Shown: positions 1-42,442, counted from the first letter of the stretch. The stretch is DNA of 42,442 nt from an uncultured bacterium (GCA_949295285.1 CASFKI010000022.1:1-42442); one strand, 5' to 3'. Translations and numbers: made by a program. The notes: generated by a model not told the origin, from the letters alone.

Positions 1-305
1 ATGTTGTGATTGCATCTTCGATTGTAAATTACATGAAATATAATATTGTGTATATAAATGTAATAGCAAATTTATCTGTTGATTGTAATTGTTGTTGGGT
101 TGTAGAAAATCCTTGCATTAAAGATATTGGTTTACTTATAAGTTTGGAATTTGATTGTTTTATACCAAATATTTATAGACTTAATATATAAATTCACAAT
201 AAAGGAAAACAAGATTTCATTGAGAGAAAATATATAATTGATACTATTGAAAGAGCAAGTGAATTAGTAATTAGTAATAGAGAATATAAATTAATAGAAT
301 TTTAA
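1..305 (+). pseudogene. 3' remnant of a DUF362-type Fe-S protein gene (degenerate)
   Basis: Frame 3 reads NLSVDCNCCWVVENPCIKDIGLL, resembling the family motif SVDCDCCxxxEDPCMxDIG. After TAA 189-191 the same frame continues GKQDFIER...DTIERASELVISNREYKLIEF* (stop 303-305). The FIDLIY segment lies in a shifted frame. The 5' part is outside the window. Confidence 0.6.
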
Positions 306-329
306 ATATATATAAAGTAGGTGAATATT

Positions 330-1955
330 ATGAATAATAAAATAACATATGTTTTTGGACATAAAAATCCTGATACGGATTCAGTGTGTGCTGCTATTGC
401 ACTATCATATCTTAAGAATCAATTAGGTATGAATACAATTCCTACAGTCCTTGGAAATATTAACTTGGAAACCAAATATGTACTTGATTATTTTGGTTTT
501 AAACATATATTTCATCTTGGAGATGTTAAATTACAAATAAAAGATGTTAATTATCATAGGAATTGTTATATTGATAAAAATTTATCTATTAAAGATGCTT
601 TTGATTATATGAATAAATATTCTTTAACAGGAATACCAGTTGTTGAAAATAAAAATAGGTATTTTGGTTATGTTTCATTAAAAGAAATAGCGAGAGAGAT
701 AATAAATGGTAATTATCATAAAATAAACACTTCATATGGTAATTTACTTAATATTTTAAATGGAGAAAAAGTGTTAAAATATGACAAAGAAATTAATGGT
801 AATGTAATAGCAGCAACTTATTCACATTCAACATTTATAGAAAAAGTTAAATTAGATGAAAGTAATATTTTAGTTATTGGAGATAGGCGTGCTATTTTAG
901 ATTATGCTATTTCATCTAAAGTAAAATTAATAGTTTTAGTAGCAGGTAGCAATATTGATACTGATTTATTAGTTAAAGCTAAGAATAATAAAATTAATAT
1001 TATTAAAACCGATTTACAAACATATGAAGTTAATAAACTATTGTTTATGTCTAATTATATTAAAAATGTAATGAGAAAGGAAGAAGCTTATACTCTAAAA
1101 GAAGTAGATTATCTATCAGATTTTTATGATATTAGTAGAACTTTAAAACATACAAATTATCCTATTTTAAATAATAAAAATGAATGTAAAGGACTTCTTA
1201 CATTAACTGATACAAATAATATAGAAAAGAAACAAGTAATACTAGTAGATCATAATAATTATAGTCAGAGTGTTGATGGCTTAGATGAAGCCGAAATATT
1301 AGAAGTAATAGATCATCACAATATAGGAGATATAGTAACAAAGAAACCAATAAATTTTAGAAATTCTAGAACTGGAAGTGTTAGTACAATTATATATGAT
1401 ATGTATAACGAAAATGGCGTTGAGATACCTTCAAATATTGCAGGTATTATGGCCTCAGCAATAATATCAGACACTTTATTATTATCATCTCCTACTACTA
1501 CCATAAGAGATAGTGATGCATTAATAAATTTATCAAAAATAGCTGGGATAGATTATAAAATATATGGAAAAGAAATGCTAAAGCAGGGAATGAGTATAAA
1601 GGGCTTATCACTAGAACAAATTTTAAATAAGGATTTTAAAAATTATAGGATTAATGATGATATGATTGGAATAGGACAAATACTTATTACTGATTTTAAT
1701 TCTATTAAGAAAAGAGTTAATGAAATATCAATATTTTTGGATGAAAAAGCAGAGAAAGAAGGATATAGAGTATTAACATTGTTTGTAACTGATTTTTTAG
1801 ATAATACATCTTATTGTATTTATAATAAAAATGCAGAAGAAATAATTAAAATAAGTTTTAAATTAGATAAAATTTATGAAGGTGTAGAAATTAAGGGAAT
1901 AATGTCTAGAAAAATACAAATTTTACCTAATATTATGGATACCCTTGATAAATAA
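330..1955 (+). CDS. ppaC: Mn-dependent family II inorganic pyrophosphatase with CBS-DRTGG insert
   Basis: GHKNPDTDS N-terminal motif, VDHN, DHH motif (IDHH), IISDT and C-terminal MSRK; central CBS/DRTGG region. ATG 330 follows AGGTG (ORF track starts at GTG 321). Confidence 0.93.
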   Translation: MNNKITYVFGHKNPDTDSVCAAIALSYLKNQLGMNTIPTVLGNINLETKYVLDYFGFKHIFHLGDVKLQIKDVNYHRNCYIDKNLSIKDAFDYMNKYSLTGIPVVENKNRYFGYVSLKEIAREIINGNYHKINTSYGNLLNILNGEKVLKYDKEINGNVIAATYSHSTFIEKVKLDESNILVIGDRRAILDYAISSKVKLIVLVAGSNIDTDLLVKAKNNKINIIKTDLQTYEVNKLLFMSNYIKNVMRKEEAYTLKEVDYLSDFYDISRTLKHTNYPILNNKNECKGLLTLTDTNNIEKKQVILVDHNNYSQSVDGLDEAEILEVIDHHNIGDIVTKKPINFRNSRTGSVSTIIYDMYNENGVEIPSNIAGIMASAIISDTLLLSSPTTTIRDSDALINLSKIAGIDYKIYGKEMLKQGMSIKGLSLEQILNKDFKNYRINDDMIGIGQILITDFNSIKKRVNEISIFLDEKAEKEGYRVLTLFVTDFLDNTSYCIYNKNAEEIIKISFKLDKIYEGVEIKGIMSRKIQILPNIMDTLDK

Positions 1956-2018
1956 ACTATTTATAAATTTATTACATAATTTTTAAAATTATTGTTAATA
2001 ATATTAGTGGTGAAGAAA

Positions 2019-2456
2019 ATGAATGAAAATATGGAATTGATAATGCATATATATAAAGATGCAGAAATGGGAGTATATACTACTACTAATTTATTAGATT
2101 TACTTTTGAATAAAGAAAATAAAATTAAGCATGTTTTAGAAAGTGAAATCAAAGAATATGAAAAATTTATGAACGAAGCTGAAAAAATACTATCAAGAAA
2201 TGAAGTTAAACCAAAGACTAGTGGTATTATGGCTAAGCTCGGGAGTGATATGGAAATTAAAATGGAAACAATTAAAGATAATAGTGACCCAGCTCTTGCG
2301 CAAATGCTAATTGAAGGTTTTACTATGGGAACGGTTAATATAAGTGCTAAAATTAAAAGATATTCTGCAGTAGCAGAAAAGAAATATTTAAAATTAGCAG
2401 AAAATTTTTTAAAGTTTCAAGAAAATGAAATAGAAAAATTAAAATCATTTTTGTAA
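2019..2456 (+). CDS. conserved hypothetical ferritin-like four-helix protein of spore-forming Firmicutes
   Basis: Helical protein with IYKDAEMG, LAQMLIEGFTMG and FQENEIEKLKSFL motifs. ATG 2019 follows GGTGA. Confidence 0.65.
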   Translation: MNENMELIMHIYKDAEMGVYTTTNLLDLLLNKENKIKHVLESEIKEYEKFMNEAEKILSRNEVKPKTSGIMAKLGSDMEIKMETIKDNSDPALAQMLIEGFTMGTVNISAKIKRYSAVAEKKYLKLAENFLKFQENEIEKLKSFL

Positions 2457-2482
2457 AAAATTTAATCAAAGATGATTTTTTT
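2441..2482 (+). terminator. intrinsic terminator overlapping the stop codon
   Basis: AAAATCATTTTTG / CAAAGATGATTTT stem (one G-U pair) followed by a T run. Confidence 0.55.
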
Positions 2483-2484
2483 AT

Positions 2485-2512
2485 TTGCATTTTCCAAAAA
2501 TATTGATATAAT
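2485..2512 (+). promoter_or_regulatory. sigma-A promoter
   Basis: TTGCAT-16 nt-TATAAT with extended -10 TG, upstream of the 2537 ATG. Confidence 0.6.
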
Positions 2513-2536
2513 CATATATAGTAGGGAAGGTGTGAT

Positions 2537-4195
2537 ATGAAAAAGTTTAAAAGTGGAGTTTTGGTATTATCAATTTTATTTATTTTAACGGGATGTATGA
2601 AATTTAATACCGGGATGAATATTAAAGATGACAAAAGTATGGATTTGTCAGTAGATTTAAAATTTTCAAGTCAATTATTAAGCGATTTATTAGGCGATTC
2701 ACAAGATGAGTTAATTGATAAAATTATACAAGCAGTAGCTGATGAAGAAGATACATCTTATATTGCTCAGAAGATAGAAGATGATGAATATCCAGGAGTT
2801 AGAATAATAAAAAATATTAAAAATATAGATGAGATATCTCAAGAAGGAAATGATATAAAAGTAAATATTAATGAATTATTTACAAAAGCATATAATAATG
2901 AAGAAATTGGGGATATCAAAATATTTAAAGTTACAAAAGGATTTTTAAAAGACACATATAAAGCTGATTTTGTAATAAGTGGAGAGTCATTTGATATTGA
3001 AGATAATACTGAGGATAATGTTGAAAATGCAACTTTGTCTGATGATAGCGTTTTGGGTCAAGAAAATAGTAGTGATGATGAATCATTAAGTTTACCTATA
3101 GATATTGAAGATTTTGGTGGTATGGAACAGTTAATGGAATTAGCAAAAGAGTTTGAATTTACATTTAATGTTAATATACCAAGAAAAAATATAAGCACTA
3201 ATTCTGAAAATGTTAGTGAAGATGGCAAAGAATTAAAATGGAATTTAACAAATTCATTAATGTCTGGTGAGACTTCAATTCAATTTGAATTTGATATTTT
3301 GAATAAAACTAATATTTATATGTTAGTTGGTGGAGTATTAGGATTAATTGGAATTATTATTATCATAGTAATAATTATTAATAGTAAGAAGAAAAAAGTT
3401 GCAAAAGAACCTATTCATACAGAATTTGAACAAAATGGTCAAACAAATAATGCAGAAAACAGTAATTTACAATCAACAGAAATATCTACAACTGAAATAA
3501 ATACTAATGATGTTAGTGCTTCTGTTGATAATACAATAAATCAAGTAACAACAAATACCAATTTTGTTGAAAGTGCAACTGTTGGAGCTGATGGAGTAAT
3601 AGTTGATAATTCAGCATTTGCAACAAATACTCAAATACCTACAAATAATGAGCCTCAAGTAATAGAACAAACATCAACATCAGATTCAAATTTAACTGCA
3701 TCAGTAGAAAATGCTTCAACAATTGCAACTTCTGAAGTGCAAACAGCACCTGTTGTTGAACCAACGCCGGAAGTAGATGTTGCGCCTACAATGGTAAGCA
3801 CTCCTGTAATTAAAAATAACACTAATGTAGAACCTTCTTCAAGTGTTGATACAATTCCAACAATAGAACCAGTACCAATAATGGAAACACCTGTAGTGGA
3901 TGTATCACCTAGTGTTGAGGTTCCATCTACAGAAGAATCAATTCCTGCAATCGAAGCTGTTCCTGAAGTGGCACAAACATCTATACCACAACCATCTGAT
4001 AGTTATGAATTTAAATTACCAGAAGAAACAGCATCTATTGATGCTCAAGTGACTGTAACTTCTGAAAATAAGAAACCAATGTTTGTATCGCAAACTTCTA
4101 CAACACCAGCTGTTGAAGAAATACCAGTTACAAATGAAATTAATATTGAGATGCCAAATATGGTGGATGTAAATCAAGAAAATAATCAACAATAA
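2537..4195 (+). CDS. LppM/DUF3153-like lipoprotein with internal TM helix and long acidic Pro/Thr/Val-rich tail
   Basis: Signal peptide with lipobox LTGC; domain ending FTFNVNIP...STNS...DGKELKWNL; hydrophobic helix (about aa 260-283) followed by KKKK; about 270-aa low-complexity tail. Confidence 0.7.
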   Translation: MKKFKSGVLVLSILFILTGCMKFNTGMNIKDDKSMDLSVDLKFSSQLLSDLLGDSQDELIDKIIQAVADEEDTSYIAQKIEDDEYPGVRIIKNIKNIDEISQEGNDIKVNINELFTKAYNNEEIGDIKIFKVTKGFLKDTYKADFVISGESFDIEDNTEDNVENATLSDDSVLGQENSSDDESLSLPIDIEDFGGMEQLMELAKEFEFTFNVNIPRKNISTNSENVSEDGKELKWNLTNSLMSGETSIQFEFDILNKTNIYMLVGGVLGLIGIIIIIVIIINSKKKKVAKEPIHTEFEQNGQTNNAENSNLQSTEISTTEINTNDVSASVDNTINQVTTNTNFVESATVGADGVIVDNSAFATNTQIPTNNEPQVIEQTSTSDSNLTASVENASTIATSEVQTAPVVEPTPEVDVAPTMVSTPVIKNNTNVEPSSSVDTIPTIEPVPIMETPVVDVSPSVEVPSTEESIPAIEAVPEVAQTSIPQPSDSYEFKLPEETASIDAQVTVTSENKKPMFVSQTSTTPAVEEIPVTNEINIEMPNMVDVNQENNQQ

Positions 4196-4197
4196 TA

Positions 4198-4228
4198 TAA
4201 AACCTTGCTATAAAATAGCAAGGTTTTA
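4198..4228 (+). terminator. intrinsic terminator (possibly bidirectional)
   Basis: Perfect 14-bp inverted repeat TAAAACCTTGCTAT-AAA-ATAGCAAGGTTTTA. Confidence 0.8.
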
Positions 4229-4290
4229 AAATTTAAAATATTTATATATTTTTTAGTATAATTATGTTAATATTATATTGGGTGAGTAAT

Positions 4291-5520
4291 ATGAATGAAG
4301 AATTAAAAAAAGCATTGTCTGATGAAAGAAAAAGGCAGGAAAATAATATTGAGTTGATAGCTAGTGAAAATTATGTTTCTAAGGCTATATTAAAACTTCA
4401 AGGAAGTATTTTAACTAATAAATATGCCGAAGGATATCCAAATAAAAGATATTATGGTGGCTGTCAATATATAGATATATTTGAAAGTAAAGCAATAGAA
4501 TATGCTTGTAAATTATTTGGTGCAAAATATGCAAATGTTCAACCTCATAGTGGAAGTAGTGCTAATATGGCTGTATATAGAGCATTAATTAGTCCAAAAG
4601 ATAAGGTACTTGGAATGTCTCTTGCACAAGGAGGGCATTTAACACATGGAAGCCCAGTTAATTTTAGTGGAATAGATTATTATATTATTGGTTATGAAAT
4701 AGATCCAGTAACTGAAAAATTAAATTATGATGAAATTGAAAAATTAGCAATAAAAGAAAAACCTAAAATGATAATAGCTGGTTCATCTGCTTATGCTGGT
4801 AGTATTGATTTTAAACGTTTTAGGGAAATTGCTGATAAAGTAGGTGCATACTTATTTGTCGACATGGCACATATTGCTGGATTAGTTGCAGCAGGTGAAC
4901 ATCAAAATCCAGTTCCTTATGCAGATGTTGTAAGTACAACAACTCATAAAACTTTAAGAGGTCCAAGAGGTGGATTAATTTTAACTAATAACGAGGAAAT
5001 TATAAAAAAGATAAATAAAGTTATATTTCCTGGTATTCAAGGAGGACCACTAATGCATGTGATTGCAGCTAAAGCGCAATGCTTTTATGAAGCGTTGCAA
5101 CCAGAATTTAAAACATATGCAAAAAATATTATTAAAAATGCGAAAGCAATGTCAAATGAATTTATTAAAAATGGTGTAAAAGTAATATCAGGAGCTACAG
5201 AGAATCATTTAATGTTAATAGATGTTAAAAAGAGTTTTAATATAACAGGTGCTGAAGCTGAAAAAATATTAGATAATATTTGTATTACAGTTAATAAAAA
5301 TTCAATTCCATATGATACAGAAAAGCCTAATGTAACAAGCGGACTTAGAATAGGGACACCGGCTATGACAACAAGGGGCTTAAAAGAAAAAGATTTTATA
5401 TTAATTGCAGATATTATTTGTGAAGCATTAACAAATTTTGATAATGATATAAAATTAAAAGAATTAAAAAATAAAGTTCTTGAAATTACAAAAAGATATC
5501 CTTTAAAAAATATAAAGTAG
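4291..5520 (+). CDS. glyA: serine hydroxymethyltransferase
   Basis: [21 protein letters not shown] and the PLP lysine motif [16 protein letters not shown] 4291 follows GGTGA. Confidence 0.97.
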
Positions 5521-5536
5521 ATAAAATCTACTTTTT
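5514..5536 (+). terminator. intrinsic terminator overlapping the glyA stop
   Basis: AAAGTAGAT-AAA-ATCTACTTT plus T tail. Confidence 0.7.
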
Positions 5537-5613
5537 ATTTTGAATTTAAAATAAATGCAAATAGTAGAAATTAATTGATTTTTTTGATATAATTTACAAT
5601 GGAGAAGGTAATT

Positions 5614-6522
5614 ATGTTGTTATTTGGAAAAAAGAAACAAAGGGAAAAATTAAAAAAAATATATAAAAAAAATATAGCTATAAATTCAGCAATATTTGTA
5701 ATTGGTTCTATAATATCTGCACTATCATTTAATCTATTTTGCGTTCCATACAATTTTGTTATTGGAGGTTTAGGTGGTGTTGCTATTATATTTAATGATT
5801 TATTAAATTTAAATTCTACTTTAGTATTATTGCTTGGAAACGCAATATTAATTATTTTAAGTGTATTTATGCTAGGATTTAAAGAATCTCTTATGAGTAT
5901 TGTTGGAGCTTCTATATATACTTTATTTGTATATTTTACTGAAAATATACCTTATTTAATTAATTTTTCTTTTGATAATATACTATTATATGTTTTAGCA
6001 GCTAGTTTTGGTATTGGATTTGGAGAGAGTTTAATATATAAATCAGGCTTTAATTCAGGTGGAACAAGTATATTAGCATTAATATTACAAAAATTTTTAA
6101 AGCAACCACTTGGTGTTATATTAAAATATATTGGATATATAATAATTTTATTAGGAGGATTTACTTTCGGATATACTGCAATTATGTATTCAATAATAAT
6201 AACTACAATTTCATCATATTTAATTGATAGATTCTTACTTGGAATAAGTTCTTCAAAAACATTTTTTATTCAAACTTCAATGAAAAGCGAAGTTGAAGAT
6301 TTTATAATAAAAAATATTAAAAGTGGTATTACTGAATTGGATAGTCAAGGAGTATTTTCTCATAAAAAAAGAACCATGCTTATGTGCGTTGTTCCAACCG
6401 AAAAATATTCGTTATTAAAAACCGCCATACGTGAAATAGATCCAGATTCATTTATTGTAGTAAGTGATTGTTATGAAGTTTTAGGTGGTACTAAGAGGAA
6501 AAAATTACTATTTGAAGATTAA
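5614..6522 (+). CDS. YitT family membrane protein with DUF2179 C-terminal domain
   Basis: Multiple TM helices, GGLGG and SGGT motifs, C-terminal IREIDPDSFIVV. ATG 5614 follows GGAG/AAGG. Confidence 0.88.
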   Translation: MLLFGKKKQREKLKKIYKKNIAINSAIFVIGSIISALSFNLFCVPYNFVIGGLGGVAIIFNDLLNLNSTLVLLLGNAILIILSVFMLGFKESLMSIVGASIYTLFVYFTENIPYLINFSFDNILLYVLAASFGIGFGESLIYKSGFNSGGTSILALILQKFLKQPLGVILKYIGYIIILLGGFTFGYTAIMYSIIITTISSYLIDRFLLGISSSKTFFIQTSMKSEVEDFIIKNIKSGITELDSQGVFSHKKRTMLMCVVPTEKYSLLKTAIREIDPDSFIVVSDCYEVLGGTKRKKLLFED

Positions 6523-6540
6523 ATAATTTTAATTTATAAT
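6512..6540 (+). promoter_or_regulatory. sigma-A promoter of the ftsEX operon
   Basis: TTGAAG-17 nt-TATAAT, then GGAGG RBS. Confidence 0.6.
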
Positions 6541-6557
6541 ATATATATGGAGGAAGT

Positions 6558-7256
6558 ATGCAGTTAATTGAACTTAATAATGTTTATAAAAGATATAATA
6601 ATGGAGTAAATGCTTTATGTGATGTTAATTTGAAAATTGCTAAGGGAGAATTTGTGTTTTTAATAGGGGCATCAGGTAGTGGAAAATCAACATTAATTAA
6701 GTTACTTTATAGACAAGAAAAACCAACAAGTGGAGAAGTATTTGTTGGAGGAGTAAATGTTTCTAAATTAAGAAATGGAAAAGTATATAAGTTAAGAAGA
6801 AAACTTGGAATTGTTTTTCAAGATTATAAATTATTACCTAAATTGACAGTATATGAAAATGTAGCATTTGCTCTTGAAGTATATGGTTTAAAAGAAATAG
6901 AAGTAAGAAAAAGAACAATAAAAGCATTGGAACAAGTAGGACTTAAAGATAAACTAAGAAGTTATCCTGATGAATTATCTGGTGGTGAGCAACAAAGAGT
7001 ATCAATAGCAAGAGCAATTGTTAATAATCCAAAAGTATTAATATGTGATGAACCAACTGGTAATTTAGATCCGGAAACATCATTAGAAATAATTAAAGTA
7101 ATTGATCAAATAAATAATGAATTAGGAACCACTATTATAATGGCTACGCATGATAAAGATATAGTAAATAGGATGAAAAAAAGAGTAATTATATTAGATA
7201 AAGGTTTAGTTCAAAAAGATATATTGAAAGGAAAGTATAGACGTGAGAGCGATTAG
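6558..7256 (+). CDS. ftsE: cell division ABC ATPase FtsE
   Basis: Walker A GASGSGKS, VFQDYKLL, LSGGEQQR, DEPTGNLD; followed by ftsX. Confidence 0.95.
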   Translation: MQLIELNNVYKRYNNGVNALCDVNLKIAKGEFVFLIGASGSGKSTLIKLLYRQEKPTSGEVFVGGVNVSKLRNGKVYKLRRKLGIVFQDYKLLPKLTVYENVAFALEVYGLKEIEVRKRTIKALEQVGLKDKLRSYPDELSGGEQQRVSIARAIVNNPKVLICDEPTGNLDPETSLEIIKVIDQINNELGTTIIMATHDKDIVNRMKKRVIILDKGLVQKDILKGKYRRESD

Positions 7257-8142
7257 AATTTTAGGAAGGAATATTAAAGAATCATTTAAAGGTGTATTTA
7301 GAAATTTCTCATTATCAATTGCAAGTATATCATGTATAACTATTACGTTAATATTAGTTGGTTTTAGTATTTTATTGTCTTTGAATGTAAATAACTTAAT
7401 TAAAGAAACAGAAAATGATTTAAATATTGTTATTTTTTTAGAAAAAGGTGTTAGTGATGAGGAAATACAAGAAATTGGGAATTCTATTAGAAAAATGGAA
7501 AATGTTAAGGAAGTAACATTTAATTCTAATGAAGAAATTAAATCACAATGGGAAGAAGAGTCTGAAGAATTATCAGGGATATTACAAAACTATACAGAAG
7601 AAACAAATCCATTACAAGATACATATTTAGTAAGAGTTGATGACATTAATAACATAGGTAAGACAGCAGATGAAATAAAAAAACTCAATAAAATTGATAT
7701 AGTTAAATATGGAGAGGGCGCTGTTGAAGAATTAGTTAAAATATTTGAAATAGTAAAAAAAGCAACTTATGTAGTTGTAATAGCATTAATTATTGTAACA
7801 GCCTTTTTAATAACTAATACAATCAAAATAACTATTCAATCAAGAAGAAGAGAAATTGAAATTAGAAGATTAGTTGGAGCAAGTAATATGTATATAAGAC
7901 AGCCTTTCTTTTTTGAAGGTATTATTCTTGGTATAATAGGTTCAATTGTTCCAATAATAGTATGTTGTTTTGGATATAAATATTTATATGATAGATTAGG
8001 AGGGCAAATTTTTACTGCTATATTTAAGCTAGTAAATCCAAATGAATATATTTATATGATATTATTAGTTCTTGTTTTAATAGGTGCTGTAGTTGGTGCA
8101 TTTGGAAGTTTTAGAGCAGTAAGAAAGTATTTAAAAATATGA
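7243..8142 (+). CDS. ftsX: cell division permease FtsX
   Basis: TM1, extracellular domain, RRREIEIRRLVGA motif and three C-terminal TMs; overlaps ftsE. Confidence 0.95.
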   Translation: MRAIRILGRNIKESFKGVFRNFSLSIASISCITITLILVGFSILLSLNVNNLIKETENDLNIVIFLEKGVSDEEIQEIGNSIRKMENVKEVTFNSNEEIKSQWEEESEELSGILQNYTEETNPLQDTYLVRVDDINNIGKTADEIKKLNKIDIVKYGEGAVEELVKIFEIVKKATYVVVIALIIVTAFLITNTIKITIQSRRREIEIRRLVGASNMYIRQPFFFEGIILGIIGSIVPIIVCCFGYKYLYDRLGGQIFTAIFKLVNPNEYIYMILLVLVLIGAVVGAFGSFRAVRKYLKI

Positions 8143-9338
8143 TAAAAAAAAGTAATAAATATATTATATTATTATTAATAATTAGTTTTGGGATTTTCTA
8201 TATAGCTATTGATACGGCTGATGCTACCTCTAATAATACAACTTTAAAAGATTTAAAAGATAAATTAGCAGAAGATCAAGCAAAAGTAAATGAAATTGAC
8301 AAAGAAAAAGATCAAGTAGCAAATAAAATAAAAAATATTGAGGATGAATTATCTGATATAGAGAAAGATATAAATGAATGTGATGAAAAAATAACAGAAG
8401 CACAAAATAAAATAGAAGAACTTAATGAAAATATTAAAATAAAACAAGAAGAAATAGATAATCTTATGTTATTTAAACAAATTTCTGATGGAGATAATGT
8501 ATTTCTTGAGTATATATTTAATTCTAAAACATTTACTGATTTTATATATAGGGTATCAATAGTAGAACAATTATCTAAGTATAATGATGAATTAATAGAT
8601 AGTATGTATGATTTAATTGATGAAAATGAAAAAGCAAAAGTAGAATTAAATAAAAAAATAGAAGAGAATGAAGCAAATATTGTTAAATTAAGTTCAACAT
8701 TAAAAAAATATAATTTATCTATGGATGATTTAATGGATGATCATAAAGATGCTAAAGAAGATTTGACTGCTAGTAAAAAAGAAGTAGAAGCATATGAAAA
8801 ATTATATGAACAATATGGTTGTAAAGAAACTGATTCTATTATAGATTGTATTGATGTTCCATATGCTGATGGGCTAACTAGACCTGTTATTTCTGGAAGA
8901 GTAACTAGTGAATATGGTCTTAGATATCATCCTACACTACATTATTATAAAATGCATGAAGGAATTGATATTGGTGTATCAATGGGTACTAAAGTTTATG
9001 CTAGTGCTGCTGGTATTGTAAGTAAAATTACAAGAGTGGCAAATCCAAACAAACCAAATTCTAGTTGCGGTGGAAATAAAGTATATATTAAACATAGAAT
9101 TAATGGAAAAGAATATACTACAGTATATATGCATTTACATACAATAAATGTAAGTTTAAACGATTATGTTACACTAAGTACAGTGATTGGTACATCTGGC
9201 GGTGGAGAATCTTATGATTATTGTACTACTGGACCACATTTGCATTTTGGTGTACAATATGGAGGAAATTATGTAAATCCAAGAAATTACGTTAAATTTC
9301 CATCAAAAAATACTAAATTTACTAGTAGATGGGATTAA
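8139..9338 (+). CDS. FtsEX-associated coiled-coil (CwlO/PcsB-like) M23 metallopeptidase
   Basis: Signal or anchor sequence, long coiled coil, M23 zinc motifs HEGID, YMHL and TGPHLHF. Confidence 0.9.
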   Translation: MIKKSNKYIILLLIISFGIFYIAIDTADATSNNTTLKDLKDKLAEDQAKVNEIDKEKDQVANKIKNIEDELSDIEKDINECDEKITEAQNKIEELNENIKIKQEEIDNLMLFKQISDGDNVFLEYIFNSKTFTDFIYRVSIVEQLSKYNDELIDSMYDLIDENEKAKVELNKKIEENEANIVKLSSTLKKYNLSMDDLMDDHKDAKEDLTASKKEVEAYEKLYEQYGCKETDSIIDCIDVPYADGLTRPVISGRVTSEYGLRYHPTLHYYKMHEGIDIGVSMGTKVYASAAGIVSKITRVANPNKPNSSCGGNKVYIKHRINGKEYTTVYMHLHTINVSLNDYVTLSTVIGTSGGGESYDYCTTGPHLHFGVQYGGNYVNPRNYVKFPSKNTKFTSRWD

Positions 9339-9351
9339 ACATCTACTTTTT
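9324..9351 (+). terminator. terminator-like hairpin between the M23 gene and whiA
   Basis: AGTAGATG-GGATTAAA-CATCTACT followed by a T run; overlaps the stop codon. Confidence 0.55.
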
Positions 9352-9365
9352 ATTAGGAGAAAATT

Positions 9366-10295
9366 ATGTCATTTACATCTAATATAAAAAATGAAATAAG
9401 TAATATAGAATATGGTGATTCTCAAACAATGGCAGAATTATCTGCAATACTAAATATAGGTGTTAAAATATTTGATGATAGATTTGAAATAATTACTGAA
9501 AATATTAGTGTAGCAAGAAGGATATATAAACTTATTAAAAAAATATATCATATTAATATTGAAATGGATAATTCTAATATAAATTCACTTAGAAAAAATA
9601 GATTAGTTTTATTGATTGTAAGAGAAAAAGTTAATTTTATATTAAAAGATTTATCTATAATCAATGATAATAGAGATAGAATTTATATACCATCTAAATA
9701 TTTAGTTGATGAATCAGAAGATAAACTTGCATATTTAAGAGGAATATTTTTGATGTGTGGTAGTATAAATGATCCAAAAAGAAATAGATATCATGCAGAA
9801 TTTGTATTATCTAAAGAAGATATAGCAGTTTATGTTAATAGTTTATTAAATGAATTTAATTTTAATAGTAAATTGATTAAAAGAGATAAAAATTATATGG
9901 TATATATAAAAGAAGCAGAAAAAATAAGCGATTTTATAAAGCTTTTAAATGCCACTACAGCGTTATTTTATTATGAAGATATAAGAATATATAGAGATCA
10001 TAAAAACATGACTAATCGGCTTAATAATTGTGAACAGGCTAATGTTGATAGAAGTTTAAATGCATCTAATGAACAATTAAAATTAATAGAAAAATTAAAA
10101 AAATTATATGATTTTGATTTAATAGATGAAAAAATAAGAATAGTTTGTATATATAAAGAAAAATATAAAGAAAGTTCTATGGATGAACTTGCAAAAATCA
10201 TAAGTAGTGAAACAGAAATACCTATAACTAAAAGTGGTATAAATCATAGATTTAGGAAAATAAAAGAAATGATTAAAGAAAAAGAAGATAATTAA
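9366..10295 (+). CDS. whiA: DNA-binding protein WhiA
   Basis: MSFTSNIKNE start, AYLRGIFL..GSINDP..YHAEF (LAGLIDADG-like), NRLNNCEQAN, C-terminal HTH TKSGINHRFRKI. Confidence 0.95.
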   Translation: MSFTSNIKNEISNIEYGDSQTMAELSAILNIGVKIFDDRFEIITENISVARRIYKLIKKIYHINIEMDNSNINSLRKNRLVLLIVREKVNFILKDLSIINDNRDRIYIPSKYLVDESEDKLAYLRGIFLMCGSINDPKRNRYHAEFVLSKEDIAVYVNSLLNEFNFNSKLIKRDKNYMVYIKEAEKISDFIKLLNATTALFYYEDIRIYRDHKNMTNRLNNCEQANVDRSLNASNEQLKLIEKLKKLYDFDLIDEKIRIVCIYKEKYKESSMDELAKIISSETEIPITKSGINHRFRKIKEMIKEKEDN

Positions 10296-10670
10296 TAATG
10301 ATACCATAATGCTAAGATATCATGTAGTGTTATTAAATTACTATTTATAGATAAAGAAGAAAGTTAAAAAGTTAAACGATAAAATGTTAAAAAAGACACT
10401 AATGTTATTAAAATATGTTTTAATATTAGTATAGTGAGTATTTATTGCTTTAAATTATCGATGGTAAAAGATATTATATTTTCTTTAATGAAATAAAAAT
10501 GTTAATTTATGGAAAAAGTTGTTAATTTTTGTGTGCAACTAAAAATACATATATTTTTATTGTTAAGATTAGCAAATGTATATGTGTAAATTTAAAAAAA
10601 CTTGATTCATATTTAAATTTAATTATATTTGATTGTATTTGAAAATAAACGTTAACTTAATTGTTAGATA

Positions 10671-10699
10671 ATGACAAAATTGATAATATTTGATATTAT
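10671..10699 (+). promoter_or_regulatory. sigma-A promoter for the uridine kinase-gap unit
   Basis: ATGACA-17 nt-TATTAT with extended -10 TG. Confidence 0.5.
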
Positions 10700-10724
10700 A
10701 TATATAGAATAAGAGGGTGAGTTT

Positions 10725-12368
10725 ATGAAGAAAGATGTGCAATTGGTATTTGACGATAGTAGGTTACTTGATATATATAAGGGTACCACTGTAAGAGAAG
10801 TACTAAAAGAACTTGGGGATGATGAAATAGTTGCACTTAAGATTAATGGGTCTGTTGTTAGTGCTGATTTTGAAATTAATCAAGATTCATACGTAAATTG
10901 TATAATGTTAAATGACAGAAGTGGTTTAAAAATATACATAGATGGATTAAAATATGTGTATATTAAAGCTATTAAAGAATTGTATGGTGATAAATCAGAG
11001 GTATTTATTAAACATTCTTTGGATAAAGGTTTATATACAGAAATTAAAATTAATAGGAAAGTTAATTCATTAGTAGTAAAAGAAATTAAGAAAAAAATGA
11101 AAGAAATATGTAATAAAGATATTCCTTTTAAAGAAATTAATGTTTCTAGAAATGATGCATTTGAATATTATAAATCAGTTGGTGAATATGAAAAGATGGA
11201 TAGTTATATATTTATGACTAATGATTCAGTGACAATGTATGAATTAGATGATGATTATAATTATTTTTATTACATAATGCCTGCTTCAACTGGTACATTA
11301 AAAAGATTCGATTTAACTCATGTAGAAGGAAATGGAATAGTTCTTAGTTATCCAATTAATAATAATGTTCCTAAGTATATACCTACTGGTAAAGTGTTAA
11401 ATGCATTTAAAGATTGTGAGAGTCAGCTTGAGAATGTTGGAATTAAATATGTTGGTGATTTAAATAGAATGATAGTTGATGGAAAAATTGCTGATTTAAT
11501 ACAAGAAAATGAAATAATATATAATAAAAATATGGATACTATTGCTAGCACGATAGTTAATAATAGAAATATTAAGTCTGTATTTATTTCAGGACCATCA
11601 TCATCGGGTAAAACAACAACGTCCAAGAAACTTGCTATGTATTTAAAAGCAAGAGGTGTTGATTCGTTTGTGTTATCTACAGATGATTATTTTGTAAATA
11701 GAGTAGATAGTCCAAGAAAAGCAGATGGTTCATATGAATATGAAATAATAAATGCAATTGATATAAAGCTATTTAATGATCATTTAAAGAAATTGTTAGA
11801 TGGTGAAGAAGTAGTAATTCCTACATATAATTTTATACTTGGTGAAAAAGAGTTTAAAAGAAATCCAATTAAGTTAAAGAAGAATCAAATTATTATTGTT
11901 GAGGGTTTACATGCTATTAGTGAAAAATTGAATCATATAATACCAAAGAAAAATAAATTGAAATTGTATATTAGTCCATTTACAACAATTGCATTGGATA
12001 GGCATAATCATATTTCTACAACTGATGTTAGATTGTTAAGAAGAATGATTAGGGATTATCAGCATAGAGGATATTCTGCTGAGGCAACATTAAATAATTG
12101 GATGGGTATGAGAAAGAGTGAGGAAGATTATGTCTATCCATATCAAAGGCAAGCTGATATAATTGTAAATACGTCTTTAGGATATGAAATTGGTGTATTA
12201 AGATTATTTGCAGAACCTTTGTTATATTCAATTAGTAAGGAGTCTGCTTATTATGAGGAAGCAATAAGAATATTAAAGTTTTTGAAAAGTTTTTTAAATA
12301 TACCTGGGGCTTATGTACCAAATGTAAGTGTATTAAGGGAGTTTATTGGTGATAGTTATTTTGAATAA
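10725..12368 (+). CDS. uridine kinase-family nucleoside kinase fused to a TGS/ThrRS-like N-terminus
   Basis: P-loop SGPSSSGKTT, STDDYF, IVEGLH, RLLRRMIRD, LREFIG; N-terminal ThrRS-like region. Confidence 0.88.
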   Translation: MKKDVQLVFDDSRLLDIYKGTTVREVLKELGDDEIVALKINGSVVSADFEINQDSYVNCIMLNDRSGLKIYIDGLKYVYIKAIKELYGDKSEVFIKHSLDKGLYTEIKINRKVNSLVVKEIKKKMKEICNKDIPFKEINVSRNDAFEYYKSVGEYEKMDSYIFMTNDSVTMYELDDDYNYFYYIMPASTGTLKRFDLTHVEGNGIVLSYPINNNVPKYIPTGKVLNAFKDCESQLENVGIKYVGDLNRMIVDGKIADLIQENEIIYNKNMDTIASTIVNNRNIKSVFISGPSSSGKTTTSKKLAMYLKARGVDSFVLSTDDYFVNRVDSPRKADGSYEYEIINAIDIKLFNDHLKKLLDGEEVVIPTYNFILGEKEFKRNPIKLKKNQIIIVEGLHAISEKLNHIIPKKNKLKLYISPFTTIALDRHNHISTTDVRLLRRMIRDYQHRGYSAEATLNNWMGMRKSEEDYVYPYQRQADIIVNTSLGYEIGVLRLFAEPLLYSISKESAYYEEAIRILKFLKSFLNIPGAYVPNVSVLREFIGDSYFE

Positions 12369-12380
12369 GGAGGAATAAAA

Positions 12381-13382
12381 ATGTTAAGAGTAGCCATTAA
12401 TGGTTTTGGTAGAATAGGAAGACTTGCACTTAGATTGATGCAGGATGATAAGGATATAGATGTGGTAGCAATAAATAATTTAAATTCAGATCCTGAACAA
12501 ATTGCATATTTATATAAGTATGATTCATCACATAGAACTAATAAAACTAAGATTAGTTATGATGAAAACAATTTAATCGTTAAAGGAAAAAAGATTAAGT
12601 TATTTGGTGAGGCTAATCCTGAGGATTTGCCATGGAAAAATTTAGATGTAGATGTGGTATTAGAGTGTACTGGGGTATTTACTTCAACTGAAAAGTGTAA
12701 GGCGCATATTAAAGCTGGGGCAAAGCATGTAATAATTAGTGCTCCTGCGAAGGATGATATTACTAAAACTATAGTTTATGGTGTTAATAATGATGAATTT
12801 TCGTGTGATGATTTAATAATTAGTGCTGCTAGTTGTACTACTAATTGTTTAGCGCCGGTTGTTAAAGTAATTGATGATAAATTTAAGATAATTAAAGGTT
12901 TTATGACAACTGTTCATGCTATGACGAATGATCAAGAAACACTAGATATTGCACATAAGAAAGGAATATATTCACGACGTGGTAGAGCTGCATCATTAAA
13001 TATTATTCCAACATCTACTGGGGCTGCATCACAAATTGGCAAAGTTATACCTCATTTAAAAGGTAAAATGGATGGTATTGCATTTAGAGTTCCAGTTGGG
13101 GATGGATCTGTTGTCGACATTACTTTAGAACTTAGTAAATTTGTAACTAAAGAATCAATAAATAATACAATAAAATCAAAACAAAGTAAGACATTGAAAT
13201 ATACTGAAGATCCAGTAGTTAGTAGTGATATTTTAGGCGAACAATGTGGTTCATTGGTAGATGGTCTTTTGACTAATGTTGTTGAAAGCGATGGAAAGCA
13301 ACTAGTTAAAATAGTTGCTTGGTATGATAATGAAGTAGGTTATACAGCCCAAATGATTAGAACTATGAAATTATTTAATTAA
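12381..13382 (+). CDS. gap: type I glyceraldehyde-3-phosphate dehydrogenase
   Basis: INGFGRIGR, catalytic ASCTTNC, TTVHA, WYDNE. Confidence 0.97.
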   Translation: MLRVAINGFGRIGRLALRLMQDDKDIDVVAINNLNSDPEQIAYLYKYDSSHRTNKTKISYDENNLIVKGKKIKLFGEANPEDLPWKNLDVDVVLECTGVFTSTEKCKAHIKAGAKHVIISAPAKDDITKTIVYGVNNDEFSCDDLIISAASCTTNCLAPVVKVIDDKFKIIKGFMTTVHAMTNDQETLDIAHKKGIYSRRGRAASLNIIPTSTGAASQIGKVIPHLKGKMDGIAFRVPVGDGSVVDITLELSKFVTKESINNTIKSKQSKTLKYTEDPVVSSDILGEQCGSLVDGLLTNVVESDGKQLVKIVAWYDNEVGYTAQMIRTMKLFN

Positions 13383-13404
13383 ACTTCTTTTTAGAAGTTT
13401 TTTT
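13381..13404 (+). terminator. intrinsic terminator after gap
   Basis: AAACTTCT-TTTT-AGAAGTTT plus T tail. Confidence 0.75.
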
Positions 13405-13471
13405 ATGTAAAGGTTTATTATAATTATAGATAAAATATTTATATTATAGTATAATTATCATGGAGTTTTGT

Positions 13472-16384
13472 ATGACAGTAAACATAAAAAAATTAAGAAA
13501 AAATTTATTATTTTTAATCATGTGTATTTTATTAATAGTAATTTTATCACTATTAAGTTTTTTACTTGATGAAGCGTCATATGATTTAGAAAAAGAATCT
13601 TTAAGTTCTGAGAATATTAATATAAATTCTCTTGTTATTAATGAAATAGTTTCGTCTAATAATGGTATTATTACTGATAGTGAAGGTAATTTATATGATT
13701 ATATTGAAATATATAACGGTAATAATGAAGATATTAATTTAAAGAATTATGGTTTAAGTGATGAAGAGCAGACAATTAAGTGGACATTTCCAGATGTGAC
13801 AATAAAAGCGAATGGTTATTTAGTGGTTAGTTTAAGTGGCAACAAAGATAATGTTTTAAATGCATCGTTTAAATTAAAATCTAGTGGTTCAGAGGTTGTG
13901 GCGTTATATAGGCCAGATGGTAAAGTAATAGATGGTATTGAGACAGTCGCTTTAGAATCTAATACTTGTATGGCTAGAAACCAAGATGGAACATGGGTAA
14001 TACAAGACAAGCCAACTCCGGGTTTTTCAAATAATGAACAAGGGCATAAAGAATTTTTAGAATCGTTAATTAGTGATGAAGAAAAGAGTATTGTAATTAA
14101 TGAAATTCTAGCTGATAATGAGGGTAACTTTAAAAATGGAAATAATGAATTTAGTGGTTATATAGAGATTAAAAATATATCCAATGAAACAATAGATATA
14201 ACTAATTATTCTTTATCTAATAGTGAAGATATTAGTTTTAAATGGCAGTTTCCACAAATGAAGTTAAAGCCTGATGAAGTTGTGGTTGTTTATACTTCTG
14301 GTACTAGTAGAAAGACGGGCGAATTAAATGCATCATTCAAATTAAAGAATAAAAATGGTGTAGCAATATTAACTAACAATAAGGGTAAAATAATTGATAA
14401 GATAAGTTATTCTAATTTAGCTAATGGGGTAGCTTATATAAAACAAGATAATGAATTTTTTAAAAGTAATTCTATTTCTCCTGGATATGATAATACAGTA
14501 GATGGAATTAATGATTTTCAAGAGAAATATTTAAAAAATCCTGATGATTTAATTATTAATGAAGCAATGAATTCTAATTATAGTTATCTTTCTCAAAATG
14601 GAGCTAATTATTATGATTGGATAGAATTATATAATAATACAAATAAAACAATATTTTTAAAAGATTATTGTCTAACCACTTCTTTAGATAATTCTTGTAT
14701 GTATAATTTAGAAGGTGTCGAATTAAAGAAGGGTGAGTATTATATAGTAATGGCATCTGGTGATACTAAATTATCTAATAATAAGTATAAACACACTAAT
14801 TTTAAGTTATCAGAAACTGAAAGTATATATCTAACTAAAGATGATAAAGTTATTGATTCTATGCTAATAACAAATGTTCCAAATGGTTATTCATATGGAA
14901 GGGGAAGTAAGTTTGGTCATTATTATTTTAGTAAGCCGACGCCTAGTAGTAAAAATTCAAATGGAATACAGACTATTTCTTATGAGCCATCAGCCTCTAT
15001 AGAAAGCGGTTTTTATGATGATAGTGTTAAAGTGTCTTTAAATGGTTATGGTAAAATATATTATACACTTGATGGCTCAACTCCAAATGAATCGTCTAAA
15101 GTTTACAGTAGTCCCCTTACTATAAAGGAGACTACTGTTTTAAGAATAATGAGTAAAGAAAGTGGTAAATTAAAAAGCGAAAATAAATCATATTCATATA
15201 TAATAGATGAAAGTCATAATGTGGCAGTAATGTCTCTTAGTATTGATCCGAATGATTTAAGAAAGGTAAATTCCAATACATCTTTAAATAGTAGCGTTAT
15301 CGAACCATGTGATGTTGAATTAATAGAAAAAGATGGAAGTGGTTTTAAAATTCAAGCGGGGCTTAAATTATTTGGCGGATCTACCAGAAGTTATCCTAAA
15401 AAAAGTTATGAGATAAAATTTAAAAAAGAATTTGGAGATACTGAACTCAATTATAATGTATTTAAAAATGTTGATAGTAGTGTGTATAATTCTTTAGTAC
15501 TTAGAACAGGTTCGCAAGATGAATTCGAGTATAATGATCAAAGAACTGTAATTAAGGATGTTGTTGCGACTTCTATTATGGCAGAGCATACAAATGTAGA
15601 TGTACAAGATTATAAATCTATTATTTTGTATATAAATGGTGAATATCATGGTATATATTTTATACGCGAAAAAGTGGATGAAACGTTTATAGCTAATCAT
15701 TATAATGTTGATGCAAATGTTGATAATACGAGTATACTTCGTATAGATGGTGAGATTAAAACTGGGAGTGATGATGAATACAATTCTATGATTAATTTTA
15801 TTAATAATAATTCTCTTAGTAATACAAATAATTATAATAAAATTAAAGAAAAAGTTGATATAGAAAATTTATGTGATTTTTGGATAGCTGAAATGTGGAC
15901 TGCTAATTATGATATTTTAAATGTTAGATATTTTTCAAATCCTAATGTTGACAATGGAAAATGGAAATTTATTTTTTATGATATAGATTCGGGCTTTTTT
16001 AGAACGACTAATAATTCATATAATGAGTATACTAATGCTTCTGGTATGGGGTATTGGAAATTTCCAACAACTTTACTTAGAAATTTAATGAAAAATAAAG
16101 AATTTAAAGAAACTTTTTTAGAAAGATTATCTTATAATTTAAAAAATACTTGGACATATGATAATGTAAGTAAAAAAATCGATGAAATAGTTAATGAGTT
16201 TGGAAAAAGTGAATTTGAAAGAAATGCAGAAAGATGGAATAATTCATATAGTAAATGGAATACTTCTATTGAAAGAATGAAAGAGTTTGCAAAAAAAAGA
16301 AATTCTTATATGATAAGTCAGGCTAAGTCTTATTTTGGCTTATCTAATAATGAAGTTGAGAAATATTTTGGTGATGTAGAGTGA
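13472..16384 (+). CDS. membrane-anchored protein with three lamin-tail domains, an Fn3-associated domain and a CotH kinase domain
   Basis: N-terminal TM; three repeats of (V/I)INE...(D/G)(Y/W)IE..N...(T/S)P(G/S); IYYTLDGSTP; CotH motifs GGSTRSYPKKSY, YINGEYHGIY..REKVD, NYD, WKFIFYDID. ATG 13472 follows GGAG (ORF track starts at 13460). Confidence 0.88.
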   Translation: MTVNIKKLRKNLLFLIMCILLIVILSLLSFLLDEASYDLEKESLSSENININSLVINEIVSSNNGIITDSEGNLYDYIEIYNGNNEDINLKNYGLSDEEQTIKWTFPDVTIKANGYLVVSLSGNKDNVLNASFKLKSSGSEVVALYRPDGKVIDGIETVALESNTCMARNQDGTWVIQDKPTPGFSNNEQGHKEFLESLISDEEKSIVINEILADNEGNFKNGNNEFSGYIEIKNISNETIDITNYSLSNSEDISFKWQFPQMKLKPDEVVVVYTSGTSRKTGELNASFKLKNKNGVAILTNNKGKIIDKISYSNLANGVAYIKQDNEFFKSNSISPGYDNTVDGINDFQEKYLKNPDDLIINEAMNSNYSYLSQNGANYYDWIELYNNTNKTIFLKDYCLTTSLDNSCMYNLEGVELKKGEYYIVMASGDTKLSNNKYKHTNFKLSETESIYLTKDDKVIDSMLITNVPNGYSYGRGSKFGHYYFSKPTPSSKNSNGIQTISYEPSASIESGFYDDSVKVSLNGYGKIYYTLDGSTPNESSKVYSSPLTIKETTVLRIMSKESGKLKSENKSYSYIIDESHNVAVMSLSIDPNDLRKVNSNTSLNSSVIEPCDVELIEKDGSGFKIQAGLKLFGGSTRSYPKKSYEIKFKKEFGDTELNYNVFKNVDSSVYNSLVLRTGSQDEFEYNDQRTVIKDVVATSIMAEHTNVDVQDYKSIILYINGEYHGIYFIREKVDETFIANHYNVDANVDNTSILRIDGEIKTGSDDEYNSMINFINNNSLSNTNNYNKIKEKVDIENLCDFWIAEMWTANYDILNVRYFSNPNVDNGKWKFIFYDIDSGFFRTTNNSYNEYTNASGMGYWKFPTTLLRNLMKNKEFKETFLERLSYNLKNTWTYDNVSKKIDEIVNEFGKSEFERNAERWNNSYSKWNTSIERMKEFAKKRNSYMISQAKSYFGLSNNEVEKYFGDVE

Positions 16385-17067
16385 AAAAATATAAGTATAG
16401 ACATGAATTAAAATTTAAAATATCTATTAGTGCAGCAGAAGTATTAAAACAAAAATTATCATTAATATTAAATAAAGATAAATATGCTATTTATGAAGAT
16501 GGTTCATATTTGATAACTAGTTTATACTTTGATAATAGAGAGTCTTCTTCATATTATGAAAAATTAGATGGTGTATTATATAGAAAAAAGTATAGAATTA
16601 GAATATATAATAATGATGATGGTTTTATTAGACTTGAGAAAAAATTAAAACATAATACATATACTGCAAAAGAGCAGATGTTGATTTCAAAAGATATATA
16701 TAGTAAAATAGTAAATGGTAAAATCCTAAAGATCGATGATGCTAGTGGATTGTTATTAGAATTTATAAATGATTATAAATTAAAAGGATTGGTGCCATCT
16801 ATTATTGTTTCGTATCATAGAATTGCATTTACATATCCTATAAGTGATGTTAGAATAACTTTTGATTCAAATATTCAAAGTGGATTGTATAATTATGATT
16901 TATTTGATAATAGAATGCCTAAATATAATATAGATGAAGAAGGCAAAATTGTATTAGAAGTTAAGTTTAATGAAATTTTACCACTACATATTGCTAATTT
17001 ATTAAATGATATTCCATCATGTAGGGAAGCAGTTAGTAAGTTTGCAATATGTAGAAAAATAAAGTAA
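16381..17067 (+). CDS. VTC / polyphosphate polymerase domain protein (CYTH/TTM fold)
   Basis: RHELKF, SLYFD, RKKYRIRIY, LEKKLK, YHR, RITFD, VLEVKF, SKF; overlaps the CotH stop (GTGA). Confidence 0.9.
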   Translation: MKKYKYRHELKFKISISAAEVLKQKLSLILNKDKYAIYEDGSYLITSLYFDNRESSSYYEKLDGVLYRKKYRIRIYNNDDGFIRLEKKLKHNTYTAKEQMLISKDIYSKIVNGKILKIDDASGLLLEFINDYKLKGLVPSIIVSYHRIAFTYPISDVRITFDSNIQSGLYNYDLFDNRMPKYNIDEEGKIVLEVKFNEILPLHIANLLNDIPSCREAVSKFAICRKIK

Positions 17068-17080
17068 GGAAGTGTTTTCA

Positions 17081-17773
17081 ATGAGTATAGTAGATACAAT
17101 TAAAAAATCAGTTTTAGAGAATTTTACAGGTACAGTAACAGCAGGTGATATGTTATTGTCACTTATAGTATCATTTATAATTGGAATATTTATAGTATAT
17201 ATATATAGAAAAACTTATACTGGAGTTGTTTATTCTAAAGCTTTTTCTTTATGTATATTATTACTTGCCATGGTTACATCTATGATTATTAGAACAATTA
17301 GTTCAAATATTACATTGTCTTTAGGTATGGTTGGTGCATTGTCTATTGTAAGATTTAGAACTGCTATTAAAGAACCTGTAGATACTGCTTTTATGTTTTG
17401 GGGAATTTCTGCAGGAATAATGGCTGGTGCGGGTTTATATATTCCTTCTTTGGTGGCATCATTAGCAATTGGTGTATTATATTTTATTGTATATTTAATG
17501 GGATTTAGAGTGTCAAATAGATATTTATTAGTTATAAAATATTATTCTGAGGCTCATAATGATGTAATAAAGAAATTAAAAACTATTAAGAAATTTAAAA
17601 TTAGAAGTAAATCAATATTTTCAAATGAAGTTGAATTATCATTAGAAGTAGATATAAAAGAAAATAATAAATCTCGAGCTAATATTGAAACTAATATAGT
17701 TGATCAATTTAAAAATGTTGATGGTGTTATTAATGCAAGTCTAATATCATATCAAAATGATTTTGGAGATTAA
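17081..17773 (+). CDS. DUF4956 family membrane protein
   Basis: LSLGMVGALSIVRFRTAIKEP signature, several TMs and a soluble ACT-like C-terminus; usual neighbour of VTC genes. GTG 17072 is an alternative start. Confidence 0.9.
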   Translation: MSIVDTIKKSVLENFTGTVTAGDMLLSLIVSFIIGIFIVYIYRKTYTGVVYSKAFSLCILLLAMVTSMIIRTISSNITLSLGMVGALSIVRFRTAIKEPVDTAFMFWGISAGIMAGAGLYIPSLVASLAIGVLYFIVYLMGFRVSNRYLLVIKYYSEAHNDVIKKLKTIKKFKIRSKSIFSNEVELSLEVDIKENNKSRANIETNIVDQFKNVDGVINASLISYQNDFGD

Positions 17774-17778
17774 TAATT

Positions 17779-19143
17779 ATGGCTAAGCGTAAAGTACTTA
17801 AAATAACACCAATTTTAGTGATTATAAATATCATTATATTAATTATAATCGCTGGATTTTATATATTCAGATTAGTTAAATATTATAGATTAGAAAATGT
17901 TCATAAGCCAAATGAAAAAATTTTATTAGTTAATAAACTAATAAAAACACAAAGTTACATTGATTTATCTAAAGGTCTTGTGTTTGATGATGAGACGAAT
18001 ACTTATGTATATAAGGGAAAAGTAGATAACAATTATGTATTTTATTCTGGAATATTGTTTAGAATATTGTCAATAGATGAAAATAAAAATATTAAGATGG
18101 TTAGTGATAACCCAGTAACATTAATGTATTCCGGTCTTGAAAAAGGATATAATAATTCTTATGTTAATAAATGGCTAAATAAAAGCGATGTTGAGAATAC
18201 TGGTATATTTGAAAAAATATTATATGATAGTGATAAATATCTTGTTAATAGTAATTTATGTGTTGATGTTGTTGATGATATTTCAAATAGTACATGTAAT
18301 AGTATAAGTAGTGATAATAAGATTGTTATATTATCATTAAATGATTATAAAGCTGCAGGTGGTCAAAATAGTTTTATTAATAATAATAGTTCTTATTATT
18401 TAAGTGATATTAATTCTAGTAATGATAATTACTATGTTAATAATGAAGGTGAAATTGGATTGGATCTTCCAACTAGAATACATGGAGTTAGACCTGTTAT
18501 AACTATTAGTGCCAATACTGAATTTTTAAGTGGCAATGGTAGTATTAATGAACCATATAAATTTGAAGAGCATAATGTATCTACATTAGCAGATACTTAT
18601 GTTGGTGATATAATAAGTATAGATGATATAAATTATAAAGTTGTTTATAAAGATGAAAATACCGTTAAGATAGTATTAAATGATGTTTATAGTGAAAATG
18701 ATAGTCCTACTTTAGTATATTTTGATAAGAAAAATAATGTTTATGATTCAAATAATGCATTATATGAATATTTAAATGATAAATACTTAAATACTCTTAG
18801 TATTAAAGATAAAATAATACCAAGAGATTGGTATGTTGGTAAATTAACTTTAGATAATTTAGATTATTTAAATGTTTATAAAAGTAAGTCTTATACTAAA
18901 ATAGGAATGCTTACTCTTGGAGATTTGTTTGTTAATGATTTAAATAATATTTTTACTTTATCAAGAGGTATTGAAGATGATACAATAATAAATATTATTG
19001 ATGATAGTGGTAATATATATGGTAATATGATAAGTAATAGACATTATGTTAGGCCAGCATTTAGTTTGAATGCTAGATTTAGTATTATTAGTGGAATAGG
19101 TAGTATTGATGGTCCATATGAAATAGGTGATATTGATGAGTAA
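17779..19143 (+). CDS. membrane-anchored protein with two tandem DUF6273-like domains
   Basis: N-terminal TM; repeat 1 NNYV..FRILSI..KMV..KWLN..LSLNDY..GVRPVI..GNGSINEPY; repeat 2 YKVV..KIV..EYLN..LTLGD..YVRPAF..GIGSIDGPY. Confidence 0.6.
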   Translation: MAKRKVLKITPILVIINIIILIIIAGFYIFRLVKYYRLENVHKPNEKILLVNKLIKTQSYIDLSKGLVFDDETNTYVYKGKVDNNYVFYSGILFRILSIDENKNIKMVSDNPVTLMYSGLEKGYNNSYVNKWLNKSDVENTGIFEKILYDSDKYLVNSNLCVDVVDDISNSTCNSISSDNKIVILSLNDYKAAGGQNSFINNNSSYYLSDINSSNDNYYVNNEGEIGLDLPTRIHGVRPVITISANTEFLSGNGSINEPYKFEEHNVSTLADTYVGDIISIDDINYKVVYKDENTVKIVLNDVYSENDSPTLVYFDKKNNVYDSNNALYEYLNDKYLNTLSIKDKIIPRDWYVGKLTLDNLDYLNVYKSKSYTKIGMLTLGDLFVNDLNNIFTLSRGIEDDTIINIIDDSGNIYGNMISNRHYVRPAFSLNARFSIISGIGSIDGPYEIGDIDE

Positions 19144-20197
19144 GAATAAAGAGAAAAAGAAAGGTATATTTCCTAAAGTATTAATTGGAATTGATGCAAT
19201 AGCTCTTATTTGCTTTTTTATAGCTTATGGTCCTTTTTCTTTTTTTAGAGATTTTATTGTAACAACTGCTATGACTACAATGAGTCATAAATATTTTGCT
19301 TATGTTTTATATAGTGAGAGTATGGTAGAAGATGTTCTTAATAATAATAGAGTGATTGAATCTAATGAATCAACTGATATTAGCGCAATAGATACTTCAT
19401 TAGGTGCTGATACTGGAGTATATGAATCTGTTTATGAGGAGCAGGTATTAAAACGAAATGAAGGAAATGATGTATATAAGGTAGTTGATATTGAGGGAGA
19501 TAATTGGAAAGGATATATGCTAGTTGTATATGATCCATCTAGATTAAGATTAGTTTTTTCTGATAATTATGGGAAAGGTGGAGAATATGTTTCAGAGATT
19601 GCTGAGGCAAATGATGCTTATATTGCTGTAAACGCTTCTGGCGTTAATTCACAACCAGGTGTTAATAAAATTACTGGTGTTGCGATTGTTGATGGTAAAA
19701 TTAAAGATCAAGGAAGGAATATAGATAAAGGTGGTGGAATAATTGGTTTTAATGAAGATAATGTATTAGTTTTAACAAAAAAATCTGCAAGTGAAGCAAT
19801 TAAAGAATATAATATAGATCGAGCTGTTGAATTTGGACCATTTTTAGTGGTTAATGGTAAAATGGCTGAATTTAAAGGTAATGGTGGATGGGGAATAGCA
19901 AATCGTACCGCTATTGGTCAAAGGCAAGATGGAATAGTTCTAATTATGGTAATAGATGGTAGAACAGTAGATTCAGTAGGAATATCTATGAAAGATTTAG
20001 CAGAATTATTTGTAAAATATAAAGCATATAATGCCGCAAATTTAGATGGCGGTGGATCGTCTACTTTATATGGAAAGAGAAATATTACTGATACGAAATC
20101 TAAGTTAATAAATACTCCTAAGGGGTATAATTATGATGGTGAGAGAAATCTTCCTAATGCTTGGGTAATAATACCAGAAGAAAATGATTTAAAATAG
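19136..20197 (+). CDS. NAGPA / phosphodiester glycosidase family protein (EpsL-like)
   Basis: N-terminal anchor, TTAMTTMSHKY, AVNASG, FGPFLVVNG, RTAIGQ, IDGR, AANLDGGGSS. ATG 19136 follows AGGTGA. Confidence 0.9.
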   Translation: MSKNKEKKKGIFPKVLIGIDAIALICFFIAYGPFSFFRDFIVTTAMTTMSHKYFAYVLYSESMVEDVLNNNRVIESNESTDISAIDTSLGADTGVYESVYEEQVLKRNEGNDVYKVVDIEGDNWKGYMLVVYDPSRLRLVFSDNYGKGGEYVSEIAEANDAYIAVNASGVNSQPGVNKITGVAIVDGKIKDQGRNIDKGGGIIGFNEDNVLVLTKKSASEAIKEYNIDRAVEFGPFLVVNGKMAEFKGNGGWGIANRTAIGQRQDGIVLIMVIDGRTVDSVGISMKDLAELFVKYKAYNAANLDGGGSSTLYGKRNITDTKSKLINTPKGYNYDGERNLPNAWVIIPEENDLK

Positions 20198-20215
20198 TTT
20201 AAAAGGAGATATAAT

Positions 20216-20773
20216 ATGGAAATTAATAGAAAAAATCCGAAAATTTATTTAATATGTGGTAAAGCTAAACATGGCAAAGATACCTTTTCATCATATTTGA
20301 AAAATCAATATGAAAAAAATAATAAAAAAGTTATAATAACACAATTATCTAAATATATTAAATATTATGCAAGAGAGATGACTGGTTGGAATTTAACTGA
20401 AGAAGATAAGCCAAGAGAGTTATTACAACAATTAGGTACTTCAGTTATTAGAGAACAACTTAAAAAAAATGATTTATTTATCAATAGGATGATAGATGAT
20501 ATTGAGGTATTTAGCTGTTTTTATGATGCAATAATTATAAGTGATGTTAGATTGAAAAAAGAAATTTCTTCTTTAAGAGAGAAATTTCCTAATTTAGTAC
20601 TCATTCATATTAACAGGCCAAATTTTGACAATGGTTTAACTGAAGAACAAAAAAAGCATAAAACTGAAATAGATCTTGATGATTTTAGTGATTTTAATAT
20701 TAATATAGAAAATACGACATTAGATAAATTAGAAAAAGATGCTGAAATTGTATACATGAATAATGAAAGTTAG
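20216..20773 (+). CDS. P-loop kinase resembling phage-type deoxynucleoside monophosphate kinases
   Basis: GKAKHGKDT, RELLQQLGT, IISDVR..E and HKTE..LD motifs. Confidence 0.7.
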   Translation: MEINRKNPKIYLICGKAKHGKDTFSSYLKNQYEKNNKKVIITQLSKYIKYYAREMTGWNLTEEDKPRELLQQLGTSVIREQLKKNDLFINRMIDDIEVFSCFYDAIIISDVRLKKEISSLREKFPNLVLIHINRPNFDNGLTEEQKKHKTEIDLDDFSDFNINIENTTLDKLEKDAEIVYMNNES

Positions 20774-20782
20774 GTGTAAAAA

Positions 20783-21925
20783 ATGAAGAATATTAAGGAT
20801 GTAAATGTTAAAGGTAAGAAAGTTTTAGTTCGAGTTGATTTTAATGTTCCAATTAAAGATGGGAAAATATTAGATGATAATAGAATAATATCAGGTTTAC
20901 CAACAATTAATTATTTAATAGATAATGGAGCGAAAGTTATCTTATTATCCCATTTAGGAAGAATTAAAAATGAAGAAGATAAGGAAAATAATAGTTTAAG
21001 GATAGTTGCTAAGAAATTATCAACACTTGTAAATGTTGCTGTATATTTTGTTCCATTTACAAGAGGTGATATATTAAATGAAACTGTTAATAATTTGTTG
21101 GAAAAAGAAATATTATTAGTCGAGAATACTAGATATGAAGATTATCCTAAAAAATTAGAAAGTTCTTGTGATGAAAGTTTATCTAAATATTGGTCTAGTT
21201 TAGCTGATATATTTGTATTAGATGCATTTGGTAGTGCTCATAGGTGTCATGCTTCTACTTATGGGATATCTAAATATATTCCTTCTTATGCTGGTATTCT
21301 ATTAGAAAATGAAATAGATATGTTAAATGAAGCATTAAAGGAAAAGAAGACTTTAGTATTAGGTGGTGCTAAAGTTGAAGACAAAATAGGAGTAATTGAT
21401 AGTTTAATATCATCTTCTAAAAATATTTTATTAGGTGGTGCTATGTGTTTTACATTTTTAAAGGCAAATGGTATAAATGTAGGCAAAAGCATAGTATCTG
21501 AAGAACATTTGGATTATGCTAAGAAATTATTATCTAAATATCATGATAAGATATTATTACCAATTGATGTAGTTACTCAAAATGGTATTAAGGATATTGA
21601 TTCATTAAATGATGATGATATTGGATATGATATTGGGATTAAAACAATTAATAAATACGAAGAAATATTAAGTAAAAGTAATTTTGTGTTATGTAATGGA
21701 CCACTTGGAAAATATGAAGAAAAAGAGTATGAAAACGGAACGAAAGAAATATTGAATTTTTTAAGTAAACAGAAATATCATACTATATTAGCAGGTGGAG
21801 ATATAGTAGCGGCTTCTAAACATTTTAATATTAAGCTATATTATTCATCTACTGGTGGAGGTTCGACATTAGAGTTTTTAGAAGGTAAAAAATTTAAAAC
21901 ATTAGAAAGATTAAATGGGGAATAA
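20783..21925 (+). CDS. pgk: phosphoglycerate kinase (compact, 380 aa)
   Basis: RVDFNVP, SHLGR, ENTR, DAFGSAHR, GGAKVEDKI, GGD, STGGG. Confidence 0.96.
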   Translation: MKNIKDVNVKGKKVLVRVDFNVPIKDGKILDDNRIISGLPTINYLIDNGAKVILLSHLGRIKNEEDKENNSLRIVAKKLSTLVNVAVYFVPFTRGDILNETVNNLLEKEILLVENTRYEDYPKKLESSCDESLSKYWSSLADIFVLDAFGSAHRCHASTYGISKYIPSYAGILLENEIDMLNEALKEKKTLVLGGAKVEDKIGVIDSLISSSKNILLGGAMCFTFLKANGINVGKSIVSEEHLDYAKKLLSKYHDKILLPIDVVTQNGIKDIDSLNDDDIGYDIGIKTINKYEEILSKSNFVLCNGPLGKYEEKEYENGTKEILNFLSKQKYHTILAGGDIVAASKHFNIKLYYSSTGGGSTLEFLEGKKFKTLERLNGE

Positions 21926-21928
21926 AAT

Positions 21929-22627
21929 ATGAAAAAAGTGATTCTTAATCATGAAAGTTATTTATTATATGATGAAATAATTAAATTTAAAAAAGAATTT
22001 GAGTCTTTAAATTATGATAAAATCAAGTTTATTATATTTCCATCAATTCAATATTTAAGTTTATTTAATAATGTAGATTATGCAGTTGGGGCGCAGAATT
22101 TCTATTCATCTAATCAAGGCGCATTTAGTGGAGAAATTAACTTAGAGTCACTTAAAAACATGAAAATTAATTATACATTAGTTGGTCAATCACAAAGAGT
22201 AAATTATATTTACGAAGATAAAAAATTAATAAAAGAGAAACTATTTAAATCATTAAATAGTAAATTTAATACTTTATTGTGTATTGGTGAGAGTAAAAAC
22301 ATGAATAAACCTTATTATACTCTTAAAAAAGAAATTAATTTTTATTTAAAAGAAATTGAAAGAAATAAATTAAAATATTTATCTATTGTATATGATCCTA
22401 AGTATTTTATGAATTGTATTGATATTGATAATTTAAAAATTATTTATAGAAAGCTTAAATTATACATTAAAAGTAAATATAATATCAATGTCGATATATA
22501 TTATGGGGGATTGGTTAATTATAATAGTGTTAAAGATTTGTTTGATGTATTTGATGGAATTGTATTAGATAAATTAAGTATAAGCATTAATAGTGTAAAA
22601 AGAATATGTAATAAATTAGAAGAATAA
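21929..22627 (+). CDS. tpiA: triosephosphate isomerase-like protein with degenerate active site
   Basis: Follows pgk; GAQN, GAFSGE, LCIGE and YGG scaffold retained, but NWK>NHE, GHSER>GQSQR and YEP>YDP. Confidence 0.85.
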   Translation: MKKVILNHESYLLYDEIIKFKKEFESLNYDKIKFIIFPSIQYLSLFNNVDYAVGAQNFYSSNQGAFSGEINLESLKNMKINYTLVGQSQRVNYIYEDKKLIKEKLFKSLNSKFNTLLCIGESKNMNKPYYTLKKEINFYLKEIERNKLKYLSIVYDPKYFMNCIDIDNLKIIYRKLKLYIKSKYNINVDIYYGGLVNYNSVKDLFDVFDGIVLDKLSISINSVKRICNKLEE

Positions 22628-22640
22628 TATATTCTTTTTT

Positions 22641-22667
22641 TATGACACTATATTACAATTTTAGACA
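22641..22667 (+). promoter_or_regulatory. three degenerate 0A-box-like heptamers at 10-bp spacing upstream of spo0A
   Basis: TATGACA (22641), TATTACA (22651), TTAGACA (22661) compared with consensus TTCGACA. Confidence 0.4.
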
Positions 22668-22735
22668 AAATAAGTCTTTTTTTATAGTAGAAATATATAT
22701 AATTTTAGTACTATAATAAAATAAAAGGAGAGAAT

Positions 22736-23497
22736 ATGAAGATTAAAGTATTAGTAGTAGATGATAATGATATGACAGTAAATTTAATTATGAAGTACTT
22801 TAATGGGAGTAAAGAAATAGAAATTATAGGTAAAGCAAAAGATGGGTTAGAAGCAATTGAAAAAATTAAATCTAATGATGTTGATGTAGTATTATTAGAT
22901 TTAATTATGCCAAACAAAGATGGTATTGGTGTTCTTGAATATTTAAAGAAAAATAATATCAATAAAAAAGTTATTATTATGAGTTCATATGGTGAAGAGG
23001 ATACAATAAAGAAGTTGTGTGAATATGGCATTAAATATTTTGCTTTAAAACCATTTAATATTGATGATATTAAAGATAAGGTTATAGAAGTTGGTAAATC
23101 AAAGAAAAATAATGAAAAATTATTGGAATTGTCTGATAAAAACATGCAAATAAAAGTAACGAAATTATTACATGAATTAGGAATACCATCTAATATTAAA
23201 GGATATCAATATATAAGAACAGCAATATTAATGGTATATGATAATCCAGGATTTATAGGAGGTATTACTAAAGAATTATATCCAGATATATCATTTAAAT
23301 TTAATACTTCAATACAAAGGGTAGAAAGAGCTATTAGACATGCTATTGAGGTATCTTGGTTAAGAGGAGATATAGATTTAATGGAAGAAATATTTGGACA
23401 TAGTGTAGATATTGATAGAGCTAAACCAACAAATTCAGAATTTATAGTTACTATAGCAGATAAGTTAAGATTAGATATGATAAATGTAAAAGCATGA
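22736..23497 (+). CDS. spo0A: sporulation master regulator Spo0A
   Basis: Receiver domain (VDD, LDLIMP, KPF) plus Spo0A_C motifs LGIP..IKGY.Y, ITKELYP, RVERAIRHAIE, KPTNSEFI. Confidence 0.96.
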   Translation: MKIKVLVVDDNDMTVNLIMKYFNGSKEIEIIGKAKDGLEAIEKIKSNDVDVVLLDLIMPNKDGIGVLEYLKKNNINKKVIIMSSYGEEDTIKKLCEYGIKYFALKPFNIDDIKDKVIEVGKSKKNNEKLLELSDKNMQIKVTKLLHELGIPSNIKGYQYIRTAILMVYDNPGFIGGITKELYPDISFKFNTSIQRVERAIRHAIEVSWLRGDIDLMEEIFGHSVDIDRAKPTNSEFIVTIADKLRLDMINVKA

Positions 23498-23513
23498 AAA
23501 AATCATGCTTTTA
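23487..23513 (+). terminator. intrinsic terminator overlapping the spo0A stop
   Basis: TAAAAGCATGA-AAAAA-TCATGCTTTTA, a perfect 11-bp stem. Confidence 0.75.
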
Positions 23514-23554
23514 ATATGATTAATCTTGTGCTACAATTGTAACAGGTGAAAACT

Positions 23555-25051
23555 ATGAAAAAAGTTATTTTATTAATATTAGATGGTTTTGGATTAAGAG
23601 AATCTGCTGATGGAAATGCAATTAAAATGACTTCTCTTCCAAATATAACAAATATATTTAATACTTATTCAGTTAGTGAGTTAGAGTGTAGTGGTATGAT
23701 GGTTGGGTTACCTAAAAATAGTTTTGGTAATTGTGCTGTTGGACATATGACCATCGGTTGTGGTAGGATAGTAAAACAACCTTGTACAATTGTTAATGAT
23801 AGTATAAAAGATAAAAGTTTTTTCGAAAATGATATTTTATTAGATATGATTGATCATGTAAATAATAATAATTCTACTCTTCATCTAATAGGTATGATAA
23901 GTGATTCTTCTAATCATTCTAGCATAGATCATTTTTATGCAATAGTTGCTCTTGCAAGAATTAAGAAGGTTAAGAATGTAATATTTCATTTTATAACTGA
24001 TGGCGTTGATACAAATAGTTTAGCAATTAATTTAATTGATTCGTTGATGGGAAAAATTGAGAAGTTGGGTATTGGAAAAATTGGTACAATATCGGGTAGA
24101 TATTATGCTCTTGATAGCGAAAGTGGATATGATAAGGTTAAGAAAGTTTATGATGCGATTGTCTATAATATAGCTAATAGTTCTACGAGTTATAAAAATT
24201 GCCTAGCACTTCATTATAAAAATAATATAAGTGATGAATATATAAATCCTAGTATTATTAGTTCAAATTCACAAATTAAAGATAATGATGGTGTATTGTT
24301 TATGGACTTAAGATGTGAAAACATGAGCAAGCTTATATCATCTTTAGTAGATAAAAAATTTAATATGTTTAGTGTTAAAAAACTAAATAATGTTAAATTT
24401 AGTGCTTTATATAGTAATATTGAAATTATACAGGGGGCATTTACAACTGAACCTATCATAAATACATTTGGAAAGTATTTGGCTAGTTTAGATTTTAAAC
24501 AAGCAAGAATAGCGGAGACTACTAAATATCCTTATGTAACATATTATTTTGATGGAGCTGAAGAATATTCTGATAAAAATTTATATAAAATATTAGTTCC
24601 ATCTTTAGATGTTGTTAAATATGATAAAAAGCCTGAAATGAGTATTGCTCAGGTCACAACTGCAACATTAAATGCAATAGATGATGATTTTGACTTCATA
24701 TTAGTTAATTTTTCAAATCCTGATTCTGTTGCACATAGTGGGAATATGCAATCGATTTCAAGAGCACTTGAGGCTTGTGATATTTGCTTAAATAAAATAT
24801 TGGAAAAAGCAAATGAAAATTTTTATGAAGTAGTTATAACATCTGATCATGGTAATGTAGAATATATGAAAAGTGAAAATAACGAAGTTTCAATATGTTC
24901 TACAGCAAATAAAGTTCCATTTGTAATTTGCAATAAAAATTATAAATTAAAATTAAATGGCTCTTTACAAGATGTAATACCAACAATCATTGATATTTAT
25001 GAAATAAGCAAACCATCTGAAATGACTGGTGAAAGTTTGATAGAAAAATAA
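23555..25051 (+). CDS. gpmI: cofactor-independent phosphoglycerate mutase-like protein with degenerate active site
   Basis: LILDG, VGLP, GRYYA, AET.KY, NFSNPD, TSDHGN and VPF scaffold; GNSEVGH reads GNCAVGH. ATG 23555 follows AGGTGA. Confidence 0.88.
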   Translation: MKKVILLILDGFGLRESADGNAIKMTSLPNITNIFNTYSVSELECSGMMVGLPKNSFGNCAVGHMTIGCGRIVKQPCTIVNDSIKDKSFFENDILLDMIDHVNNNNSTLHLIGMISDSSNHSSIDHFYAIVALARIKKVKNVIFHFITDGVDTNSLAINLIDSLMGKIEKLGIGKIGTISGRYYALDSESGYDKVKKVYDAIVYNIANSSTSYKNCLALHYKNNISDEYINPSIISSNSQIKDNDGVLFMDLRCENMSKLISSLVDKKFNMFSVKKLNNVKFSALYSNIEIIQGAFTTEPIINTFGKYLASLDFKQARIAETTKYPYVTYYFDGAEEYSDKNLYKILVPSLDVVKYDKKPEMSIAQVTTATLNAIDDDFDFILVNFSNPDSVAHSGNMQSISRALEACDICLNKILEKANENFYEVVITSDHGNVEYMKSENNEVSICSTANKVPFVICNKNYKLKLNGSLQDVIPTIIDIYEISKPSEMTGESLIEK

Positions 25052-25168
25052 ATACATTATTTTATAAATTTTGTATTTTTTTTTAATATAAAAGAAAATA
25101 GATTTACACTAATAAAATTATGTGTTAAACTATAATAGAAAATAAGTAAAAGTAGGGAAGGGATTGCA

Positions 25169-26971
25169 ATGAATGATACTAATAATAAATCAACTAATGA
25201 AAGTAGTAATAACATGTCATTGGGAACAATTCAATCACAAGATACAAATGCTTCTAGTGTAAAAAATATTCAAGATATGCAAGTTGTTAATACAAATCAA
25301 ACTAATGCTGCTTTAGAAAATAGTAATCAAGTAAGTATGAATGTTAATAATCAAGAAAATATTAATAAAGAACCAGTAAATCAAGAAAATAATAATGATG
25401 TATATATAGATAACAATGGCAATGAAATAACTGGTAAAGTTGAATTTCCATTTACAGCAATTGTTATAGGAATTGTCATTGTTTTAATTGTACTTGGATA
25501 TTATTTTCTTCATTTAACTCCTACTAGAATATTTGATGAAGCTATTGAAGATATATTTGGTAGGATTAAAACTTTTGGTATTGGATTAACTCAGCCAGAA
25601 GAAGATACACTTAGCGTAAGTATTGATGGAAAAATGCATACAAAAGGTTACGATATTGAGCAGATGGAAGACATAGCGTTTCTTGATAATTTTATTATAA
25701 ATTCCACTTTAGGTGTTGATTTAAAAAAATTAAATATTAGATTGGGACTAGTTACTGATATTAAAGAAACTACTGGTATGAAATATCCAAGTAATGTATC
25801 TATTGGTGCTGATTATATTGATGAAAAATTATATATTGAGTTATTTGAAAAGATTATTAATTTTCAAACATCTAGTGATTTAGAAAATAAATTAAAAATT
25901 GATTATAGTAGAATAAATGATTTAATATTAATTTTGGAGGAGATGAAAAATTTATGTGTTGATATAACAGATAATAAGTTTTTATCTAAAAATTTAGCAT
26001 CTAAAAAAATTAATGGACAAACAGCATATGGAATTAGAGCACATATTGTTTTAGAGGAAGAACAAATTAAGGATATATATTATGAAGGATTTAGTAGACT
26101 TCTTGAAAACGAAGATATAATTAATAGATGGGCAAATCTATTTGCTATTAGCAATGATGAAGCTATTGAAATGTTAGAAAAACTTTATAATAAAGAAGTA
26201 AAAACAAAATATATAGAAATTAATTTATATATGAATTTAGCTAATACTGATTTAATAAGTTTAGAAGTTACAGTTGATAATTTTTATTTTGAAATAAGCA
26301 GTTTAAATGGTTTTTACTATATATATTTTAAATATATTGATGATGAGGGATTTGAATTAGTTGATGCTCAAGCAGATGTTGATACATATAATCAAACGGT
26401 TGATGGTGTTATTAAAGTAAATACAACTGCTGGAAATGTAAAAATGACATTTAATTATGAACCGGGATTAGAAGTAAGTAAATATGAAAAAAAAGATGGA
26501 AAATTAAATATAGAATTTTATAATGATAATAATGAAAAACCATTTGTAACAATGAACTGTACATTAAATATAAAATATAATGATAAAGTTAACTTTATTG
26601 ATACAAGCAATTCCATTGGTATAACGCAAATTGATGATAAAGATTTTAAAGATATTATAACATTGACAAAAAAAATACCTTATGAGATGGGATTTGTTGG
26701 TAAAAAGTTGTTATTAAATAAGCTGCCTAGCAATGTTGCTGATGAAGTTGTAAATAAATATACATTAATTATTGAGGAGTATATAGAAAATGAAATAGTT
26801 AATATGATTGATTATTCATTATCTAATTTATCTAAAGATGAGATATCTCAATTAGTGAGTTCACCGGAAAATATTAATGAATTTATATCGAAATTAGAAT
26901 TTTTATCCAAGAATAATAAAAATAAAGTAATGTTAATGATAAATAATTTAATTGATAAAGTTAGTAATTAA
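25169..26971 (+). CDS. hypothetical single-pass membrane protein with N/Q-rich N-terminal tail
   Basis: 600-aa ORF with RBS; low-complexity aa 1-90, TM at about aa 95-115, large beta-rich domain after it. Confidence 0.7.
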   Translation: MNDTNNKSTNESSNNMSLGTIQSQDTNASSVKNIQDMQVVNTNQTNAALENSNQVSMNVNNQENINKEPVNQENNNDVYIDNNGNEITGKVEFPFTAIVIGIVIVLIVLGYYFLHLTPTRIFDEAIEDIFGRIKTFGIGLTQPEEDTLSVSIDGKMHTKGYDIEQMEDIAFLDNFIINSTLGVDLKKLNIRLGLVTDIKETTGMKYPSNVSIGADYIDEKLYIELFEKIINFQTSSDLENKLKIDYSRINDLILILEEMKNLCVDITDNKFLSKNLASKKINGQTAYGIRAHIVLEEEQIKDIYYEGFSRLLENEDIINRWANLFAISNDEAIEMLEKLYNKEVKTKYIEINLYMNLANTDLISLEVTVDNFYFEISSLNGFYYIYFKYIDDEGFELVDAQADVDTYNQTVDGVIKVNTTAGNVKMTFNYEPGLEVSKYEKKDGKLNIEFYNDNNEKPFVTMNCTLNIKYNDKVNFIDTSNSIGITQIDDKDFKDIITLTKKIPYEMGFVGKKLLLNKLPSNVADEVVNKYTLIIEEYIENEIVNMIDYSLSNLSKDEISQLVSSPENINEFISKLEFLSKNNKNKVMLMINNLIDKVSN

Positions 26972-26986
26972 ATTGTAAAAAAATAT

Positions 26987-27025
26987 GGAAAATCATCAAA
27001 AAACTATTGATTTTCCTTTTATTTT
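26987..27025 (+). terminator. terminator overlapping the -35 box of the S10 promoter
   Basis: GGAAAATCA ... TGATTTTCC followed by TTTTATTTT. Confidence 0.6.
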
Positions 27026-27035
27026 AGCCTATAAT
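27007..27035 (+). promoter_or_regulatory. sigma-A promoter of the S10 operon
   Basis: TTGATT-17 nt-TATAAT. Confidence 0.75.
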
Positions 27036-27050
27036 GTACTAGAAACGACT

Positions 27051-27161
27051 GGCGATGATGTGTGAAGTTGCTGATACACCAGGTTAGGTTGAATTAATTT
27101 CCTAATTAAAATCAGGTAATTCACATTTAGCAAGTCTATAAAAAATTATAGGCGAAGGAGG
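27051..27161 (+). promoter_or_regulatory. structured Firmicutes rpsJ (S10) leader with GATACACC motif
   Basis: GGCGATGATGTGTGAAGTTGCTGATACACC resembles the Bacillus rpsJ leader. Stems TGTGAA/TTCACA, CTGAT/ATCAG and TTAGG/CCTAA, plus hairpin GTCTATAA/TTATAGGC before the RBS. Confidence 0.7.
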
Positions 27162-27168
27162 AAATAAT

Positions 27169-27477
27169 ATGTCTAAAGACAAAATAAGAATTAAACTTAA
27201 ATCATTTGATCATAGAAGTATTGATCAAGCAGCAGCAAAAATTGTTGAGACTGTTAAGAGAACTGGTGGAGTTGTAAGTGGACCTGTTCCATTGCCAACA
27301 CAAATAGAAAAAATCACTATATTAAGAGCTGTTCACAAATATAAAGATGCTCGTGAGCAATTCGAAATTAGAACACACAAAAGATTAATTGATGTTGAAA
27401 ATCCATCTAAAGAAACAATTGATGCATTAGCACATATTGATGTACCTAGTGGTGTTGACATCGAAATAAAAAAATAA
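27169..27477 (+). CDS. rpsJ: 30S ribosomal protein S10
   Basis: [28 protein letters not shown]. Confidence 0.98.
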
Positions 27478-27499
27478 TTATTAAGAAAGGAAAATTAAA

Positions 27500-28270
27500 A
27501 TGAAAGGAATCTTAGGACGCAAAGTTGGAATGACTGAAGTATTCACAACTAGCGGAAAATTAATACCTGTTACTGTTATAGAAGTTGAGCCAAATGTAGT
27601 AACTCAGATTAAAACTAAAGAAAAAGACGGGTATGAAGCTATTCAATTAGGTGCTTTTGATAAGAAAGAAAAAGTATCTAATAAGCCTGAAATAGGACAT
27701 TTAAAAAAAGCAAATACATCTCCTAAGCGCTTCTTAAAAGAAATAAGGGGAGTAGATACTTCATCTTACACGCTTGGACAAGTTATTGAAGCAAATGTAT
27801 TTGAAAAAGGAGACACTGTTGATGTAACTGGTACATCTAAAGGAAAAGGTTTCCAAGGTGTTATTAAAAGATGGAATCAATCTCGTGGACCAGAGACTCA
27901 TGGTAGTACTTATCATAGACGCGTTGGTTCTTTGGGAACAATGAGACCAATGAGAGTTTTAAAAGGTAAAAAATTACCTGGACATATGGGTAATGAACAA
28001 ATTACTATTCAAAATTTAATGATAGTAGACGTTGATACTAAAAATAAATATATTTTAGTAAGTGGAAATGTTCCAGGGCCTAAAAAATCATTCGTATTTA
28101 TTAAAGAAGCAATTAAAGGTAGTAAATATACAGAACCTGTTGAATTAATTTCTTATGAAGAGGTAGAAGAAACTACAGAAAGCAATAATGTTACTGAAGA
28201 AGTCGTTGGAAATGTAACAGAGCAAACTACTGTAGAAGAAACTAATGATAGTAAGGAGGTTTCTGAATAA
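27500..28270 (+). CDS. rplC: 50S ribosomal protein L3 with acidic C-terminal extension
   Basis: [22 protein letters not shown]. Confidence 0.98.
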
Positions 28271-28893
28271 TGACAAAAGTACAAGTTTTAAATCTTAAAG
28301 GTGAAAAAGTCAAAGATTTGAGTCTTAATGATAATGTATGGAATGTTGAGATAAACAATAGTGTTGTCCATGATGCCATTGTATTATCACAAGCATCATT
28401 AAGACAAGGAACTGCTTCTACTAAAACCAGAAGTGAAGTATCTGGGGGTGGAAGAAAGCCTTACAAGCAAAAAGGCACTGGTAATGCAAGACAAGGATCT
28501 ACTAGAAGCCCACAATGGCCAGGTGGTGGAATTGTTTTTGGACCAAAACCAAGAAAATATAACAAAAAGCAAAATAGAAAAGAAAGAAGATTAGCATTAA
28601 AAAGTGTTTTAACATCAAAATTACAAAATAATGAATTAGTTATAGTAGATAGATTAAATATAGAAAGCAAAAAAACTAAAGATTTTAATGAAATATTAAA
28701 AAATCTTAAAGTTGATAAAAAAGCTCTAATAGTAAGTAGCGAAGAAAATGAAAATTTATATTTAGCATCTAGAAACAATAATAAAGTTGCATTATTATTA
28801 CCTAATGAAATTAATGTATTAGATTTAGTTGCAACTGATTATTTAGTAATTGATGAATCTTCAATTAAGAAAATCGAGGAGGTGCTTAACTAA
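28270..28893 (+). CDS. rplD: 50S ribosomal protein L4
   Basis: RSEVSGGGRKP..QKGTGNARQG. Confidence 0.98.
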   Translation: MTKVQVLNLKGEKVKDLSLNDNVWNVEINNSVVHDAIVLSQASLRQGTASTKTRSEVSGGGRKPYKQKGTGNARQGSTRSPQWPGGGIVFGPKPRKYNKKQNRKERRLALKSVLTSKLQNNELVIVDRLNIESKKTKDFNEILKNLKVDKKALIVSSEENENLYLASRNNNKVALLLPNEINVLDLVATDYLVIDESSIKKIEEVLN

Positions 28894-29156
28894 TGAATAT
28901 AATTTTGGCACCAGTTATTACTGAAAAAAGTGAATCTTTAAAAGAAAAAAATATATATGTATTTAAAGTGTTAAAAAAAGCAAATAAGACTCAAATTAAG
29001 AATGCTATTGAAAAGCAATTTGGAGTTAAAGTTGTAAATGTTAATACAATGAATGTAGTTCAAAAGAAAAGAAGAGTAGGAAGATATACGGGATTAACGA
29101 CTGCTTATAAAAAAGCATATGTTAAACTTGCTGATGGCTCTTCAATAGAATACTAG
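28893..29156 (+). CDS. rplW: 50S ribosomal protein L23
   Basis: [22 protein letters not shown]. Confidence 0.97.
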
Positions 29157-29166
29157 GAGGGAAGAT

Positions 29167-29997
29167 ATGCCAATTAAAAATTTTAAGCCTAATACTCCTG
29201 GAACAAGAGGAATGAGTACATTAATAAATGATGATATTACTACAAAAAAACCAGAAAAAAGTCTTCTTGTTAAAATTAGTAAAAAAGGCGGAAGAAATAA
29301 TCAAGGAAAAATAACTGTTCGTAATATAGGTGGAGGAGCAAAAAGAAAATATCGTTTAATTGATTGGAAGAGAAACAAGGACGGTATTGAGGGTAGAGTT
29401 GCTTCAATCGAATATGATCCAAACAGAAGTGCTAATATAGCTTTAATTAATTATGCTGATGGAGAAAAAAGATATATAATTGCTCCACTTAACTTAAAAG
29501 TAGGAGATAAAGTTGAAAGTGGTGTTAATGCCGATATTAAAGTTGGAAATGCATTACCTCTTGAAAATATACCTGTTGGTACATTAGTTCATAATGTTGA
29601 AATGAAACCAGGAGCAGGGGCTAAATTAGCTAGAAGTGCTGGTAGTAGTGTGCAAATACTTGGTAGAGAAGGTAAATATGTAATTGTAAGATTAAAAAGT
29701 GGAGAAACAAGAAAAATACTTAGTCAATGTCGTGCTACTATAGGTGAAGTTGGAAATACAGATTATGAATTAGTCAATTTAGGAAAAGCAGGTAGAAAGA
29801 GACATATGGGAGTAAGACCTACAGTTCGTGGTTCTGTTATGAACCCTAATGATCACCCACACGGTGGTGGTGAAGGAAAAGCTCCAGTAGGACGTGCACA
29901 ACCAATGACTCCATGGGGTAAACCAGCTTTAGGACTTAAGACTAGAAAAACAAAAAAATCATCTGAGAAATTAATAATGACTCGTCGTAAAAAATAA
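29167..29997 (+). CDS. rplB: 50S ribosomal protein L2
   Basis: [30 protein letters not shown]. Confidence 0.98.
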
Positions 29998-30016
29998 TTA
30001 AGAAAGGAACCGTAAA

Positions 30017-30286
30017 ATGTCAAGAAGTTTAAAAAAAGGACCTTATGCATTCCCTAGACTATTAAAAAGAGTTAGAGAATTAAATGAAAAAGGTAAAAAA
30101 GAAGTTATAAAAACTTGGTCAAGACGTTCAACTATATTTCCAGAATTTGTAGGACATACATTTGCAGTTCATAATGGGCGTGAATTTATTCCCGTATATG
30201 TTACTGAAGATATGGTAGGACATAAATTAGGTGAGTTTTCATTAACTCGTAAATTTAATGGCCATGCTGGTAGCGGTAAGAAGTAG
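30017..30286 (+). CDS. rpsS: 30S ribosomal protein S19
   Basis: [22 protein letters not shown]. Confidence 0.98.
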
Positions 30287-30297
30287 GAGGATAACAG

Positions 30298-30651
30298 ATG
30301 GAAACGTATAGTATACATAAAGGTGCGCAAATTGCACCAAGAAAAGCGAGAATGACTCTTGATCTTATTAGAGGCAAAAGTGTATCTCAAGCTGAAGCAA
30401 TCTTACTTACTACAAATACTAAAGCAAGTAGATTAATAATTAAAGTTTTAAATTCTGCTGTTGCAAATGCAGTCAACAATTTTAAAGCTAAAAAAGAAGA
30501 TTTAATGATAAAAGAAACTTATATAAATGAAGGAAGAACTTTAAAAAGAAGAAAAGCAGCTTCTCATTCAAGAGTAGCTAAGAATTATCATAGAACAAGT
30601 CATATTTATGTGTGTGTTACAGATAATATGACTGAAAAGAAGGAGGACTAA
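30298..30651 (+). CDS. rplV: 50S ribosomal protein L22
   Basis: PRKAR..DLIRGK, SAVANA, RTSHI; operon position. Confidence 0.96.
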
Positions 30652-30653
30652 AC

Positions 30654-31331
30654 ATGGGACAAAAGGTAAGTCCAGTGGGACTTAGAGTTGGTATCAACAA
30701 AGATTGGGAAAGTAAATGGTATGCGCCAACTAAAGATTTTGCTAAAAATCTAAATACTGATTTGAAAATTAGAAAATATTTAGATAAAGCATTAAAAGGA
30801 TGTTCAGTTGCTTCTATAATTATTGAAAGAAATAAAAAAAGAACAAATGTAATTATTAATACATCTAAGCCAGGAATCGTTATTGGCAAAGGTGGAGCTG
30901 ATATTGAAAAACATAAAAAGGCTTTACAAAAATTGACAAATGAAGACATATATTTGAATATTGTTGAAGTAAAGAATCCGGATTTAAATGCAGCATTAGT
31001 GGCTGAATCAATTGCACTTCAAATTCAAAATAGGGCTTCATTTAGAGCAGTTCAAAAAAGAGCTATTAGAAATACAATGAAAGCAGGAGCTGTTGGTATT
31101 AAAGTTGCTGTATCTGGACGTTTAGCAGGAGCTGAGATGGCTCGTACTGAATTTTATACAGAGGGAACTGTACCATTACATACTTTAAGAGCAGATATTG
31201 ATTATGCACATAAAGAAGCAGATACTATTTATGGAAAAATAGGCGTTAAAGTATGGATTTATAAAGGTGAAATACTTCCTGCTAAGAAAAAAATAGGAGG
31301 TAAAAAAGATGTTAATTCCAAAGAGAACTAA
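30654..31331 (+). CDS. rpsC: 30S ribosomal protein S3
   Basis: [30 protein letters not shown]. Confidence 0.98.
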
Positions 31332-31731
31332 ATATAGAAAACCTCATAGAATTAGTTATGAAGGAAAAGCTAAGGGTAATACAGAACTTACTCAAGGTGA
31401 ATACGGATTAATGGCAAAAGAAGGAGCATATATTACTGCAAGACAAATTGAAGCAGCAAGAATTGCTATGACTCGTTATATGAAATCATTTAAAAGAGGA
31501 AAAGTATTTATTAATATATTCCCACATTTAGCTAGAACTAAAAAACCAGCTGAAGTACGTATGGGAAGTGGAAAAGGTAATGTTGAAGAATGGGCAGCAG
31601 TAGTAAAAGAAGGTAAAATCATGTTTGAAATGACTGATGTTACTGAAGAAATTGCTCGTGAAGCATTTCGTCTTGCTGGACATAAATTACCAATTAAAAC
31701 AAAATTTGTAGCAAAGGAAGTGACTAAATAA
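31309..31731 (+). CDS. rplP: 50S ribosomal protein L16
   Basis: [23 protein letters not shown]; overlaps rpsC by 23 nt. Confidence 0.98.
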
Positions 31732-31937
31732 TGAAAATGCTAGAAATAAGAAAATTAGCCACTGAAGAATTAAACAAAAAACTTGAAGAAAATAAAAAAG
31801 AATTATTTAATTTAAAATTTGCATCAGCAACTGGTAATTTAGAAAAGCCTCATAGAATTAAAGAATTAAGACATGAGGTAGCTAAAATTAAAACAGTTAT
31901 TAGAGAAAGACAATTAAGTAAGGAGGAAGCAAATTAA
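31731..31937 (+). CDS. rpmC: 50S ribosomal protein L29
   Basis: KELFNLKF, PHRIK...AKIKT. Confidence 0.96.
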   Translation: MKMLEIRKLATEELNKKLEENKKELFNLKFASATGNLEKPHRIKELRHEVAKIKTVIRERQLSKEEAN

Positions 31938-32194
31938 TGGAAAAAGAAAAACAAGTGTTAATTGGAAAAGTTGTAAGTGCTGCGTGTGATAAAACTATTA
32001 CTATTGCAGTTGTTACATCAAAAAAGCATCCACTTTACAAAAAGAATGTAAAAACTACTAAAAAATATACAGTACATGATGAAGAGAATAAAGCTAAAGT
32101 AGGAGATATTGTTAAAGTAGTATCTTCTCACCCTCTATCTAAAACTAAAAGATATGTATTAGATAGTATTGTTGAGGAAGCTGTTATTCTTTAA
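31937..32194 (+). CDS. rpsQ: 30S ribosomal protein S17
   Basis: GKVVS, HPLYKK, HDE, PLSKTK. Confidence 0.97.
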   Translation: MEKEKQVLIGKVVSAACDKTITIAVVTSKKHPLYKKNVKTTKKYTVHDEENKAKVGDIVKVVSSHPLSKTKRYVLDSIVEEAVIL

Positions 32195-32212
32195 TTAAGA
32201 AAGGAGAGAGTT

Positions 32213-32581
32213 ATGATACAACCAGAAAGCCGTTTAAAGGTAGCTGACAATTCAGGAGCTCGTGAAATCTTAGTAATCAGAGTACTTGGTGGAAGCAAAG
32301 TTAAAAGCGGTAATATAGGAGATATTGTTGTAGGAACGGTTAAAAAAGCTATTCCAAATTCAAATACTCCAAAAGGAAAAGTAGTTAAAGCTGTTATTGT
32401 AAGAACAGTTCAAGGTGTAAGAAGAGCAGATGGAAGTCATATCAAATTTGATGATAATGCTTGCGTATTGATAAAAGATGATAATAGTCCTATTGGAACT
32501 CGTGTTTTAGGGCCAGTAGCTAGGGAGCTTCGTGATAAAAACTTTATGAAAATTGTTTCACTAGCTCCAGAAGTGTTGTAG
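32213..32581 (+). CDS. rplN: 50S ribosomal protein L14
   Basis: VADNSGA, FDDNA, SLAPEVL. Confidence 0.98.
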
Positions 32582-32592
32582 GAGGATTAGGC

Positions 32593-32910
32593 ATGAAATT
32601 AAAAGTTGGAGACAATGTACATGTTATTACAGGAAGTAATAAAGGCAAAGAAGGAAAAGTACTAAAAGTATTAAGAAAAGAGCAAAAAGTTTTAATTGAT
32701 GGAATTAACATAGTAAAAAAACATGTTAAACCTAATCGTCAAAATGAAACTGGCGGAATTCTAGAAGTTGAGGCACCTGTTCATATTTCTAATATTAAAG
32801 TATTAGATAAGAAATCTGCTAAAACAGAAAAGAAAGAAGTAAAAAAAGAAGTAAAAGAAACTAAAGAAAAGAAAACTTCTAAGAAAAAAGAAGAAAAAGA
32901 AAGTAAGTAG
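32593..32910 (+). CDS. rplX: 50S ribosomal protein L24 with K/E-rich C-terminus
   Basis: KVGD.V.VI.G..KGK.G, EAPVHISN. Confidence 0.96.
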   Translation: MKLKVGDNVHVITGSNKGKEGKVLKVLRKEQKVLIDGINIVKKHVKPNRQNETGGILEVEAPVHISNIKVLDKKSAKTEKKEVKKEVKETKEKKTSKKKEEKESK

Positions 32911-32917
32911 GTGAATT

Positions 32918-33457
32918 ATGGAAACATTAAGAAAATTATATATAGAAGAAATAGTTCCAAATTTAATGAAGAAGTTTAACTACTCTACTAAAATGCAAGT
33001 ACCTAGGTTAGAAAAAATTGTTCTAAATATGGGTGTTGGAGATGCTATTGCTGATCAAAAATATTTAGATGCAGCTATTAAAGATTTAGAAGTTATATCT
33101 GGACAAAAACCAATAGTTACAACTGCTAAAAAATCAATTGCTGGTTTCAAACTTAGAGAAGGAAATAAAATTGGATGTAAAGTTACTTTAAGAGGAGATA
33201 ATATGTATAACTTCTTAAATAAATTAATTAAAATTTCACTTCCTAGAGTTAGAGATTTTAGAGGAATATCTAAAAATAGTTTTGATGGTAGAGGCAATTA
33301 TACTCTTGGTATCAAAGAGCAATTAGTATTTCCTGAAGTAGAATATGATCAAGTTATTAAAGTTAGAGGTCTTGATATTGTTATTGTTACAACTGCTAAT
33401 ACTGACGAAGAAGCACTAGCTTTATTGACTGAATTTGGGTTACCTTTTAGAAAGTAG
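32918..33457 (+). CDS. rplE: 50S ribosomal protein L5
   Basis: [25 protein letters not shown]. Confidence 0.98.
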
Positions 33458-33471
33458 GAAAGGAAATATTT

Positions 33472-33657
33472 ATGGCAAAGAAAAGTAAATTAATATCTCA
33501 AGCAAGAGGTAGTAAATTTTCCACAAGAAATTATACTAGATGTGTTAGATGTGGACGTCCTCATGGGGTTTTAAGCAAATTTGGCGTATGCCGTATTTGT
33601 TTTAGAGAACTTGCTTATAAAGGACAAATACCAGGCGTAAAGAAATCAAGCTGGTAA
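33472..33657 (+). CDS. rpsN: 30S ribosomal protein S14, zinc-binding short type
   Basis: 61 aa with CxxC...CRIC and PGVKKSSW. Confidence 0.97.
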
Positions 33658-33718
33658 TTATAATAAAAAATAAACCAATAATTAACAGGCAAAGTGTTAA
33701 TAAGAAGGGAGGCCTATA

Positions 33719-34114
33719 ATGGTTAATGATACAATAGCAGATATGCTTACTAGGATTCGTAATGCTAATGCTATGAAGTATAAAACAGTTGAAATACCTG
33801 GTACTAAAATGACTAAAGGTATTGCTGATATTTTAACAAAAGAAGGTTTTATAGATGGTTATGACACTAACAAATTAGCAGTTGGTGAAATGATAGTATT
33901 AAACCTTAAATATTCAAAATCTAAAGAAAGAGTAATTACTGGTCTTAAAAGAATTAGTAAACCAGGATTACGTGTATATGCTAAAGCTGATGAAATGCCA
34001 AGAGTACTAAATGGTTTAGGAATAGCTATTATATCAACTTCTGAAGGTCTAATGACTGATAAAGAAGCTAGAAGCAAAAAACTTGGTGGGGAAGTTTTAG
34101 CTTACATATGGTAG
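33719..34114 (+). CDS. rpsH: 30S ribosomal protein S8
   Basis: [26 protein letters not shown]. Confidence 0.98.
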
Positions 34115-34121
34115 GTGTGTT

Positions 34122-34667
34122 ATGAGTAGAATAGGAAATAGAATATTAACTATTCCATCTGGAGTAGAAGTTAATGTTGACGGAAATAAGGTTATTACTA
34201 AAGGCCCAAAGGGAACATTAGAGTTTAATTTTAAAAAAGAAAATGTTGATGTTAAAGTTGAAGATGGAAAAGTATTAGTAACTAGAAAAGACGAGACAAA
34301 AATATCTAAACAATTACATGGCACTACAAATGCTACTATTAATAATATGTTAATTGGTGTAAGTGAGGGATTCAAGAAAGAATTAGAAATAAATGGTGTT
34401 GGATATAGATTTCAACTTCAAGGTAACAAATTAATTATTTCTGCTGGATATTCTCATACAGTAGAAATTCAATCACCAGAAGGTATTAAAATGGAAATGC
34501 CTGATAAATCAACAACTGAATTAATAGTTAGTGGTTATGATAAACAAGCAGTAAGCGAATTTGCTGCAAAGATTAGAAATATAAGAAAACCAGAACCTTA
34601 TAAAGGAAAAGGAATTAAATACAAAGATGAACATATTCGTCGTAAAGAAGGAAAGAAGGCTGCATAG
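34122..34667 (+). CDS. rplF: 50S ribosomal protein L6
   Basis: [18 protein letters not shown]. Confidence 0.98.
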
Positions 34668-34675
34668 GAGGTAAA

Positions 34676-35029
34676 ATGATAAAGAAAGAATCAAAAAATT
34701 TAATGAGAATTAAAAGACATAAAAAAATTAGACAAAATTTATCTGGTAATGAATCAACTCCTAGACTATGTGTTTTTAGAAGTAATACTGCTATTTATGC
34801 ACAATTAATTGATGATGTTAATGGTGTTACATTAGCAAGTTCATCTTCTTTAGAACTTAAAATTAAGAATAATAATATAGAAGCCTCAGCTGCAGTTGGA
34901 AAAGATATTGCAGAGAAAGCTAAAAAAATAAAGATCAAAAAAGTTGTATTTGATCGTAGTGGATATCTATATCATGGACGCGTTAAAGCTCTTGCTGATG
35001 CTGCACGTGAAAATGGACTAGAATTCTAG
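34676..35029 (+). CDS. rplR: 50S ribosomal protein L18
   Basis: [20 protein letters not shown]. Confidence 0.98.
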
Positions 35030-35039
35030 GGAGGAAAAT

Positions 35040-35555
35040 ATGAACGATAATAGAAGAAATACTCGTGAACCTAAGAAACTTTATGAAGATAAAATTATAT
35101 CTATTGGAAAAGTTACAAAGGTTACACAAGGTGGACGTAATTTTAGATTTTCAGCCACAGTTGCAGTTGGAGATAGAAAAGGAAGAGTAGGAATTGGTAT
35201 TGGAAAAAGTAAAGAAATTCCTGTAGCTGTTTCTAAAGCAATTAAGGAGGCAGAGAAAAATATAATACATGTTAACTTAGTTGATAATAGAACAATATCT
35301 CATGAAGTTACTGGTGTTTGCGGAGCTGCTAAAGTTTTAATTAGACCTGCTAAAGCTGGTCGTGGAATTATTGCTGGTGGAGCATCAAGAATTGTTTTAG
35401 AGCTTGCTGGTATAAAAGACGTTGTTGCTAAATCACTTGGAAGCAACACTCAAATTAATACTGCTAAAGCTACTATTGAAGCATTAGCTAACCAAAGGAC
35501 TATTGAGCATGTTGCTAAGTTACGTGGAAAAACTGTTGAGGAGGTTTTAAACTAA
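35040..35555 (+). CDS. rpsE: 30S ribosomal protein S5
   Basis: GGRNFRF, GIIAGG, LELAGI, KSLGS. Confidence 0.97.
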
Positions 35556-35998
35556 TGAAATTACATGAATTAGAAAAAGTACAAGGATCTACTCACAGAA
35601 AAAAAATTGTTGGACGTGGTCCTGGAAGTGGACATGGTAAAACTTCAACACGTGGAGAAAAAGGACAAAAAGCAAGAAGTGGTGGAAAAGTACACGCTTG
35701 GTTTGAAGGAGGTCAAACACCTTTATATAAGAGACTTCCAAGAAGAGGATTTTCAAATGCAAGATTTGCTACTAGATATGCTATTGTAAATGTATCTGAT
35801 TTAAATAGATTTAGTGATGGAGATATTATAACTCCTGAGTTATTAAAAGAATCTGGTCTTGTAAAGAAAGAATTAAATGGAATCAAAATATTAGGTAATG
35901 GTAAATTAGAAAAAAAATTAACAGTTAAAGCTAATTTATTTACTAATACAGCTATTACTAAAATTGAAGAAATGGGTGGAACAACGGAGGTGATTTAA
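35555..35998 (+). CDS. rplO: 50S ribosomal protein L15
   Basis: [25 protein letters not shown]. Confidence 0.98.
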
Positions 35999-35999
35999 T

Positions 36000-37253
36000 A
36001 TGTTTGCTACATTTAAGCAAATATTTAGATCTTCTAACAAAGATTTAAGAATTAGAATATTATTTACTCTTGGTGTTCTATTTATATTTGCAGTTGGTAA
36101 TGCAATTACAATTCCGGGTATGAATGTCATTTCAGGTGATATTGGATTTTTGGAATTATTTAATGCAATGAGTGGTGGAGGTTTAAAACAATTTTCAATA
36201 TTTGCATTAGGTGTTATGCCCTATATTACTGCCACAATTATTATTCAAATTCTTCAAATGGATATCATTCCATATTTTAAAGAATTAAAAGAAATGGGTG
36301 AAATAGGAAAACGTAAAATTGCAAAAATAACTAGATATTCAGGGTTAGCAATTGCATTTATTCAAGGATTTTTTTATCCAATGATGTTCGTTGGAAAAAC
36401 TTTAGAACCAATGATGTATTTTGAAATAGCCATAATATTAACTGCAGGTACTGCATTCTTGTTATGGTTAGGAGATGAAATAACTAATAAAGGTATTGGA
36501 AATGGTGTTTCATTAATAATTATGGCTGGTATTGTAAATACTTTACCGAATATGTTTGTATCAGTATTTGAATCACTAATACCAAATGCAAATAATACAT
36601 TGATTGCATGGTTATCATTTGGATTATTTATATTACTTTACTTAGCTATTATTATTGGAGTAATATTTGTTCAAGAGGCAGAAAGAAGAATACCTATTCA
36701 GTATTCAAATAGAAGCTCATCATCATATGGAGGACAACAAACATTTTTACCCTTTAGATTAAATTCGGCAGGAGTAATGCCAGTTATTATTGCAAGTGTT
36801 ATAATGGGTATTCCACCTATTATAAGTTATTTTACTGAAAATGAAACAATATTAAATATAATTAATAATTATTTATCTACAACTAGACCAATTGGTTTTG
36901 TTATATATATTACATTAATTATTATATTTACATTTGTTTATACATTTTTTACAATTAATCCTGAAGAATTAAGTAAAAATTTAAATAAAAATGGTGGTTA
37001 TATTCCAGGAATTAGGCCTGGAAGTGAAACAAAAAAATATATTAGTAAAATATTAACTAGAATTACATTTTTAGGAGCCATATTCATAGCAATAATTGCA
37101 GCATTACCTACATTGTTTACTTCAATTAGTGGACTTTCAAGTAATATACAATTGGGTGGTACTTCTATATTAATAGCTGTTGGTGTAGTTCTAGAGACAT
37201 ATAAACAATTAGAAAGTTCAGTTGCATCAAGAAATTATAATAATAGGAGATAA
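36000..37253 (+). CDS. secY: preprotein translocase SecY
   Basis: SIFALGVMPYITA, GIGNGVSL, IPGIRPG, GGTS.LI. Confidence 0.98.
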   Translation: MFATFKQIFRSSNKDLRIRILFTLGVLFIFAVGNAITIPGMNVISGDIGFLELFNAMSGGGLKQFSIFALGVMPYITATIIIQILQMDIIPYFKELKEMGEIGKRKIAKITRYSGLAIAFIQGFFYPMMFVGKTLEPMMYFEIAIILTAGTAFLLWLGDEITNKGIGNGVSLIIMAGIVNTLPNMFVSVFESLIPNANNTLIAWLSFGLFILLYLAIIIGVIFVQEAERRIPIQYSNRSSSSYGGQQTFLPFRLNSAGVMPVIIASVIMGIPPIISYFTENETILNIINNYLSTTRPIGFVIYITLIIIFTFVYTFFTINPEELSKNLNKNGGYIPGIRPGSETKKYISKILTRITFLGAIFIAIIAALPTLFTSISGLSSNIQLGGTSILIAVGVVLETYKQLESSVASRNYNNRR

Positions 37254-37256
37254 TTT

Positions 37257-37904
37257 ATGAATTTAATTTTAATAGCACCACCAGCTGCTGGTAAGGGAAC
37301 TTTAGCAAGTAAATTAAATAAAGAATATAATTTAGTTTGTATATCAGCTGGTGAACTTTTAAGAGGTGTAGACCCTAATACAGAAATAGGAAAAAAAATA
37401 AGAGAAATTCAATCTAGGCGTGAATTAGTTAGTGATGAAATAACTAATCAATTAATGAAAGAAAGGCTTATGAAAGATGATATTAAAAATGGATTTATCT
37501 TAGATGGTTATCCTAGGCATATGCCTCAAGTTGATGCAGTAAATCAAATGTGTAAAGATTTAAATCTTAAAATTGATTATGCAATTTTATTAAATGTTGA
37601 TTATGATATAGCATTGAAAAGAACAATTGGTAGACAAATATGTCCTAAATGTAAAAAAACATATAATAAATTAACTGGTGTTAATACACCAAAGGTTGAA
37701 AATATGTGTGATGATTGTAATGTAGAATTAACGATTAGAAATGATGATAATGAAGACACATTTAATATAGGATATAATGCTTATATTAAAAATTGTACAC
37801 CTGTTATTGAATATTATAAAAATAAAGGTATATTAATTGAAGTAGATGCATCTAAAGATCCTGAATATACATACAATCAATTAATGGAGAAACTAGGAAA
37901 ATGA
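37257..37904 (+). CDS. adk: adenylate kinase (zinc-lid type)
   Basis: PPAAGKGT, LDGYPR, lid CPKC...CDDC, R.DD. Confidence 0.93.
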   Translation: MNLILIAPPAAGKGTLASKLNKEYNLVCISAGELLRGVDPNTEIGKKIREIQSRRELVSDEITNQLMKERLMKDDIKNGFILDGYPRHMPQVDAVNQMCKDLNLKIDYAILLNVDYDIALKRTIGRQICPKCKKTYNKLTGVNTPKVENMCDDCNVELTIRNDDNEDTFNIGYNAYIKNCTPVIEYYKNKGILIEVDASKDPEYTYNQLMEKLGK

Positions 37905-38650
37905 TTAGTATTAAAAATGAACAAGAAATTGAATTAATGAGAAAGTCTGGCAAGATTACATATGATCTTTTAATGAATTTAAAAGAATATATAAAGCCTG
38001 GAATGACTACAAAACAAATTGATAAGTATGCATATGATTTTATTATTAATCATGGTGCTACACCATCATTTCTTGATTATGAAGGGTATCCTGCATCTAC
38101 ATGTATCAGTATAAATGATATGGTAGTTCACGGGATACCAGATAATACTAAAATTAAAAATGGTGATATAGTATCTGTTGATGTAGGATGCATTTATGAA
38201 GGATATAATTCTGATTCAGCATATACATATATTATTGGAAAAGTAGATAAAAAAACTGAAAAATTTGTTAATGATACTCAGAAAGCCTTATATCAAGGTA
38301 TTTCTGTCGTAAAATCTGGAATAAAACTAAACGAAGTTTGTAAAGCTATTGAAAATGTTGCTTTAGATAATAATTATGGTGTATTTGATTGTTTAACAGG
38401 TCATGGTGTTGGAAAGCAATTACATGAAGATCCCTATATACCTAATATTTCTAATAATGAAAGTGAAAATATTATTCTTAAAGCTGGAATGACTTTAGCA
38501 ATTGAACCAATGTTTAGTTTAGGAACAAGCAAAGTGTGGTTATTACCTGATGAGTGGGGAATTATAACACGTGACGGTAGTAAATCAGCACATTTTGAAC
38601 ATACAATTCTTGTAACCGATAATGGTTATGAGATATTAACAGGAGAGTGA
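37901..38650 (+). CDS. map: type I methionine aminopeptidase
   Basis: VHGIP, DVG...DSA, GHGVG..LHEDP, IEPM, AHFEHT. Confidence 0.97.
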   Translation: MISIKNEQEIELMRKSGKITYDLLMNLKEYIKPGMTTKQIDKYAYDFIINHGATPSFLDYEGYPASTCISINDMVVHGIPDNTKIKNGDIVSVDVGCIYEGYNSDSAYTYIIGKVDKKTEKFVNDTQKALYQGISVVKSGIKLNEVCKAIENVALDNNYGVFDCLTGHGVGKQLHEDPYIPNISNNESENIILKAGMTLAIEPMFSLGTSKVWLLPDEWGIITRDGSKSAHFEHTILVTDNGYEILTGE

Positions 38651-38653
38651 AAA

Positions 38654-38875
38654 ATGGCCAAAGAAAAAGACGGTTATATTGAACTTGAAGGAAAGGTACT
38701 AGAAGTTATACCTGGAGGAGACTTTAAGGTTAAACTAGATAATGGGCACATACTAGTGGCTCGTGTTTCTGGAAAAATGCGTTTGAACATGATTCGTATT
38801 TACCCAGGTGATACTGTGCTTATGGAAGTACCAATTTGTGATTTAACACACGGGCGAATAATATATAGAAAGTAA
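38654..38875 (+). CDS. infA: translation initiation factor IF-1
   Basis: EG.V.E, SGKMR...IRI..GD.V, GRIIYR. Confidence 0.97.
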
Positions 38876-38891
38876 TGGAGGGATTATAAAT

Positions 38892-39005
38892 ATGAAAGTA
38901 AGACCATCAGTAAAAAAAATTTGCGATAAATGTAAAATTATTAAAAGAAATGGAAAAGTTTGGGTAATTTGTGAAAACCCTAAACATAAACAAAGACAAG
39001 GCTAG
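38892..39005 (+). CDS. rpmJ: 50S ribosomal protein L36 (below the ORF-track length cutoff)
   Basis: Translated by hand: [37 protein letters not shown], after GGAGG. Confidence 0.97.
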
Positions 39006-39017
39006 TAGGAGGAATAT

Positions 39018-39383
39018 ATGGCACGTATTAAAAATATTGACTTACCAAAGAATAAGAGAATAGTTGTTGCACTTACTTATATTTATGGTATTGGACCAAC
39101 AAGAGCACAAGAAATTTGTAAATCTGCTAATGTAAGTGAAGATACTAGAACAGATAATTTAACAGTTGATGAGATTAATCGTTTAAGAGCTGAAGCTGAT
39201 AAATATGTTTTAGTTGGAGATTTAAAAAGAGAAGTTGAAATGAATATTAAAACGAAAATGGAGATAAATTCATATCAAGGGACAAGACATAAAAAAGGTT
39301 TGCCAGTAAGAGGACAACATACTAGTAGAAATGCTAGAACTCGTAAAGGTAAAGGCAAGACTATTGCTAATAAGAAGAAATAG
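39018..39383 (+). CDS. rpsM: 30S ribosomal protein S13
   Basis: [16 protein letters not shown]...NARTRKG. Confidence 0.98.
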
Positions 39384-39395
39384 GAGGGATAACTT

Positions 39396-39779
39396 ATGGC
39401 TTATAATAGAAGAAAAAGAAAAGCAAAGAGAGATATAACTGAAGGACAAGCACATATTCACTCTACATTTAATAATACTATTGTTACTATTACTGATAAT
39501 AATGGCGGCGTAATAAGTTGGGCTTCTTCAGGAACTGTAGGATTTAAAGGTAGTAAAAAGAAAACTCCATTTGCTGCAGGTATGAGTGCTGAGGCTGCTG
39601 GAAAAGCTGCTTATGATAGTGGAATTAGAAAAGTAGAAGTTTTTGTTAAAGGTATCGGTGGTGGCCGTGAAACAGCTATTAGAAGTTTACAAACTGCTGG
39701 ACTTGAAATTACATCAATTAGTGATGTAACACCAATACCACATAATGGTTGTAGACCACCTAAGAGAAGACGTATATAA
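39396..39779 (+). CDS. rpsK: 30S ribosomal protein S11
   Basis: [26 protein letters not shown]. Confidence 0.98.
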
Positions 39780-39801
39780 CAAAAGGAAGGGGAATAATAT
39801 C

Positions 39802-40749
39802 ATGTTACAATTTATTAAACCAGATTATAAAGTTAACGAATATGTAGAAAGTAATTATTTTGGAAAATTTGTTTTAGAACCACTTGAAAGAGGATTTGGA
39901 ACAACAATTGGTAATGCTCTTAGAAGAGTTATGTTATCTAGTTTAGAAGGTAGTGCTATTACTGATATTAAAATTGAAGGAGTAATGCATGAATTTCAAA
40001 AAATAGATGGTGTAATTGAAGATGTTACTGAAATAATTCTTAATTTAAAAAAATTAGTATTAAAAAATCATAGTGATGAAGTTCAAACTTTACATTTAAA
40101 AGCTGATAAAGAAGGAGAAGTGTATGCATCTGCAATAGATAAAAATGCTGAAGTTGAAATAATCAATCCAGATTTATTAATTGCAACATTATCAGCGGGT
40201 GGAAATTTGGATATGACTATGAGAGTATCTAATGGACGTGGATATGTAGATGGTAAAGAAAATGCCAAAGCAGTTGCTGATGTAGTAGGTGCTATTGGTA
40301 TTGATTCTTTATATAGTCCAATTGAAAGAGTAAGTTATGAAGTTGAAAGTGCTCGTGTTGGACAAAGCGATAACTATGATAAATTAACTTTAAATGTATG
40401 GACAAATGGTAGTGTTAAACCAGAAGAAGCAGTTGCTAGTGCTGCTAAAATAATTATCGATCACTTTGAAGTAATAACAGATTTACATAATTTGACTGGA
40501 TTCGAAAGTGTTCTTGCTGATAAAGAAGAGGATTCTGTTCAAAAGACATTAGAAACTCCAATTGAAGAATTAGATTTATCAGTTAGAGCTTATAATTGTT
40601 TAAAAAGAGATGCTATTCATACATTGCAAGATTTAACTCAAAAGAGTGAATCAGAAATGATGAAAATTAGAAACTTAGGTAAAAAATCATTAAAAGAAGT
40701 AATGGATAAAGTAAGAGAAATGGGACTTAAGTTCCGTGATGAAGATTAG
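39802..40749 (+). CDS. rpoA: RNA polymerase alpha subunit
   Basis: EPLERGFG.T.GNALRR, LSVRAYNCLKR, NLGKKSL. Likely start is ATG 39802 after a purine-rich RBS (ORF track starts at 39745). Confidence 0.98.
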   Translation: MLQFIKPDYKVNEYVESNYFGKFVLEPLERGFGTTIGNALRRVMLSSLEGSAITDIKIEGVMHEFQKIDGVIEDVTEIILNLKKLVLKNHSDEVQTLHLKADKEGEVYASAIDKNAEVEIINPDLLIATLSAGGNLDMTMRVSNGRGYVDGKENAKAVADVVGAIGIDSLYSPIERVSYEVESARVGQSDNYDKLTLNVWTNGSVKPEEAVASAAKIIIDHFEVITDLHNLTGFESVLADKEEDSVQKTLETPIEELDLSVRAYNCLKRDAIHTLQDLTQKSESEMMKIRNLGKKSLKEVMDKVREMGLKFRDED

Positions 40750-40758
40750 GAGGTAAGG

Positions 40759-41103
40759 ATGGCATTATATAGAAAATTAAATAGAGAAACTCGTATTAGA
40801 AGAAGCATTCTTTCTAGTTTAACTAAAGATGTTCTTGGAAATGGATATGTACAAACTACTCAAGAAAGAGCTAAAGAAGTTCGAAAATTTGTTGAAAAAA
40901 TGATTACATATGCTAAAAAAGGTGATTTAACTTCTAGAAGAAAAGCACTTGCTTTCTTAAATAATGATACAGAATTAGTTAAAAAATTATTTGATGAATA
41001 CGCTGTTACATATAAAGATAGAAAAGGTGGATATACAAGAATAATTAAATTAAAGGAAAGAATTGGAGACGATGCTTTAATAGTTCGTTTAGAGCTTGTA
41101 TAA
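40759..41103 (+). CDS. rplQ: 50S ribosomal protein L17
   Basis: RKL.R, TT..RAKE, R.GGYTRI.K..R.GD. Confidence 0.97.
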   Translation: MALYRKLNRETRIRRSILSSLTKDVLGNGYVQTTQERAKEVRKFVEKMITYAKKGDLTSRRKALAFLNNDTELVKKLFDEYAVTYKDRKGGYTRIIKLKERIGDDALIVRLELV

Positions 41104-41120
41104 AAGCATGCAATTATATT

Positions 41121-41148
41121 AAAATCCGTTAAAACGGATTTTTTTTTT
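41121..41148 (+). terminator. strong intrinsic terminator ending the ribosomal superoperon
   Basis: AAAATCCGTT-AA-AACGGATTTT followed by a long T run. Confidence 0.88.
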
Positions 41149-41164
41149 AATCAAAAAATATACA

Positions 41165-41173
41165 TGTTATAAT
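41165..41173 (+). promoter_or_regulatory. extended -10 promoter of the pilin-like gene
   Basis: TGTTATAAT upstream of RBS AAGGTGG and ATG 41212. Confidence 0.5.
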
Positions 41174-41211
41174 TGTATTGTAGTAATAATAAGAAAGGTG
41201 GGTATGTCAAA

Positions 41212-42399
41212 ATGAATAAGAATGGTTTTACACTTATTGAATTATTAGCAGTAATATCAATATTAGCAATATTAGTGGTAATAGCAATGCCAAATGTGCT
41301 GCAGATATATAATGATTCAAAAAAGAACACATTTGTAATAGAATCACAAGAGATATTAAAACAAGCAATATCAAATTTTATATCAGATTCAATAGGAGAT
41401 TTAAGTTCTACTATAATATATACAACAGAAGCCTTTATATAGATGAAGAAGGGAAATATATATACACAAATGAAGATCCAGGAGAAGTAGAATATTATAA
41501 AGAAAGACTATTAAATCTTGAAGGAAATAAATCTTATACATTATTTTTAGATTCTAACGGAAATATAATAAGAGCAAAAATATGGGATAATAATTTTTGT
41601 TATAGTGATGAAAATCTTGATGGTATAGATTATTCAATGGTAGATGTAAATAGAATAAAAGAAGGACCTTGTTCAAATGACTCTAATAATATAGTAAGCG
41701 TTGAACAAAAAACATTTGCAGAAGATTCATGGGAAACAATAGCAAATGCCATAAAAGCTGGAAAAGCGACAGCATATGAAGTGGGGGGATAAAAAAGAAA
41801 TAACTATTGATGGATATGGAACACTAACAGTTAGAGTAGCAAATAATACAACACCAAATGAGTGTACAGCAGAAGGTTTTAGTCAAACAGCATGTGGATT
41901 TGTGATTGAATTTGAAGATGTGATAACAACTTATAATATGAATTCAAGCGATACAAATGTAGGTGGATGGAAAGATAGTGAAATGCGATCATAGCTAAAT
42001 ACAACTCTATATAATGCATTGCATAAAGAATTAAAAAAAATTATAAGTGATACACTTGTAATATCAGGACATGGGCCTAATGATACTGATAATTTTACTA
42101 CGATAGATAAAATGTATTTATTATCTACTAAAGAAATATGGGGAAGTGGTATAGCGTTAGAGTATGATACTACTGTTGAAACAAGACAATTAGATTATTA
42201 TAAAAATCTTGGAGTGTCTTCAAATAATTATAATGAATCGAAAAAATATAATTTAAGTGGTAGTTTATCTACATGGTGGTTACGATCAGCCGATTGTGTT
42301 TATAATAATTTTTTTTATATAGTTTATAGTAGTGGTGATTGGAGTTATAGCATTGCTAATAGTAATGATGGAGTATCACCGGCTTTTAGAATTGGTTAA
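41212..42399 (+). pseudogene. disrupted type IV pilin-like protein (class III signal) with C-terminal DUF6273 domain
   Basis: MNKNG/FTLIELLAVI prepilin motif. The reading continues through a -1 shift at about 41436, a +1 shift at G6 41783-41788 and an in-frame TAG 41992-41994, into GGWKDSEMR..LN, DKMYLLS..EI, WWLRS and GVSPAF. The three ORF-track fragments share one frame. Confidence 0.85.
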
Positions 42400-42442
42400 A
42401 TTATAATTTTTATAATTAATGATAAAATAAATATATATTTTA

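Follow-up and report, generated by a model that had tools for sequence, protein, structure and literature searches.

A gene set within the 42,442-nt stretch analysed here (the window), from a gut bacterium with a 1.03-Mb genome (90% complete), is best explained as a conserved envelope module, the obligate core of which would be a cytoplasmic, Vtc4-like VTC protein and an MgtC-like, five-helix DUF4956 membrane protein. On this explanation the core works for a partner at the outer face of the membrane, an enzyme or a binding protein, which here is an anchored CotH kinase-like protein. An earlier, sequence-only reading had seen the CotH, VTC and DUF4956 genes as a polyphosphate-powered extracellular phosphorylation system; our analysis confirmed the observation itself and partly supported the interpretation.

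Results

The module lies in a glycolytic gene row

The CotH, VTC and DUF4956 genes are three co-directional ORFs (13460–17773, + strand; Table 1), with VTC beginning 4 nt before the end of the CotH gene (its GTG lies over the CotH stop codon) and DUF4956 4 nt after VTC, in agreement with the tight coupling described from the sequence. The span first assigned to the module, 13472..17773, does hold the three genes, but its start falls at the second in-frame ATG of the CotH gene, an alternative to 13460, and it misses three more tightly packed genes (17779–20773) between DUF4956 and pgk. DUF4956 probably starts at the ATG at 17081, as its relatives do. The module is wedged into a row of glycolytic genes, with gap on one side and pgk/tpi on the other.

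Table 1. Genes of the module and its flanks in the window.
Feature	Position	Strand	Size or spacing	Basis or remark
gap (GAPDH), upstream flank	12381..13382	+	77 nt 5' of CotH gene	
Anchored LTD/CotH surface protein	13460..16384	+	974 aa	ORF, Pfam, hydropathy
Stand-alone VTC-domain protein	16381..17067	+	228 aa, GTG start	Pfam, profile alignment
DUF4956 membrane protein	17072..17773	+	233 aa, GTG start	Pfam, AF2
DUF6273-type surface protein	17779..19143	+	454 aa	N-terminally anchored
NAGPA-family phosphodiester glycosidase	19127..20197	+	356 aa	N-terminally anchored
Small P-loop kinase-like protein	20216..20773	+	185 aa	Weak DNMK and P-mevalo_kinase matches
pgk + tpi, downstream flank	20783..22627	+	9 nt and 3 nt from preceding genes	

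Beyond the trio, the module here also includes the DUF6273 surface protein and NAGPA, which is new here. Their genes overlap by 17 nt, the former stays adjacent to DUF4956 in same-genus loci, and the latter accompanies the trio in 32 of 80 VTC loci surveyed (see below), some of them Christensenellaceae-labelled. A single secreted protein of 2241 aa even combines NAGPA, CotH and purple-acid-phosphatase-like domains with choline-binding repeats. The P-loop kinase-like gene, located between NAGPA and pgk, is a doubtful member because it is absent from some relatives (L019 and L021).

VTC and DUF4956 form an obligate pair

DUF4956 was found directly 3' of VTC in all 15 loci of a first set, and it adjoined 68 of the 77 VTC genes in 80 further loci. 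These 80 are the top matches of the VTC in the window, a choice that over-represents the CotH-linked branch, and they include kin that are not independent. The nine exceptions lie at contig ends (four) or beside small antisense or unlabelled ORFs (five). In a sample of 149 genomes at least 90% complete, DUF4956 was present in 28 of the 29 that were VTC-positive and in none of the about 120 that were VTC-negative; in the 28 genomes with both families, copy numbers were equal and the genes adjacent. Moreover, both families occurred in an identical set of three among 14 named controls, namely B. thetaiotaomicron, C. glutamicum and M. acetivorans. The obligate unit is thus the VTC–DUF4956 pair, a conclusion new here, and the association of VTC, DUF4956 and CotH is far beyond chance. 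The trio recurs across the VTC loci surveyed, as had been stated earlier; only VTC and DUF4956 behaved as one unit, CotH being present in 19 of the 29 VTC-positive genomes.

CotH and Cthe_2159 alternate as the outside partner

All ten VTC-positive genomes lacking CotH carry Cthe_2159 in its place, adjacent to DUF4956 in seven, and the outside partner of the pair is accordingly CotH or a Cthe_2159 beta-helix protein in 29/29 genomes, an alternation new here that removes CotH from the position of obligate member. Among the about 120 VTC-negative genomes, CotH was present in nine and Cthe_2159 in five. N-terminal hydrophobic signals were identified in 68/74 CotH and 5/6 Cthe_2159 proteins. Cthe_2159, a calcium binder similar to pectate lyases, is named carbohydrate-binding in Pfam. 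When 61 concatenated VTC and DUF4956 pairs were placed in a tree, there was a deep split (SH-aLRT 100) between a clade of seven rows (five with Cthe_2159, two with no partner, none with CotH) and one of 54 (45 with CotH, seven with none, two with Cthe_2159), and one genome, G038, holds both partner types (at L012 and L013).

A further tie is the recurrent natural fusion, new here and read from protein sequences, of the DUF4956 membrane part with CotH. Such fusions made up 96 of 120 among the longer DUF4956 relatives listed, examples being P0192 (269 members), P0219 (662 members) and P0252 (on 45 contigs). The fusion sequences examined finish with a TM helix followed by an RRRPRKQ tail, which places CotH on the outer face.

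CotH and Cthe_2159 have no common fold and both could handle a linear polyanion, as would be expected if polyphosphate were an exported end product, a polyanion of the surface or matrix that these proteins bind, anchor, cap or trim, making no use of the chain as a donor toward other targets. The carbohydrate-binding name of the beta-helix protein, the basic N-terminal tails of some VTC relatives and the location of the trio in matrix polysaccharide loci would agree with this, but surface polyphosphate is without support in any of these organisms and both catalytic Asp residues are kept in 6/6 VTC-linked CotH sequences aligned, which argues for catalysis over mere binding. We consider this alternative unlikely.

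The VTC protein has a predicted Vtc4-like tunnel fold

Pfam returned every domain called in the earlier reading (three lamin-tail, Fn3-like, CotH, VTC and DUF4956), and hydropathy and AF2 agree with its predicted topology, CotH outside, VTC inside and DUF4956 in the membrane. The VTC protein matches PF09359 with 113.9 bits (cut-off 23; 112.9 bits in the genome search), has no hydrophobic segment (maximum KD19 1.20) and, with its 228 aa given over to the VTC domain only, carries neither SPX nor a C-terminal membrane domain on the chain. A profile of 12 VTC sequences matched Vtc4 (3g3q) with E 1.5e-19, and more weakly the inactive Vtc2 (1.3e-11) and Vtc3 (1.4e-8). The motifs are intact, as first noted, with 22 positions invariant in 58 sequences, among them R72/R74, E193/K195 and S219/K220; in the alignment to yeast Vtc4 (3g3q/5iiq), the first of these pairs corresponds to HRLRWY, the second to LEVK and the third to FSKF, that is, to the basic tunnel residues and catalytic Ser-Lys that we take to be R264/R266, E426 and S457/K458 of Vtc4. 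We predict a cytoplasmic protein with a Vtc4-like triphosphate-tunnel fold. Some VTC relatives bear basic, low-complexity N-terminal tails of 180–260 residues.

In the first strand, the bacterial proteins have an additional, invariant acidic residue (E9) where Vtc4 has Thr, so that the chemistry may differ; with E9 this strand comes nearer to the ExExK motif seen in tunnel enzymes that hydrolyse. It would suit a VTC that acts as a tunnel-fold NTP/triphosphate hydrolase and energises or gates DUF4956, which might then move, say, a cation or a glycan-linked precursor, and the available text of one preprint recalls that MgtC, which DUF4956 resembles (see below), was first tied to Mg2+ transport loci (bioRxiv 10.1101/2024.04.20.589940, section 16). 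Nonetheless, in structural-sequence matching the polymerase Vtc4 comes ahead of other tunnel enzymes, the aligned basic tunnel residues are all invariant in the 58 sequences, and neither structure comparison nor Pfam gave a transporter signature for DUF4956; we regard this reading as very unlikely. Our literature search found no measured activity, product or transport for any bacterial VTC or DUF4956.

DUF4956 resembles MgtC

The DUF4956 protein (PF16316, 40 bits, cut-off 30.6) is multi-pass, with AF2 helices at residues 24–48, 56–76, 80–97, 102–119 and 123–142 and a C-terminal beta-alpha-beta-beta-alpha-beta domain like that of ACT and MgtC-C. In the motif GMVGALSIVRFRTAIKEP, R94 and R96 are invariant, and K100 nearby is almost so. 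For the C-terminal domain, the top Foldseek match was 2lqj (E 3.8e-3, TM-score on target 0.67), and VIA-align gave 7qa5 (Z 10.3) and 2lqj (Z 10.0), level with other ACT domains; neither program found a match for the membrane part. Pfam MgtC (PF02308) was weakly matched at E <= 1 by 30 of 58 DUF4956 family members (best 2.1e-5), the window's own protein giving no match at that threshold. DUF4956 thus looks, from its model and these matches, like MgtC, a likeness new here, and unlike the transmembrane domain of yeast VTC, which speaks against the yeast-type channel proposed at first.

This resemblance is one reason to weigh an account, to us somewhat unlikely, in which the VTC product stays inside, DUF4956 is an MgtC-like anchor or regulator that tunes ATP/phosphate balance or a polysaccharide synthase, and CotH works independently with another donor, the clustering reflecting co-regulation for matrix or envelope building. 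MgtC is described, in the part of the preprint available, as working through binding to other membrane proteins and not as a channel, and section 16 of the same text proposes cytoplasmic polyphosphate for S. intermedius because no other part of a VTC complex is present (bioRxiv 10.1101/2024.04.20.589940). The c-di-GMP enzymes and two-component systems often seen beside the pair, and the secreted CotH proteins that occur without VTC, would also fit. Retention inside the cell leaves unexplained, however, the secreted partner type in all 29 VTC-positive genomes, the partner-specific clades of the core pair and the fusion of the DUF4956 membrane part to an outward-facing CotH. Nor does it account for a genome of ~1 Mb in which PPK1, PPK2 and PPX (Ppx-GppA) were not found (1.03 Mb, 90% complete) and yet VTC is kept, as in 24/24 genomes of the genus.

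The CotH protein is a predicted ectoprotein

The CotH protein contains LTD in three stretches (E 9e-40), CHB_HEX_C_1 (1.8e-14) and Fn3_assoc (1.7e-11) at residues 515–574, and a CotH domain (PF08757; 147.6 bits, cut-off 23.8; E 8.1e-43) at residues 636–951 (nt 15365–16312). Its single hydrophobic segment, residues 16–34, is preceded by KKLRKN, consistent with an N-terminal signal-anchor and a kinase-like domain predicted to lie outside the cell. Two aspartates, D818 and D841, fall on the NFD and WDYD motifs of B. cereus CotH (5jd9) with identical 23-residue spacing and are invariant across the six VTC-linked CotH sequences aligned; changing these two Asp in B. subtilis CotH (D228Q, D251A) renders the kinase inactive, according to the available part of the report (PMC7821199). 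An exported donor had been put forward as what a CotH outside the cell needs. This is not general, since B. subtilis has CotH without VTC and, among the nine CotH-positive, VTC-negative genomes, seven have secreted or lipoprotein CotH.

The trio recurs in several kinds of exopolysaccharide loci

The trio is not new to the literature: it has been published among the accessory genes that accompany pel operons in Gram-positive bacteria, without an assigned function in the available text, the accessory set being cotH, a 'poly-phosphate polymerase', DUF4956 and DUF4832 (bioRxiv 10.1101/768473 = PMC7112168); in S. intermedius, the trio is SIR_1594/1593/1592 in the portion available of bioRxiv 10.1101/2024.04.20.589940. 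We recovered the published arrangement in L052, L057, L058 and L097. Exopolysaccharide loci holding the trio are of three kinds: the pel type (L052), a GT2/HEAT type (L013 and a Planococcus plasmid) and a multi-glycosyltransferase, pyruvyl-transferase cluster on pNP95. PelG within 8 kb was absent from 76 of the 80 VTC loci, an observation new here, and a search of the window and the remaining genome (90% complete) gave no PelG either. Separately, c-di-GMP enzymes or two-component systems frequently flank the VTC–DUF4956 pair.

Discussion

A proposed route for phosphate across the envelope

The reading we tentatively prefer, though at less than even likelihood, is that polyphosphate is made by VTC at the membrane, passed outward by DUF4956 and then spent by CotH on a glycan or protein of the cell surface; the product, its export and the part of CotH are each inferred. 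VTC at the membrane would polymerise phosphate from ATP or another NTP, and DUF4956, probably as an oligomer with a basic cytoplasmic face (R94, R96, K100), would receive the chain and pass it outward. CotH could then use polyphosphate as phosphoryl donor for, or attach it to, a cell-surface glycopolymer or protein, and the NAGPA phosphodiester glycosidase and DUF6273 surface protein may work on the same substrate. A wider version, in which VTC and DUF4956 are a bacterial and archaeal polyphosphate synthase-exporter and the exported chain is the phosphoryl donor with which outward-facing CotH, or Cthe_2159 in other lineages, modifies glycans of the wall or matrix in the absence of ATP, strikes us as doubtful.

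The gene set suggests a putative route for phosphate chemistry outside the cell, where ATP is lacking. To our knowledge, no transport role is known for the MgtC-like family, for which the wider version, if true, would supply a first biochemical role, that of a phosphate-polymer conduit.

Comparison with known systems

The CotH protein shares with the spore-coat CotH of B. subtilis and B. cereus (5jd9) the Pfam CotH domain, both Asp residues and their identical spacing, but the latter is a 360-residue coat protein from the mother cell, whereas the one here appears to be a membrane-anchored, multi-domain ectoprotein with extracellular-type domains; signal-anchor and domains, a location read from sequence, do not match spore-coat location or substrates. 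B. subtilis, as a control genome, has neither VTC nor DUF4956. MgtC of Salmonella, Mycobacterium and Pseudomonas has in common with DUF4956 the multi-pass N-terminal part and C-terminal ACT-like domain, but no VTC enzyme pairs with MgtC, and the invariant RFR motif is DUF4956's own.

C. perfringens NELoc-2, in the partial account available, combines CotH and a pair of VTC-domain proteins with a HEAT protein and a glycosyltransferase. NELoc-2-like clusters, compared with NELoc-2 by description only, hold VTC, DUF4956, CotH, a large unknown protein, a HEAT-repeat protein and a glycosyltransferase, in an order present in L013 and the Planococcus plasmid; the window, in contrast, has no HEAT or GT2 genes, and CotH comes first. 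The pel accessory genes are of the same three families in the same order as here, but the neighbours here are gap and pgk, with no contiguity with pelDEA(DA)FG, the CotH protein carries three lamin-tail domains, and the additional genes are DUF6273 and NAGPA, not DUF4832.

The eukaryotic VTC complex of yeast likewise pairs its enzyme with a membrane protein, and the common VTC/Vtc4 domain keeps the aligned tunnel residues. It differs in that SPX and a covalent membrane domain are missing here, E9 replaces the Vtc4 Thr, the membrane partner is encoded by a separate gene and is MgtC-like rather than a Vtc1-type domain, and the target side here would be the cell exterior, where in yeast it is the vacuole.

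Gene row of the window and its organism

Six close-packed genes lie between gap and pgk in this ~25% G+C DNA, where every gene is on the + strand, with gaps of −4, +4, +5, −17, +18 and +9 nt in order from the CotH gene through pgk. ORF calls, Pfam matches and this spacing agree with the sequence-only reading on its three genes and their domains, an anchored CotH protein, a VTC-domain protein and a multi-pass DUF4956 protein (the trio). Its span, 13472–17773, covers the trio, but the unit continues past 17773 with further packed genes. Promoter-like sites (148 versus 136.6 expected) and terminator-like sites (2 versus 1.6 expected) at 10200–25200 were uninformative in this 25% G+C DNA. For the anchored 454-aa protein, DUF6273 was detected in 6 of 20 relatives and in Atlas clusters, and the sole Foldseek match was to the non-catalytic part of IgA peptidase 9qa6 (E = 4.9e-5), which does not point to a function.

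Features of the window and of the secreted NAGPA–CotH protein of genome G112
Feature	Position	Strand	Remarks
DHH-CBS-DRTGG-DHHA2 protein	321-1955	+	CBS-domain family II pyrophosphatase architecture
ORF, 552 aa	2537-4195	+	no Pfam match at E <= 1e-5 or 1e-3
ftsE-ftsX, PcsB-like M23 peptidase with coiled coil, then whiA	6558-9338	+	ordinary cell-division block
gap	12381-13382	+	upstream flank of module
CotH protein, 974 aa	13460-16384	+	anchor residues 16-34 after KKLRKN; Pfam: three lamin-tail stretches, CHB_HEX_C_1/Fn3_assoc 515-574, CotH 636-951
VTC-domain protein, 228 aa	16381-17067	+	Pfam VTC, 113.9 bits
DUF4956 protein, 233 aa	17072-17773	+	Pfam DUF4956
Anchored 454-aa protein	17779-19143	+	window copy without Pfam match
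NAGPA phosphodiester glycosidase, anchored, 356 aa	19127-20197	+	Pfam
185-aa protein	20216-20773	+	weak P-loop kinase matches
pgk	20783-21925	+	downstream flank of module
spo0A	22736-23497	+	receiver domain and Spo0A_C; in glycolytic row, between tpi and phosphoglycerate mutase gene
ORF, 600 aa	25169-26971	+	no Pfam match at E <= 1e-5 or 1e-3
Secreted NAGPA–CotH protein, 2241 aa	L108:1406-8131	+	NAGPA 117-293; purple-acid-phosphatase-like 1002-1294; choline-binding repeats ~1607; CotH 1896-2232

The source assembly (1,026,016 bases, 66 contigs, 90.1% complete) has as its closest public records uncultured gut MAGs labelled Bacilli, Erysipelotrichaceae, Tenericutes or Mollicutes. Searches of this genome found one copy each of VTC and CotH and no PPK1, PPK2, Ppx-GppA or PelG; the DHH-CBS-DRTGG-DHHA2 protein is the only other phosphoanhydride-handling enzyme seen in the window. 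VTC occurs in 24/24 genomes of the genus, of ~0.9 to 1.7 Mb, and, among 16 further families sampled, in 8; retention of the module in all 24 small genomes argues for an important cell-surface role in these uncultured gut bacteria. One same-genus VTC match (G007:C1:1153376-1153918) has five in-frame stops (two TGA, one TAG, two TAA) and may be a decayed copy.

VTC and DUF4956 form an obligate pair

We examined 15 loci from relatives and 80 found by searching genome contigs with a 6-sequence alignment, with ORFs called by a simple greedy script and labelled by Pfam (116 ORFs, 13 loci) or by local HMMs built from those. DUF4956 directly follows VTC in 15/15 loci of relatives and for 68 of the 77 VTC genes in the other 80; the remaining nine are at contig ends (four) or beside small antisense or unlabelled ORFs (five). 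Among 149 scored genomes (a phylum sample, all of one class and >= 90% complete, with two more left unscored), VTC was present in 29 and DUF4956 in 28, all within those 29, with matching copy numbers and adjacent positions. A chance neighbourhood is rejected on the locus and genome counts. The VTC–DUF4956 pair is an obligate core, and the trio recurs, as the sequence-only reading had stated. VTC, DUF4956 and CotH are also each present, irrespective of arrangement, in the control genomes of C. glutamicum, B. thetaiotaomicron and M. acetivorans. A published table lists BT3498 (DUF4956) beside BT3499 (DUF2490). A genome labelled Bacteroidaceae (G183) yielded only Firmicute-like loci.

Conserved features of the three proteins

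A 12-sequence VTC profile matched the catalytic domain of yeast Vtc4 (3g3q; E = 1.5e-19) and, more weakly, the inactive paralogues Vtc2 (1.3e-11) and Vtc3 (1.4e-8). R72/R74, E193/K195 and S219/K220 of the window protein align on HRLRWY, LEVK and FSKF of Vtc4 and belong to 22 positions invariant in 58 sequences of 24–82% identity to it, whereas the invariant E9 of the bacterial proteins aligns with a Thr of Vtc4. Set beside these matches, a role of VTC driven by hydrolase activity seems very improbable. The VTC relatives P0126–P0134 carry a basic, low-complexity (K/R/P/A/E-rich) N-terminal tail of 180–260 residues with a conserved start (RDDDIFRKL...KPL). The CotH profile matched B. cereus CotH (5jd9; E = 8.8e-12), with D818 and D841 of the window protein aligned to NFD and WDYD at an identical 23-residue spacing; D228Q and D251A kill the kinase activity of B. 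subtilis CotH (PMC7821199).

The DUF4956 family numbers 9077 representative clusters at E <= 1e-3, of which 6316 remain at E <= 1e-10. The AF2 model from 58 sequences (mean pLDDT 82.9) begins with a helix, continues with five membrane helices and ends in a beta-alpha-beta-beta-alpha-beta C-domain, which by Foldseek and VIA-align resembles MgtC C-domains and also ACT domains; weak Pfam MgtC matches occur in 30 of 58 family members. Neither program gave a match covering the membrane part, a result that says nothing on fold novelty. With a cytoplasmic C-domain, the invariant R94 and R96 and the near-invariant K100 would sit at the end of helix 3 that faces the cytoplasm. Prediction of a complex between the window VTC and DUF4956 proteins, as a single 1:1 pair and without controls, gave ipSAE values of 0.00 and 0.01, which speak neither in favour of binding nor against it.

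The outside partner alternates between CotH and Cthe_2159

CotH was found in 28 of 150 genomes, 19 VTC-positive and nine others. Each of the 10 VTC-positive genomes lacking CotH contains Cthe_2159 (PF14262), adjoining DUF4956 in seven, and Cthe_2159 is present in five VTC-negative genomes as well. An N-terminal hydrophobic signal was seen in 68/74 CotH and 5/6 Cthe_2159 proteins. Placed in a quick maximum-likelihood tree (24 near-duplicate loci left out; long branches, biased sample), 61 concatenated VTC–DUF4956 pairs split deeply (SH-aLRT 100) into a clade of 54 (45 with CotH, seven without partner, two with Cthe_2159) and one of seven (five with Cthe_2159, two without partner). Both kinds of module occur in a single genome, G038 (L012, L013). 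The outside partner of the pair thus alternates between CotH and Cthe_2159.

CotH has a signal-peptide or lipobox-like N-terminus in 7/9 VTC-negative, CotH-positive genomes, the local HMM having missed the other two. An outside CotH is thus not in every case dependent on the core, which counts against the mechanism of the sequence-only reading, as does the fact that MgtC-like proteins are not known to have a transport role. The same CotH observation favours an internal or regulatory role of the pair, as does the MgtC-like part of DUF4956; we nevertheless regard such a role as rather doubtful.

DUF4956–CotH fusions

CotH and DUF4956 occur together in 96 of the 120 listed among 156 longer DUF4956 relatives (E <= 1e-3). 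Pfam placed N-terminal DUF4956 (membrane part only) before CotH in eight of 11 such proteins. In the fusions read, the last DUF4956 helix leads into a hydrophobic stretch and then CotH; a linker rich in acidic residues or glycine connects CotH to a last TM helix, which is followed by an RRRPRKQ tail. This places CotH outside, tethered at both ends. Clusters of this size (269 and 662 members; 45 contigs) speak against an assembly artefact, and the uniform identity values point to a single lineage or a few.

The longer VTC matches included no convincing fusion. Nine of 12 merely have a basic low-complexity N-terminal tail; P0132 (CotH and VTC) includes the beginning of the following gene and resembles read-through; in P0135 and P0136 three domains are each represented by partial pieces; the VTC–DUF4956 joins P0138, P0139, P0140, P0153 and P0218 are single sequences that may have lost stops; and P0144 and P0158 resemble joins left by deletions.

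Polysaccharide context and proposed function

The trio lies in a GT2/HEAT/GGDEF-EAL-type locus in L013 and also on a Planococcus plasmid, and in a glycosyltransferase/acyltransferase/pyruvyl transferase cluster on Pseudobutyrivibrio plasmid pNP95; two-component systems are frequent upstream of the module. In 32 of 80 loci, some of them labelled Christensenellaceae, NAGPA is found along with the trio; in L017 it is part of a Cthe_2159-type module, and in the 2241-aa protein of G112, a genome without VTC or DUF4956, it is combined with CotH. Taken together, the polysaccharide loci, NAGPA and this protein point towards phosphate chemistry acting on glycans of the wall or matrix. In a sister clade (L039:9370-10977, L042:9371-11128, L043:9340-11193) the NAGPA gene after DUF4956 encodes 535–617 aa, with ~350 extra N-terminal residues, and the separate DUF6273-type gene is missing or relocated upstream.

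Extracellular members of the CotH family occur widely, for instance in cellulosomes, in gut bacteria and in fungi. Tentatively, we infer that VTC–DUF4956 would make and export polyphosphate, which would feed CotH as donor. The obligate core, the alternating outside partners, the MgtC-like membrane part and the DUF4956–CotH fusion sharpen this mechanism, first put forward in the sequence-only reading, and make it plausible, though unproven. That exported polyphosphate is instead the end product appears unlikely. Polyphosphate export feeding CotH would bear on the phosphoryl donor for CotH outside the cell and on the biochemical role of MgtC-like proteins, and the module joins these two questions and that of bacterial VTC in one testable unit.

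Comparison with pel operons

The literature searched contained no functional study of DUF4956, of CotH with polyphosphate and VTC, or of a bacterial VTC domain. Genes for cotH, a "poly-phosphate polymerase", DUF4956 and DUF4832 are described as accessories that adjoin the pel operons of streptococci, clostridia and bifidobacteria (10.1101/768473 = PMC7112168), and NELoc-2 of C. perfringens includes CotH and VTC-domain proteins (PMC11677781). The S. intermedius preprint uses CDD to place the membrane protein of the trio in the MgtC family, suggests that the polyphosphate "may remain in the cytoplasm" and reports that a search beyond pel operons did not recover the combination (10.1101/2024.04.20.589940). 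In our loci, by contrast, PelG accompanies the trio in only 4 of 80 (L052, L057, L058, L097), so that the trio is mostly independent of pel.
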